A DNA stretch of 64,000 bases from Aulosira sp. ZfuVER01 (GCA_034530615.2 JAVRCV020000037.1:29942-93941), one strand, 5' to 3'; counted from the first letter of the stretch, positions 1-64,000 are shown. Program-made: numbers and translations. The notes: generated by a model from the letters alone, not told the origin.

Positions 1-57
1 AATTAAAAAATTATGTTGATTTAATAAATTTTTTATTTGTCAGAAATTTCCTATTTT

Positions 58-1548
58 TTAGGCGACAACATCGATTTTTTCTATAAAAACTGGGAGGGTA
101 AACCAGAATGTGCTGCCTGCTCCAGGGCTACTATTAACATCAATCATGCCCCCGTGATTCTCAATAATTTGACGACACAAGTAAAGACCAAGCCCAGATT
201 TTCCCCGCCGAGATTTCCCTTGAATAAAGCGATGGAAGAGTTTTTCCTTTTCTAGAGGTGTAATACCTGGACCTTTATCTTGCACAGAAACCTTTATTTC
301 AGTGTCTCCTAGAGTGACTATCTCAAGCACAATTTCTCTGTTGGGCTGACTCACTCGCACAGCATTTTCTAGTAGATTTTGTAAAACCCGTTGGATTTCT
401 AAGTTATTCGCATAAACGACTGGCAGTGATGGAGAAATTTTACAAGTAAAAATTATTTCTTTATTGGAAGAGTTTTTTACTAAAGTAATTACTTTAGTAA
501 GTATGTTTTCCCAATTTATGGCATTACCGACTAGTTGATTGCCAGTTTTATTCCTATATTCATATCGAGAAATGTCTAAAAGAGTTTCTACCAGTTTAAG
601 AAGATCCTCATTAGCTTGTCGGTACTCTTCAAGCACCTCCCTAAAGGAGTTGCTGACATAGCCAAAAGCGCCTTTGAGCATACAGTCCAGAGTATTGCGA
701 GTAGCTAACAGAGGGGTACGCAAGTCGTGAGAGAGCGCAGAAATCAGGTCTTCAAGTCTTTGGTTTTGTGCTTTCAGGTTTTGCTGTCGTTGGCTAGCCT
801 TGTTGGCTATTGAATTGAGAATTTTGGTTAGGCGACCGATTTCATCAGTAGAAGCATAGGGCAGACGGGCCTCAAGCTGACCAGCCTGCCAAAGCTCGCC
901 TATCTTCATCAAATTACGTAGGGGAAGTTCGACTCTTTGAAGCAAAAAATAGATATTCCAGCTAACTATTAGCAGGATCAAGATTGTACTGATGATATTA
1001 ACACCAGTGTATATACGGTATAAATACAAGATATGATATCTGCGCTCTTGTAAAAATTCCTCATGTTTCTCTGACAACAGTTGAATCCGATTGCTCAGAG
1101 ATACTAATGCAGCCTGTTCTTCAAAAGTAAAGCTGTTAGCAGGCTCAAGGATATGTCTTTGATTTACTTGGCTGTGCCACTCATTATATAAGTATTTAAT
1201 CCAATCGATCTGTTGAGCCTTGACCGCAGGCATATCGGACAAAAGATGAGATAGCTTACTGAGTCTGTTTGAGAAGGTGCTGCTCATAGGGCTGTAGTCA
1301 GGCTGCTGGTTTGCTCTTTCCTCATATGTCAATACATTGAGTAGACGTTGGGTTTCACGCTCTATCTGTAGGCTATTAGTTATATAATTAGCTGCTTTTT
1401 GATTGAGGAACAGTAACCAAAAGTTCCAGCTTTGTTGCAAAACTAGGAAGCAGACTACTGTACAAAAGCTAAAGTAAACACGAGTTAATAAACGAGTTTT
1501 ACTCTGGTTGGACTTTGCTTTTAACCCTAATAAGCTACTAGCAAACAT
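58..1548 (-). CDS. Membrane sensor histidine kinase (periplasmic sensor, possibly CHASE3-like; HAMP; HisKA; HATPase)
   Basis: Two TM segments, HAMP (LPYASTDEIGRLT), H-box ALSHDLRTPL, N-box LQNLLENAV, G1 DKGPGI, G2 GKSGLGLYLC. The ORF opens at TTG 1584; I prefer ATG 1548. Confidence 0.9.
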   Translation of the reverse strand: MFASSLLGLKAKSNQSKTRLLTRVYFSFCTVVCFLVLQQSWNFWLLFLNQKAANYITNSLQIERETQRLLNVLTYEERANQQPDYSPMSSTFSNRLSKLSHLLSDMPAVKAQQIDWIKYLYNEWHSQVNQRHILEPANSFTFEEQAALVSLSNRIQLLSEKHEEFLQERRYHILYLYRIYTGVNIISTILILLIVSWNIYFLLQRVELPLRNLMKIGELWQAGQLEARLPYASTDEIGRLTKILNSIANKASQRQQNLKAQNQRLEDLISALSHDLRTPLLATRNTLDCMLKGAFGYVSNSFREVLEEYRQANEDLLKLVETLLDISRYEYRNKTGNQLVGNAINWENILTKVITLVKNSSNKEIIFTCKISPSLPVVYANNLEIQRVLQNLLENAVRVSQPNREIVLEIVTLGDTEIKVSVQDKGPGITPLEKEKLFHRFIQGKSRRGKSGLGLYLCRQIIENHGGMIDVNSSPGAGSTFWFTLPVFIEKIDVVA

Positions 1549-2093
1549 TGATATACACACCCTTACCCAATAGTTATATGTCAAGCAAGCAGCATCACTG
1601 AGAGTGATTACTAAATGGCTTAATATACATACTAAATAAGTTTACTAAAATAGATCTATAAGATTGCAAGAATATCAGGTTGATTTTTCATAAAAAAATT
1701 GTTTTAGAGTTATCGCAGCCTCAGCATTTTTTCGTACGGAATTCAGATGAAATCAAATTTTAAAGTTTTAATAAAGAAAATCCGAGTAAAAATAAAGTTT
1801 GAGTAAAGACAAGAAATTATTCAGTCTTTATTATCAGCTTCAGCCCTACTCAATTCTAGGTTCCAGCGAGTTAGTATCCCATCGGATAACTGAGTGGATA
1901 GTTTTGAAAGCTGTCCTGGACGCTATCGGTAGATAGTTTTGTTCCTTGAGTTTTCAAGAGATGCTGTAAAAAATACTGAATAGTAAGTAAAATGCTCAGT
2001 ATCTTAATAGTAAAAATCCCAGCTTAATTAAAAAAAATATATTAAAAACATATATTTAATGAAAATTTCAATAACGCGGAGATTTTACAATTA

Positions 2094-3317
2094 ATGCGTA
2101 AACCAGTTCTAACTATTTTTTATCAATTTAATCCTTGGCAATCTACTATTGGAGGAATACAAACACTTATAAATACATTTATTAAATACGCCCCCAGTGA
2201 GTTTGAGGTGCGATTAGTAGGGACAGGATGCGATCGCACTCAAACCATTGGTAAGTGGCAAGCAGCAGAACTAGCAGGTAGAGAAATTAGTTTTTTCCCA
2301 CTATTTACCTTGGAGAATGATAATGTCAGAAGTCTGATACCAACCACAGTTAAGTATACTGCCGCTATGTTTGGTCGTTGCTTCACTTCAGACTTTATGC
2401 ACTTTCATCGGCTAGAACCAAGTTTAGCCGCCTTAAATTGGCAAGGAGAAAAAACTTTATTTATTCATAACGATATTCACACGCAAACTAAGGCAGCAGG
2501 TGATAAAAATGCGATTTTGTGGCGCAGGTTTCCTGCCGCATACTTTGCTTTGGAAAGCTTGCTAGTTAATCAGTTCAGCCAAATTTTTTCATGTAATACT
2601 GATTCAGCCCAATTGTATAGGCAGCGGTATCCTCACATAGAAGATCGAGTGGCGTATATTAAAAATTCATTTGATAACGAGATTTTCTATCCCTTAAGTC
2701 AGGAACAACGGCAGGCACAAAGGCGGGAACTAGCAAAAATGCTGAATTTGAGCGAAGAAACCCGGTTTATCCTCTTTGCTGGGCGGCTACATCCGCAAAA
2801 AGATCCAATTTTGCTAGTACGTGCGATCGCAGCTTTAAATGAACCACATACTCATTTATTAATCGCCGGTGATGGCGAACTAGCAGCAGCAGTACGCACA
2901 GAAATTGCTCAATTAGGATTATCCAGTCGGGTAACGATGCTGGGAGCAATTCCCATACAGGAACTAGCAAGATTGCATCGGATCAGTAATGTCTTTGTTC
3001 TGAGTAGTGCCTACGAAGGTCTACCTTTAGTCGTTCTAGAGGCCCTTGCCAGTGGAACAGCAGTAGTTACCACTAGATGTGGGGAAACGCCAAAATTACT
3101 AGCTGCTGACAGTGGGGTTGTCTGCGAACAGCGATCGCCAGAGAGTTTAGCAGCTGCTTTGCAGCAAGTAATCCTACATCCAGAAAATTACCCAAGTATG
3201 TCTTGCGTGCGCGCAGCACACCCTTATGCAGCACGTACTGTTGTCAGGGATGTTTACAACGACATGTTTACTCGCTGGGAAAAGCAGAATTTCTCGGCTG
3301 TTAGTTGTATAAATTAG
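2094..3317 (+). CDS. Glycosyltransferase family 4 (GT-B)
   Basis: FAGRLHPQKD and SAYEGLPLVVLEALASG (EX7E motif). Confidence 0.9.
   Translation: MRKPVLTIFYQFNPWQSTIGGIQTLINTFIKYAPSEFEVRLVGTGCDRTQTIGKWQAAELAGREISFFPLFTLENDNVRSLIPTTVKYTAAMFGRCFTSDFMHFHRLEPSLAALNWQGEKTLFIHNDIHTQTKAAGDKNAILWRRFPAAYFALESLLVNQFSQIFSCNTDSAQLYRQRYPHIEDRVAYIKNSFDNEIFYPLSQEQRQAQRRELAKMLNLSEETRFILFAGRLHPQKDPILLVRAIAALNEPHTHLLIAGDGELAAAVRTEIAQLGLSSRVTMLGAIPIQELARLHRISNVFVLSSAYEGLPLVVLEALASGTAVVTTRCGETPKLLAADSGVVCEQRSPESLAAALQQVILHPENYPSMSCVRAAHPYAARTVVRDVYNDMFTRWEKQNFSAVSCIN
2230..2237. repeat. HIP1 octamer GCGATCGC (representative copy; many more throughout the window)
   Basis: The palindrome recurs in coding and intergenic DNA across the window, which is a cyanobacterial hallmark. 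Confidence 0.9.
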
Positions 3318-3443
3318 CCGTTAAAGCCAACACAAAGACTGAGTGAAGAAAAGTAGTAATACTACGGTAAACCCACAAAACGAGCAAATACAAGTATTCA
3401 GTCTTAACTATTGACACATTTTTGCAGAAGGTAACTTTTGTCT

Positions 3444-4625
3444 ATGAAAATTGCTGTAATCGGTGCCAAGGGTCTACCTCCTAAACAGGGTGGAATTGAA
3501 CATTATTGTGCGGAAATTTATCCCAGAATGGTTGCACAAGGACACTCTGTAGATTTATTCGCTCGTTCCTCCTATACTCAAGGTTCTTGGTTTGAGAGTT
3601 ATAAATTTAAGGGTATCCGAGTTATATCTCTACCTAGTGTCGATTTCAGAGGTATAGACGCTTTTTTTACCTCAGCACTGGGAGCAATAGCTGCTAGTGG
3701 CAAAAAATATGATATTGTTCATTTCCATGCTCTCGGTCCATCTATATTTACTTTTTTACCGAGAATTTTGAGATCTGGAAAAATTGTCGTTACCTGTCAT
3801 GGATTAGACTGGCAGCGTGCAAAGTGGGGTAGTTTTTCTACTCGCTTAATTCAAATGGGAGAGAAAACCGCAGTAAATTTTGCCCATGAAGTAGTTGTGG
3901 TATCAGAAGCACTGCAAACTTACTTTTTGCAGACATATGGCCGGGAGACAGTCTATATCCCTAATGCTCCTGCCACCTATGGTGAGTCAGACCCCAATTT
4001 TGCCTATGGTAAACAGTTAGGGCTTAAACAGGGACGTTACATTCTATTTTTGGGTAGATTGGTACCAGAGAAGCGTCCTGACTTGCTCGTTGATGCCTTC
4101 TGTGCCCTCAAATCATCTGGGTGGAAACTTGTCTTGGCTGGAGGTGTGAGTGATACTAAATCCTTTACCTCAAAACTATTAGAAAAGGTTGCAAATAATC
4201 GAAATATCGTATTTGTTGGTGAACTGAGGGGAACTCGTCTTTGGGAGATTGTTCGGGGAGCAGGATTATTTGTCCTTCCTTCTGATTTAGAAGGCTTACC
4301 TCTATCGATGCTAGAGGCTATGCAGGAAGGAATACCGATATTAGCAAGCAACATCCCGCCTCACCAGCAATTGATTAATAAGGAACGAGGTATGCTTTTT
4401 GAAGCAGGAAATTTGCCATCTTGCATTAATTCTTTAGACTGGGCAATTCATCATCCCCAACAACTAGCAGCAATGGCTCGAAATTCACGAAAGTATGTTC
4501 AGATGAATTATAACTGGGAGCAAATTACTGCTGACAACTTGAAACTGTATGAAGATATTTCTAATATTCATGATGACTTCAATAAAATCAAGACAAAAGC
4601 AGATTTATCGGTTATAAAAAGCTAG
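3444..4625 (+). CDS. Glycosyltransferase family 4
   Basis: MKIAVIGAKGLPPKQGGIE N-terminus, LGRLVPEK, EGLPLSMLEAM. ATG at 3444 (ORF track starts at 3438). Confidence 0.9.
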   Translation: MKIAVIGAKGLPPKQGGIEHYCAEIYPRMVAQGHSVDLFARSSYTQGSWFESYKFKGIRVISLPSVDFRGIDAFFTSALGAIAASGKKYDIVHFHALGPSIFTFLPRILRSGKIVVTCHGLDWQRAKWGSFSTRLIQMGEKTAVNFAHEVVVVSEALQTYFLQTYGRETVYIPNAPATYGESDPNFAYGKQLGLKQGRYILFLGRLVPEKRPDLLVDAFCALKSSGWKLVLAGGVSDTKSFTSKLLEKVANNRNIVFVGELRGTRLWEIVRGAGLFVLPSDLEGLPLSMLEAMQEGIPILASNIPPHQQLINKERGMLFEAGNLPSCINSLDWAIHHPQQLAAMARNSRKYVQMNYNWEQITADNLKLYEDISNIHDDFNKIKTKADLSVIKS

Positions 4626-4746
4626 AAAGCAATAATTATTTTATGGCTGAATATAATTTTTTTAATATTACAGTGAAGTTAGATTTAATTTAAGTTTTAT
4701 CAAAAAGTTAGACCTAATTTTCTGTGCTCAATTCTTTAGGATTTAC

Positions 4747-6960
4747 ATGAAAACTAAGGCTCGAACAGTATCACTAGATTCTTTGGAAATAGACTTACAA
4801 CAATACTGGCTGATTTTGAAACGTCGTTGGTTTCCTGCCATTAGTGTTTTCTCGTTCGTGCTAATTGCATCGATGTTGTTTGCTTCTTTGCAAAAACCAA
4901 TATACCGAGCACAGGGAAAACTTTTACTAAAAGTAGATAGAGTTGCTTCACTTACGGGTGTGGGTACTGACTTGGGGCAATTTTCACCTTTGACTTTGCA
5001 AAGTAGCCCAATGAAGACAGAATCAGAAGTGCTTCTATCAACTCCTTTAATAGAAAAAGTCATTGCTCAACTCCAGTTAAAGGATAAAAATGGTAATCTG
5101 CTGAAAGCAGAAGATCTACAAGGACGATTAGCTGTCAAACAAATTTCTGGAACTGATGTTTTAGAGCTTTCTTTTGACGAGAAGAACCCTCAAACTGCCG
5201 CAGCAGTAGTCAATAAACTGATGCAGGTATATATTAACAATAATATTTTGACCAGCCGAAAACAGGCGGCAGCAGCGCGGAAAGTAATTACCGAACAACT
5301 GCCTAAAAGTGAAACTACAATGCAGCAAGCAAATGTAGAGTTACGTAATTTCAAAGAGCGAAATGGCATTACCAATCTAGACGAAGAATCCAAAGCTCTT
5401 GTGGCAAATGCGTCAGAATTAGAAAAAGAAATTACGAAAGCCCAAACACAGCTTGACGATGTTAATTCTCGGTTAGCGTCCCTACGGAATAAAGTGGGCT
5501 TAAGCAGTGATGCCGCGATCGCACTCAGTTCTCTCAGTCAATCCCTTAGCGTGCAGCAAGCACTTAAAGAATATCAAGACATTCAGAGTCAGTTAGCAGG
5601 TGCGCGAGCTCTTTATCAAGAGCAGTCGCCTCCAGTTATCACTCTTAAAGAAAAAGAAACTGCACTTCGAGCTATTTTGCAGGAACGTACCAATGAAATT
5701 CTCGGTCGCTTTAATCTCTCAAATAGAAACTTACAGATCGGGACAATTGAACAACAACTTATTCAAAAATTTATCGATACCGAAGTAGAAAGATTAGGTT
5801 TAGCTAGTCAAGTCAAACGCCTCTCCAATACCAGAGAACTCTACCAAAAGCGTTCCAGACTTATACCTAGGCTAGAACAGGGGGAGCGAGAGTTACAGCA
5901 ACGCTTACAGGCAGCGCAATCGAGCTACGAAAACCTGCTGAAAAAACTTCAAGAAGTGGAAGTTGTAGAACAGCAGAATACAGGTAATGCAAGCATCGTT
6001 GAAATGGCTTCATCCCCAGATAGCCCTGTGCAAAAGCAAAAAATGCTGACACAGGTATTAGGTGGACTGCTGGCAATATTAGCAGCTCTCATCACCATCA
6101 TGGTGCTGGAGATGAGTGATAGATCTGTAAAAAGCGTTAAGGAAGCGCGGCAGTTATTTAATCATCCTTGGCTGGGGTCAATTCCGCAATTTGGCAAGTC
6201 TACATTACCTAACCGTAAAAATGCTGACTGGTCAACTCCTACGTTACCAGTACGAGATTATCCTCGCTCATCCGTTAGTTCTGCTTATCGTTTGTTACAA
6301 GCCAATCTGAAGTTCTTAGATGTAGAAAAAGAACTGAAAACCTTGGTGGTAACTAGTTCAGTACCTAAGGAAGGTAAGTCTACTATTTCAGCAAATCTAG
6401 CAGCAACTATGGCTCAACTTGGCCGTCGTGTTTTGCTGATTGATACCGATCTACACCATCCTCAACAACACCACATTTGGAACTTAACGAATGTGGTGGG
6501 ATTAAGCAATGTAATTGTCAAGCAGATTAATTTTGCTGCTGCTGTCAACAAAGTCATGGACAATTTGGATGTGTTGACCTCTGGTGTGATTCCTCCTAAT
6601 CCCTTAGCAATTTTAGATTCTAAACCGATGCAGGTCTTAGTTGCTTCTGCGGCCCAACAATATGATTTTGTCATTTTAGATGGATCGCCTTTAATAGTTG
6701 AGGCTGAAGCATTGACTTTAGGCAAGATGACTGATGGCATCTTGTTAGTGGTAAGGCCAGGAGTGCTGGATTCCACAAGTGCCAATACTGCCAAAGAATT
6801 GTTACACCAATCCGCACAAACCATTCTTGGGATAGTTGTGAATTGTGTTGCCTCGGAAACCGAATATAACCGCTTTGCCTATTACAAACAGGATCGGGCG
6901 GAAGTTATTAATCCTGCGACTTCGCCAGGATTAAGCAATGGCACAACAAGCATTCACTAA
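4747..6960 (+). CDS. wzc: Polysaccharide co-polymerase / BY-kinase (Wzc/GumC family)
   Basis: N-terminal TM, long coiled-coil, second TM, Walker A SSVPKEGKST, LLIDTD motif, C-terminal Tyr cluster (EYNRFAYY). Confidence 0.88.
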   Translation: MKTKARTVSLDSLEIDLQQYWLILKRRWFPAISVFSFVLIASMLFASLQKPIYRAQGKLLLKVDRVASLTGVGTDLGQFSPLTLQSSPMKTESEVLLSTPLIEKVIAQLQLKDKNGNLLKAEDLQGRLAVKQISGTDVLELSFDEKNPQTAAAVVNKLMQVYINNNILTSRKQAAAARKVITEQLPKSETTMQQANVELRNFKERNGITNLDEESKALVANASELEKEITKAQTQLDDVNSRLASLRNKVGLSSDAAIALSSLSQSLSVQQALKEYQDIQSQLAGARALYQEQSPPVITLKEKETALRAILQERTNEILGRFNLSNRNLQIGTIEQQLIQKFIDTEVERLGLASQVKRLSNTRELYQKRSRLIPRLEQGERELQQRLQAAQSSYENLLKKLQEVEVVEQQNTGNASIVEMASSPDSPVQKQKMLTQVLGGLLAILAALITIMVLEMSDRSVKSVKEARQLFNHPWLGSIPQFGKSTLPNRKNADWSTPTLPVRDYPRSSVSSAYRLLQANLKFLDVEKELKTLVVTSSVPKEGKSTISANLAATMAQLGRRVLLIDTDLHHPQQHHIWNLTNVVGLSNVIVKQINFAAAVNKVMDNLDVLTSGVIPPNPLAILDSKPMQVLVASAAQQYDFVILDGSPLIVEAEALTLGKMTDGILLVVRPGVLDSTSANTAKELLHQSAQTILGIVVNCVASETEYNRFAYYKQDRAEVINPATSPGLSNGTTSIH

Positions 6961-6966
6961 GAAATT

Positions 6967-8355
6967 ATGAACCTACGATCCCAAGTCCTGCGTGGAGGTG
7001 TCTACCTGGCTATTCGCCAAGGGATGGGCATGTTCATTAGTTTAGTTGGCGTGCTCTTTCTCACCCGCGCCATTGGACCAGAACAGTATGGTCTTTACAC
7101 TGCTGCATTTGGACTTTTTTATTATCTACAAAACATTAGCCAACTGGGCATTACTGTTTACTTGGTGCGTCGAGAAGGAGAAGACAAGGTCACAGTCTAC
7201 CATCAAGCGTTTACTCTGTTGCTGCTGGTTAGCCTGATTGGGGTTGTACTGAGTCAACTAGGGGTGCCATTGCTGGCAGGCTGGGTCAATTTAAAAGGCT
7301 TCCAACCGATTTTTCAGGTATTGTCTTTGAGTCTACCAGTTGTATTACTTAGCCAAGTGCCGATGGCAAGAATGGAGCGACAGCTAGACTACAAACAGGT
7401 CGCCTGGATTGAATTCGTAGGGCAGATTGCCTACTTCATAGTAGCATTACCAATCGCTTTTCAAGGAGGTGGTGCCTGGAGTCCAGTGGCAGGCTGGTGG
7501 GTACAACAACTGCATCTGTTAGTGCTTTTTTTCTGGGCTGCTAAGTACCAACCGCGCTTATGCTGGCAGCCAGATTTAGTCAAGCAAATGCTAGCTTACA
7601 GCGTTGGATACTCAGCCTCATTTTGGGTATGGCAACTACGCTCTTTGGTAAACCCCCTACTGGTAGGACGCCTGCTTGGTGCAGAAGCGGTAGCCTACAT
7701 AGCGCTTGCTAGTCGGATGGTGGAATTATTGGGATTCGTCAAGTCTGCTACATATCGCCTGTCGATCGCAACGCTGGCTCGTTTGCAGAGCGATCGCTAT
7801 CGTATGAGCCAGGCAATTACAGAAGGTATGGTACTTCAGGTGCTGGCATTAGGCCCATTTCTGGTGATTGTCAGTTGGTTAGGCCCTTGGTTTCTGCCCT
7901 TGCTATTTGGTGTCAAATGGTCGCCTGTGATGCATATCTATCCTTTCATTGCCTTTAGTCTACTAGCCAATGCTCTATTTAACTTGCATTCTTCTGCTCT
8001 TTACGCCCTACAACGTAACTGGGGAATCACACTATTTCACAGCATTCACATTGCCCTATTTTTTGCTGTCGCCCTACTACTAATTCCACGATTGGGATTG
8101 ATTGGTTATGGTTGGGCAGAGGTTGCCACAATCTTGAGTTATGGCGTTATTCATACTTATCTGGTACGTGATGTCAGCAGTCCTGACTACAGTTTTGCGG
8201 GCTTGTTAGCAGTTGCCTTTGGACTGGCGTTGTTCCCCTATCAATTAGGGTGGTGGGTTGTCATCGGAGTAGCGATCGCTTTGTTATTACCGAATACGCA
8301 GCACAAACTAATTGAACTCTGGAAAAACTTTAGGAGTGCAAGAAATGCCAGTTAA
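6967..8355 (+). CDS. wzx: Oligosaccharide flippase (Wzx)
   Basis: Polytopic membrane protein with the typical LTRAIGPEQYGLY N-terminal motif, located in an EPS cluster. Confidence 0.85.
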   Translation: MNLRSQVLRGGVYLAIRQGMGMFISLVGVLFLTRAIGPEQYGLYTAAFGLFYYLQNISQLGITVYLVRREGEDKVTVYHQAFTLLLLVSLIGVVLSQLGVPLLAGWVNLKGFQPIFQVLSLSLPVVLLSQVPMARMERQLDYKQVAWIEFVGQIAYFIVALPIAFQGGGAWSPVAGWWVQQLHLLVLFFWAAKYQPRLCWQPDLVKQMLAYSVGYSASFWVWQLRSLVNPLLVGRLLGAEAVAYIALASRMVELLGFVKSATYRLSIATLARLQSDRYRMSQAITEGMVLQVLALGPFLVIVSWLGPWFLPLLFGVKWSPVMHIYPFIAFSLLANALFNLHSSALYALQRNWGITLFHSIHIALFFAVALLLIPRLGLIGYGWAEVATILSYGVIHTYLVRDVSSPDYSFAGLLAVAFGLALFPYQLGWWVVIGVAIALLLPNTQHKLIELWKNFRSARNAS

Positions 8356-9292
8356 GACTTCGGATGCATTACCGCTAGTCAGTATCATAATCAACAACTA
8401 TAACTATGGGCAGTTTTTAGCAGATGCGATCGATAGCGCGATCGGGCAAACCTATCCCCATATTGAAGTTATTGTGGTTGATGATGGCTCGACCGATCGC
8501 TCACGGGAGGTAATTGCTAGTTACGGAGACAAAATTATTCCTGTATTCAAACAAAATGGAGGGCAAGCCTCAGCTTTCAATACAGGATTTGCTGCCAGCC
8601 ACGGAGACATTATTTGTTTCTTAGACGCCGATGATACTTACAAACCTGAAAAAGTATTTGAGGTCGTTAATATCTTGCAAAACTATCAAGAAAGCTGTTG
8701 GTGTTTTCATATGCTGCAATTTATTGATACAGATCTGAAAACACCCATAGACAGCCACTACGATCGCCAAGATACAGGTTTGGTGTATGACTGCGATTTG
8801 AAAAATGAGATACGTCAAGGAGGAATCAAGAAAAAATTGCCGTTCTCAATTCCTGCTACTTCCGGTCTTTGCTTTACTCGGTCTCTGATACAACAAATTC
8901 TGCCTATGCCAGAGGCAGACGGTATCGTACTTAACGATAGCTATTTACAGTTCACAGCTATAGCGCTAGCAAAGGGTGTAGCTATAGCTAAGAAACTTGC
9001 TTTTCAGCGGGTTCATAGTAACAATACATTTACCCACAAGGCAAATACACAATCAATCATTACTGTAAAAATTAATTGCCTGACAGCTTACTGGATTAGA
9101 AGAAAATTTCCTTTTTTATTTAAATTTACTAATAACTTTTTTGCCGTTGGGTTAAGCAATTACTGGCGTATAAAGTGCAGGGATAGCAGTACAAAAGAGA
9201 TTATAGACAAGTATTTGATGATTACTCCATTTACCAAAATAATATTGATTTATACTAAAGCAATTTACTACTGCTTTATCAGGAATTATTAA
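8345..9292 (+). CDS. Glycosyltransferase family 2
   Basis: VSIIINNYNY, VVDDGSTD, FLDADD (DxD). ATG 8345 overlaps the end of wzx. Confidence 0.9.
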   Translation: MPVKTSDALPLVSIIINNYNYGQFLADAIDSAIGQTYPHIEVIVVDDGSTDRSREVIASYGDKIIPVFKQNGGQASAFNTGFAASHGDIICFLDADDTYKPEKVFEVVNILQNYQESCWCFHMLQFIDTDLKTPIDSHYDRQDTGLVYDCDLKNEIRQGGIKKKLPFSIPATSGLCFTRSLIQQILPMPEADGIVLNDSYLQFTAIALAKGVAIAKKLAFQRVHSNNTFTHKANTQSIITVKINCLTAYWIRRKFPFLFKFTNNFFAVGLSNYWRIKCRDSSTKEIIDKYLMITPFTKIILIYTKAIYYCFIRNY

Positions 9293-9380
9293 AATCAATT
9301 ATCGGTAGAGCTATTAAGAAATCAGAATCCAGCAGTTGCAATCTAAACTTCCGCAAAATAGCGAAACAATAGGAATTTTT

Positions 9381-10487
9381 ATGAAACTAAAAAAAATTGT
9401 TGTTACAGGAGATGGGCTATTCTTAAGGCGCTATCGTCCCTTATTTGAAACCCTGTCATTACAATGTGAGCAGTTAGAATATTTATCTGGTGATGAGCCT
9501 TTCCGCCTTCCCGTATTGAATAAGGCTGCCAAGCTCTTAAATAAGCTGATTTATCTAATTTCCCCTGTTCTAGCAGGAAAACGTCAGAAAAATAAGCAGG
9601 CATTCATTAAAAAATCAAAGCGGCTTGAGCGCAGTATCGAGCAGTTAGATTACAAACCAGATTTCGTATTGCATATTTTTGGTATGTACTGTCCGTTTTG
9701 GGAAAAATTTGATATTCCTTACGGTATGTATCTGGACTACACAATGTCTTTAGTTAAGCACAATTGGTTGCCTTGGGCACCCTTTTCCAATTACCAAGAA
9801 TTTACTGCTTGGTTAGAGTGTGAGCGATTAGCTTATCAACGGGCATACCATCTGTTTACTATGAGTCACGTTGTTAAATCTTCGTTAATTACAGACTACG
9901 GTATTGAGCCTGAAAAAATTACTGTTGTTGGTTCTTTTGCCAATCGTCATACAGTGTATGAAGGAGAAAAACCATTTGGCAGTAAACAGATTTTATTTAA
10001 TGGTGCAGAGTTTGAACGCAAAGGTGGTGATATCGTTTTAGCTGCATTTAAACAAGTTAAAACTGTTTTACCCGAATCCAAGCTGGTAATTATTGGTAAG
10101 CAGCTGGGAATTCAACAGGAGGGTGTAGAAAATCCGGGACAAATTAGTTCTTTAGAAGAAATGCGTCACCTGTTTCTACAAACCGATCTAGTAGTTGCTC
10201 CAGGAAAATGTGACCCATTTCCATCCTTTCTCATCGAGGCGATGAATTATGGAGTTCCTTGTATAGTTTCTCCCAATGATGGGATGCCGGAAATTGTTGA
10301 TCCGGGTATTAGCGGCATCGTTGTCGATCCCCTCACACCAGAGTTGCTGGCTGAAAAAATCATTCATTTACTAAATGATATTTCAACGCTTACTGCGATG
10401 TCTCAAGCAGGGCGACAGAAAGTAAAAACTCAATTGAATTGTGAAAAAGTTGCTGCAAGTATCAAACAAGTTCTATTAAATAGCTAG
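9381..10487 (+). CDS. Glycosyltransferase family 4
   Basis: FERKGGD and DPFPSFLIEAMNYGVP. ATG at 9381. Confidence 0.85.
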   Translation: MKLKKIVVTGDGLFLRRYRPLFETLSLQCEQLEYLSGDEPFRLPVLNKAAKLLNKLIYLISPVLAGKRQKNKQAFIKKSKRLERSIEQLDYKPDFVLHIFGMYCPFWEKFDIPYGMYLDYTMSLVKHNWLPWAPFSNYQEFTAWLECERLAYQRAYHLFTMSHVVKSSLITDYGIEPEKITVVGSFANRHTVYEGEKPFGSKQILFNGAEFERKGGDIVLAAFKQVKTVLPESKLVIIGKQLGIQQEGVENPGQISSLEEMRHLFLQTDLVVAPGKCDPFPSFLIEAMNYGVPCIVSPNDGMPEIVDPGISGIVVDPLTPELLAEKIIHLLNDISTLTAMSQAGRQKVKTQLNCEKVAASIKQVLLNS

Positions 10488-10541
10488 ATATGTAAATTAA
10501 ACTTATGTTCAAAAAAATTGCTAATATCTACTATCTTTAAA

Positions 10542-11831
10542 ATGAGAAAAAAATTAGAAATATTAGAATATATATTTTTTATTGTTTCCATCCTCTATTA
10601 CACTGGAACGATTAACTTTTTAGGGGGAGTAACATCAGCAGACAACCCAGCACTTCAAGAATCAGGTGAGAGTTCTGCTATATTGAGCTTGATTCAGTAT
10701 GGAATACTTGCTATCACTCTTTTATTAGTAGTTATTCGGCGTAATCAGATTAGTTACTTTGTAAGCAAACGAAAATTTCTCTTAGTATTCACGGGACTCA
10801 TTCTTATTTCGTTCTTATGGTCTCCTGTCCCTGATTTAACTCTGCGGAGAGCACTGATATTTCTTGGGGTATCTTTGTTTGGATTAAGCATTTCTGCTCG
10901 ATACACAATCAAGGAACAGTTATATCTTTTCGCTTGGGCAATGGGGATTATTGTTGTTATTAATCTGTTGTTTACTCTGGCATTACCCTCAATAGGAATT
11001 GAAGGTGGAGAACACGCAGGGGCATGGAGAGGCGTTTATCCGCAAAAAAATGTATCTTCGCGAATGTTTGTGCTATCTTCTTTAATTCTTTTGCTGGCAA
11101 AGATTGGCACTCATCGCTATCGGTATATTTTAGCAGTGCTTTTAGGGCTTTCTGTAGTCTTAACTCTTCTATCAGCTTCTAAAGGTGCTCTTGTAATTCT
11201 ATTAGTGATGTTTGCGCTTGTGCCTTTATTTCAAGCTTTACAATTAAATAATACTTGGGTATTGCCATTATTAGTTTCTTTATTACTAATTGGGAGCAGT
11301 ATTGCTATTTTATTAATTAGTAACTCAGAGACAATTGTAAAGTTTTTGGGGCGGGATCTGACTTTAACAGGTAGAACTGGAATTTGGTCAGTAGTGATTA
11401 GTAAAATTGCTTTACATCCCTGGCTAGGATATGGCTATAAAGGTTTTTGGCTGGGTATGGAAGGGGATTCCGCAGATGTTTGGTATGAAACATTTTTTAT
11501 GGCACCAAATGCCCACAATGGCTGGCTAGATATTACGGTGCAATTAGGATTAGTTGGTCTTTTCTTTTTCCTATTGAGCTATATCAAGAATTGCTTGCGT
11601 GCGATCGCTTGGTTGCGCCTCAATCACACAGTTGAAGGGTTGCTACCTGTCTTATATCTAACATTTATTTTCTTGTACAACTTGGCAGAGACAACACTGC
11701 TAGACCCTGCCCAATTTATTTGGGTAATGTATACGTCGATTACAACCACTGTTTTGACTCAACCTATTGTAGTCAAAGATTTCAATTCCCCATTTAGAAA
11801 CAACACATTTAAGAGGCTAAAAAATGTTTAA
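10542..11831 (+). CDS. O-antigen ligase / Wzy polymerase family membrane protein
   Basis: Multi-TM with WRGVYPQKN, GRDLTLTGRTGIW, PWLGYGY and AHNGWLD motifs. Confidence 0.85.
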   Translation: MRKKLEILEYIFFIVSILYYTGTINFLGGVTSADNPALQESGESSAILSLIQYGILAITLLLVVIRRNQISYFVSKRKFLLVFTGLILISFLWSPVPDLTLRRALIFLGVSLFGLSISARYTIKEQLYLFAWAMGIIVVINLLFTLALPSIGIEGGEHAGAWRGVYPQKNVSSRMFVLSSLILLLAKIGTHRYRYILAVLLGLSVVLTLLSASKGALVILLVMFALVPLFQALQLNNTWVLPLLVSLLLIGSSIAILLISNSETIVKFLGRDLTLTGRTGIWSVVISKIALHPWLGYGYKGFWLGMEGDSADVWYETFFMAPNAHNGWLDITVQLGLVGLFFFLLSYIKNCLRAIAWLRLNHTVEGLLPVLYLTFIFLYNLAETTLLDPAQFIWVMYTSITTTVLTQPIVVKDFNSPFRNNTFKRLKNV

Positions 11832-12921
11832 GCGACTGGCTATTTTTGTCCCTACCCTTCATGGTGGTGGTGCTGAAAGGGCGATGCTGAATCTAGCATG
11901 TGGCTTTTCTCAACAGGGAATTCCAGTGGATCTTGTAATGTTGCGAGTTGAGGGGCCTTATTTGTCACAGTTGCCACCGGAAGTACGGGTAGTCAATTTG
12001 GGTGGAGGGAGGCTGTGGCAATGTTTTCCCGCTCTGGTTCGCTATTTGCTACGGGAACAACCACCAGTGATGCTTTCAACCTTGGATGATACTAATATTG
12101 CTGCACTATGGGCACGACGTTTAGCAGGAAATAAAACTCGCCTAGTAGTCAATGTCCAAAATACAATTTCACAGGATGCTAAAAATGCAACGCAATTGAA
12201 AACTCGTGTAATGCCACACTTTGTACGCAGGTTTTTCCCTTGGGCAGATGCAGTGGTTCCTGTTTCTTATGGTGTTGTTGAAGATTTGGTGCAGATTGGT
12301 GTCTCACAAAAACGCATCCAGGTAATTCCCAATCCTGTGATTTCCCCAACTGTATTTGACAAAGCACAAGAAGCGATCGCCCATCCCTGGTTTTCAGACG
12401 ATCAACCGCCTGTAATTTTGGGTGTTGGTCGCCTCAATCAACAAAAAGACTTTCCCACATTAATCAGAGCATTTGCTCAGTTACGTCAGCAGCGTCGTGT
12501 CAGATTGGTCATTCTGGGAGAGGGTGAAGAACGCTCAACTATAGAAGCTCTAATTAAAGAATTGCAGCTAGAGAATGATGTAGATTTACCCGGTTTTGTT
12601 GATAATCCCTATGCATATATGGCTCGCTCGGCAGTATTTGTACTTTCCTCTTTGTTTGAGGGTTTACCTAGCGTCTTGATTGAGGCAATGGCAGCAGGTG
12701 CGTCAGTGGTAGCAACCAATTGTCCAAGCGGACCACTGGAGATTTTGGAAAACGGACGATACGGCAGATTGGTGCCGATTGGTAATTTTGAAGCAATGGC
12801 AGCAGCGATCGCCGCAACCTTGGATAACCCTCTATCTCTTGATGTATTAAGACAGCGATCGCAAGAGTTCTCATTGGAGCGATCTTTAGCTGAATATGCC
12901 AAAGTCTTACAGATTGGCTAA
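11824..12921 (+). CDS. Glycosyltransferase family 4
   Basis: LHGGGAER, VGRLNQQKDF, FEGLPSVLIEAMAAG. Confidence 0.9.
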   Translation: MFKRLAIFVPTLHGGGAERAMLNLACGFSQQGIPVDLVMLRVEGPYLSQLPPEVRVVNLGGGRLWQCFPALVRYLLREQPPVMLSTLDDTNIAALWARRLAGNKTRLVVNVQNTISQDAKNATQLKTRVMPHFVRRFFPWADAVVPVSYGVVEDLVQIGVSQKRIQVIPNPVISPTVFDKAQEAIAHPWFSDDQPPVILGVGRLNQQKDFPTLIRAFAQLRQQRRVRLVILGEGEERSTIEALIKELQLENDVDLPGFVDNPYAYMARSAVFVLSSLFEGLPSVLIEAMAAGASVVATNCPSGPLEILENGRYGRLVPIGNFEAMAAAIAATLDNPLSLDVLRQRSQEFSLERSLAEYAKVLQIG

Positions 12922-13128
12922 TTTCTGATTATAAAGCAATGGGCACTGTAATGATATGGTGTAATTCATTTTTTCCACTACTACTTGTTTTATAAACACA
13001 AGTTTAAACTTTTTAACAAGATTCAAATTCTAGAATTTATCTATTTTTGATAGGAGAAAATTAAGTAATTCAAAAATAGAAAAATCATTTATCTAACAAG
13101 CAACCTGATTATTTTGAAACAAATCATC

Positions 13129-14400
13129 ATGCAACACTTAAATTATTCAGTGGCTTGGAAAAACCGCTTTTCATCTCTCTTACTAATAGTATTTATTGTA
13201 TTAGTCACCCTATGGAGAATTAGGTATAAATTTCCGCAATTGAGGGATTTTTACGAAGCTTATTATCCAGCAGGCCGTTTAATCATCGATCGTCCAGAGC
13301 AAATTTATGAATTTATAAAATCCTCTGATGGCATCGTCCAACCTGTAATTTATGGATTTGTTAATCTCCCAATTATCGCTTATTTACTAACCCCATTTTC
13401 AGTAGTCGATCAGCAAACATCTGGAATTTTGTTTACATTATTTGGTGTGGTTGCCATTGTATATTCTGGATGGTTATTGATTGAATCTGCTAATTTAAAA
13501 GGTTGGAAAAAGAACATCTTCATTGCTCTTTTGGCTATTAATGCCCCAATTTTTAACAGTATCTGGCTGGGTAACTCTACTCACATAATATTTGTCTTGT
13601 TGATTGCTGCATTTATCTCTTTCCGTTCCAAGCAAGATTTATGGAGTGGATTCTTTTTAGCGATTGCCGGGTTAATCAAAATTCCGCTGTTATTTCTGAT
13701 TTTATATTTCTGCTTAAAACGACGCTGGCAAGTAGTAGCTGGTTTTGTGGGAACGATAATTGCAGTTGTCAGCCTATCAATTCTAGTTTGCGGACTTGAT
13801 TTGAACGTGACTTGGTTCCAGAAGTGTATTCTTTCATTTACAGGACAGGCTGTTGCTGGTGATACGGTTCAGTCGGTTGATGCTTTCCTTATTCGACTGC
13901 TGACCAATGCCCCTATTGACAGCTACGATTATGTAGACGGTGGCTTACTATTTAAGTTGCTAAGATATGGGATATTCTCCTTGTTGATGGGTGGTACTCT
14001 ACTAGCCTGCTGGCGCTCTCGTCACATTACCTCAACACAAGTAGAAAATCTAGAGTTTTCCAGCTTTCTCTGTCTAACCTTACTGATTAGTCCCATATCC
14101 TGGACTCACTATTACTTATTCTTGCTGCTGCCAATAGCACTTTACTTAGGCGGGCAGTTAAGTATTCCCTCTGGCTGGCGCTGGTCGGCATTGATGACCT
14201 TGAGCATTTTGCTTGTCATCGCACCCAATGTCAGAAATATTCCCACAGCTCATCCAGTCATAGTTGCGTTAACTCGTCACATTCTTGTGTCTCATTACTT
14301 CTGGGGTGGTGTCTTACTCTTAGGAGTTCTACTCACAAGCTTATTCAGATATAGAGAGATCGCTAAGACTCGTGAGCCTAGCTTACTACCCGATGTTTGA
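13129..14400 (+). CDS. GT87/DUF2029 GT-C glycosyltransferase (polyprenyl-phosphate-sugar dependent), copy 1
   Basis: DFYEAYYPAG after the first TM, GFVNLP, LAIAGLIKIP, ISWTHYY; roughly 10 TMs. Confidence 0.8.
   Translation: MQHLNYSVAWKNRFSSLLLIVFIVLVTLWRIRYKFPQLRDFYEAYYPAGRLIIDRPEQIYEFIKSSDGIVQPVIYGFVNLPIIAYLLTPFSVVDQQTSGILFTLFGVVAIVYSGWLLIESANLKGWKKNIFIALLAINAPIFNSIWLGNSTHIIFVLLIAAFISFRSKQDLWSGFFLAIAGLIKIPLLFLILYFCLKRRWQVVAGFVGTIIAVVSLSILVCGLDLNVTWFQKCILSFTGQAVAGDTVQSVDAFLIRLLTNAPIDSYDYVDGGLLFKLLRYGIFSLLMGGTLLACWRSRHITSTQVENLEFSSFLCLTLLISPISWTHYYLFLLLPIALYLGGQLSIPSGWRWSALMTLSILLVIAPNVRNIPTAHPVIVALTRHILVSHYFWGGVLLLGVLLTSLFRYREIAKTREPSLLPDV
13948..14342 (+). repeat. About 395-bp direct repeat, copy A (copy B at 15406-15800)
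   Basis: Aligned by eye at a constant offset of 1458 with about 8 mismatches; 13990-14246 appears identical. Confidence 0.9.
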
Positions 14401-14547
14401 TACTCAATCTTCCTACTTCTCTAGACATTCAATGCATAGTGCCTGGATAAGTCATGAGACAACTACAGAGGGTTGAGGAAGAGTTACTGCGTTGTAGTTT
14501 ATCTAAGCCATTGCGATCGCCTTTAGACTCAATCGTAAGGAGATAAT

Positions 14548-15852
14548 GTGAATAAAAATGCCGTGAGCTTGTTAGTTGCCAATCTTGCTAATTTAACCCA
14601 GCTAGGTAAAGGTTTCTCAAAGATTGCTAGTGTTTGGCCAACAAGATTTATCACTCTATTAACTATCTTGTTTATTGCCGTAGTAGCCTATTGGAGAATT
14701 CAACACCAATTCCCAGAATTATTAGATTTTTACAATGCTTATTATCCGGCAGGGCGCTTAATTCTGGAACACCCAGAGCAGCTTTATGGGTCTGCGAAGC
14801 TATCAATTTATGGCTTTGTCAATCTTCCCATCCTTGCCTACTTGTTTACACCATTCTCTCTACTTGATGAGTACCAATCCAGCATATTGTTCACACTATT
14901 GGGTGTATTTTCTATCTTTGCTATTGGATTAGTTTTGATTAAATTGGCTGATCTACAAAGATGGAAAAAATTGTGCTTTATTGCGCTATTAATCATCAGT
15001 TCTCCTCTGTACAATAGTATTTGGTACGGTAACTCTACCCATTTTGTATTCCTCCTGGTGCTGGGTTCATTCTTGAGCTTTCACCGACAGAAAGATATTT
15101 GGAGTGGTGCTTTATTAGCAATCGCTGGGTTAATTAAAATTCCGCTGTTGTTTCCAATAATTTACTTCTTACTAAAAAGGCGTTGGCAAATAGTCATTAG
15201 CTTTTTCGCAACATTATTTGCCATAGTTGGATTGTCAATCCTAGTGTGTGGATTGAGTTTAAATCTAGTCTGGTTCAAAGAGTGTATTCTGGCGTTTTCT
15301 GGTCAAGTATTTGCTGCTTATAATGTCCAATCTGTTGATGCCTTTTTAATTCGGCTGCTGACTGATACACCCATTGATGCGGCACAATATGTAGAAGGCA
15401 ATTGGCTATTTAAGCTACTAAGATATGGGATATTCTCCTTGCTGATTGGTGGTACTCTACTAGCCTGCTGGCGCTCTCGTCACATTACCTCAACACAAGT
15501 AGAAAATCTAGAGTTTTCCAGCTTTCTCTGTCTAACCTTACTGATTAGTCCCATATCCTGGACTCACTATTACTTATTCTTGCTGCTGCCAATAGCACTT
15601 TACTTAGGCGGGCAGTTAAGTATTCCCTCTGGCTGGCGCTGGTCGGCATTGATGACCTTGAGCATTTTGCTTGTCATCGCACCCAATGTCAGAAATATTC
15701 CCACGGCTCATCCAGTCATAGTTGCGTTAACTCGTCACATTCTCGTGTCTCATTACTTCTGGGGTGGTGTCTTACTCTTAGGAGTTTTGCTCACAAGCTT
15801 GCTCGGGCAAACAAGGATGAAGCAATCTGCGGTATCCGACATCTCTAAATAA
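14548..15852 (+). CDS. GT87/DUF2029 GT-C glycosyltransferase, copy 2
   Basis: DFYNAYYPAG, GFVNLP, ISWTHYY; paralogue of the preceding gene; GTG start preceded by AAGGAG. Confidence 0.8.
   Translation: MNKNAVSLLVANLANLTQLGKGFSKIASVWPTRFITLLTILFIAVVAYWRIQHQFPELLDFYNAYYPAGRLILEHPEQLYGSAKLSIYGFVNLPILAYLFTPFSLLDEYQSSILFTLLGVFSIFAIGLVLIKLADLQRWKKLCFIALLIISSPLYNSIWYGNSTHFVFLLVLGSFLSFHRQKDIWSGALLAIAGLIKIPLLFPIIYFLLKRRWQIVISFFATLFAIVGLSILVCGLSLNLVWFKECILAFSGQVFAAYNVQSVDAFLIRLLTDTPIDAAQYVEGNWLFKLLRYGIFSLLIGGTLLACWRSRHITSTQVENLEFSSFLCLTLLISPISWTHYYLFLLLPIALYLGGQLSIPSGWRWSALMTLSILLVIAPNVRNIPTAHPVIVALTRHILVSHYFWGGVLLLGVLLTSLLGQTRMKQSAVSDISK
15406..15800 (+). repeat. About 395-bp direct repeat, copy B
   Basis: Near-identical to 13948-14342. 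Confidence 0.9.
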
Positions 15853-15948
15853 GACAGGGATATTGACACACTCCATTTTCCAGCTTGGTTCAATTGTGTC
15901 ATCAATGATGCGATCGCTCAATTCTACTACCATAATTAATCTTCAATT

Positions 15949-16947
15949 ATGAGATTCTTCAAAATTGATAAAGCCTTAACACGCAATAATTTTTCTCTTG
16001 AACAAACGGTAGAAACACCGCTTTCCTGGAGAACTTACCTACAATTGCTCCGTCCTAGACAGTGGACAAAGAACCTGATTGTTTTTGCTGCTCCTCTATT
16101 TGCATTTAGTATTAATCTGCAAACTTTGTTAGGGGCACTATTAGCATTTGTGTTATTTTGCTGTACCTCTAGCAGCTTCTACATTATTAATGACGCGATC
16201 GATGCAGAGGCTGATAGACAGCATCCTGTGAAGTGTAAGCGTCCTATTGCTTCTGGTTTGATTCAGGTTCCAGTGGCGATGGCGATCGCCACTGTTTTGC
16301 TAGTTAGCGCACTATTCATAGGTTGGCAGAGAAATCTTGGTTTAGGAGTGGCACTAACTAGCTATGCAGCACTACAAGTTGCTTATAATCTGCGGTTGAA
16401 GCATACCGTGATTTTAGATGTTGTGGCGATCGCCATCGGCTTTGTTCTAAGAGCTTATGGTGGAGCCGCTGCTACGCATATTTTGTTATCACCCTGGTTT
16501 CTGATCTGTACCGCTATGTTGGCCCTGTTTTTAGGTATCGAGAAGCGGAAAGCAGAACTGCGTTTGGTTGAACTGAAGGGTGGAAAGCGGCGTCGTGTCC
16601 TGTGGCGGTATTCTCTGCCACTACTAAGCCGTATGGAGAGTACAGTAACTACAGGCACTTTAATGACCTATGCCTTATGGAGTTCTGGCCCTCAAGTTCA
16701 AGGGGCTTCAACGCCTTGGATGATGTTGACTCTACCCTTTGTGCTGTACGGGATGTTTCGTTACCAATTTCTCAGTGATCCACAAGAAATTGCTCGGCGG
16801 ACAGATTTACAGGAAGAAGGTGGCGGGCGAACTGAGCGCCCTGAGGAAGTTTTATTAACAGACCGTCCCTTATTGATGACCGTTCTAGCTTGGGTAGGAA
16901 CGACAGTTATTGTGCTTTTCCTAAAAAGCAAAGGAATTATTCATTAA
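15949..16947 (+). CDS. Decaprenyl/polyprenyl-phosphate phosphoribosyltransferase (UbiA superfamily, DPPR-synthase type)
   Basis: LLRPRQWTKNLIVFAAP, YIINDAIDAEADRQHPVKCKRPIASG (NDxxDxxxD) and LFLGIEKRKAEL resemble the mycobacterial Rv3806c-like subfamily. Confidence 0.85.
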   Translation: MRFFKIDKALTRNNFSLEQTVETPLSWRTYLQLLRPRQWTKNLIVFAAPLFAFSINLQTLLGALLAFVLFCCTSSSFYIINDAIDAEADRQHPVKCKRPIASGLIQVPVAMAIATVLLVSALFIGWQRNLGLGVALTSYAALQVAYNLRLKHTVILDVVAIAIGFVLRAYGGAAATHILLSPWFLICTAMLALFLGIEKRKAELRLVELKGGKRRRVLWRYSLPLLSRMESTVTTGTLMTYALWSSGPQVQGASTPWMMLTLPFVLYGMFRYQFLSDPQEIARRTDLQEEGGGRTERPEEVLLTDRPLLMTVLAWVGTTVIVLFLKSKGIIH

Positions 16948-17011
16948 GTTATTCGTATCAGCAAGCCCTTGAAGCTTGTGGTTGACTGTTGTGAAGCCAG
17001 CATCTGTGTCT

Positions 17012-17599
17012 ATGATTAGAAAGCGCTTTTTTCTCATACCTCTTGTTCAGTTTTTGAAGCGTTTATTTGTGCTACGCTCTAGTTCTATTTCGTACTGTTT
17101 CCCAAAGCGATCGCACAATCTCGCTAACGTCGACTTAGCACTGTTAATCCACAGTGGAATTCACGGGGTGATTCTTGATTTGGATAATACTATTGTTTCA
17201 GAAGACGATCGCTATCTTTCACCAGGAGCCGAGGAGTGGATTCAGCAGGCGAAGGAAAGGGGATTGAAGTTTTTTATCCTTTCTAATGGAAAACGTCGTT
17301 ACCGTGTAGAGTTCTGGTCTCATCGCTTAGGAATTCCGACTATTAGTCCAGCCAGAAAACCTTTTCCGCCTTCATTCAAAATAGCACTTACTAAAATGCA
17401 GCTCTCTCCTACTCAGGTTGTAGTCATTGGGGATAGCCGTCACACTGATATGCTGGGAGCTTGGTTGGTAGGTTGCCCAAGTATTCAAGTCGCAACCCTG
17501 CCGCATCCTTTTCGTTGGTGGGAGAAGTTGCTAGGTAAGCGAGTTCAAATTCCCTACCCCAATCACTTAGAGCTATGGGATTGCGATCCTTATTGCTGA
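17012..17599 (+). CDS. YqeG-family HAD IIIA phosphatase
   Basis: Motif I DLDNT, motif II LSN, motif III ARKP, motif IV IGDSRHTD. Start is uncertain (16976 or 17012). Confidence 0.85.
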   Translation: MIRKRFFLIPLVQFLKRLFVLRSSSISYCFPKRSHNLANVDLALLIHSGIHGVILDLDNTIVSEDDRYLSPGAEEWIQQAKERGLKFFILSNGKRRYRVEFWSHRLGIPTISPARKPFPPSFKIALTKMQLSPTQVVVIGDSRHTDMLGAWLVGCPSIQVATLPHPFRWWEKLLGKRVQIPYPNHLELWDCDPYC

Positions 17600-17674
17600 G
17601 AAGTCATTTAGTTATTGCTTGTCCTGCAATAACTGATGTATTACTTTAATTGCTCCACTTAACTGGCTACAACA

Positions 17675-18019
17675 ATGCTTTCTCAATTTGCATTCATCAT
17701 TTTAATTTTGGTCACAGTAGGACTCAATACAATAGCACAAATCTTACTGAAGCTTGGCTCTGGACAAAATCCACTCAACTTATTTATTGTATGTGGTTTA
17801 TTAGCTTATGGTTTTAGTACCATTTTTTATCTCTTGGTTTTAGGCAAGTTCAATCTTTCTGTGGCGTATCCAATAGTAATTGGTTTGACAATTATTGCAA
17901 CCACATTCGCTGGAGCAATTTTCTTAAGAGAAAAGGTAGCTATGAGTCATTGGCTGGGAATTGGTTTAATGCTAAGTGGAATTTCAGCTATTGCTTTGAC
18001 TAAAGTATATACAAGGTAA
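17675..18019 (+). CDS. SMR/DMT-family 4-TM protein (ArnE/ArnF-like, putative lipid-sugar flippase)
   Basis: 114 aa, four hydrophobic helices, AQILLKLG, NLSVAYP and FLREKV motifs. Confidence 0.75.
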   Translation: MLSQFAFIILILVTVGLNTIAQILLKLGSGQNPLNLFIVCGLLAYGFSTIFYLLVLGKFNLSVAYPIVIGLTIIATTFAGAIFLREKVAMSHWLGIGLMLSGISAIALTKVYTR

Positions 18020-18231
18020 TAGTCTTACTATTATGTAGTCAAAATATTACTATACAAAAAGCTTTTTTGCTTCTGAGAATGTGAAATTTTTTATGCTGTT
18101 TTATCAAACTATGGCAGACTTGCATCTAATTAAAAGTACCGTAATCAGTAAGTAGTATTGGCTCGAACTACTTATCTGTTCTTTTCGCAATAAGTAGAGA
18201 TTTTATCAACAGAGTTGCCAAATATATCAAC

Positions 18232-18263
18232 TATATCACAGCTAGAGAGCTAGCTGTGATATA
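18232..18263. repeat. Perfect 14-bp inverted repeat
   Basis: TATATCACAGCTAG-agag-CTAGCTGTGATATA. Confidence 0.8.
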
Positions 18264-18449
18264 TGGCTGCTCGCTCAAATGCAAAATCTGTGGTGAATTT
18301 CGTGATTGCATAGAGTGCAGTATCCAGAAGGCATTCTTCACGTGATTCACAATAAATTTATGAAAAATTGAAATTAATTTTGTATATGTGTATTGCTTAT
18401 TTTTATATAAAAATAGTAGTTATTAGTTATTAGATTTTTAGCAAGTTAG

Positions 18450-19637
18450 ATGTCACATTTTGGTATGAACGCTGGTTCTTTAAGATTACTAATTTTTTCT
18501 ATTGACACAAACTTTTTAGGTCTTGCTCGTTTGCCTAAAGCTTTAAATAAAGCTGGATTTGAAGTCGCTGCACTATGCCCAGTTAATGCTTTTCTGTCTA
18601 AGACTCGTTATTTAAACCAGCATTTTCCTTTAGCTACAACCAAGAATGCATCTAAACTTATAAAACAATTAGTGACAACTGTACAAACTTGGCAACCTGA
18701 TATGCTCATTTATGGCGATGAAACTACAGTTGCTTTCGTTCATTTTATAATTCATAAACTTCAGAATTTTCTATCGGTAATTCCGAACCCAGTTCTCAAG
18801 CTGCTTAAATCCTCATTGGGGAATCCCCAGTTTTTTGCAGCAACTCTTCGTAAACACCGCACTCTTGAATTAGCGATTGAACTAGGCTTAAGAACACCTA
18901 CGATCGCGCGGGTTGCTATGCCCGAACAAGCATTACAATTTGTAGAAGCAAATGGTTATCCCGTAGTTTTGAAAAAAGACTTTTGCTGGAGTGGTGTTGG
19001 AGTAAAAATTTGCCGTAATGAATCTGAATTATTATCGGCAATCAATGATTTTCTGCCACACCCACCATCTTTGCCAAAATCTTTTGCAAAGCAACTTTTG
19101 CAGCAAGACTGGTTTCCTAAGACTGAGGTACTTAGCATACAGCAGTTTATCCAAGGAAAGACAGCCATGCATCCGATTGTTGCCTTAGATGGAGAAGTCC
19201 TGGCCGGTTTTGTAGCCATCAAGGAACTAACTTGTTCAGAAACAGGGCCTAGTAGCGTGATTAAACTGACTAATCATGCAGAGATGCGTGCCACAGTCCT
19301 AAAGTTAGTCAAGCATTTTCAATTTTCGGGGTTTGCGAGTTTCGATTTTCTCATAGATGAAAACACAAACTATGCTTATTTAGTAGAGTGTAATCCAAGA
19401 CCTGTTCCCATTTGCCACCTAGGAGCAAGGGTTGGTGTTGATTTATGTCAATCTCTATTTAATACATTATCTGGCCACTCTCTAGAACCTCAATTGACAG
19501 TAGAACGAGAAGACCTTGTCGCCTTATTTCCTCAAGAGTGGCGGCGTGATTCCAATAGTTCTTACCTCCATCAGGTCTATCATGATGTTCCCTGGGATGA
19601 TGTGTTACTTCTGAAAGCTTATTTGACACAAATGTAA
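18450..19637 (+). CDS. ATP-grasp domain protein (carboxylate-amine ligase-like)
   Basis: GYPVVLKKDFCWSGVGV, IQQFIQG, FSGFASFDF, YLVECNPR. Confidence 0.8.
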   Translation: MSHFGMNAGSLRLLIFSIDTNFLGLARLPKALNKAGFEVAALCPVNAFLSKTRYLNQHFPLATTKNASKLIKQLVTTVQTWQPDMLIYGDETTVAFVHFIIHKLQNFLSVIPNPVLKLLKSSLGNPQFFAATLRKHRTLELAIELGLRTPTIARVAMPEQALQFVEANGYPVVLKKDFCWSGVGVKICRNESELLSAINDFLPHPPSLPKSFAKQLLQQDWFPKTEVLSIQQFIQGKTAMHPIVALDGEVLAGFVAIKELTCSETGPSSVIKLTNHAEMRATVLKLVKHFQFSGFASFDFLIDENTNYAYLVECNPRPVPICHLGARVGVDLCQSLFNTLSGHSLEPQLTVEREDLVALFPQEWRRDSNSSYLHQVYHDVPWDDVLLLKAYLTQM

Positions 19638-19704
19638 CCTTGAGTGTATAGATAGTTGTGATTAATACGGAGTGTTTCTGAAGAATTTCGCAACATCACC
19701 CTAT

Positions 19705-20490
19705 ATGCAAATCAAAAAATCGAACTTTTTACTCTGCCTCTCTGCCATAGTACTTGGCTGCTGTTTGACCTACAGAGTAAATTCCCAGAGTTCAAAACCA
19801 ATCAATTCAATTGCAACTATCATTTACGATATGCAACCACCCCACGAGGGGATGGCACATGGTGTTCCCAAGTCATACGATTGGGCAACTAAACCTCGTG
19901 TAGGAAGCAACAACCCGAAAAAATTCACAGCGATGATCGCCTGGGGGCAACTATATGAAGCAGCTCAAGGTAATCCTGCAACTAATACCCGCGTTCAGAT
20001 AAAAAATATCAAGGCTTACTACCTCAGTAAGTCGGATGGGAAATGGCATCTCCTCCAAAGTTCAACAAGAGTTGGAGGAGCTGCTTATAAAGAAGATTTT
20101 GTAGGCGATCTGAATAAGCCCGCAGATATTCGTTATGAATCAGATGGTAGTGTTTCAGTCAAAGCTGGTAATGGCTATAACTTCCATTTTTGGCCGGCTA
20201 CTGGTAAAACTACAATTAATCCCCATGATGTGCGTGGTATGTTTACCACAGTTCAAGCTAGGCTTGTAGTTGACAATCCTCGAAAACGTGAGGATCGCTC
20301 TCAGGCTCGCTACTTACTTAATGTGGGTGGCGATTACTGGTTAAACTTAACTGCGAAGTGGAACAACTTGACTACAAACGAAGATTTCGGCATGGGTAAA
20401 TTTAAGTACGTTACAACCAAATGGCAAGCTTTCAATATGATTACTCTGCCACCAGATCAAGTTCTTCGTAACCCCCCACCAATTGAGTAA
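19705..20490 (+). CDS. Hypothetical exported protein
   Basis: Basic then hydrophobic N-terminus (signal peptide-like); aromatic- and Gly-rich mature part; no family recognised. Confidence 0.7.
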   Translation: MQIKKSNFLLCLSAIVLGCCLTYRVNSQSSKPINSIATIIYDMQPPHEGMAHGVPKSYDWATKPRVGSNNPKKFTAMIAWGQLYEAAQGNPATNTRVQIKNIKAYYLSKSDGKWHLLQSSTRVGGAAYKEDFVGDLNKPADIRYESDGSVSVKAGNGYNFHFWPATGKTTINPHDVRGMFTTVQARLVVDNPRKREDRSQARYLLNVGGDYWLNLTAKWNNLTTNEDFGMGKFKYVTTKWQAFNMITLPPDQVLRNPPPIE

Positions 20491-20515
20491 AAGCAAGTGA
20501 GGAACTAGAGATAGC

Positions 20516-21484
20516 TCAAGTTTGTATGTTGCATTGTTGATACAGAGATAACAAGGTGCACTCCCAAACAAGACGGGGTTGGGCGTAACAAAGTAGAGAT
20601 TTACGAGCTTGTTCTAGCTGTTTGATGATGCCTGCTCGATACAACTGTTGCCAGTAAGACTGCTGGAGATAATCAACTAACCATAGTTGTGCTTCTGTAT
20701 CTAAATCTTTATCAATCTTCTTAGCTAATTCTAAAGCGTGGCGATAGGATGAAGGCGCTTTAGTCAAATCTTGGAGTAAGTCGGAAGGGATAGCCTGTAG
20801 TTGCTGGTAAGATGCGATCGCACTCCCTGGACTACCAGCTGCTATGTTCAACAATGGCTGATTTTGTAAAATTTCCTGATGTCCGGTTTGAGTTAATACC
20901 TGAGCTAAAGATGCTGCATCTAAGCGATAAAAAGGAATGCGTTGACAACGTGATACTAAAGTTGGCAACACCGAATCTGGAGAGGGTGCAATTAAAATCA
21001 ATGTCGCTTGTCCAGGTTCTTCCAAAGTCTTCAGCAAAGCATTGGCTGCTGCTTCTGCCATTGTTTCCGCTTGTTCCAGTACTACTACATTTCTCTGTGC
21101 TTCCAAAGGCGGTCGCCCAAGAAATTCCGTAATTTGCCGAATTTGTTCTAGTCTAATGACTGGGGGTGCTTTGCGCTTCACTCCTTTCTCGGCGGCTTCT
21201 GCTGCTGTTAGTAGGTTTCCTTGGTATTGGTAAGTCGGCTCTAGCCACAATACATCTGGATGGTTGCCTTGAAGCAAGCGATTTTTTAAAGATGCGATTA
21301 ATCTGATCTCGACACTACTAGAAAATAGCAACTCTACAAAACACCGTGCGGCTAAACTCCTTCCCACACCATCCGGCCCCACAAATAAATAGGCTGGTGC
21401 AACTCGCTTTTGCTTGACAGCTTGAGAAAGTAATTCTATGGCTTGCTGTTGTCCTACAAGTGGTGCAAATGGGTCATTAGTCAT
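20516..21484 (-). CDS. holB: DNA polymerase III subunit delta'
   Basis: AYLFVGPDGVGR, GNHPD, AANALLKTLEEP, TLVSRCQ; downstream of tmk. Confidence 0.93.
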   Translation of the reverse strand: MTNDPFAPLVGQQQAIELLSQAVKQKRVAPAYLFVGPDGVGRSLAARCFVELLFSSSVEIRLIASLKNRLLQGNHPDVLWLEPTYQYQGNLLTAAEAAEKGVKRKAPPVIRLEQIRQITEFLGRPPLEAQRNVVVLEQAETMAEAAANALLKTLEEPGQATLILIAPSPDSVLPTLVSRCQRIPFYRLDAASLAQVLTQTGHQEILQNQPLLNIAAGSPGSAIASYQQLQAIPSDLLQDLTKAPSSYRHALELAKKIDKDLDTEAQLWLVDYLQQSYWQQLYRAGIIKQLEQARKSLLCYAQPRLVWECTLLSLYQQCNIQT

Positions 21485-21784
21485 TATTCAATTGTAGATT
21501 GAGTAACATAGTACCAACATAGAGAAAGCGCCCAGAACTTCATCTCAAGCGCTTTTACTAATTGAATATTGAAGCTAAATCATTTTTCTGGCAAGTGTGG
21601 AGTTTTTCAGTGGCAAGGACAACCTGTTGCCAGTTTATTCAAAAATTCCCCGAAATCTTGTTTAGCTCAGAGCTAGGCAAATTGCGATCGCATAACTTGC
21701 GATAAATGCGAAAAATATGGCTATTTAGTTACCAGAATATGCTTTCATGTAGAGTTAAAACCTATTGACTTACCAGGAGTTGAT

Positions 21785-22426
21785 TTAATAAGCAAACCAA
21801 GATTGGAGGCGATCGCGCAAATTTGCCTGAATGATCTGGTGTACAGATTCCCTGCTCAAATTCCCATCTATCCGGATAATGCGTTGAGGATATAATGCAG
21901 CTAACTCTACATATCCTTGCTGTACGCGGTGATGAAAGGCGATTGTCTCTTGTTCAATGCGGTCAAATACTTGTTCATCTCCCCGTTTTCGGGCTAGTCC
22001 CACTTCGGCATCAACATCTAGCCAGAGAGTTAGGTCACTTTCTAAACCACCAGTGGCAATATAATTTAGCTGCTTAATTAAACTCATGTTTAAACCGCGA
22101 CCATAACCTTGGTAGGCAATAGTAGATTCAGTGTAGCGATCGCATAAAATATATTTCCCTTTTGCTAAATTTGGCTTGAGTTCTTGTTCTACGTGTTGTG
22201 AACGGTCAGCAGCATACAACAATAATTCTGTCAACTCGGCAATTGGTTTGTTATCCGTTTTTTCCAGCAATAAGCGACGAATATCCAAGCCTAACTCCGT
22301 TCCTCCCGGTTCACGAGTTATTACTACAGATATACCCAAGCTTTCCAACCACCGAGAACAAAGCTGCATTTGGCTAGTTTTGCCGCAGCCTTCCACTCCT
22401 TCAAACACTATTAATTTACCATCCAT
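21785..22426 (-). CDS. tmk: Thymidylate kinase
   Basis: FEGVEGCGKTSQ, TREPGGT, CDRY, AYQGYGRG. Confidence 0.96.
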   Translation of the reverse strand: MDGKLIVFEGVEGCGKTSQMQLCSRWLESLGISVVITREPGGTELGLDIRRLLLEKTDNKPIAELTELLLYAADRSQHVEQELKPNLAKGKYILCDRYTESTIAYQGYGRGLNMSLIKQLNYIATGGLESDLTLWLDVDAEVGLARKRGDEQVFDRIEQETIAFHHRVQQGYVELAALYPQRIIRIDGNLSRESVHQIIQANLRDRLQSWFAY

Positions 22427-22555
22427 GCGTTGTTAATTTTGCTACTACTGACTTTTGAGATTACGTTTTATTAGGCTACCAGGTATGTTGATCGATCCTA
22501 AAGAGTGGGAACTCTAATTATTAAGGTTGACAGAAGTTTCTTCAAACCGCTACTT

Positions 22556-25324
22556 ATGCCCCATTTTGATAGTGCAACTTTGCATCAATTGCCATTCCGT
22601 GGTTTGCCACGCAGCTTGAGTTCTTGGGAAACTTGGGCTTTTGGATTGACATCGCATCTGGCTTGGACATCTGTGGTACCGGCTGTTCATGCTGCTTTAG
22701 GAACGCAAGCGGTTTTTGTTTGGGTTCCCGCGGTGATGGTTGGGATGCTGCTGAATTATCAGATGAAGCATTTAGGTAGAAATTTAGTTGATGTAGCTGG
22801 CGGAACTCCTAACTATACTACTCAGCTTTGGCAAAGGTATCCATTTATTGCCCGCTATGCAGCAATTGGGTATCTCCTGGGTTGGCTTTCCTTCCTTTCT
22901 GTCAATGCTGTTGTGCTTACAGATATCATCAAAGTGAATCTTGAAGCATTAAGTATTAACTGTCCAGAGGCAATTCTCAAAATTAGCTTTATATTACTGC
23001 CTTTTGTTGTTGCTTTCAGTGGTACACGGGCTTTAAGTATTCTGCATCTATTTTTTGCTATTCCCGCCTTCATTTTGCTATTTACTTTCTGTCTCCAAGG
23101 TTTAGGATTTTTAGCCTTTTCTAGCCATAGCCCTGGTTTTTTTCCTAGTCAATGGTCATCTTTTAGTTTTATTGACTGTGCAAAATGGTTCTATTTTGTG
23201 AGCTATACAACTTATAGTTGTGAAACTGCTACATCTTTTGTGGCGGATAGTCGCGATCCTCATAAAACTCTCAGTTTTTTAGACATAGCTGCTTGGTTAA
23301 TGCTACCTGTGTTTGTGGGAGGTTCTTGGGTGATTATGCGTTTAGCAACTTCCCCAGACCTGAGTGACAATGCTTTTTTGAATTTTGTTGCAGCTTCTAC
23401 ACCTTTTTGGGGAAATTTTGCCCCAGCGATCGCCACTTTTTTGCTAGCAGGTTCCTGTTTGTTGGGTTCAGCAACAACAGTTTCTAATGCCCCCCGCATC
23501 ATTTATCAGTTAGCTGTAGATAAACATCTAGCACCAGTATTTTCCGTAGTCTCACGTCGCGGAGTCTTTGGTTCATCTCTAACTCTCAGCCTGATTTTAG
23601 GCTTGATTTATTTTATTTGGGGAGATGTAGCGCACATCGTTGCAGCTGCAAATTCTGCTTGGTTTATCTCGTTTATGTTGCTACATTTAGGTTTATGGCG
23701 ACAACGAGCTAAATTTGATGTATTGCTTCCCCGCATGACTTTGGGTATCTTTTTGCTGGAGATAGTAATCTTAATAGTGGGAGGCTTTGCTTGGGGTTGG
23801 CAAGATTTTTTTATTGGATTATTTGCTCCCTTTGTTGTCTTAGCAATCGATGCCTTAGTACGCTACATTCCTATTGCGATTTTCCGTCCTAGTTGGTGGT
23901 TTAAGCTTTATCAATCACGGCGGTCAAATCAATTTCAAGATTCTGTGATGCTACAAGTGAGTATCCTGATTTTTCTTTTGTGCAGTGCTGTTTTAGTCGG
24001 TTGTTTATTCGGTTGGCAATTAAATAAAGTTGCTAGCAATAATTTTGGCAACTTGGTTGTAATTTTGCTGATGACAGTAGCATTTGTAGGAGTCGCGATC
24101 GCCTGCTGGACTAGTTTACCTCAGGTAGTAGCGATCGCAGAGGCACGAGAAGCAGCCGAACACTTATTTACTGTTGCTCAAGATGGCATTTTAGCAGTGA
24201 ACGATCGGGGTATTATCTTACAAGCAAACCCAGCGACTGAATCTTTTTTTAGTGTCAACCCCTTGGAGTTGCAAGGTAATCATCTTAATAATTGGTTCCC
24301 TGAATTAGCCTACTACCCAGACCAATGGACAATACGCAGCGAACAAACGCTGGTACAAAAAGGTAAAATCAGAACTCTAGAAGTTTCTATTTCAGACCGA
24401 CCCCATCAAGATTTTCGAGAATATGTTGTGATTCTCCACGACATTACTGAACGCAAACAAGCAGAGGAGATATTAAGGCACTCCGAAGCACAGTTGAAGG
24501 AAGAAGCAAAGCAGTTAGCATCTCAACTAGTACAAAGTGAAAAGATGTCTAGTTTGGGTCAGTTAGTAGCTGGTGTAGCACACGAAATTAATAACCCAGT
24601 TAGCTTTATTAATGGCAATCTTACTCCTGCCAATGAATATATTCAAGATTTACTGAGACTACTACAACTATATCAACAACACTATCCTCATCCAGTGCCA
24701 GAAATTCAAGATGAAGCAGAGGCAATTGATTTAAACTTTTTAATGACAGACTTGCCCAATTTATTAACTTCTATGAAAGTAGGAGCTAAAAGAATTACAG
24801 ACATTGTGCTGTCTCTGCGAAACTTTTCTCGCTTGGATGAGGCAGAAATGAAAGCAGTAAATATTCATGAAGGTATCGACAGTACTTTGATGATTCTGGA
24901 ACATCGCCTCAAGGCTACAACTAACCGTCCAGAAATTGCGGTTATCAAAAAATATGACAATCTGCCATTGATAGAGTGCTATCCTGGACAACTCAATCAA
25001 GTATTGATGAATATTCTAGCTAATGCCATTGATGCTTTAGAAGCAGGGAAAATAAATCATCCTCAAATTCGGATTGCAACTAAAGTTACAGAGAATAAAT
25101 ATCTATTTATTAACATTGCCGATAATGGGATTGGTATTCCAGAAAGTGTACAAAAGCGATTATTTGAACCATTTTTTACTACTAAACCAATTGGTAAGGG
25201 TACGGGTTTAGGTTTATCTATTAGTTATCAAATTATTACAGAAAAACATCGGGGAAAAATCCAATTTTTTTCTACTCCTGGTAATGGTACAGAATTTGTT
25301 ATTGAAATTCCATTGCATCAATGA
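22556..25324 (+). CDS. APC-family amino-acid permease fused to PAS and an NtrB-type histidine kinase
   Basis: About 530 aa multi-TM region, PAS (DGILAVNDRGIILQANPA...HDITERK), QSEKMSSLGQLVAGVAHEINNP, FFTTKPIGKGTGLGLS. ATG at 22556 (ORF track starts at 22505). Confidence 0.85.
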   Translation: MPHFDSATLHQLPFRGLPRSLSSWETWAFGLTSHLAWTSVVPAVHAALGTQAVFVWVPAVMVGMLLNYQMKHLGRNLVDVAGGTPNYTTQLWQRYPFIARYAAIGYLLGWLSFLSVNAVVLTDIIKVNLEALSINCPEAILKISFILLPFVVAFSGTRALSILHLFFAIPAFILLFTFCLQGLGFLAFSSHSPGFFPSQWSSFSFIDCAKWFYFVSYTTYSCETATSFVADSRDPHKTLSFLDIAAWLMLPVFVGGSWVIMRLATSPDLSDNAFLNFVAASTPFWGNFAPAIATFLLAGSCLLGSATTVSNAPRIIYQLAVDKHLAPVFSVVSRRGVFGSSLTLSLILGLIYFIWGDVAHIVAAANSAWFISFMLLHLGLWRQRAKFDVLLPRMTLGIFLLEIVILIVGGFAWGWQDFFIGLFAPFVVLAIDALVRYIPIAIFRPSWWFKLYQSRRSNQFQDSVMLQVSILIFLLCSAVLVGCLFGWQLNKVASNNFGNLVVILLMTVAFVGVAIACWTSLPQVVAIAEAREAAEHLFTVAQDGILAVNDRGIILQANPATESFFSVNPLELQGNHLNNWFPELAYYPDQWTIRSEQTLVQKGKIRTLEVSISDRPHQDFREYVVILHDITERKQAEEILRHSEAQLKEEAKQLASQLVQSEKMSSLGQLVAGVAHEINNPVSFINGNLTPANEYIQDLLRLLQLYQQHYPHPVPEIQDEAEAIDLNFLMTDLPNLLTSMKVGAKRITDIVLSLRNFSRLDEAEMKAVNIHEGIDSTLMILEHRLKATTNRPEIAVIKKYDNLPLIECYPGQLNQVLMNILANAIDALEAGKINHPQIRIATKVTENKYLFINIADNGIGIPESVQKRLFEPFFTTKPIGKGTGLGLSISYQIITEKHRGKIQFFSTPGNGTEFVIEIPLHQ

Positions 25325-25400
25325 AAAAATAAAAAGCGATCGCACTTTGAGTCTGCCGTTTTGTAGCATTTGCGATCGCCTTCTTAATAAATCCAAACTT

Positions 25401-27167
25401 CTACATTCTTTCTAGTACCTGAATTCCCAACAGAGATAAACCTAACTTGAGGGTTCTAGCAGTCAAATCACACAGAACTAGGCGAGATGTCCGCAGAGGT
25501 TCCTCCGCAGTTAGCACCGGAACACCGCGATCGCGATCGTAAAACTGATTAAACTTTTTACTAAGCTCGTATAAATACTCACATAAACGATTGGGCATTA
25601 AGTCTTGCTCTACAGTACTAATAACCTCATCGAGTTGCAGTAAATATTTTGCCAGTGCTAATTCTGTTTCATGTTGTAACAGGACTTTGACATTTTCTCC
25701 TAACTGTTCAAAGTTAATATCACCCTTGCGGCTAATTCCCTGAATCCGTGCATAAGCGTACAGCATATAAGGTGCCGTATTACCTTTAAGATCCAGCATT
25801 TTGTCATAGCTGAAAATGTAGTTACTGGTGCGGTTTTGGCTTAAGTCAGCATATTTAACTGCGCTGATACCAACTACCTCAGCAACATTGTTAATGAATT
25901 CTTCTGTTTCTTCGCGTTCTTCTTCTTTTAATCTAACTTCTAAGTCTGCACGACAACGAGAAATTGCTTCATCTAATAGATCCCGTAGCCTGACAGTATC
26001 TCCTGAACGTGTTTTAAATTTCTTTCCATCTTCCCCTAGCACCAACCCAAAAGGTACATGAACCAATTCCACATCATCGGGAATCCATCCGGCTTTACGT
26101 GCTACTTGAAAGAATTGGGCAAAGTGGTTTGATTGTCCAGCATCAGTTACATAAATTATCCGCTTTGCTTCATCTTGTTGAATCCGGTAGCGTAAGGCGG
26201 CTAAATCTGTTGTCGCGTAATTATAACCACCATCAGATTTTTGCACAATCAAAGGCAGAGGTTCACCTTCTCTATTGGTAAACCCTTCCAAGAATACACA
26301 CTGTGCTCCTTGATTTTCTACCAGTAATCCAGATTTTTCTAAATCTGCCACAATTCCTGGTAGTAAGGGGTTGTAGAAAGATTCACCACGTTCTGTTACC
26401 TTGACATTCAGCAAATCATAAATTATCTGAAACTCTTGTCTTGATTGTTCGCACAGTAATTTCCAAGCATGGATTGTATCTTCTGCACCTGCTTGTAGTC
26501 TGACAACTTCTTGTCTCGCTGTCTCTTGGAATGCTTCATCTGCATCAAATCGCTGTTTCGCTTGGCGGTAAAAACTAACTAAATCACCAATATCTAAAGC
26601 ATTAGCAGTAGTTAGGGCTTCTGGGTAAACTTCCCGTAGGTAAGCGATTAACATCCCAAATTGAGTACCCCAATCACCCACATGGTTTAACCGCAAAACA
26701 TCATGTCCGAGAAATTCCAAAATCCGGGCAATACTATCACCAATAATAGTTGAGCGCAGATGCCCAACGTGCATTTCCTTAGCAATATTGGGACTGGAAA
26801 AATCTACAATTTCTCGCTGTGGAGTTTTCGCTGTTGGTACACCTAATCTGGAATCTGCTTGAATAGCATTTAATTGTGCTTCCAAGTATGCAGTTTTCAG
26901 TTTCAGATTGATAAACCCAGGCCCAGCGATATCTGGCGGTTCACAGATTTCTGATACATCTAGTTTATCTGCGATCGCTACTGCAATTTGCCTTGGTTGC
27001 TTTCCTAACCTTTTACTCAGGGATAAAGCCACATTCGCCTGATAATCACCAAATTTAGGATTGCTAGCAGGAACCAAAATCGGATCTACTCCAGCATACT
27101 CAGCACCAAACGCAGCCACCAAGGCCTGTGCAAATTGATGTTTTAATTTTTCTTGTGTAGCGTTCAT
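25401..27167 (-). CDS. argS: Arginine--tRNA ligase
   Basis: [18 protein letters not shown] (HIGH motif), [16 protein letters not shown]-terminus. Confidence 0.97.
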
Positions 27168-27279
27168 ATATAAATGTTATCTGTGGCAGGCGTAATGTGA
27201 CTGTTGAGAGGTGGATATTCTCAGGAGCTTGATTATTTTAACTCTAAAATAAAGTCACCATTACTAACTCAAGACTGTC

Positions 27280-27972
27280 ATGGTACAGTACAACCCCCTT
27301 GACTGTCTGCCATCTTCGGCAGAACTGCCCGACTCTGACGATACCCCTGTGGATAACGAACTGGAAAACCTCATCCCTAATTTATTAGAAGCGATTTTGG
27401 CTTTAGCATGGAATGACCGTACTGACTGGTTTTTCGGTGTGGATATGGGCATTTATTATGCACCATTACAACCGCCATTAGTCCCAGATGGATTTCTTAG
27501 CTTAGGAGTGGAACGATTTGTAGAAGAAGAGGGACGCTTAAGTTATGTACTTTGGGAAGAGGAGGGCACTGTTCCTATCTTAGCCCTAGAAGTCGTCTCG
27601 AAAACCTATAGTGGCGAGTACGAACAGAAAAAAATTGATTACGCTCAACTAGGAATTTTGTATTATGCAATTTATGTACCTAGTCGCAAATATCGGCGCA
27701 AACGAGAACCTCTAGAAGTTTATCGCTTAGTTAAGGGCCACTATATTTTACAACCAGGCTCACGGGTATGGATGCCAGAGATTGGTTTAGCAATTGGTCG
27801 AGAACGCGGTACTTACCTGGGACGGACAAGAGAGTGGTTATATTGGTACGATCAGGAGGGACTGAAATTACTTACACCAGAGGAATTACTGCAACAAGCA
27901 AGAGAACGCGCTGATAGACTGGCGCAAAAACTACGAAATTTAGGAATTAATCCAGAGGAAGAGGATATTTAG
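27280..27972 (+). CDS. Uma2 family (DUF820) PD-(D/E)XK endonuclease-like protein
   Basis: LPDSDDTPVDNE, VPDGFL, LEVVS and YAQLGILYY, typical of the cyanobacterial expansion. Confidence 0.88.
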   Translation: MVQYNPLDCLPSSAELPDSDDTPVDNELENLIPNLLEAILALAWNDRTDWFFGVDMGIYYAPLQPPLVPDGFLSLGVERFVEEEGRLSYVLWEEEGTVPILALEVVSKTYSGEYEQKKIDYAQLGILYYAIYVPSRKYRRKREPLEVYRLVKGHYILQPGSRVWMPEIGLAIGRERGTYLGRTREWLYWYDQEGLKLLTPEELLQQARERADRLAQKLRNLGINPEEEDI

Positions 27973-27983
27973 GGAATTGGGGG

Positions 27984-28100
27984 GTGCGTAGACGCAAAGC
28001 GGGGAGTCCATTACTGTGGGAGGTTTTCCTTCCGCAGGCGAGTAGTGTTCTCCAAAGGAGTTCTCGAAGAGTACCCAAAGGGCTTGTCATAGACATCGCA
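27984..28100 (-). mobile_element. Composite/nested small dispersed repeat (SDR-like) splitting a HIP1 site
   Basis: Minus strand reads TGCGAT-GTCTATGACAAG...CTA-CGCAC, with the same termini as 51896-51933; the interior holds stacked mini-hairpins. Confidence 0.6.
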
Positions 28101-28204
28101 ATTCTTATTCTTATACTTCCAAGATACCAGCCAAAATTATTGTGGCTGTAGTTGTTTCTACGGTATCAATAGATTATAAACATACCGTCAGCAGAATTTA
28201 AATT

Positions 28205-28654
28205 GTGCCTGCCAGAGATGCTTTTCATGAAGTTGTTAAAACTGCTCTCCAGAAGGATAGCTGGTTAATTACTCACGATCCTTACCCACTACAAGCTGGT
28301 ATATTTGACCTTGCGATTGACCTCGGTGCAGAAAAAGTGATTGCAGCCCAAAGGGAAGGATGTAAAATTGCCGTAGAAATCAAAAGTTTTCTTGGTGCAT
28401 CAAAAATTTCAGAATTTTACGGGGCTTTGGGACAGTTCGTAGCATATAGAGCAGCCTTACGCACCCAAGATCCACAACGAGTTTTGTATCTAGCAGTCTC
28501 CAGTGATATTTACGATCGCTTTTTTGTCACCCCATTTATTCAGGGACTCGTTGAGCAAAACCATCTTCTTCTGTTGATTTACGATATTGATGGGGAGGTG
28601 ATTGAACAATGGCTACCATTGATGAATACCGACAACATATCCAAAACCTGCTAA
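28205..28654 (+). CDS. xisH: XisH family protein
   Basis: MPARDAFHEVVKTALQKD, DLGAEKVIAA, IAVEIKSF, ALGQF. Confidence 0.92.
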   Translation: MPARDAFHEVVKTALQKDSWLITHDPYPLQAGIFDLAIDLGAEKVIAAQREGCKIAVEIKSFLGASKISEFYGALGQFVAYRAALRTQDPQRVLYLAVSSDIYDRFFVTPFIQGLVEQNHLLLLIYDIDGEVIEQWLPLMNTDNISKTC

Positions 28655-28941
28655 CTGAACACTCCAAAATGGTTTGGGATGAACGTATTCAAGCCCAAAC
28701 TATTTTCGATACTGAACACGACCACTATCAACTAGTGTACGTTGGTTGGCGCGGTTCAAAGCGAATGTATGGTACTGTCCTTCACCTTGATATTATCAAT
28801 GGCAAAATTTGGGTTCAACAGGATGGAACAGAGGTTGGTATTGCCAATAAATTAGTTGAACTGGGTGTACCCAAACAGGACATTGTTTTGGGCTTTGACC
28901 CTCCAAAGATGAGGCATTACACTGACTTTGCAGTAGGCTGA
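28609..28941 (+). CDS. xisI: XisI family protein
   Basis: DHYQLVYVGW, HLDIINGKIWVQQDGTE, GVPKQDIVLGF. Confidence 0.92.
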   Translation: MATIDEYRQHIQNLLTEHSKMVWDERIQAQTIFDTEHDHYQLVYVGWRGSKRMYGTVLHLDIINGKIWVQQDGTEVGIANKLVELGVPKQDIVLGFDPPKMRHYTDFAVG

Positions 28942-28955
28942 TAGCAGTTAAACTT

Positions 28956-28995
28956 AAAAACAAAATTCCACCTTCATATCAAATTATCAGGTGGA
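28956..28995 (-). terminator. Putative terminator downstream of tmRNA
   Basis: TCCACCT...AGGTGGA stem followed by a T-rich tract on the minus strand. Confidence 0.45.
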
Positions 28996-29013
28996 CTTGT
29001 GAGATATTTTTAG

Positions 29014-29399
29014 TGGATCCGAGCAGAGTCGAACTGCTGTCCAAATTGGGTATTGACCCTCCGCTCATTCACAGGTTTAGCCTATCTTACCCTCAAGGCG
29101 GGAATCGTTCATTATCCCGAACGTAGGATGCTCTGATTAAGTCTTAGCCAGCAAGCCAACCAGAGAACACTTGCTAGAGCATCCGTTGGGGTTGGTCTCT
29201 AGCCCTTAACGGAGTCAGGCTAAAGACGCTCGAACCAATTAGAGGTTTTTAGGCAACTGCTAGAGCAGGCTTACGAGCAAAGCTAACGATGTTATTCGCA
29301 TTTACTTTTGTTTTGAGCCTTTGATTTCCGAGAGGAGACTCACTCTCGACCTGAATCACAGAGCAGCGTTCGCCAACCTGTCGAAACCGTGACGGACCC
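29014..29399 (-). ncRNA. ssrA: tmRNA (transfer-messenger RNA)
   Basis: Minus strand starts GGGTCCGTCACGGTTTCGACAGG and ends with T-arm CAGCAGTTCGACTCTGCT plus acceptor CGGATCCA (G3:U pair). The internal tag reads ANNIVSFARKPALAVA-stop. CCA is not encoded. Confidence 0.96.
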
Positions 29400-29416
29400 A
29401 TGTACTCTATACTTCA

Positions 29417-29422
29417 ATTATA
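29417..29422 (-). promoter_or_regulatory. Putative -10 box (TATAAT) of ssrA
   Basis: Perfect TATAAT about 18 nt upstream of the mature 5' end. Confidence 0.55.
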
Positions 29423-29571
29423 ATACACCATTTTTATATTGTGTGTTGAGACAAAAAATTTTGCGCTGCTGGATCGTGGTTGCTTAGGCTTGTCAATAAT
29501 CTAGAGTAATTCAGCTTGATCAATGACAGCCTCCACTAGAAAGGCTATGACACCCAGCTTTCATCCTAACT

Positions 29572-29617
29572 AAAAATAGCCAATTGCTAATCTAAAACAA
29601 CTAGCAGTTGGCTATTT
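29572..29617 (-). terminator. Rho-independent terminator of the atp operon
   Basis: AAATAGCCAATTGCTA / TAGCAGTTGGCTATTT stem with a T-run on the minus strand, just after the gamma-subunit stop. Confidence 0.7.
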
Positions 29618-29643
29618 ATTACACAGTAACAATTGACAATTCC

Positions 29644-30591
29644 CTAAGTTAATGCTTCAGCACCACCCACAACTTCTAGGAGTTCTTGGGTAATTGCAGC
29701 TTGTCGAGCTTTGTTGTAAGACAAGGATAGGGTTCTAATCAATTCACCGGCATTGTCGCTGGCGTTGTTCATCGCAGTCATCCGTGCTGCTAGTTCACTA
29801 GCTGCTGATTCTTGCAGTGCCCGTAATAGCTGGTTACTCAAATATAGGGGCAGTAGAGAATCAAGTATCTGCACTGGATCTTGCTCGAAAATCATATCGC
29901 GGGGCAAAGGACGGACTTGGTTAGTCACTTTTTGCCGTTCTACTTCAAATTGACCACCACGTGTTGTCAAGCGGAAGATTTCGTCATCTGCTGCTTCTAA
30001 CCCTTGCGGATCGAGAGGAAGCAGGGTTTGCACAACTGGACGAGAGCTAACTAAGGATACAAATCGAGTGTAGACTAACTCAATTCTGTCTACACTTTCC
30101 GACAGGAACAAAGAAAGCAGTTCGTCAGCAATTTTGTTGGCTTCGGCTGCGGTGGGAATTTGCTCTAAGCCGCTGTAGGTAGCATCAATCGGTTGGTTAC
30201 GGCGTTGAAAATACTGGATAGACTTGCGTCCCACCAAGACAAATTTGTAATCAACACCTTCGGCTTGAAGTTCCTTGGCACGATTTTCGGCGCGACGAAT
30301 GACGTTAGTATTGTAACCGCCACACAAACCGCGATCGCCTGCAACTACCAACAGCCCTACCGACTTGACTTCCCGCTTTTTCAGCAGAGGTAAGTTGGCT
30401 TCTTCAAACCGCAGACGGGTTTGTAGACCGTATAAAACTTGCGCTAAACGGTCAGCAAATGGACGAGTTGCCAATACTTGTTCTTGCGCCCGACGTACTC
30501 TCGCCGCCGCTACCAGCCGCATAGCTTCTGTGATTTTTTTTGTGTTTTTGACCGACTGAATGCGATCGCGTATTGCTTTAAGATTGGCCAT
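29644..30591 (-). CDS. atpG: ATP synthase F1 gamma subunit (atpC in cyanobacterial naming)
   Basis: [39 protein letters not shown]. Confidence 0.97.
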
Positions 30592-30654
30592 ATTTTTTTC
30601 CTGAGTCGTTAGTCATTTGTCTTTTATCCTTATGTCATTAGTCACTAGTTCTTT

Positions 30655-30688
30655 ACCAATGACCAATGACCAATGACCAATGACTAAT
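30655..30688. repeat. STRR heptamer tandem repeat (ACCAATG)x4 plus a variant
   Basis: Read directly between atpA and the gamma gene. Confidence 0.85.
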
Positions 30689-32208
30689 TACGCTGTTGCC
30701 TTGAAGGTTTTCTTGAATTCGGTTAGTGCTTCTTTCAAAGCAGCTTCTTCTGAGTCGCCTAGTGCTTTTGAGCCTTGTACTGCTTGGGCGTACTGAGGTT
30801 TGCCAGTCTTCAAGTATTCACGTAGACCTTGGGTAAAGGTAGTTACTTTATCCACAGGGATATCATCTAAGTAACCGTTAATACCAGCATAAAGAATTGC
30901 TACTTGCTCATATACGGACAGAGGAGCATTCTGTGGCTGTTTGAGTAGTTCCCGTAAGCGTTGACCGCGTGCCAACTGGTCTTGGGTGGCTTTATCTAAG
31001 TCAGAAGCAAATTGCGCGAAGGCTTGCAAGTCGTCAAATTGCGCTAGTTCCAATTTAATCTTACCGGCAACTTTTTTCATTGCCTTGGTTTGAGCCGCAG
31101 AACCCACACGGGATACGGAGATACCAGGGTTCACCGCAGGACGGATACCAGCGTTAAACAAGTCAGAAGATAAGAATATCTGACCGTCGGTAATCGAAAT
31201 TACGTTGGTGGGGATGTATGCTGATACGTCACCTGCTTGAGTTTCGATGATTGGCAGGGCGGTCATGCTACCTTTACCCAATTCGTCACTCAGCTTCGCT
31301 GCTCTTTCTAATAAGCGAGAGTGAATGTAGAATACATCTCCTGGGTAAGCTTCCCGTCCGGGTGGACGACGTAGCAGCAAGGACATTTGACGATAAGCTT
31401 GGGCTTGCTTGGAGAGGTCATCGTAAACTACCAGAGTAGCTTTGCCTTTGTACATGAAGTACTCAGCAATGGTTGCTCCGGTGTAGGGAGCCAAGTATTG
31501 CAGGGTGGCAGGGTCACTGGCATTAGCGGCAACGACTACGGTGTAGTCCATTGCGCCTTTGTCTTGCAGTGTTTGGACAACGTTAGCTACGGTAGAAGCT
31601 TTTTGACCAACAGCAACGTAGACACAAATTACATCTTCTGATTTTTGGTTGATGATTGTGTCAATTGCGATCGCAGTTTTACCAGTTTGGCGGTCTCCGA
31701 TGATCAATTCCCGCTGACCACGACCGATAGGAATCATCGAGTCGATAGCTGTGATTCCTGTTTGCATCGGTTCGTGTACAGACCGACGGGCAATGATACC
31801 GGGGGCTGGAGACTCAATCAAACGGCTTTCTGTGGACTTGATATCTCCCTTACCATCGATAGGACGACCTAATGCATCGACAACTCGTCCAACCAAAGCT
31901 TCCCCTACTGGTACCTGAGCAATTCTACCAGTGGCGGTTACGGAGCTACCTTCTTGAATTTCCCGTCCTTCACCCATTAGTACCGCGCCCACGTTGTCTT
32001 CTTCCAAGTTCTGGGCGATACCAATTGTGCCGTCTTCAAATTCTAATAGTTCCCCAGCCATAGCCTTTTCCAGACCATAAATCCGGGCAATACCGTCACC
32101 GACTTGCAGGACAGTACCGACGTTAGCAACTTTGACATCTTGGTCGTATTGCTCGATTTGCTGTTGAATAATGCTACTAATTTCGTCAGGTCTGATTGAA
32201 ATGCTCAT
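30688..32208 (-). CDS. atpA: ATP synthase F1 alpha subunit
   Basis: [23 protein letters not shown]. Confidence 0.98.
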
Positions 32209-32251
32209 GTGTCTATGTTTTTTCTTGGGAGACTGAACAGAGTTATCTTTA

Positions 32252-32806
32252 CTAGGAACTGGTTAAGCGTAAAGAAAGGCGGCGCAATTGACCCCGTAAA
32301 CTAGCGTCAATTACCTGCGATCCAACTTTAATGATCAAACCACCAATTAAGTCGCTGTCGATTTTGGTTTCTAGTTCTACTTGGCGAGCATTAGTGATGG
32401 CAAGTACCTTATCTATTACAGCCTGTTGTTGAGCTTCTGTGAGGGGAACGGCTGAAATGACTTCCGCTAACACGGTTTGATTCAGCTGCCGCAACAACGC
32501 CAAATACTGCTGTAAAATTGCTTCCAAGAAGAAAATCCGCCGTTTATCTACCAGCAACAGTAAGAAATTGCGCAAGTAAGGATTAGCGCCATCACCCAAT
32601 ATTTGGCTGATTACTGCCTTTTTCCGCTCAGGCTGAATAAACGGGTTGTCAATTAAGTTTTGCAGTGGTGCTGAATCTTTCAACAAATTCACCAACACAC
32701 GTGCATCTTCGCCAAACTGTTCTGTCTGATTTTTGGATTGGGCTATTGACATCAAAGCTTGTGCGTAAGGCTGGGCGATTTCGGCTGTTTCTACATTACT
32801 TTTCAT
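32252..32806 (-). CDS. atpH: ATP synthase F1 delta subunit (cyanobacterial atpD)
   Basis: [26 protein letters not shown]; operon position. Confidence 0.95.
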
Positions 32807-33375
32807 CAGCGTCCTCCCACCTGCGCGATGCTGCGGTCAATGATTGTTTGTTGAACATCGTCAGCAATACCAGTCCGCAGTTCTGACTCGACTTTTTGCA
32901 ATGCCAGCGTGGCTACTCGCTGCCGCAGTTCGGCCATCGCTCGCTCTCTTTCCGTGTTCAAATCTGCTGCTGCTGTTTGTTGCAAGCGTTCCACGTCTTG
33001 CGCTGCTTTTGCCAACAGAGCTTCTCTAGCTGCCTGGGCGTTTTCTTCAGCAGCTTTGCGGATGCGTTGTGCCTCTGCTTGAGCTTGGGTCAACTGCTCT
33101 TGCGCCTGAGATAGAGCAACTTGTGCCTCTTTTTGGCGCTGTTCTGCTTCCTGAACAGCGGTGGCAATCTTTGACCGTCGCTCGCTCAGGATATTGCTTA
33201 AAACTTTACGTCCGAAGTAGAATAGTATGCCAACCAGAATCGCTAGGTTAATGAGATTGGTTTCAAAAAGGTCTAGGTTTAGACCGAAACCTCCTTCTGC
33301 TGCGCCTTCTGCCAATTCAGAGTGAACAGCGTTCGCTTCTGCGGCAAGTAATAAGAATGTGCCCATGTTACCCAT
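32806..33375 (-). CDS. atpF: ATP synthase F0 subunit b
   Basis: [15 protein letters not shown], single TM followed by coiled-coil. Confidence 0.93.
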
Positions 33376-33565
33376 CTACAAGTGCGCTGCTCGCTTGTTA
33401 ATACGTTGTATTTTCCCGCAGGGAAATTAAAGTCTTTAATTTTTGAAAATCAATTAAAGTGTTTTAACTTCCCGATGGAAAAAAGTGCCTTTTGTGACAC
33501 TTAATTATGCGCTTAAGGACAAGTGTCCATCGGCGCGTATGCTTTCACTGAACCTGTACTGTCGC

Positions 33566-33997
33566 TTATCGAGCTAAAGTCGGTCCTAATAGTTTTTCTA
33601 GAATCTGTCTGCTTAGAGCATCAACGCGTTGTTCTAAGGAACGCATAGCTTCTTGCTTTTGTTGCTCTATTTCAATAGCAGCACGTTCTCGCTCTTGCTG
33701 AGCTTCCTGTTGCGCCTCAGCGATTTTCTGGGCAGTAATTTTCTTAGCTTCCAACTGAGCTGCTTCTATAGTAGCTTGCGACTGCCTGCGAGCTGCTGCG
33801 AGCTGCTGCTCATATTCCTGGGTTAAGCGCTCGGCTTTTACCAAGCGTTCCTTGGCATCAAGGGTATTCGTTCGGATGTAATTATCGCGATCGTCCAGCA
33901 CCTTGGTCAGTGGCTTATAGAAAATTGCATTCAGCAACGCTGCCAACAACAGGAACTGCAATGCCATAAAGGGCAAAGTAGCATCGAAATCAAACAT
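33566..33997 (-). CDS. atpF2: ATP synthase F0 subunit b' (cyanobacterial atpG)
   Basis: [18 protein letters not shown]...FYKPL. Confidence 0.93.
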
Positions 33998-34177
33998 TTC
34001 TCTCCTCTTTGGCTGGAGTAGCAGTTTTCATGGCTAGCAATAACATCCAACCTTTCATATTTTAGAGACCCATAGCCAACAAGGGTCAACTTACATCAGA
34101 ACGACTAAATACCCAAAAGAATTGGATTTGTAAAGACGTGAGGATTCACGTCTCTACACCAAAAAAACTTTTAGGTC

Positions 34178-34468
<291 letters not shown>

Positions 34469-34575
34469 CTAGTAAAGACGTGTTTTTCACGCTGCACCAA
34501 GTTCTCACCAATCGCGCTTGGCGACGTTTTGAGCGTATTAAGGCTCGTCGGAACTGTGCTATCTACTGAGGAGCT

Positions 34576-35337
34576 TTAATGCTCCTCATGCTCTTCTCCA
34601 CCATGTCCCTCCATCGCCTCATGAATATAAGCCCCAGCTAGGGTCGCAAATACCAGAGCTTGAATGGCACTGGTAAACAAACCCAAAGCCATGACAGGCA
34701 GAGGTATAAATAGAGGAACAAGTAGAACCAGCACCGCCACTACCAATTCATCCGCTAATATATTCCCGAAAAGACGGAAGCTTAGGGAGAGGGGCTTGGT
34801 GAAATCTTCTAGAATGGCGATCGGCAATAAGACAGGCGTTGGCTCAATATACTTTTTAAAGTAGCCCAAACCCCGCTTGCTAAAACCCGCGTAAAAGTAC
34901 GCTAAAGAGGTTAGCAATGCCAATGCTACGGTCGTATTGATGTCGTTGGTGGGAGCTGCTAATTCACCAGATGGCAACTTGATTAGCTTCCAAGGAATAA
35001 GAGCGCCCGACCAGTTCGATACGAAGATAAACAAGAACAATGTGCCAATAAATGGCACCCAAGGGCGGTACTCTTTCTCACCAAGTTGGTTTTTTGCTAG
35101 ATCCCGAATAAATTCTAGGGCATATTCCATCAAATTTTGGATGCCGCTGGGAATTCTTTGTATGTTGCGAGTAGCAGCTAGTGAAGCTATTACTAGAACG
35201 CCAATCACAAACCATGAGGTGAGAAAAACCTGCCCATGAATTTTCAGATTGCCCAATTGCCAGTAGAAATGATGACCTACTTCTAATTCGGCGAGGGGAA
35301 ATGAATTAAAGGCGTTTAAGACACTAAGCATTTGCAT
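34576..35337 (-). CDS. atpB: ATP synthase F0 subunit a (cyanobacterial atpI)
   Basis: [33 protein letters not shown]. Confidence 0.97.
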
Positions 35338-35397
35338 TCTTCAAGCATTTTCCCCAACGAGCGAGGAAGGGAGTATTGTCTTTGTGAGCCTGACTGT

Positions 35398-35838
35398 TTA
35401 AGAATCAGGAAGAAACGCAGTTTGCACGGTGTAGACGAGGAGCGTGGCTTTGTAAGTTAGAAATCCCAAGAAAATGGGCATAACCTGTAGCTCATGCCAT
35501 TGAGTTGCCAATATAATCAACCCAATAAACAAAGCAAAACGACCTTTACTCAGACGCTTTTTCTCACCACCGAGTCGCTCAACGTCTTTGGCCAGCATTT
35601 TTAAGTAAACCACACCTGCACACGCTCCAATCAAATAATTCAGAGCAATGTTTAGTGAATAAAAAATCCACACAGAGATAAAAATAATCCCTGTTAAGAC
35701 AAGTGTGATTACCAACAACTTCTGGTAGAGTTTATAGAACTCCTCCATAGAGTTTACTCGTTCTTTGTCCTCAGAACCAGACTGAGCATTCTGTCTTGTT
35801 GTTGGAGTTGATGCAGTTGATTCGTCTGACAAGCTCAC
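35398..35838 (-). CDS. atpI: ATP synthase protein I (atp1)
   Basis: Small 4-TM protein at the head of the operon (SMEEFYKL...FLGFLTYKA). Start is uncertain (35838 or 35877). Confidence 0.85.
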
Positions 35839-36503
35839 GGGACTCAAAACCAGTACAGCTAAGGATGATGACTGCACATTCAGTCAGCTGAATCATATCA
35901 CGATATGGTAACAATACTTTAGAAAAAAACAATTAACTTCTTGTCAGCAAACATAGACAAGCTAATTGGACGCGATGAAGAGAGCGGGGGAAGTATCGGC
36001 AGAAATGCAGAGGTATCTTTACAGTTCTCCCCAATCCTAATATTATCAACTGCGTGATTTCACCAAGATAAATTTCATGAAATCCCAGTAGTCAGGGTGT
36101 AATGTCTGGATGCTACAGAAATTGATGAGATGTCTGAGCTGCTCTCAAGTTCAAACTTCTCTAAGATTTTGTAAGCGATCGCCCTCTGCCATGATGAAAA
36201 ACTTCATTTACAAGCTAGCCTGCCACAGGCAATTGACTACAGCCAGGGCATGAAAATCAATGCCCTATTGTCAAATTCTCCAAACAATTAGTTGCATTTA
36301 CCCAATGCAACTAATAAAATTTACTTTTATTTTAGTAATATCACTTAGTAGTATACGTAAGTAGAAAAGTAGTTTGGACTAAAACTTTAGGTGTTGACAG
36401 TTCTTTGGAAATTTAGAATGAACGTATATTTTTTGAGTAAAAAAATCCGGTTCGTGTCAAACGTCCGGAGCTTAGTTTAAATACAGCGCTTGGTCGGTTT
36501 GAA

Positions 36504-37685
36504 TTAAATCGGTGTCAACAAAATCAGCTGCTGCTTGAGGAGCGTTCTCACTACATCCAACTCCACCTGCACATCTGCTAATATCTTTGCTACTGCTAAC
36601 CTGCCATCACACCTTTGCAGAAAGTCAAACTCTTGTGCTGACAAGTTGACAACTTGGTAATCGTAGTTAAATATACATTGACTTGGCCATCCATCCATAC
36701 AAGGATTCCGTTCGGGAATTGCCGCTAATAGGGCGTTATCATCTGACCAGTCGGTTTTGGTAATGGGAGGGCGACCAAGGAAAAATTCGTAATGGGTAAC
36801 TTCTGGGTCTAATAATTCTATCAAGCGATAACGTTGGCGATCGCTCAACTCTTTTGCCCGTTCAATTAACTCTGGTGCTTTAGCCAAAAGTCTGTCCAGT
36901 TGCCAAAAACCAGGATTTGAGAAGCCAATGAATTCTAAGCCAGAAGCATCAATTAATTCAAATAAAGTTTCAATGTTGTAGTCAATCTCTTGGGGATGAA
37001 CGTACATATCAGCAAAGTTTTCATCCCGATGATTTTCCAATGACCAGCGCTCTTTTTCGCGCTTGACAATACGGTTGTTTTCCGGTAGGGATGCAAATAT
37101 CTGCCGCCCTACTTGCACACCATCGCGGTAGTCACCACGTTTGTCACCTTGCAGGAGAGCGATCGCTTTTTGCATGAGTCGAATTTCCCAGCGTCCCAAC
37201 TCCCCATAGACAAAAATGTGCATCAAGCCTCCTGGGGCTAACTTTTTCGCCAAGGCTTGAATACCACGAATCGGGTCAGGAGTATGGTGTAAAACGCCAA
37301 CGCAATTAATTAAATCAAACTCACCAGGTAGCTGTTCCACATCGTACAAGCTCAGGTGATGAAACTCAACGCGGTTTGCTCCAGAACGTTTACAACGTTC
37401 CTTGGCTACTTCCAAAGTACCCGCACTCAGATCAATCCCTACCACTTGTGCTTGGGGGTTGAGATGTACCAAATATTCAGTACCTACCCCAGAGCCACAT
37501 CCTGCATCTAAAATGCGAATATTCTGCTTCTGCGGTTTCTGTCCGGTGCAAAAATTGTAGGCTGCTAGCCAATTCCAACGCCAATTATACCCAGGCGGTG
37601 GTTCATCCAGCATAGGTTCTGGGGGAAATGGATAGGTATCGTAGAGTTTGGCAACAGCAGCGCTAACGGTTTGGGAGTCTGACAT
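36504..37685 (-). CDS. Class I SAM-dependent methyltransferase
   Basis: ILDAGCGSG, GIDLS, FDLINCVGVLHH, LAPGG. I prefer ATG 37685 over the ORF start at 37787. Confidence 0.88.
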   Translation of the reverse strand: MSDSQTVSAAVAKLYDTYPFPPEPMLDEPPPGYNWRWNWLAAYNFCTGQKPQKQNIRILDAGCGSGVGTEYLVHLNPQAQVVGIDLSAGTLEVAKERCKRSGANRVEFHHLSLYDVEQLPGEFDLINCVGVLHHTPDPIRGIQALAKKLAPGGLMHIFVYGELGRWEIRLMQKAIALLQGDKRGDYRDGVQVGRQIFASLPENNRIVKREKERWSLENHRDENFADMYVHPQEIDYNIETLFELIDASGLEFIGFSNPGFWQLDRLLAKAPELIERAKELSDRQRYRLIELLDPEVTHYEFFLGRPPITKTDWSDDNALLAAIPERNPCMDGWPSQCIFNYDYQVVNLSAQEFDFLQRCDGRLAVAKILADVQVELDVVRTLLKQQLILLTPI

Positions 37686-37796
37686 CTTTGGAGCAATATT
37701 GCAGCAATTCTGAGTGTATCGAATGCTGGGTATTTTAAGGTAGATTTGCTGCGCTCTTTTGCTACTACAAGTCAGTTCACAAATCAAAGAAGAGTC

Positions 37797-38327
37797 CTAG
37801 AGATCGCATTGATGGGTTTGGCAATATCTAGCGTTCTTGATTTCTGCTTGTAAATTCTTCAGGGTAACGATGCGCAAGTTAGTTCCATCTTGCACCTCAG
37901 CAGCAATATAGCCATAGATTTCCCCACTGTAAAACTGGTCTCGATCTATTTTTGTCACATAGCGAGACTTCTTAAAGTCCTTGGCAATCTGGGAATTGTA
38001 AATATCTTGAACTAGTTTTAATGCTTTGGCATTTTTTTTAGTGAATTTGAGGCTAGAGTCACCACTGACAGTGATTCCCTCTTTAGTTACTGTACCATTT
38101 TGAGAAGTTACATCAGCATAAAAATACAATTTCCCTTTTGTGCCTTCATAACCATGTGCTTCGCTGTTATACTTTATGGCTGGTAATGTTTCTCTAGTCT
38201 TTGCCCAATTGACGACGGTAGTTATATTTTGTCCTGGTAAGGCATTGGCGGGAGTAAGGGACAAAGTCACAGTTAAGGTGGATAAAGCAATATAAAGAGC
38301 CGAGTAAAAATTATTACTCTTAGACAT
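37797..38327 (-). CDS. Hypothetical secreted protein
   Basis: Signal peptide ending PANA/LPGQ; no family recognised. Confidence 0.7.
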   Translation of the reverse strand: MSKSNNFYSALYIALSTLTVTLSLTPANALPGQNITTVVNWAKTRETLPAIKYNSEAHGYEGTKGKLYFYADVTSQNGTVTKEGITVSGDSSLKFTKKNAKALKLVQDIYNSQIAKDFKKSRYVTKIDRDQFYSGEIYGYIAAEVQDGTNLRIVTLKNLQAEIKNARYCQTHQCDL

Positions 38328-38679
38328 AGAATTTTTTCTAGCTTGGTGTATTTATAGCCACAGCATAACTTATAAAACCTCAGTAACAAGTTTTCTGAGC
38401 TTTAAGGTCAATCATGTTGAAAAGCCAAAATATCTTTTGTGGGTTTTGATCGCAAAAAGATACAAAACTTAGTCTTAATCTCAGAGAAGCAAGAGCATTG
38501 ACTCTGCAAGTTATCGTATTTGATGCGTCAGATTCTACATACTTCTTAATAAATCAACAGGGAAGCCGCAAAACGTTCTAATCTAAAAGCTGACTGGGTT
38601 AATTTACTGGCAGTTTTGAAGGCGGTACTCTTAAGGCATGACCACCGATGTGTCAAGCCTCAAAGCGACCCAGACTTAA

Positions 38680-41946
<3,267 letters not shown>

Positions 41947-42368
41947 GTGCAGGTAACTAACGCTCTGGTTAGTCAATAGTCAACAGTCATAGGTCAAGAG
42001 TTTAAAGTTTTGGACTCTTGACCTAACTTAGTGCTGAGTACTGAGTACTCTTGACTCCATCGGCTTAACTTTTCGTAATATTGCCTTCAGATTGCAAAAA
42101 TTGACGTAAATCTGAAAAAGAATATTACAAAGTGTTAAGAGCAGTCATAAATGCTCAACAGAATGCCGGAGAATGTTTTGCGGAAGGTAACTGAGTTTTA
42201 AATACTTGTGTAGTTGTAACTCAAGTAATGCGTAATCTACTAGCTATGACATTTTGTCAAGTGCTACGTACAAGAAAAACGAAAAAACACAGTTACCGTT
42301 ATCCAAATTTTAAAGTCGCACCAGTTTAATCAAATTCTGGTTTCATTCGTAGTTGGAGGAATCCATTA

Positions 42369-42854
42369 ATGAGTATCGTCACGAAGTCCATCGTGAATGC
42401 TGATGCAGAAGCTCGCTATCTCAGCCCTGGTGAGTTAGATCGGATCAAGAGCTTTGTTGGTGGTGGTGAGCGCCGTCTGCGGATTGCTCAAATTTTGACC
42501 GAAAACCGCGAGCGTCTGGTTAAGCAAGCTGGCGAACAAGTGTTCCAAAAGCGTCCTGATGTTGTATCTCCTGGTGGCAATGCTTACGGTCAAGAATTGA
42601 CTGCTACTTGCTTGCGCGACTTGGATTACTACCTGCGCCTAGTTACCTACGGAATCGTATCTGGCGACGTTACCCCCATCGAAGAAATCGGTGTGATCGG
42701 TGCGCGTGAAATGTACAAGTCCTTGGGTACTCCTATTGAAGGTATTACTGAAGGTATCCGTGGTTTGAAGAGCGGCGCTTCTGCATTGCTGTCTGCTGAA
42801 GATGCAGCTGAAGCTGGTTCTTACTTCGACTACGTAGTTGGTGCCCTCTCCTAG
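42369..42854 (+). CDS. apcA: Allophycocyanin alpha subunit
   Basis: [35 protein letters not shown]. Confidence 0.97.
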
Positions 42855-42920
42855 GTTGAAGCGATTTCGCTGCTAAAACCGAAGTATTGCAATACGGTTG
42901 GAAAAAAGGAATTAACAATA

Positions 42921-43409
42921 ATGGCTCAAGACGCAATTACCGCTGTCATTAACTCCGCAGACGTTCAAGGTAAGTATCTCGACTCTGCTGCTTTAGAAAA
43001 GCTCAAAGGCTACTTTGCAACTGGCGATCTGCGCGTGCGTGCTGCTAGCACAATCAGTGCTAATGCTGCTGCGATCGTTAAAGAAGCTGTAGCAAAATCT
43101 TTGTTGTACTCTGACGTTACCCGTCCCGGTGGTAACATGTACACCACCCGTCGCTATGCTGCTTGTATCCGCGACTTGGACTACTACTTGCGCTATGCTA
43201 CCTACGCTATGTTAGCTGGCGATCCTTCCATCCTGGATGAGCGCGTACTCAATGGCTTGAAAGAAACCTACAACTCCTTGGGTGTTCCCGTAAGCTCTAC
43301 CGTACAAGCTATCCAAGCTATTAAAGAAGTAACCGCTAGCTTGGTAGGTTCTGATGCTGGTAAAGAAATGGGCGTTTACCTAGACTATATCTCCTCTGGC
43401 TTAAGCTAA
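42921..43409 (+). CDS. apcB: Allophycocyanin beta subunit
   Basis: [37 protein letters not shown]. Confidence 0.97.
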
Positions 43410-43448
43410 GAGCTAGTTGGCACTTAATAATTTAGGTGCGGCTTAATT

Positions 43449-43559
43449 AAGGTCTGGAAATCAATTGTGAGTGCTAGAGCGTTCTATCGCTTACCTTGTT
43501 AAGATAATCAATTATGATGAGTGTTAGCGGTCTAGTATTGACGCTTGATTTCCAGCCTT
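43449..43559 (+). promoter_or_regulatory. Long stem-loop between apcB and apcC
   Basis: AAGGTCTGGAAATCAA pairs with TTGATTTCCAGCCTT; inner GTGCTAGA pairs with TCTAGTAT. Confidence 0.6.
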
Positions 43560-43647
43560 TGCAGTGATTAATTAAAGAATTGCCTTAAAAACACTTCCCT
43601 TTTTTTGAAATAAAAAAGTTTTCACAATTACTACAGGAGAATCTAAA

Positions 43648-43854
43648 ATGGCCCGGTTGTTTAAAGTTACTGCTTGTGTACCCAGTCAAACCCGGATTCG
43701 CACCCAACGCGAACTGCAAAATACCTACTTCACCAAGCTAGTTCCCTTCGAGAACTGGTTCCGCGAACAACAACGCATTATGAAAATGGGCGGCAAAATC
43801 GTTAAGGTCGAACTGGCAACTGGTAAGCAAGGTACTAATACTGGGTTGCAGTAA
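43648..43854 (+). CDS. apcC: Phycobilisome 7.8 kDa core linker
   Basis: RLFKVTACVPSQTRIRTQRELQNTYFTKLVP. Confidence 0.97.
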   Translation: MARLFKVTACVPSQTRIRTQRELQNTYFTKLVPFENWFREQQRIMKMGGKIVKVELATGKQGTNTGLQ

Positions 43855-43887
43855 TTACTATATAGCGAAAATTATTGTAGGGAGTTC

Positions 43888-43914
43888 AAAGAGGTCAAGT
43901 TAGGCCTCTTTTTT
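43888..43914 (+). terminator. Rho-independent terminator of the apc operon
   Basis: AAAGAGGTC-aagtta-GGCCTCTTTTTT. Confidence 0.7.
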
Positions 43915-43982
43915 GTTATTGGTCAATTTCTTTTTTATCGTAAATCCGAGGGTTGAAGACCCCTACGTCTATATGTAGCAAA

Positions 43983-44047
43983 TTTTCAGTCGGGGTTTAA
44001 ATCCCTGATTGAAAATGTCTTTAATTTTGAATTTTGAATTTTGAATT
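43983..44047. repeat. REP-like hairpin followed by (AATTTTG)x3 STRR
   Basis: TTTTCAGTCGGGGTTTAAATCCCTGATTGAAAA, then heptamer tandem copies. Confidence 0.65.
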
Positions 44048-44075
44048 GTTAACTCCCTTGTCCCAGTCCTCAGTT

Positions 44076-45254
44076 ATGACACGTCTTCTTTTCATTACAG
44101 AACGATTTGCGCCAGATTTGGGTGGTTTGGCTAGGAGTGCAACGCGATTGGTTGGGACACTCGCAACATTAGGTATGAAAATTGATGTTGTCACATGGAG
44201 TCGTTATTTACAGCCAGGTGAAGTTTTACCACCGGAAAGTGGAGAGGCAAATATTCGCATTTATCGGATAGGGTTATATCGTCATTGGGATATGACAATG
44301 CCCCATACTTTGAATGTTCTCGACTGGTTACACTCTTCTCATGCTTATGATGCTGTTTGGGGTCATTATTTATTTCCGAGTGGTTTTCTGGCTACCTGGT
44401 TTGCTGCACTTGTTGGATTAGCAAGCACAGTTAGCGCCCGTGGTAATGATATTGACCGCGAAATGTTTCCACCAGGAGATTTTGCCCGTTTACAATGGAC
44501 GCTACAACATGCCAAGGTGATTACGGCGGTAAGTGCTGATATGTCTCGCAAAATTCAGCTACTTAGCGGACGAGATGATGTGTTGGTGCTGAAAAATGTA
44601 GTTGATACAGAAATCTTTTCACCACAAAATTTCAACTCCCAAACTAGCAGAGAAGAAATTACTAGGGAGTCTTTAGGAATTGCTTCAGATGAGGTGGTAT
44701 TAGGATTTTGTGGGGAACTGCGGGAGAAAAAAGGGCAGCAGTTTCTATTAAATGCTTTAACGAAAGTTCGTCAAGTACGTCCTGCTTGTCTGTTAATTAT
44801 TGGTGAAGTACGGACTTCTCAAGAATCTGTGCTGCAATTATACAAAACTCATCAGCCAGAAAATGCCCAAAGAATAATTATTACTGGACATTTACCAAAC
44901 CCGGAAGCTGTGGCTGAATACCTGCGGTTGTGTGATGTTTATCTCCAGCCTTCACTGTGGGAAGGTATGCCGAATGCTTTATTAGAAGCAATGGCTTGTG
45001 GTTGTTGCTGTATCGCCAGTGATGCGGGTGGTATTCCAGACGTAATTTCACATGGTCAAAATGGCTTTTTGCTACCTCGTTCTCATCTACACAAGCTGGG
45101 TGAGGGGGTGTTGGAATGTTTGGCGATGACAACAGAAGAAAAAAATCAAATTAGCCAAGCTGCACGCGATCGCATTTTAACTGAATATTCCCTAGCTCAG
45201 GAAAAATTACAACTTCAAACTTTAATCGCCCGTTTAATACCCAATTCTGTATAA
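44076..45254 (+). CDS. Glycosyltransferase family 4
   Basis: ITERFAPDLGGL, GELREKKG, WEGMPNALLEAMACG. ATG at 44076; the upstream TTG lies in the STRR. Confidence 0.88.
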   Translation: MTRLLFITERFAPDLGGLARSATRLVGTLATLGMKIDVVTWSRYLQPGEVLPPESGEANIRIYRIGLYRHWDMTMPHTLNVLDWLHSSHAYDAVWGHYLFPSGFLATWFAALVGLASTVSARGNDIDREMFPPGDFARLQWTLQHAKVITAVSADMSRKIQLLSGRDDVLVLKNVVDTEIFSPQNFNSQTSREEITRESLGIASDEVVLGFCGELREKKGQQFLLNALTKVRQVRPACLLIIGEVRTSQESVLQLYKTHQPENAQRIIITGHLPNPEAVAEYLRLCDVYLQPSLWEGMPNALLEAMACGCCCIASDAGGIPDVISHGQNGFLLPRSHLHKLGEGVLECLAMTTEEKNQISQAARDRILTEYSLAQEKLQLQTLIARLIPNSV

Positions 45255-46420
45255 GCATTAATTAAAGCTTCGCCTGCAAATTGCCAAGTATAATACTCTT
45301 CAATTCGCTGACGAGCTTTTATCGCTAGTTGCATTGCTAGTTCTGGGTCATTTTGCAAGCGTAACACAGCATCTTTAATAGACTTTGCTGAACCTGGCTT
45401 GACTAACAAAAAATGTACTCCGTCTTCTCCTAATTCCCTAACTACTGGCAAATCACTAGCAATTACAGGTATTCCTGTTGCCATCCCTTCTAAAATTTTC
45501 AGGGGACAACAACCTTGAACTAAATTGCGATCGTTGGGTGTTAACGGTGCCAAAATTACATCAGAAGCGTGGATATGTTCTACCAATTGTGTTTGAGACA
45601 TTGGTGTTAAGATATTTAGCTTGTCTGCCACTCCCAGCTTGAAGGCTAGCTGCTTTATTGCTTTAATTTGATAGTCTCTAGCTTGTCCGATGACTGTTAA
45701 ATAAGCAGGAAATTCTCGGTTTAGCAATGCCAACGCTTCAACAGCTAGATTTACGCCTTGCCAAGGTGAAAGCGTCCCAAAATATATAATTTTTAATAAG
45801 TAGGGCGATGTCAATAAAGATAATTGGCGGGGATTGTCATTTGTAAATACATTTAAATCTACGCCGTTGGGAATTACGCGAATTTTATGTGCAGGTATCC
45901 TTCGATTTTGCAAATATTCGCCTGTAATACTGCTGGGAGTGATAATTAAGTCTGCGGCTTCTAGGCAAATTTGTTCTTGGGAATGCAATTTATGCAGCAG
46001 TTCTCTATCTTCAGCAACGCCAGGATAGCGATATTTTAACTCGATTGAAGGTAAACCGTTAACTTCAAAAACTAGGCGATCGCAATATTTTTCTTTATTG
46101 AGAGCGATTGGGAAACCTTCATAAATCGAACGAATATGTATTACCTCAAATCGCCGTTTTTGCAACCATGCCAAGAGTAAATGACGAAAATATAAAACTC
46201 TTTGAATTAAAGTATCACCTATTGCGGGTAATGTCGTTTGTATAACTTGCGCATAAATTTCATAGCTATCTAAACTTGTAGCTGTCGGAGAAACTGTTAC
46301 TAACTGAATATTATTAAAAGCTGCTGCTAAAGCAATAGAAAAAGCCGCAATATGGATTGCTGCACCCTTCGGCGCGGGAACAGTATCAAAAGCGATATAA
46401 GCGATTTTTGATTGGGTCAT
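45215..46420 (-). CDS. Glycosyltransferase family 4
   Basis: VIPNGVD, YFGTLSPWQG, CCPLKILEGMATG. Confidence 0.88.
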   Translation of the reverse strand: MTQSKIAYIAFDTVPAPKGAAIHIAAFSIALAAAFNNIQLVTVSPTATSLDSYEIYAQVIQTTLPAIGDTLIQRVLYFRHLLLAWLQKRRFEVIHIRSIYEGFPIALNKEKYCDRLVFEVNGLPSIELKYRYPGVAEDRELLHKLHSQEQICLEAADLIITPSSITGEYLQNRRIPAHKIRVIPNGVDLNVFTNDNPRQLSLLTSPYLLKIIYFGTLSPWQGVNLAVEALALLNREFPAYLTVIGQARDYQIKAIKQLAFKLGVADKLNILTPMSQTQLVEHIHASDVILAPLTPNDRNLVQGCCPLKILEGMATGIPVIASDLPVVRELGEDGVHFLLVKPGSAKSIKDAVLRLQNDPELAMQLAIKARQRIEEYYTWQFAGEALINAYTELGIKRAIKV

Positions 46421-46598
46421 TAACCTATATAAATTTCGTTGACACGTAATTTTGTGTTTGGTATACTGACGGACACCTTGTATATATTATTGCGAATTAA
46501 ATTTAATAATAACTTAAATTAAGTTAATAAAATTATATATCAACAAAAATTACCAGTATAAATCTCTATTTAAACTGCATTTATGGAGTTTTAATAAA

Positions 46599-47510
46599 AT
46601 GTCTATTGAATTGCAAACATTAAGAAAAAATCATATTTATACGGCAAAAGCAACAGTTAGTAGTGTCATGGCTGATTTGCAGGAAATAGCAGGAATCGAT
46701 CGGCTTGCAGAGCTACAGCAAAGTAAACATGGGAAACGAGCGCTTTACTATTTTTTAGCGATTATTGGCGCACTTTTACTAATTGTTGTTTTATCTATTT
46801 TAAAGATTGAAACCACAATATTAGGTTTAGGAATCATCCTGCTACTTTTGGGTATTTTTATTTTAACGATTTTGCTGATTTATGAATTGTTCAAAAAAAT
46901 CAAGTTTGGCAGATTGAATGTTATCAATTATCGCTATGAAGTAACTCAGCGCGTTGTGCAAATGCTAGCAAGAGATATAGATGAATCTAGCGAAATTGAA
47001 TTAACACTATCTTTTAAACCTACAGTAACTAAAGAAAATAAAGCAGAAATCATACCCCATCTTAGTAAAACCAACTGGAAGATAGATAAATATCAACATG
47101 AATGGTTGAGATTAAAAGGGCAGTTTTTAGATAAAACTCGCTTTTTAGTAACTGCTACTGAACTATCTAAAACTCAATATGGCTGGAAACGTGGCAGGAG
47201 TGGTAAAAGTAAGTATAAATCAAAAAGAAATTCTGTAGGATTAGATGTAGTTTTAAATTTAAACTATCCCCAACGCCGCTATGGAGCAGTGAAGATTTTA
47301 CAAAATGAAGTTAGCAATGCGGTCAAGTTGCCTAATCTATCTTATATGAAAGGATTAAAGGTGACAGAGAAGGCAATGTATATGATTGTCAGAATTGCTC
47401 CACAGGTAGCAGATAATTCAGAAGAGATATATCAAACAATTACGATGATGTTTCTCAGTTTTTATCAAGTGTTAAATTTAGCAAAAGTGCTTTCTAAAGA
47501 ATCAAGATAA
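46599..47510 (+). CDS. Hypothetical membrane protein (2 TM)
   Basis: 303-aa ORF with a hydrophobic hairpin and the basic motif WKRGRSGKSKYKSKR. Confidence 0.7.
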   Translation: MSIELQTLRKNHIYTAKATVSSVMADLQEIAGIDRLAELQQSKHGKRALYYFLAIIGALLLIVVLSILKIETTILGLGIILLLLGIFILTILLIYELFKKIKFGRLNVINYRYEVTQRVVQMLARDIDESSEIELTLSFKPTVTKENKAEIIPHLSKTNWKIDKYQHEWLRLKGQFLDKTRFLVTATELSKTQYGWKRGRSGKSKYKSKRNSVGLDVVLNLNYPQRRYGAVKILQNEVSNAVKLPNLSYMKGLKVTEKAMYMIVRIAPQVADNSEEIYQTITMMFLSFYQVLNLAKVLSKESR

Positions 47511-48181
47511 TGAACATTCTAATTTTGAGAAGTTTGGTGACATTATTTTTAATCGCTACTATGATTAGCTGTGGTAGCGGTAAGTTGGGAAACAATGTAT
47601 CTAATTCAAGTATTTCTCAAAATACACCAGTTGCTACTAATGTTGCGACAAAGCAAGAGAAAATTAAATTTAAGAATGAGGAAGGTACTGATTTATTTTC
47701 TCTGAAGCAAGAAGCAGATGGAGCTAAATTAATTGATGGAAAAAACCAAGAGTTAGCCAGAATTAAAGCAGATAAATCAGGAAAAATCAAGATTAAAAAC
47801 GCATCGGAGAAAGTCTTAGGTTATGTGGTAACTGAAAAAGGCTATTGGAAGCTAAAAGATGCTAACCAAAGCAAAGATCTATATATTCTCAGACGGCAGA
47901 ATGATGGTGATTATAAGTTAGAAGATACTGCCAAAAAAGAAGTTTATCGCATCAAGGCACGCAATGACGGGTTTGAAATAGAAACTTCAGATAAAAAGTC
48001 TGTATACCAGGTGAAAGTGAAAGAAGGGAAAACTTCTTTAAGAAACCCAACCTCAAAAATAATTTTCTCCACCAAATCTCAGTTATCACCTATTGCATTT
48101 ACCTGCTTTGGATTTGATGTTCTCACCCGTGAACAGCAGGCAGCTTTGGCTTATGCTGTCAATTTAACAGGAGGAAAATAA
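47510..48181 (+). CDS. Putative lipoprotein with beta-hairpin repeats
   Basis: Lipobox-like MISC; about seven 20-22 aa repeats; TAATG stop/start coupling with the upstream gene. Confidence 0.7.
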   Translation: MNILILRSLVTLFLIATMISCGSGKLGNNVSNSSISQNTPVATNVATKQEKIKFKNEEGTDLFSLKQEADGAKLIDGKNQELARIKADKSGKIKIKNASEKVLGYVVTEKGYWKLKDANQSKDLYILRRQNDGDYKLEDTAKKEVYRIKARNDGFEIETSDKKSVYQVKVKEGKTSLRNPTSKIIFSTKSQLSPIAFTCFGFDVLTREQQAALAYAVNLTGGK

Positions 48182-48184
48182 GCT

Positions 48185-48793
48185 TTGCAGATTCAGCTAA
48201 CTTGGATAGATCCCAATACAGAAGAACGGAGAGAACCATTATTAGAAACTCCAGTAGCTATTGGGCGAGTATTTGAGGAAATGCCACAACAAATGAATGG
48301 GCAACGAGTTTCTAGAGTGGCGATCGCAGATGATCTAATTGCAGATTACCATGCTTTGATTGACTGGCAAAACCAAGAATTAACTATTACTGAGCAAAAT
48401 ACCAGCAGTGGCATCAAAATTAATGCAGTACAGGTAACTGCTGGTATCCTTCAAAATGGCGATCGCATTACCATTGGTGCTTGTGAAATCGTGGTAAACT
48501 TTACACCTACAGCCTGGGAGTGCGATCGCATGGTAGGCTTCCTGTTTAAACGTCGTTGTGGACGTACCGATAGAACAGGTTGTCCTGATTGTAACCAAAC
48601 CTACGAAAATGACTACGCTTTTTACTCCGACTATGGTCATTATCGATCAGGATGGGGGCGTGATTATTATGATGAGCGAGATCGCTACTCTTATGACTCC
48701 GAAACTGGCAATGTAGACTTTACAGAAGCCGATTCTGTGAGTTTAGAAGATGAAAGAGATGGTGATTTTGAACGTAATATGGGAGCAAGTTAA
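48185..48793 (+). CDS. FHA-domain protein with a Cys4 motif and acidic tail
   Basis: VAIGR...YHA...LQNGDRITIG FHA pattern; C-x11-C-x7-C-x2-C; Asp/Tyr-rich C-terminus. Confidence 0.7.
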   Translation: MQIQLTWIDPNTEERREPLLETPVAIGRVFEEMPQQMNGQRVSRVAIADDLIADYHALIDWQNQELTITEQNTSSGIKINAVQVTAGILQNGDRITIGACEIVVNFTPTAWECDRMVGFLFKRRCGRTDRTGCPDCNQTYENDYAFYSDYGHYRSGWGRDYYDERDRYSYDSETGNVDFTEADSVSLEDERDGDFERNMGAS

Positions 48794-48846
48794 AAAATTC
48801 AAAATTTAAGAATAGATTTTTTATTTGGAGAAAAAGTAACCGAATA

Positions 48847-49866
48847 TTGACTAAAACTTGGTTAATATACGCCTTGGGTGGCGGTTGGGGACATCTGAAT
48901 CGCGCTTTATCTTTGGGTAGATTGGCTGCAAATCAAAGAAAAGTGAAAATTATTACGAATAGTCCCTATGCACACCAAATAGATAACGAAGGGTGTTTTA
49001 TTTATGTAATTCCTGAGAATGCCGGGTTTTCAGAAACCTGCTTGCAAGTCAGGGAAATATTGTGTAACACTTCCTACAATCGCTTAATTATCGATACTTT
49101 CCCCAGAGGGTTGGGGGGTGAGTTAGCAGATATATTACCGAATTTACGCCATATACCACAAATTTTGATTCATCGGGATATTAAACCACGCTATATAGCC
49201 ACTAAGAAATTACGGTCTTTTGTGATCGACAACTTTGATAAGGTGATTGTCCCAGGTGAAGGTGAAGATTTACCATTTTGTGATTTACCGATGGTGCAGC
49301 ATACAGCACCGTGGTTAATTCGCAACTATTGGGAGTTACCGGATAGAATTACTATGCGATCGCGTATCCTCAGAGTCGATCAATTTGTAAAAACTATCCT
49401 TGTTTGTGTAGCAGGTAAAAAATCAGAATTGCCTTTATTTGGACAATTGGCACTACACCTACAGCAAAAATTTCCTGATTGTGCAGTCAGAATTTTAGCT
49501 GCTACTTGTCCAAGAGAATGTCCAGAAACCTTATGGGTGTCTCACCATCCAGGAATTGAATGTATAGCAGCTGCTGATGTTGTAGTAGGAGGCGCAGGTT
49601 ACAACACAGTTTACGAATGTGCTGCTGTGGGTGTACCTTTAGTAGCGTTGGCTTTAGATCGACTCTACGATCGCCAAGAAAGAAGAGCTTACAAGAGTTA
49701 TGGGGTGCAAAATATAGCTGATGTGCTATTTGACGACCAGCTACTATGCATCGACCAGACTGTTAGCTTACTCTTAGAGCAAGCAGAACCAGGAAAAAAT
49801 TCATCTGTGCCATCTTATATTAACGGTGCTGTGCAAGCAGTGGATCGGATTGAGCAAACCCAATAG
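48847..49866 (+). CDS. GT-B fold glycosyltransferase-like protein (GT28/MurG-like motifs)
   Basis: ALGGGWGHLNR, IDTFPRG, ADVVVGGAGYNTVYE, YDRQ. Confidence 0.7.
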   Translation: MTKTWLIYALGGGWGHLNRALSLGRLAANQRKVKIITNSPYAHQIDNEGCFIYVIPENAGFSETCLQVREILCNTSYNRLIIDTFPRGLGGELADILPNLRHIPQILIHRDIKPRYIATKKLRSFVIDNFDKVIVPGEGEDLPFCDLPMVQHTAPWLIRNYWELPDRITMRSRILRVDQFVKTILVCVAGKKSELPLFGQLALHLQQKFPDCAVRILAATCPRECPETLWVSHHPGIECIAAADVVVGGAGYNTVYECAAVGVPLVALALDRLYDRQERRAYKSYGVQNIADVLFDDQLLCIDQTVSLLLEQAEPGKNSSVPSYINGAVQAVDRIEQTQ

Positions 49867-50064
49867 CTCATACTGTTGCTCGTTATTCAAGATTCAAACA
49901 ACTGACGAATTCCAGGTTTTTCGTCCCTTTTAACTGGTAATAATCAGCCCTAGAGTAGTAGGAATTGTTATTGAGTACATATTATACAAACTAATTACTA
50001 TTTCACCCTTCCCAAATTTAAAATCTCAAATCTAAAATCTAAAAGTTCTACACCTGTACCCATC

Positions 50065-51267
50065 GTGAATCTAAGCCGTCTGATACCAATATTTGATAAT
50101 TCCGTCTCTAGCTGGGCTTTAGAGGCGCGGCTGTTGCGCTGGTTAACATTGATTTGGCTGTTTGTCGGCTTAATTATGCTGTTTTCAGCATCTTACACGG
50201 TTGCTGCCGCACGTCAGAGTGATGGGCTGTATTACTTTAAGCGTCAAATCCTGTGGGTTTTAGTTTCGTTAATTTTATTCAATATTATTGTGCATCTCCC
50301 TTTAAAGAAAATTGTGGGAGTAGCCCATTGGTTTTTGATATTTTTTTTGCTCTTAATTTTCCTCACTCTTGTACCAGGAATGGGAAAAAAGGCATTTGAT
50401 GCAGCGCGCTGGATAGCTATCGGGCCAATTCCTATTCAACCTTCAGAACTGATTAAACCCTTTTTGGTACTACAAAGTGCGCGACTATTTGGCCAGTGGG
50501 AAAAGCTAAGTTGGCGGGTTCGGTTTACTTGGTTGGGAATTTTTGGTCTTGTACTTTTGGGAATTCTTGCCCAGCCTAACTTGAGTACAACAGCACTCTG
50601 CGGTACAACTATCTGGCTAGTTGCTTTAGCAGCAGGATTACCTTACAAGTACCTGGGGGGAACAGCAGTTGGTGGAGTTTTGTTAGCGTTACTGAGTATT
50701 AGCATCAAGGAGTACCAGCGCAAACGGGTGATGTCATTTATGAATCCTTGGGCTGATGCGACAGGAGATGGCTACCAGCTAGTACAAAGTTTGCTAGCAG
50801 TAGGTTCTGGTCGAACTTGGGGTTCAGGGTTTGGGCTTTCTCAACAAAAACTGTTTTATCTGCCAATTCAAGACACTGATTTTATCTTTGCGGTATTCGC
50901 TGAAGAATTTGGCTTTGTTGGCAGTATAGTTTTGTTAATTTTGTTAGCTTTATTTGCAACTTTAGGATTAATGGTGGCGCTAAAGGCTAAAAATCCAGTA
51001 TCTCGGCTGGTAGCGATTGGTATAACCATTGTCATGGTAGGACAATCATTGCTACATATTGGGGTGGCTACAGGTGCCCTACCCACTACTGGCTTACCGT
51101 TACCCATGTTTAGCTATGGTGGGAATTCCATGATTTCCAGTCTAGTGGCCGCTGGGTTATTGATTCGGGTAGCACGAGAGAGTAGTGAAGCAGATGTAGT
51201 TCCATTGCGAACAAACCAGCCTGAATCTCAGCGTCAGCGCCGGATTTTCAAGAGAACTAAAGTTTAA
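50065..51267 (+). CDS. ftsW: SEDS family peptidoglycan polymerase FtsW
   Basis: ARWI, IQPSELIK, QPNLST, GYQLVQSL, TDFIFAVFAEEFG, PTTGLPLPMFSYGG. Confidence 0.88.
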   Translation: MNLSRLIPIFDNSVSSWALEARLLRWLTLIWLFVGLIMLFSASYTVAAARQSDGLYYFKRQILWVLVSLILFNIIVHLPLKKIVGVAHWFLIFFLLLIFLTLVPGMGKKAFDAARWIAIGPIPIQPSELIKPFLVLQSARLFGQWEKLSWRVRFTWLGIFGLVLLGILAQPNLSTTALCGTTIWLVALAAGLPYKYLGGTAVGGVLLALLSISIKEYQRKRVMSFMNPWADATGDGYQLVQSLLAVGSGRTWGSGFGLSQQKLFYLPIQDTDFIFAVFAEEFGFVGSIVLLILLALFATLGLMVALKAKNPVSRLVAIGITIVMVGQSLLHIGVATGALPTTGLPLPMFSYGGNSMISSLVAAGLLIRVARESSEADVVPLRTNQPESQRQRRIFKRTKV

Positions 51268-51309
51268 GTATTTATGGCACCTGTGTAAATCCTATTGATA
51301 TTTTAGGAA

Positions 51310-51828
51310 ATGAGTGAGAGCGATCGCCTGCATACTATCATCCAAGCAGGGCAGAAAGTAAATTTTGTAGATTTAGGCAATTCTTTCTTACCTGCATTTG
51401 AAAAGATTACAAGTGTTCTGGTTGTACCTTTTACCCAGGATGGTTTAATTGTCTGCGCTCTCCTTGACCGTGGCATAGACCTTCCTGGAGGTCATGTGCA
51501 GATAGGCGAATTTACCTGTGAGGAAACCGCCAGACGTGAAGTGATGGAAGAAGTTGGCGTTCATCTGGGTGAATTACAACTTGTAAAAGTTATCCAATCT
51601 GACTATTACGGTAATGAACCCGAGCAATTGACCTACCTTGTAGTGATGACTGGATTTGTTGAGGATATACTTTCTGGCGACTACATCCACGAAAGTTTAG
51701 GCAGAAGCATTATTAATATTGACGAGTTTATCTCACAGTATCAAGCTGGCAATACAGAAGATATGCGCCGCATTGTTCTAGATGCTAAAAGATTACTTTT
51801 TGAAAGTTGCGATCGCAATTCTATTTGA
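51310..51828 (+). CDS. NUDIX hydrolase
   Basis: Nudix box LPGGHVQIGEFTCEETARREVMEEVG. Confidence 0.88.
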   Translation: MSESDRLHTIIQAGQKVNFVDLGNSFLPAFEKITSVLVVPFTQDGLIVCALLDRGIDLPGGHVQIGEFTCEETARREVMEEVGVHLGELQLVKVIQSDYYGNEPEQLTYLVVMTGFVEDILSGDYIHESLGRSIINIDEFISQYQAGNTEDMRRIVLDAKRLLFESCDRNSI

Positions 51829-51850
51829 GTTTTTCGCTACATACTAAAAC

Positions 51851-51885
51851 TCCAACAGTGACAAATTTGTGATGTCGCTGTTGGA
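51851..51885. terminator. Hairpin between convergent genes
   Basis: TCCAACAGTGACA / TGTCGCTGTTGGA stem. Confidence 0.5.
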
Positions 51886-51895
51886 TGACACTCTG

Positions 51896-51933
51896 TGCGA
51901 TGTCTGGCGACAAGAAGCAGAGCTTCTACGCAC
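51896..51933 (+). mobile_element. Small dispersed repeat (SDR-like) inserted in a HIP1 site
   Basis: GCGAT[GTCTGGCGACAAGAAGCAGAGCTTCTA]CGC; removing the bracket restores GCGATCGC. Confidence 0.6.
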
Positions 51934-51998
51934 TTTTGCTAATGGGGTTGATATGGCGATCTCCTCCAGTTAGTGTTTGCATAATCGCCCAACAAGCT

Positions 51999-52217
51999 CT
52001 ATTCTGTCAGAGCATCAAGTTTATCCAGTATTCTTAATCCTTTCTCTGGGTTGCCAGTTGCAGCTATTGCTTTAAATCTTGTATGGGCATCAAATTCTGC
52101 CAGAGCTATGGTAGAAAGTTCTTCAATTAATTTATTGACACTGATACCTTTGGCTTGAGCAAGCTCTTTTAATCTATTATGCTTCTCGTCTGGTAAACGA
52201 ATAGTTAAAGTTGCCAT
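51999..52217 (-). CDS. Ribbon-helix-helix antitoxin (HicB/CopG-like)
   Basis: MATLTIRLPDEKHNRLKELAQAKGISVNKLIEE; adjacent to a PIN fragment. Confidence 0.8.
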   Translation of the reverse strand: MATLTIRLPDEKHNRLKELAQAKGISVNKLIEELSTIALAEFDAHTRFKAIAATGNPEKGLRILDKLDALTE

Positions 52218-52222
52218 TTTTT

Positions 52223-52400
52223 TTAACTCCTAATAATTTCTTCGGGTTTTAATATTGATAAGTTAGGAAATAACAATTCAGAATTTTGGAAATCTTTGAC
52301 ATTGTGAGTGGCAATAATCTGAGCATTTCCCGCAACTGCTAATTCAATTAAGTGATTGTCAGCTTCGTCTTTTAAATTCGGTCGCCATAGATAGTAGATA
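52223..52400 (-). pseudogene. Truncated PIN-domain toxin (C-terminal half only)
   Basis: IYYLWRPNLKDEADNHLIELAVAGNAQIIATHNVKDF is the C-terminal PIN part. I see no N-terminal DT(S/N)V motif, and only about 150 bp separate it from the next gene. Confidence 0.7.
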
Positions 52401-52552
52401 ATGTTGAGAAAACAGCAAAAATAAATATTTGGCAACGACAATTTTTTCTTTGCTAAATTCACGCTACTTTATTAGGATTAAAATTAATTCTTTTATGCAG
52501 AATCCACAAGTTTTGTTTTTAAATTAAGGCTAACCACCTTACTAACAGATAA

Positions 52553-53128
52553 TTAGCTATTTAAGGGAATTTTTGCTTTTTGAAATAACTGTTCAACGGT
52601 AAATTCCAACCCCTCAAATAAGGAATCTGTGAGTAGTTCATCTCCCATAAAGGTCTGTGGTGGTGCATCTGGGTAAAAAACTGTAATGCTTCTGGCTTTA
52701 CTATCTACCACCCACACCCGCAATACCTGAGCATCTAAATAATCTTTGGCTTTAGCCATCATTTGTCCAAAAGTTTGTCCTGGCGAAATAATCTCAATCG
52801 CCAAATCGGGAGGAACAGGACAAGCTTCATCTTCGTTCCAATCTGCGGGTAAACGTTCATTAGAGATATACAAAATATCTGGTGTTGGTACCCAATCTTT
52901 TCCTCGCCGGGTTAATGCTACACCCCACTCTGGACAAACTACACCTTTTCCCTGACACCATTGTTCAATTAGATTCAGAAAGGCGTGGGTAAGCTTGGAA
53001 TGAAAGAACTTTGGTGACATCTTAGGAATTGCTTGGCCATCAACGAGTTCGTAGGTGATATCGCCCTCACCTAAAGGAAGATTTAGGAATTCTTGCAAGG
53101 TAAGTTGATTCTTCGCTTGGAGTATCAT
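52553..53128 (-). CDS. Uma2 family endonuclease-like protein
   Basis: TLQEFL, YELVDG, PTPDI, PDLAIEIISP, VWVVD. Confidence 0.88.
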   Translation of the reverse strand: MILQAKNQLTLQEFLNLPLGEGDITYELVDGQAIPKMSPKFFHSKLTHAFLNLIEQWCQGKGVVCPEWGVALTRRGKDWVPTPDILYISNERLPADWNEDEACPVPPDLAIEIISPGQTFGQMMAKAKDYLDAQVLRVWVVDSKARSITVFYPDAPPQTFMGDELLTDSLFEGLEFTVEQLFQKAKIPLNS

Positions 53129-53181
53129 GGCGCAAATTAGCTAACTGCTAATTTTATTTTGATATCTTCATTTTGAATTGT

Positions 53182-54273
53182 TTACATTCCCTGTAAAACT
53201 TGCCGAATAATATCTGCGGGAACTTCATCAGTAACTGTAACTACACCCATTTGTGTGGGTAAAACAAATCTGACTTTACCTGCTTTCACTTTCTTATCTA
53301 GTTGCAGTGCGTCAATAATGCGTTCAATATCTACCCCAGATGGTAACTGCGTCGGTAAACCCGCTTTTTGAATTAAGGCGTTTTGACGTTCTGTATCTTC
53401 TTTTTGCCACATTCCCAGTTTTAGAGCAATTTGTCCAGCTGCTACCATGCCAATACCCACAGCTTCACCGTGATTGACTAGACGATAGCCAGTCAAGCTT
53501 TCCACAGCATGACCAATGGTGTGACCATAGTTGAGAATCGCCCGCAGTCCAGCTTCTTTCTCATCTTTACTAACGACATCGGCTTTAGCTTGGCAAGAAC
53601 GAGTTAAGATAGCGTCGATTAGTTCCGGTTTAATGTAGCGGAGTTGATTTAGGTGTTTACTCGCTTCCATTTGGGCAAATAATTCAGCATCCCAAATCAC
53701 GCCATACTTGATTACCTCTGCCATTCCCGCGCGGAATTCACGCATGGGCAGAGTTTTCAACACATCTGGGTCAATTAATACTAAGCTTGGCTGATGAAAC
53801 GCCCCAATTAAGTTTTTGCCTTGGGGATGGTTTACGCCTGTTTTACCACCAATTGCTGAATCTACCATTGCTAGTAATGTGGTGGGAACTTGCACGACAT
53901 GAATACCCCGCAGCCAAGTTGCAGCAGCAAAGCCAGCCATATCACCAATCACACCACCACCCAAAGCCACAATTGTAGAGGAACGTTCTAAGCGGTTTTC
54001 TAAGGCTGTATCGTAGAGTTTTTGGATGGAGTTGAGGTTTTTGTAGCGTTCGCCTGCTGGCAAGATACAAGTAACAACATCAAATCCTGCTGCTTCTAAA
54101 GATTTAGTTGCTCTTTCGCCATAATGCTTAAAAATAGTCGGATTAGAAACCAGCAGTACCTTCTTACCTAACTTCAAACTGGTCATTTGTTCGCCCAGTC
54201 TATCTAAGCTTCCAGGTGCGATCGCAATCTCATAAGATTGCTGTGGTAGATTCACTTTAATCACAGAACTCAT
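53182..54273 (-). CDS. aroB: 3-dehydroquinate synthase
   Basis: [39 protein letters not shown]. The likely start is MSSVIKV at 54273. Confidence 0.95.
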
Positions 54274-54382
54274 TGCCCAGCCCCAAAAACACGCCGTGGG
54301 CTGTATTTTATCGCAATCTGGGTGAGATGAAGAAGCAGGGGGACAAGGGAGTGTGGGGAGAAATGGGACAAGGGAGACAAGG

Positions 54383-54429
54383 AGGAGCCACTGCGTTGGA
54401 CGGGTTTCCCGGCTTGAAGCAAGTGGCGT
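54383..54429. mobile_element. 47-bp SDR-like element flanked by GACAAGG direct repeats
   Basis: GACAAGG (54376-82), then AGGAGCCACTGCGTTGGACGGGTTTCCCGGCTTGAAGCAAGTGGCGT, then GACAAGG (54430-36); internal GCCACT/AGTGGC stem. Confidence 0.65.
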
Positions 54430-54445
54430 GACAAGGCAGAAATTA

Positions 54446-54473
54446 CCAATGCCCAATGCCCAATGCCCAATAC
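54446..54473. repeat. STRR heptamer (CCAATGC)x3 plus a variant
   Basis: Read directly from the sequence. Confidence 0.8.
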
Positions 54474-54524
54474 CCCCTAACTAATGATTCAATAGATTTA
54501 GTGAAGTATTGTGGAGAAAGATAA

Positions 54525-54620
54525 ATGTTTGCAGTTGTAGCTTATGTCGGTTTCTTGGCTTTGTTCGTTGGTATCGCGTCTGGTCTGCTGTTCGGTCTAC
54601 GTGCTGCCAAGATCCTGTAA
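54525..54620 (+). CDS. petL: Cytochrome b6f subunit 6 (PetL)
   Basis: Translated by hand: [31 protein letters not shown] (31 aa), with a GGAG RBS upstream. Too short for the ORF track. Confidence 0.92.
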
Positions 54621-54637
54621 TCGAGAAAAAATTTAGG

Positions 54638-54688
54638 GTAGGCATATTGCCCACCTTTAAGCTGGGGATAGGCAAGATGCCCATTCCC
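54638..54688. terminator. Paired hairpins between convergent petL and bioB
   Basis: GGTAGGCATATTGCCCACC and GGGATAGGCAAGATGCCCATTCCC. Confidence 0.45.
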
Positions 54689-54700
54689 CTATAATTTCAA

Positions 54701-55717
54701 TCACCCTAAAACAGCAGGACTTACCGCCTTTACCTCTCTTTGAGCAGGTGGACGCATTTCTAAGCCCAGTAAGTTTAACATTTCCCGGTCACTATCGTAA
54801 TCTGGACAAGGAGTTGTCACTGTTAGCATTTTGTTGTCGTCGCTGGAAAAGATAGAATTGGCTCCTGCCATAAAGCAGAAGGCTTGTTCAACTTGGGAAA
54901 GTCTCGCCCTCCCAGCACTGAGACGCACATCGGAAGCTGGCATAACAATGCGTGCTGTAGCAATCATCCTGACTACATCCCATATTGGGACATCTGGTTG
55001 ATTTTCTAAGGGTGTGCCTGGTACTTGGGAGAGTATATTAATTGGTACAGATTCGGGATGAGGACTGAGGTTTGCCAAGGTATGTAACATGGCGATGCGA
55101 TCGCTGGCAGTTTCACCCAAGCCGAGAATACCCCCGGAGCATACGGTAACATTAGTCTGACGGACATTTTCAATTGTATTCAGGCGATCGTCATAAGTCC
55201 TAGTAGTGATGATGGTGCTGTAATGCTCCCGTGAGGTATCCAGGTTATGGTTATAGGCGTAAAGTCCGGCTTCTTCTAGTCGCTTTGCCTGTCCTGCTGT
55301 TAGCATCCCCAAGGTGCAACAGACTTCTAAACCCATTGCGGTGACATCTTGCACCATTTCTAGTACTGTCTCAAATTGGGAATTATCCCGCACTTCACGC
55401 CAAGCTGCGCCCATGCAAATCCGGCTGACACCTGTCTGTTTGGCTTTTTGGGCAATGCTAACTACCGTATCTTTCTCTAAAAGCGCTTCGGCTTTTACCT
55501 CTGTTTTGTAGCGGGAAGATTGGGCACAGTAGTTACAATCTTCTGGACAACCTCCGGTTTTAATGGAAATTAGTTTACAAACTTGAATTTGTTTTGGGTC
55601 ATGATATTGGCGATGCACGCTAGCAGCTTGATAAATAAGCTCTAGCAATGGCGTATTGTATATTGCCTGAATTTCTGATTCTTGCCAATCGTAGCGTATT
55701 CTTCCCACCGACATCAC
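54701..55717 (-). CDS. bioB: Biotin synthase
   Basis: [17 protein letters not shown] (radical SAM CxxxCxxC), [20 protein letters not shown]. Confidence 0.96.
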
Positions 55718-56166
55718 TTATCCTTCTTATAGGCTGGATTTATCAAGAGCTGTCTTTTCGTTGAATATCTTAAGATACAGCATTTGGCAAAGCGATCGCA
55801 TAAAGTTACGCTGCGGATTGTCCGGGAATTGCGATCGCCTTTACATCTATTTGCTATAGATATTAGAAATCAGCTTATCAATATTTTGGTTGTGCAGTAG
55901 ATTCACCGTCGAAATACTTGTTCTCCCAATCCTCAAAGAAGCAACCTCCTAAGCCGCTAGAGAGCTAACTTTTGGGAATAAATTCCTCAAGGTGGATAAG
56001 ATAACCAAGGCTGCTGCTGCTAAATTTATCAATTGTGGGTAATGTTGATCAAATTTCTGTACACTAAATTACACTTTTTTATTTAATCCCCATCCCTAAT
56101 CAGGCGAGAGAAAAGTTAAATTAACCTAAAAAATTTAGCGAACAATTAAGTTAAGTATTGATTTTT

Positions 56167-56736
56167 ATGAAATCAGAGCTACCACTGATAACAAGCGATC
56201 GCCTATTATTAAGAATCGGTATTCAAGAAGACATACCACAGATTCTCAAATATTTTACGGAGAACAAAGAATATCTTACTCCATATTACCCAAATTGGGC
56301 TGAGGGATTTTTTACAGAGAAATACTGGCAATATCAGGTTGAAGGTAATTTAATCGAATTTATTAACGATCACTCATTAAAATTATTTATTTATCCCAAG
56401 AAAAATCTGACTGAAATTATTGGAACTGTCAATTTTAGTAATTTTGTCCGAGGTGCTGCTCATTTTTGCTTTGTGGGATATAGTCTGGCGGAAAATGAAC
56501 AAGGTAAAGGCTATATGACAGAAGCACTGCAAGCAGCTACTCAGTACGTTTTTCAAGAGTTAAGTATGCACCGCATCATGGCAAATTATATGCCTCACAA
56601 TCAACGTAGTGGTAATGTACTTAAAAGACTTGGTTTTGTTGTCGAAGGATATGCCAGGGACTATTTGTTAATTAATGGGCAATGGCAGGATCATATTCTT
56701 ACCAGTCTCACAAATTCTAACTGGCAAAAATTCTAA
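56167..56736 (+). CDS. rimJ: RimJ/RimL-family GNAT N-acetyltransferase
   Basis: SDRLLLR, VGYSLAENEQGKGYMTEAL, HRIMANYMPHNQRS, YLLINGQWQDH. Confidence 0.8.
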   Translation: MKSELPLITSDRLLLRIGIQEDIPQILKYFTENKEYLTPYYPNWAEGFFTEKYWQYQVEGNLIEFINDHSLKLFIYPKKNLTEIIGTVNFSNFVRGAAHFCFVGYSLAENEQGKGYMTEALQAATQYVFQELSMHRIMANYMPHNQRSGNVLKRLGFVVEGYARDYLLINGQWQDHILTSLTNSNWQKF

Positions 56737-57071
56737 TCTTCGCTAAATAGTTTTGGACTAATTTGTACTAGTTACTATTGAAACATAGAAAAATTCATAA
56801 CAATACCATACCAAATACACAATAACTCCACAATCGACTGTAATAGTAATTGAAGTTCATACCAAGTTGCTTCAGCAACACCAGGTGAAAGGGGAAGATG
56901 ATAACCAATATCTAATTCCCCACTTTTTTACTCAGTATCAGTAAGTTCGTAGTTAGGACTTGAGTCGTGGATTTTGAAGCACGAAAGTGCTTACTAAAAA
57001 TAAAGCTTTTGCGATGAACTACTAGTGCCAGAGTTACTATTAAGAGAAGAATTAATCAAGCTTTACTTGTA

Positions 57072-58529
57072 ATGACTCTGGCTGAAACTCCCAACCAAAC
57101 AAATTCTAGCAATCCTTTTCTTACACTCAAATACGAACCAGCCTTAGAATCTTTAGGCAATGACTACTACGACGAAGTTGCAGCAGCAGAATTTCCGCAA
57201 CATATCCTACGCTGGCGCAACGACGCAGTTCTACCGCGATTAGGACTAAATCCTCAAGCAGTCACCGATGAAGATTTCATTAACGCCTTTGGCAAGTTTC
57301 AAGAGCGCAAACCTTTGTTAGCCTTGCGTTATCATGGCTATCAATTTGGTGAATATAACTCTGCTTTAGGTGATGGTAGAGGCTTTCTCTACGGACAAGT
57401 GCGTGGTATTGATGGCGAATTGTACGATTTTGGGACAAAAGGTTCTGGTAAAACTCCCTACTCCCGTGGCGGCGATGGGATGCTGACACTCAAAGGTGGA
57501 GTTAGAGAAGTTCTCGCGGCGGAGGCTTTGCATTACCTGGGTGTACGCACCTCACGCTGTTTAAGCATGGTTGAAACAGGTTTATCTCTGTGGCGAGGTG
57601 ACGAACCTTCACCAACTCGCTCATCTGTAATGGTAAGAATGAGCAGTTCTCATATTCGGTTTGGAACTTTTGAGCGATCGCACTATTTACGCCGTCCAGA
57701 TTTAACCCAAAAGTTATTAGACCATGTAATTGAGCATTACTATCGTCACCTAAATCAAGAACAAGATAAATACGCTCTATTTTACGCAGAATTAGTTAAA
57801 AGAGTAGCACAGCTTGTTGCTCAGTGGATGGCTGCTGGCTTTTGTCATGCAGTCTTAAATACCGACAATATGTCAATTACTGGGGAGAGTTTTGACTACG
57901 GCCCTTATGCGTTTATACCCACTTACGACCCCTATTTTACTGCTGCATATTTTGATTACTATAGACGCTATTGTTACAGCTATCAGCCAGGGATTTGTAA
58001 GTTGAATTTAGAAATGCTTCAAGAACCTTTAAAAGCAGTAATGGATAAAGGTGATTTGGAGTATGGATTAGCTAGCTTTGATGAATATTATCGTGCTGAA
58101 TATCGCACTTTAATGTTGAAAAAGCTAGGTTTTGAGCAGTTGCTAGTTCCCGAACTTGATGAGCTTTTTCCCCTAACACTAGAATTTTTGCAAGAGAGCC
58201 AAGTTGGTTATCACGAATTCTTTTATGAGATGGCTCGTACTTTTTCAATTAAATGGCGAGATGACCCAGCGTTTGTTTTGTATAGCTCGGATGTTGCACC
58301 AGCTACGGGATCATCAGCAATTTTCGATAATTGGTGCATTTTGTACCATAAAATTTTAAATAATTTTGCTCCTGAGCAAATGAATATAATTGCGCAGACT
58401 TTGAAGCTTTATAATCCGAAAACAGCTTTACTAAGACCTGTAATTGAATCAGTTTGGGAACCAATTGCACAGGAAGATAACTGGCAACCATTTTATGATT
58501 TAATTGACACAATTAAATTAGGTATTTAG
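57072..58529 (+). CDS. selO: Protein adenylyltransferase SelO/YdiU
   Basis: YHGYQFG...[39 protein letters not shown]. Confidence 0.92.
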
Positions 58530-58631
58530 GTAGCTATCATTAGCCTATTCTCTTTGTGTCTCTGTGTTTCAATATTTTTCATCACTAAGACACAAAGTAT
58601 TTTCAAGTTAGTCCAATGCTGCCCAATTAAT

Positions 58632-59681
58632 TTAATTAGTGGCACTACTATAGATTTTCCCAAACGTGCGATCGCAATTAATTTCAATCACTAAATCAAC
58701 TAATTTGGCAGACTTAACCAAGGGCTTAATAAATAACTCTGGGTGTAGCGATCGCCAAAAATAATTGACAAATTGTTCTATCTCTGATTCGCTCATTCCA
58801 GGTTTACCAGCTGCGATCATCTGCTGTTCTGCTTGTTTGCGCCATGTTAAGGAACAGCGATAATCAGTTGGATACAAAACTATTAAACTATCCAAGCGCT
58901 CCCAAAGCGGCAGGTAATTCTCTAACTGACGATTCATCTCACGGGCAAATTGTCGATCCTCATCTGTGAAAATGGGTGGTGGTGCGTTATCAAAGTCCTG
59001 TGGCTCAATTGGTCGCGCTCCCACAAACCAACCTTCAAATAGCAAAATATCCACGTCTGAGGCAATTTCTGGAGTAGTGCGATCGCCTGCACCGTTGTAA
59101 GCTGATTTATCAAAACGAGGGACGACTACCGGATTTTGTGACTGGTGAATCTGGTTTAGTAAATTTAAGCCTAAGTCGATATCGTGGGTTCCTGGCGGCC
59201 CGCGCCAAATTAAGCGGGGGTCTTGTTGTGTTAAAACTAAGCGATCGCTATAGGTTTTGTATAAGTCATCTAAAGATAAATTCAGGGTGCGGTATCCTAA
59301 CTGCTGAAGAATCAAGGTTAGCGCTTTGCACATTGTGGTTTTACCAGTTCCCTGTACACCTAAAATTCCCTGAATTAGAGGATGTCCCAATTTTTGATGC
59401 ACTGATGCGATTTTGATTGCCAAAGGTAGCCACAAATCCCAGAGGATATGTAACATCTCTTGCGGTTGCACTTGCAGAGTAGTTTGGCAAAACTCACGAA
59501 AAGCTGGAAGCACAGATTTGAGTAACTGCGATCGTGCTTGGATAGCTTCATCCACATTTTCTGGTACGATCCCAAAAGCTTGCGCCCGGAAACTATCTGC
59601 TAAAGCTGCTTCTCTTGCTTTTTGTTGCCAAGTTTCCGTAGTTGTATCCGTTGTCAGAATTTCACTTAGCCATGAATTCAT
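58632..59681 (-). CDS. D-glycerate 3-kinase (plant GLYK-like P-loop kinase)
   Basis: GILGVQGTGKTT, SLDDLY, RGPPGTHD, PRFDKS..G.GDR, FEGWFVG. Confidence 0.85.
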   Translation of the reverse strand: MNSWLSEILTTDTTTETWQQKAREAALADSFRAQAFGIVPENVDEAIQARSQLLKSVLPAFREFCQTTLQVQPQEMLHILWDLWLPLAIKIASVHQKLGHPLIQGILGVQGTGKTTMCKALTLILQQLGYRTLNLSLDDLYKTYSDRLVLTQQDPRLIWRGPPGTHDIDLGLNLLNQIHQSQNPVVVPRFDKSAYNGAGDRTTPEIASDVDILLFEGWFVGARPIEPQDFDNAPPPIFTDEDRQFAREMNRQLENYLPLWERLDSLIVLYPTDYRCSLTWRKQAEQQMIAAGKPGMSESEIEQFVNYFWRSLHPELFIKPLVKSAKLVDLVIEINCDRTFGKIYSSATN

Positions 59682-59686
59682 AGTCT

Positions 59687-60019
59687 TTACGAACCCAGCT
59701 TAAAGGCTTCAATAAACAGGCTGTAGGTGAAACCAACCTTGAGAATATTTAGCGATTCTACCCAAAGCGATCGCCTAGATAAAAAACTACGACTGTAGAA
59801 TATTCTGCTAGTAATTTCTGTTAAAAATACTAAAAATGCTGCTACAACAATGTCCAATTCAGCCTTCTGTCCGGCTGTTGTGGAAATTGCCGTTCCCAGA
59901 AAAGTACCAAACAAAAAACTAATTATCAGTAGCGAAAAACGCCGCCAAGGGTTAACAAACCATTGTTCCAACCGCCTAGCAATGGCATCAAGCAAGTTAT
60001 TTAGACGAGTGTTTTGCAT
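59687..60019 (-). CDS. ycf20: Ycf20 / DUF565 protein
   Basis: MQNTRL...NPWRR...EAFKLGS. Confidence 0.88.
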   Translation of the reverse strand: MQNTRLNNLLDAIARRLEQWFVNPWRRFSLLIISFLFGTFLGTAISTTAGQKAELDIVVAAFLVFLTEITSRIFYSRSFLSRRSLWVESLNILKVGFTYSLFIEAFKLGS

Positions 60020-60629
60020 GGGACTGCAATAGAAAAGTCAAGAAATCATGAAATATTCCTCTTCTTGAGGATATCGGTTTTAGCATAAGCTGGTTTTAAA
60101 AGTAGTTTAGATATTTATTGGATGTTCAGTGTCGATTACATTTTATACATGGTGCTATCTCCAAGAAAGTGCAGCTCCTCAAAGAATTTTTGAATATGAG
60201 GTATCACCCCTCAACAAGAAGAGTTATCTTAAAATATGAAGTGTGAAATATTAAGAAAAATAAAGCTCATTCCCCAAGTAAACCTCTGGGTTTGTCGCCA
60301 TATTCTTAGTTGCGATCGCTACTTCTAAAATCAAAATTACTCTTTGTGGTTCTACGAATAAATTTGCTAGCTATGTATCATATTGTTTGTTTTAGTTCAT
60401 CTTTCCTAAAAGATAGTGCCTTGATTAATCAGGTTTGTACCTGATTTGTCGATTAAGAATCAAGGTAATTGTTTTTGCTAGTATGTTTCCTGAAAATGCT
60501 ACCTATGATACATAGCATGACTTGATTTCAGGAGACTCTATAGTAGGCAGTTTCTGTACTTGCCACTTCCAAGAATAGGCTACTATTTGGTCAAGCCTAG
60601 ACAAATACTTATTTCTAATAACTATCAAT

Positions 60630-61262
60630 ATGAAAACGTCAGTGTATCGTAACGCTGCTGTTCTAGCCTGTTCTTTAGGACTGTTAGGGTTACTGGTGGG
60701 GTGCTTTGGGATGAGTGTTTCTTTTGAGACTACAGATCCAGACGCAGCTGCATCACAGCCCGATGAAACTCCTCAGGTTTCAAGCAATCCATCGTCATCT
60801 GTTGCTCATGAAACATTTACCTCCACTAACGTTTCCAATTCAGTAACTACCGCAAGTAACCAAGTAGAATATAGCACTAATCAGGGTACTCCCCGCCTAG
60901 CATATAGTCAAGACTCAAGGGGAAATGCTCAGGATCGAGGAACTTTGCGTATGAGTAATCAAACTAATCAGCCTGTGCGACTAGCTTTACTAGCGCGACA
61001 GACGGCGGTTAAAAGTTCTTCTGCTGCGAAAAACCAGCATGATATCCCAGCACATTGGGATTTTGCCCCTCAAGAAGGAAGTGAAAAAGGACTGCTGCTA
61101 TCTTTGCCTAACGGTAACTTAAAGCTAGAAAAGGGAGATATTGTAGTCGCCTTTGCACAAGATGGTTCCCGCCGCTACTGGGGCCCTTATGTGGTTGGTG
61201 AAACATCCCTACCTAAATGGGATTCCCAAAAGCAGGAATGGCAATTAATACTCACTCAATAG
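60630..61262 (+). CDS. Hypothetical lipoprotein
   Basis: LVGC lipobox, Ser/Thr-rich linker, compact C-terminal domain (HWDFAP...YWGPYVVG). Confidence 0.75.
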   Translation: MKTSVYRNAAVLACSLGLLGLLVGCFGMSVSFETTDPDAAASQPDETPQVSSNPSSSVAHETFTSTNVSNSVTTASNQVEYSTNQGTPRLAYSQDSRGNAQDRGTLRMSNQTNQPVRLALLARQTAVKSSSAAKNQHDIPAHWDFAPQEGSEKGLLLSLPNGNLKLEKGDIVVAFAQDGSRRYWGPYVVGETSLPKWDSQKQEWQLILTQ

Positions 61263-61266
61263 TCAG

Positions 61267-61357
61267 TAGGGGTGGGTTTATCGATATATTTGGTCAATCC
61301 GCCCTACTTCCTAATTAGATATGTGGGTTAAACTCGCCCTTACAACAGTCAACAGTC
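61267..61357. repeat. REP-like GTAGGGG(T/C)GGGTTT...CCGCCCTAC palindromic repeat plus (AACAGTC) heptamers
   Basis: Inverted arms and heptamer copies visible in the intergenic region. Confidence 0.5.
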
Positions 61358-61429
61358 GACAATTAAAGAACAAAATATAACTAGTCAACGACTAATGATT
61401 GTTGGCTATTAACAATTGACTGATAAGTA

Positions 61430-63304
61430 ATGAAGATGAAATTGAGCCTTCCCCACAATTTTGACCAGTGGTTTAAAAATATACTAAAGCGTCCAGCCCT
61501 TGCTGTGGCTGTATCGGTGCTGTGGTTGATTGTAATTGGTTGGGTAGCTTATGGTTGGAATCTAGGCAACGTTGGCTTGGTAGATGAAACAGAACCACTG
61601 TTTGCCGAAGCTTCCCGTCAAATGTTTATTACTGGGGATTGGATCACGCCCTTTTTCGATGGCGAGACTCGCTTCGATAAGCCTGCTTTAATCTACTGGT
61701 GTCAAGCGATCGCCTATGCAATTATGGGCGTTAATGAGTGGTCAGTGCGGCTTCCGTCAGTCCTAGCAGCGATGGGAGTCATTGGTTTAGCGTTTTACAC
61801 AGTACACTGGTCTCTTGCCAGACAAGATGAATTAGAGCAAGTTTCACGCCCTGTCCGTCGTTACTTAACAGCAGCTTTAGCAGCAACTATCATGGCACTA
61901 ACCCCAGAAATGATTGCCTGGGGACGAATCGGTGTCTCTGATATGTTGCTGACTGGGTGCATTGCCTCAGCCTTGCTATGCTTTTTTCTGGGGTACGCAG
62001 AAAATTCACAATTCTCAATTGCAAATTCAAAATTACCTAACAAATGGTATTTGGCTTGTTATGTACTAATTGCTGGGGCAATTTTAACCAAAGGGCCTGT
62101 GGGGATTGTCCTGCCTGGGATCATTATCGGTGCATTTGTACTCTACCTAGGAAAATTGAGTGAAGTATGGCAAGAAATGCGTCCTTTGATGGGGATGCTA
62201 GTTATCTTAGTTTTATCAGTCCCCTGGTATGCACTAGTAATTTGGCGTAATGGCTGGACTTATATTAATTCTTTTTTTGGTTATCACAACCTAGAACGCT
62301 TTACAGAAGTAGTTAATGGTCACTCAGCGCCTTGGTATTTTTACTTTCTAGTAGTGCTTTTAGGGTTTGCACCATACTCAGTCTACCTACCAGCAGCGAT
62401 GATCAGACTGAAGTTTTGGCAGCGATCGCATTGGCGTTCGCAAGAACGTTCTCAACAATTAGGTTTATTTGCTTGCATATGGTTTGTGAGTGTGTTTGGC
62501 TTTTTCACAATTGCTGTCACCAAACTCCCCAGTTATGTACTGCCATTAATGCCAGCAGCAGCCATTTTAGTGGCCTTGTTATGGAGTGACTTCATACCAG
62601 ATACCGAAACCCAACACCAGAGAATTTTCCCAGCCCCCACATCCTTTTTCTGGAGTGCTTGGGTAAATGTAGTACTTTTATCAGCAGTGGCAGTAGCACT
62701 GTTTCAATTATCTAAGTTAGTCGGCTACGATCCCGCTGCACCTAACCTATACCAGCTAATTCAACAGTTGGGTTTACCAATTATGGGTGGTATGATTTGG
62801 CTCCTTTGTGCCATAGTCATTGCAGCTTCCATCCTCATTCGTCGTTGGCAGTGGATTATCAGTGCAAACCTGCTGGGATTTATCGCATTTTTTATTATAG
62901 TTTTGATGCCTGCTTTGTTGGTGATGGATCAGCAGCGTCAGCTACCTTTAAGAGAATTGTCTGCGACAATAGTACAAGTACAACAACCAAATGAAGAATT
63001 AGTCATGCTTGGCTTCAAAAAACCAAGTGTGGTGTTTTACAGCCATAAGCACGTTACGTACTTACCATCTTCACAAGAAGTTGTAGACCATATTCACAAG
63101 CAGACTACTAAGGCAGTCAAACCTACCTCAATACTACTTTTAGCAGAGCAGGACAGGTTTGTGCAAATGGGCTTACAGCCTGATGATTACCAGCACATAA
63201 CCAGCAAGGGTGCTTATTATCTAGTTCGAGTTCCTGTGAAAAAAATAAAAAATGAAAAACTGGATATATCCTACTCTCTGCCTACTGAAAAAATCTCTAA
63301 TTAA
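61430..63304 (+). CDS. ArnT/PMT-family (GT83/GT39) GT-C glycosyltransferase
   Basis: VDETEPLFAEASRQM, RFDKPAL, SVRLPS, LTKGP, TKLPSYVLP. Confidence 0.88.
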   Translation: MKMKLSLPHNFDQWFKNILKRPALAVAVSVLWLIVIGWVAYGWNLGNVGLVDETEPLFAEASRQMFITGDWITPFFDGETRFDKPALIYWCQAIAYAIMGVNEWSVRLPSVLAAMGVIGLAFYTVHWSLARQDELEQVSRPVRRYLTAALAATIMALTPEMIAWGRIGVSDMLLTGCIASALLCFFLGYAENSQFSIANSKLPNKWYLACYVLIAGAILTKGPVGIVLPGIIIGAFVLYLGKLSEVWQEMRPLMGMLVILVLSVPWYALVIWRNGWTYINSFFGYHNLERFTEVVNGHSAPWYFYFLVVLLGFAPYSVYLPAAMIRLKFWQRSHWRSQERSQQLGLFACIWFVSVFGFFTIAVTKLPSYVLPLMPAAAILVALLWSDFIPDTETQHQRIFPAPTSFFWSAWVNVVLLSAVAVALFQLSKLVGYDPAAPNLYQLIQQLGLPIMGGMIWLLCAIVIAASILIRRWQWIISANLLGFIAFFIIVLMPALLVMDQQRQLPLRELSATIVQVQQPNEELVMLGFKKPSVVFYSHKHVTYLPSSQEVVDHIHKQTTKAVKPTSILLLAEQDRFVQMGLQPDDYQHITSKGAYYLVRVPVKKIKNEKLDISYSLPTEKISN

Positions 63305-63458
63305 ACAAACTCTATAGGCCAAAGCAGTGAGATATTGGTCAGCAATGTAGCTAAATAATAGCTGACTTATCTCATGCTTGGATAATTTGACAATAGTGAG
63401 CATTGTCTATCTAATAAGAATTTAGAGTTCGCATATATTTATTAGAGGAGGAGTAGCG

Positions 63459-63884
63459 ATGTCTTCGCTCGAGGATAACAAGATGATTGCTAGAAGATGG
63501 CTCCAACTCATTAGTGAGCATAAGATCGATGATATCTGTGAGATGACCGACACAGCTTGGAGGATGCATGGTGGTCCCCCAGAGCTTTCCCTAGGACATA
63601 ATGGAGTCCGAGAGCTATTTCGGCAAATTGGACCTATCGATCAGCAATGGACAGTTGAAGATGTAATTGCTGAAGGTGATAAAGTTGTTATCCGTGCAAC
63701 TAATACCTGCGTTCAAGAGAGTTTTTTAGGGATACCCAGTCGAGATCGCCAACAAATCTTCACAGCTACTTTCATTCATCAGATTTCTGGAGGAAAGATC
63801 CTTGAAACCTGGCGAAACGCAGATGATCTGGGTCGTATTTTTCAGCTAGGAGCAAGGATTGAGCCAGGAACATCTGATCCTTAA
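63459..63884 (+). CDS. SnoaL-like ester cyclase family protein
   Basis: LEDNKMIARRW, VEDVIAEGDKVVIR, GGKILETW..ADDLG; strong GGAGG RBS. Confidence 0.8.
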   Translation: MSSLEDNKMIARRWLQLISEHKIDDICEMTDTAWRMHGGPPELSLGHNGVRELFRQIGPIDQQWTVEDVIAEGDKVVIRATNTCVQESFLGIPSRDRQQIFTATFIHQISGGKILETWRNADDLGRIFQLGARIEPGTSDP

Positions 63885-63951
63885 GCTGGACTTCTCTCTG
63901 CAAATATACCTACATAGGCTCAACAGTCTGTCATTGCAAAGGTGAAATAGC

Positions 63952-63987
63952 AAAAAGCCCCTGCAAAATTACATGGAGGGGCTTTTG
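63952..63987. terminator. Putative bidirectional terminator
   Basis: AAAAGCCCC ... GGGGCTTTT stem. Confidence 0.6.
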
Positions 63988-64000
63988 TGAGATTATAAAC

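Follow-up and report, generated by a model that had tools for sequence, protein, structure and literature searches.

A candidate lipid-linked ribofuranosylation block beside a Wzx/Wzy polysaccharide cluster in the cyanobacterium Aulosira sp. ZfuVER01

Five consecutive, co-oriented ORFs on the + strand (13114-18019) lie directly after a Wzx/Wzy/Wzc polysaccharide cluster of Aulosira sp. ZfuVER01, within the window analysed here (the whole stretch of 64,000 nucleotides, JAVRCV020000037.1:29942-93941 of GCA_034530615.2). The ORF coordinates and family matches bear out the initial annotation, which had placed five co-oriented genes right behind the Wzx/Wzy cluster, and its family calls (two GT87 proteins, a phosphoribosyltransferase, a HAD and an SMR protein) all pass Pfam/NCBIfam cut-offs in profile searches. 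The features are the following:

2094..12921, + strand: Wzx/Wzy-dependent polysaccharide cluster, predicted source of the acceptor (Pfam and NCBIfam matches)
13114..14400, + strand: GT87a, GT-C glycosyltransferase, 428 aa from TTG 13114, with an alternative ATG at 13129
13930..14229, + strand: gene-conversion tract in the 3' parts of GT87a and GT87b, shared with 15388-15687 (300-nt direct repeat, 96% identical)
14548..15852, + strand: GT87b, GT-C glycosyltransferase, 434 aa
15949..16947, + strand: UbiA-superfamily predicted polyprenyl-phosphate 5-phosphoribosyltransferase (PPPRS/DPPRS type), 332 aa
16976..17599, + strand: YqeG-family HAD-IIIA phosphatase, 207 aa from TTG, likely start ATG 17012 (195 aa)
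17675..18019, + strand: SMR-fold four-helix membrane protein, predicted flippase, 114 aa

The polysaccharide cluster has the gene order GT4, GT4, Wzc, Wzx, GT2, GT4, Wzy, GT4 and ends 192 bp before GT87a, all genes being co-oriented; the HAD and SMR genes are spaced by 75 bp. No epimerase appears within or beside the five-gene block among the Pfam/NCBIfam profile matches. The block had earlier been taken to start at 13129, which is the alternative ATG of GT87a, while the ORF listed above begins at the TTG at 13114.

The UbiA protein scores 255.1 bits against the NCBIfam equivalog NF008978 (decaprenyl-phosphate phosphoribosyltransferase, cut-off 207), and a genome-wide search with this model gives a single match above cut-off, at 253.8 bits. 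It aligns end to end with M. tuberculosis Rv3806c (8j8j; phmmer E of 2.9e-43, residues 31-319), and in this alignment 10 of the 11 PRPP/Mg contacts listed for Rv3806c by Gao et al. (PMC10994848) are identical (R35, K41, Y78, N81, D85, K95, R98, Q143, Y146 and K151), the sole exception being F165 in place of Rv3806c Y157, a Y to F variant that the same paper describes in some mycobacteria. The Mg/pyrophosphate motif NDxxDxxxD and the K/R cluster are kept, with Rv3806c N73, D77, R22, K87, R90, K143 and Y138 corresponding to N81, D85, R35, K95, R98, K151 and Y146. Also identical are the phosphoribose-specific residues K28, Y70 and Q135 of Rv3806c (here K41, Y78 and Q143), which are described as non-conserved among other UbiA enzymes (PMC10994848); Y157, replaced by F165 here, is a further phosphoribose-specific contact. 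The equivalog score and the PRPP contacts make it likely that the protein is of the DPPRS/PPPRS (Rv3806c) type, with the corresponding activity predicted.

The HAD protein matches TIGR01668 (YqeG HAD-IIIA) with 164.2 bits (cut-off 89.1) and PF09419 (PGP_phosphatase) with 28.5 bits (cut-off 20.4), and its four HAD motifs are intact: DLDNT (residues 68-72), SNG, KP and GDSRHTD (pattern GDSxHTD). It is 56-63% identical to the HADs that accompany UbiA and SMR genes in other cyanobacterial trios, and 27% identical to the second YqeG copy of its own genome. A HAD gene directly follows UbiA in 12 of 18 related loci in one set and 9 of 20 in another. One locus (L024) carries a PF12710 HAD in place of the YqeG type, and in the protein P0054 a PF12710 HAD is fused to the N-terminus of a UbiA part 72% identical to that of the block, the same architecture as the characterised ORF15 of Citrobacter youngae; the HAD of the block is of the YqeG/HAD-IIIA subfamily and not of this fused type. 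We predict that it acts as a polyprenyl-P-ribose-5-P 5-phosphatase.

The SMR protein passes PF00893 (31.4 bits, cut-off 23.7) and falls below the cut-offs for ArnE (NF011625, 43 vs. 92) and ArnF (28.2 vs. 99), so that the generic SMR Pfam family is the only model passed. Four segments stand out in its hydropathy profile, and two of these overlap. The protein is predicted to be a flippase for the lipid-linked sugar, an activity which, according to the text of PMC11127046, has not been directly demonstrated for SMR-type proteins even in model systems.

The UbiA-HAD-SMR trio recurs in 20 of 38 related cyanobacterial loci (11/18 and 9/20), an arrangement that is not due to chance. Its GT-C partner varies, being usually of the PMT_2 type and GT87 in the Aulosira block. 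Conservation thus applies to the trio, in most cases accompanied by a PMT_2-type GT-C, and not to the five genes as a unit. In Nostoc the trio lies outside any polysaccharide cluster, and this location, together with the usual PMT_2 partner, means that the acceptor may not be an exopolysaccharide. The Aulosira genome lacks an orthologue of the PMT_2 GT-C found after the trio in Nostoc (best match 33% over 150 aa), and a further GT-C of the window, the PMT_2 protein encoded at 61430-63304, is unrelated to that partner. In one genome (G164) the module includes a second prs copy besides the one encoded elsewhere, which would speak for PRPP supply to the module.

Both GT87 proteins are well above the PF09594 cut-off of 25 (81.7 bits for GT87a and 93.1 for GT87b), and they are 72% identical to one another. 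The identity is concentrated at the C-terminus, where residues are the same from about residue 283 of GT87a onward; the tree distance between the two is 0.022 for the C-terminal part vs. 0.77 for the N-terminal part. In an alignment of 45 sequences of the subfamily, GT87a retains all 26 invariant columns, among them the first-loop Asp within the RDFYEAYYPAGR motif, and D60 of GT87b is likewise invariant. An AlphaFold2 model of GT87b (pLDDT 89.8, pTM 0.86) confirms the GT-C fold at the level of prediction; among solved structures it is matched best by PimE (9dm5; Foldseek E of 5.5e-7, TM 0.63/0.70), and it also resembles other GT-C enzymes that use polyprenyl/dolichyl-P-sugars. Searching PDB sequences with the GT87 proteins by phmmer returned nothing at E ≤ 0.01. 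An assignment of the pair as PimE orthologues was rejected, with NF009915 scores of 33.1 and 35.8 bits vs. a cut-off of 413.

We consider it reasonably probable, on the families and their context, that the UbiA, HAD, SMR and two GT87 proteins together make up a cyanobacterial counterpart of the three-component system that adds pentofuranose side groups outside the cytoplasm. At the cytoplasmic face, the UbiA enzyme would move ribose-5-phosphate from PRPP onto polyprenyl phosphate, and the HAD would then take off the 5-phosphate, leaving polyprenyl-P-ribofuranose. Flipping of this lipid-linked sugar to the periplasmic face would fall to the SMR protein, which probably works as a homodimer. There the two GT87 enzymes would use polyprenyl-P-ribofuranose as donor and attach ribofuranose to a glycan, the most probable acceptor being the polysaccharide of the adjacent Wzx/Wzy cluster. 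The order of steps that had been put forward for this locus (PRPP plus polyprenyl-P, 5-dephosphorylation, flipping, GT-C transfer) is thus plausible and supported by family and context evidence, from which we infer the transferred sugar, the acceptor and every enzyme activity in the block.

It is also important to consider whether the GT87 pair draws on the product of the trio. The trio could make polyprenyl-P-ribose for a GT-C encoded elsewhere while the pair decorates the polysaccharide from another lipid donor, such as polyprenyl-P-mannose or -glucose, an arrangement that we regard as unlikely. PimE, the closest solved structure and a GT87 enzyme, uses polyprenyl-P-mannose and not a pentose (PDB entry titles), the usual neighbour of the trio is a PMT_2 GT-C, and further GT-C genes exist in this genome, namely the PMT_2 gene of the window and a third GT87 on contig 51. 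Moreover, 41 of the 48 GT87-bearing genomes sampled carry no UbiA gene, which means that membership in Pfam GT87 alone does not imply a pentose donor. However, the other GT87 genes fall outside the subfamily of the window, with identities of about 21% or no match by tblastn, and this subfamily is confined to 3 of 401 sampled genomes (G000, G306 and G080), all three with the trio, though these are few and, being kin, not independent. GT87b-like genes adjoin UbiA at one locus (L009) and lie within 2 kb of the trio at another (L029); in G080 a GT87b-like pair is found about 88 kb away from the trio, and a more distant GT87 sits within a UbiA-DprE1-SDR operon (L025). The PMT_2 protein of the window, as noted, is not a relative of the Nostoc partner. 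GtrB/ArnC-type polyprenyl-P-sugar synthases carry C-terminal membrane helices, and in the local GT2 no segment reaches the hydrophobicity threshold of the hydropathy scan.

The identity of the sugar depends on whether the lipid-linked ribose is epimerized. A PF04030 search of the whole genome (99.99% complete) gave no match. Since PF04030 recovered only three of five cyanobacterial genomes in which tblastn detects a DprE1-like gene, the genome was also searched with a cyanobacterial DprE1-like protein (from L017), which gave weak FAD-domain matches only (24-27% identity, best E of 2e-6). With both searches negative, the earlier observation that the block lacks an epimerase stands and extends to DprE1 in the genome at large; in a genome without a DprE1-type epimerase, the predicted sugar remains ribose, and no arabinose is expected. 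A DprE1-like gene is also missing from four of the five other trio genomes. The pathway could still run as proposed with an unlinked enzyme converting the lipid-ribose to xylo- or arabinofuranose, or to a derivative, before transfer. In C. youngae it is ORF13, a GalE-like SDR, that turns the donor into xylofuranose, and the GT-C there accepts both sugars (PMC11127046); a GalE-like SDR epimerase of the kind that serves xylofuranose in C. youngae O2 could be encoded elsewhere in the Aulosira genome. SDR epimerases are abundant in genomes of this kind, and SDRs are too many for a family-level search to single out a DprE2 reductase. At other cyanobacterial loci (L025, L017), UbiA is accompanied by DprE1-like, SDR or aminotransferase genes. 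Those loci, however, encode the converting enzymes beside UbiA (cyanobacterial DprE1-like genes, where present, adjoin UbiA, as at 6 of 20 related loci and at L017), whereas the block and its flanks are free of epimerase genes, which together with the two DprE1 searches makes conversion before transfer a rather improbable outcome. That the UbiA-like protein is instead one of the common prenyltransferases acting on aromatic compounds or lipids (of the quinone, chlorophyll, haem O or ether-lipid type), in a block unrelated to pentose transfer, is very improbable: its Pfam match is to the generic UbiA family, and some JGI records call its relatives 4-hydroxybenzoate polyprenyltransferase, but it retains the phosphoribose-specific residues of Rv3806c, scores at most 51 bits with other UbiA-type NCBIfam models (far under their cut-offs) and has as neighbours a phosphatase, GT-C enzymes and a small protein resembling a flippase, with no quinone or pigment genes.

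The preferred reading, transfer of ribofuranose by the GT87 pair, can be set against known systems. A lipid-donor route had been thought to differ from any characterised mechanism, a view that does not hold, as extracytoplasmic ribofuranosylation has been shown biochemically and genetically in C. youngae by Kelly et al. (PNAS 2024, PMC11127046), where the route consists of a polyprenyl-P-ribose synthase combined with a HAD phosphatase, followed by a flippase and a GT-C enzyme (ORF15 PPPRS-PRP, ORF14 MATE and ORF12 GT136 in O1/O2). Because the route was demonstrated in enterobacteria in 2024, the Aulosira block would add a variant to a known mechanism rather than introduce another one. The two share a UbiA-type phosphoribosyltransferase, a HAD, a small-transporter candidate flippase and one or more GT-Cs, their siting with a Wzx/Wzy-type glycan cluster and, for the O1 system that adds Ribf, the absence of an epimerase. 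They differ in the free-standing YqeG-type HAD-IIIA phosphatase of the block, in its two GT87 paralogues vs. GT136 (a family founded by Kelly et al. and set apart from GT87 here by Pfam naming) and in its cyanobacterial host. The SI of the paper lists candidate systems with SMR transporters, a separate phosphatase and several GT-Cs, while the terms "Cyanobacter", "Nostoc" and "GT87" do not occur in its main text or SI text, figures aside. As judged from the genes, the Aulosira block would represent this route in a cyanobacterium, with a YqeG-type HAD that stands free, an SMR protein and GT87 enzymes in a pair.

The mycobacterial decaprenyl-P-arabinose pathway (Rv3806c, Rv3807c, DprE1/DprE2, Rv3789 and GT-C arabinosyltransferases) begins with a homologue of the UbiA protein and likewise proceeds from dephosphorylation through flipping to transfer by GT-C enzymes. 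Unlike that pathway, the block is set in a genome without DprE1, has a HAD as its predicted phosphatase where Rv3807c, according to PMC11127046, bears no relation to HAD PRPs, and is predicted to decorate side chains rather than build a cell-wall polymer. PimE (9dm5, 9dm7) shares with the pair the Pfam GT87 family, the GT-C fold and, in the first loop, which follows helix 1, an invariant Asp, but the structure-based identity is 19-20%, and the predicted donor here is a pentofuranose, not mannose. The ArnE/ArnF undecaprenyl-P-Ara4N flippase similarly has the SMR fold, is small with four helices and is encoded alongside a pathway for a lipid-linked pentose; it is a heterodimer, whereas the block has one SMR gene, scoring under both family cut-offs. 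Among cyanobacterial DPA-like operons, L025 has a UbiA protein of the same family (67% identity) and a GT87 gene; operons of this type also encode DprE1-like and SDR proteins, together with a PF12710 HAD joined to a membrane domain of the MprF type, none of which is present in the block.

Ribofuranose pendant groups, given in the initial annotation for the glycan of Nostoc commune, find second-hand corroboration in PMC5635763. The block is a candidate genetic basis for the ribofuranose side groups of Nostoc-type glycans.

The five consecutive + strand genes that follow the Wzx/Wzy polysaccharide cluster are best described by a predicted polyprenyl-phosphate-ribofuranose donor pathway that would feed two periplasmic transferases of the GT87 family (GT87a and GT87b), which in turn would decorate the polysaccharide of the neighboring cluster. 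On balance we consider this whole chain, from donor pathway through the GT87 pair to the neighboring polysaccharide, to be the most likely mechanism, with confidence that differs from one part to the next.

Genes of the window that enter the argument, with profile scores and model cut-offs in bits.
2094-12921, + strand, eight Wzx/Wzy polysaccharide genes in the order GT4, GT4, Wzc, Wzx, GT2, GT4, Wzy, GT4
13114-14400, + strand, GT87a, PF09594 81.7 (cut-off 25); the in-frame ATG at 13129 is the start used in the initial annotation
14548-15852, + strand, GT87b, PF09594 93.1 (cut-off 25)
15949-16947, + strand, UbiA-family protein, NF008978 equivalog 255.1 (cut-off 207)
16976-17599, + strand, HAD, TIGR01668 (YqeG HAD-IIIA) 164.2 (cut-off 89.1)
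17675-18019, + strand, SMR membrane protein of 114 aa, PF00893 31.4 (cut-off 23.7)
61430-63304, PMT_2-type GT-C protein of 624 aa

These Pfam and NCBIfam scores bear out the family first assigned to each of the five genes. The best NCBIfam match of the SMR protein is ArnE, at 43 bits and under that model's cut-off of 92. GT87a begins after a gap of 192 bp from the polysaccharide cluster, whose Wzc, Wzx and Wzy are, by profile matches, a Wzc-type tyrosine autokinase with a chain-length domain, a flippase and a Wzy-type polymerase. Past the module and a 430-bp gap, the stretch 18450-20490 encodes a co-oriented ATP-grasp protein of 395 aa and then a protein of 272 aa, which has a single hydrophobic segment at its N-terminal end and matches no Pfam or NCBIfam model; neither gene adjoins the UbiA, HAD and SMR genes in the other genomes compared. 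Phycobilisome genes of the apcE/apcA/apcB type and an ATP synthase operon also lie in the window, and xisH (28205-28654) and two Uma2-family putative endonuclease genes (27280-27972 and 52553-53128) are scattered through it. A promoter and terminator scan of 12700-20600 stayed at chance level (20 promoter-like sites with 19.6 expected, 8 terminator-like sites with 6.6 expected). The run-level search listed no RNA runs containing the stretch, and among DNA runs it gave only three root-metagenome runs, all from the same study, and a soil run that contains a small share of the stretch.

Confidence is high for the first enzyme of the chain, the UbiA-family protein as a predicted polyprenyl-phosphate phosphoribosyltransferase. 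Its residues 31-319 align with the solved Mycobacterium tuberculosis enzyme Rv3806c (8j8j) at E 2.9e-43, and of the PRPP and Mg contacts given by Gao et al. (PMC10994848; R22, K28, Y70, N73, D77, K87, R90, Q135, Y138, K143 and Y157) ten recur unchanged in the window protein (R35, K41, Y78, N81, D85, K95, R98, Q143, Y146 and K151), while Y157 aligns with F165, a replacement that the same paper reports in some mycobacteria. Since the phosphoribose contacts are described there as not conserved among other UbiA enzymes, their retention argues against a quinone or chlorophyll prenyltransferase, the alternative raised in the initial annotation; the remaining UbiA-type NCBIfam models also speak against it, reaching at most 51 bits, far under their cut-offs. 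A profile search of the organism's own genome found a single gene of the NF008978 type.

For the next two steps, with the HAD as predicted phosphatase of the lipid-linked phosphoribose and the SMR protein as predicted flippase, our confidence is moderate. All four catalytic HAD motifs are present (DLDNT, SNG, KP and GDSRHTD). A different contig of the genome carries one more YqeG-family gene (188 bits), whose product is only 27% identical to the window HAD, as against 56-63% for the HADs encoded after UbiA in other cyanobacterial loci, so that, judged by sequence identity, the module HAD is a distinct and conserved paralogue. The locus L024 of genome G164 has no YqeG-type gene between UbiA and SMR and has a PF12710 HAD within the module instead, and the metagenomic protein P0054 (72% identity in the UbiA part) carries a PF12710 HAD as an N-terminal fusion, the same architecture as the characterized ORF15 of Citrobacter youngae; these two cases tie a HAD to this UbiA irrespective of HAD subfamily. 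The module HAD also scores above the Pfam PGP_phosphatase cut-off (28.5 vs. 20.4). Members of that family remove a phosphate from a lipid-phosphate-linked head group, a likeness that we take as an analogy only.

The initial annotation had put forward a lipid-donor ribofuranose route as a new mechanism, which does not hold, since an extracytoplasmic route of this kind has already been shown in C. youngae (Kelly et al., PNAS 2024, PMC11127046); the window locus is a variant of it. As described in that paper, lipid-phosphate-ribofuranose is made from PRPP by a UbiA-type synthase to which a HAD phosphatase is fused, the flippase is predicted to be a MATE protein, a GT-C enzyme that founds GT136 adds alpha-Ribf to the polymerized O antigen in the periplasm, and optional epimerases lead to xylo- or arabinofuranose. 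The window locus differs in its phylum, in its free-standing YqeG-type HAD in place of the fused phosphatase, in its SMR-fold protein in place of MATE, and in its paired GT87 enzymes. Among the further candidate systems in the SI are some that use SMR transporters, some whose phosphatase is separate and some that have several GT-Cs; a term search of the text and SI text of PMC11127046 found no occurrence of cyanobacter, Nostoc or GT87. Its Fig. S11 legend lists nosturonic acid among the abbreviations, so a glycan with this acid may be drawn in that figure. Pendant groups of ribofuranose, mentioned in the initial annotation, and of nosturonic acid on the Nostoc commune glycan are confirmed second-hand by a passage in PMC5635763, and our literature search found no paper assigning cyanobacterial genes to ribofuranose side groups.

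It is also necessary to consider which part of the locus is conserved. Among 18 related loci, most of them from Nostoc and others from Scytonema, Coleofasciculaceae, Alkalinema and Prochloraceae, tblastn found UbiA-HAD-SMR in that order in 11 and UbiA-HAD in one, the other six having UbiA alone, a partial match or a contig that is too short. Of 401 genomes sampled from the phylum, 52 contain the UbiA family at E <= 1e-30, among them 7 of the 45 from the window's taxonomic family; it is absent at this threshold from G180, the sole same-genus genome in the sample. A tblastn comparison of 20 UbiA loci from this sample gave the UbiA-HAD-SMR set (the trio) in nine, UbiA-SMR with another HAD type in one, a DprE1-like gene adjoining UbiA in six, and, in four, a distant UbiA at 29-33% identity next to an SMR of another kind. 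By these gene-order counts the conserved unit is the trio and not the five-gene block that the initial annotation had singled out; what recurs of that block is the trio. The usual GT-C neighbor of the trio is PMT_2-type (L005, L007, L013, L024, L028, L030, L031, L033 and L034). A prs (PRPP synthetase) gene adjoins UbiA in several Nostoc loci, and as this is the sole copy in G378 and G152 the adjacency may be positional; the G164 module holds a second prs copy besides one elsewhere in the genome, within the variant arrangement UbiA, SMR, PMT_2 GT-C, PF12710 HAD and second prs paralogue (L024:9460-14753). Separately, a DPPRS-like UbiA gene that scores under the equivalog cut-off (E 1e-41 to 1e-59) is present in 24 small genomes (1.7-2.5 Mb) of family f34 in the phylum sample.

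Pfam GT87 membership alone does not imply use of the trio's donor: 48 of the 401 genomes have a GT87 gene, and by list comparison 41 of these have no UbiA gene. These other GT87 genes form a separate subfamily (identity to the window pair of about 21%, or no match by tblastn), and a search with GT87b found relatives in three of the 401 genomes (G000, G306 and G080), all carrying the trio. The GT87b-like gene of G306 (L029) lies 1.6 kb past the SMR gene, and G080 has a GT87b-like pair on the trio's contig, about 88 kb away from the trio. In a Coleofasciculaceae MAG (L009), two GT87 genes and then a PMT_2 gene come directly after UbiA within a Wzc/GT4/Bac_transf cluster, and in G194 (L025) a more distant GT87 belongs to an operon that also holds UbiA, a DprE1-like gene, SDR and HAD-MprF. 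Four UbiA/GT87 match pairs from the protein database report equal longest contigs (4614, 16140, 94947 and 4655 bp), which is suggestive only. The PMT_2 protein that accompanies the trio in Nostoc has no orthologue in the own genome (best match 33% over 150 aa). The window's PMT_2 protein shows no significant similarity to it and was for this reason set aside as a candidate for the trio's usual partner.

A phmmer search of PDB sequences with GT87b returned nothing at E <= 0.01. An AlphaFold2 model built from 45 subfamily sequences (pLDDT 89.8, pTM 0.86) has PimE (9dm5, TM 0.63/0.70) as its best fold match, followed by GPI mannosyltransferase I, ALG6 and ArnT, all of which use lipid-phosphate-linked sugars. 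The loop following the first helix contains D60, a residue that is invariant across the subfamily and present in both paralogues. AftC is presumably a GT87 member as well; a literature check found no statement of this. Two further candidates were set aside, namely a 440-aa protein encoded in L029 between the SMR and GT87 genes as a GT87 (profile-comparison probability 0.3) and the local GT2 as a GtrB-like polyprenyl-phosphate-hexose synthase (no hydrophobic segments in a simple hydropathy scan). The window GT87 genes are, from their sequences, an old pair, in which a near-identical C-terminal third (300 nt at 96%, 13930-14229 vs. 15388-15687; tree distance 0.022) set against a diverged N-terminal part (0.77) points to recent gene conversion between the tandem paralogues. 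In the N-terminal tree P0122 and P0124 cluster with GT87b, and P0126 and P0127 with GT87a; P0124 and P0126 report an equal longest contig (2475205), so they are probably neighbors.

Our confidence is lower that the sugar is ribose and that the acceptor is the neighboring polysaccharide. The absence of an epimerase proposed initially agrees with the searches for DprE1: the own genome (99.99% complete) has no match to PF04030, a weak detector that found only three of five cyanobacterial genomes with a tblastn-found DprE1-like gene, and a search therefore added, for which the DprE1-like protein of L017 was the query, reached no more than 24-27% identity over the FAD-binding domain (best E 2e-6). 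DprE1 was likewise not found in four of five other trio genomes, the fifth, G080, having a true DprE1 homologue beside a second UbiA gene on another contig. An unlinked SDR may convert the lipid-linked ribose to another pentose.

Two loci of other composition were observed. L025:1014-11027 is a complete arabinose-type operon of UbiA, a DprE1-like gene, SDR, GT87, a PF12710 HAD in fusion with an MprF-type LPG_synthase_TM domain, a 544-aa protein of no named family and a second FAD_binding_4 protein. L017:1320-9952, from a Prochloraceae MAG, has UbiA followed by a flavin amine oxidase, a class III aminotransferase, a methyltransferase, SMR and the DprE1-like oxidase, together with a 611-aa protein without Pfam match; it would fit a candidate route to a lipid-linked amino- or methyl-pentofuranose donor, of which the literature examined on such routes gave no description.

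Compared with contig C147 of G180 over window positions 2000-21900, the polysaccharide cluster and the module are missing from the syntenic place; similarity covers argS, a histidine kinase, tmk and holB (81-92% DNA identity) and ends at holB, the G180 contig itself ending 2.5 kb past this limit. Given this lack of synteny, the 2-20.5 kb segment fits a variable surface-glycan region.

A wider proposal, which we hold to be possible but rather doubtful, is that the trio is the machine for the ribofuranose pendants of Nostoc-type glycans and acts through interchangeable GT-Cs, supplying polyprenyl-phosphate-ribose to GT87 pairs or PMT_2-type enzymes, and that its HAD reveals the first substrate class for bacterial YqeG/GEP4 HADs. 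If true, that class would be a phosphomonoester on a lipid-phosphate-linked head group, in parallel with the phosphatidylglycerophosphate phosphatase of mitochondria. The evidence suggests that the 2024 enterobacterial paradigm reaches into cyanobacteria, with other phosphatase and GT-C families, and the locus would define substrates for a GT87 subfamily and a YqeG paralogue. Ribofuranose side groups are, according to PMC5635763, a described feature of desiccation-protective Nostoc glycans; the donor-supply trio occurs in many Nostocales, and this locus with its relatives offers a testable gene candidate for those side groups.
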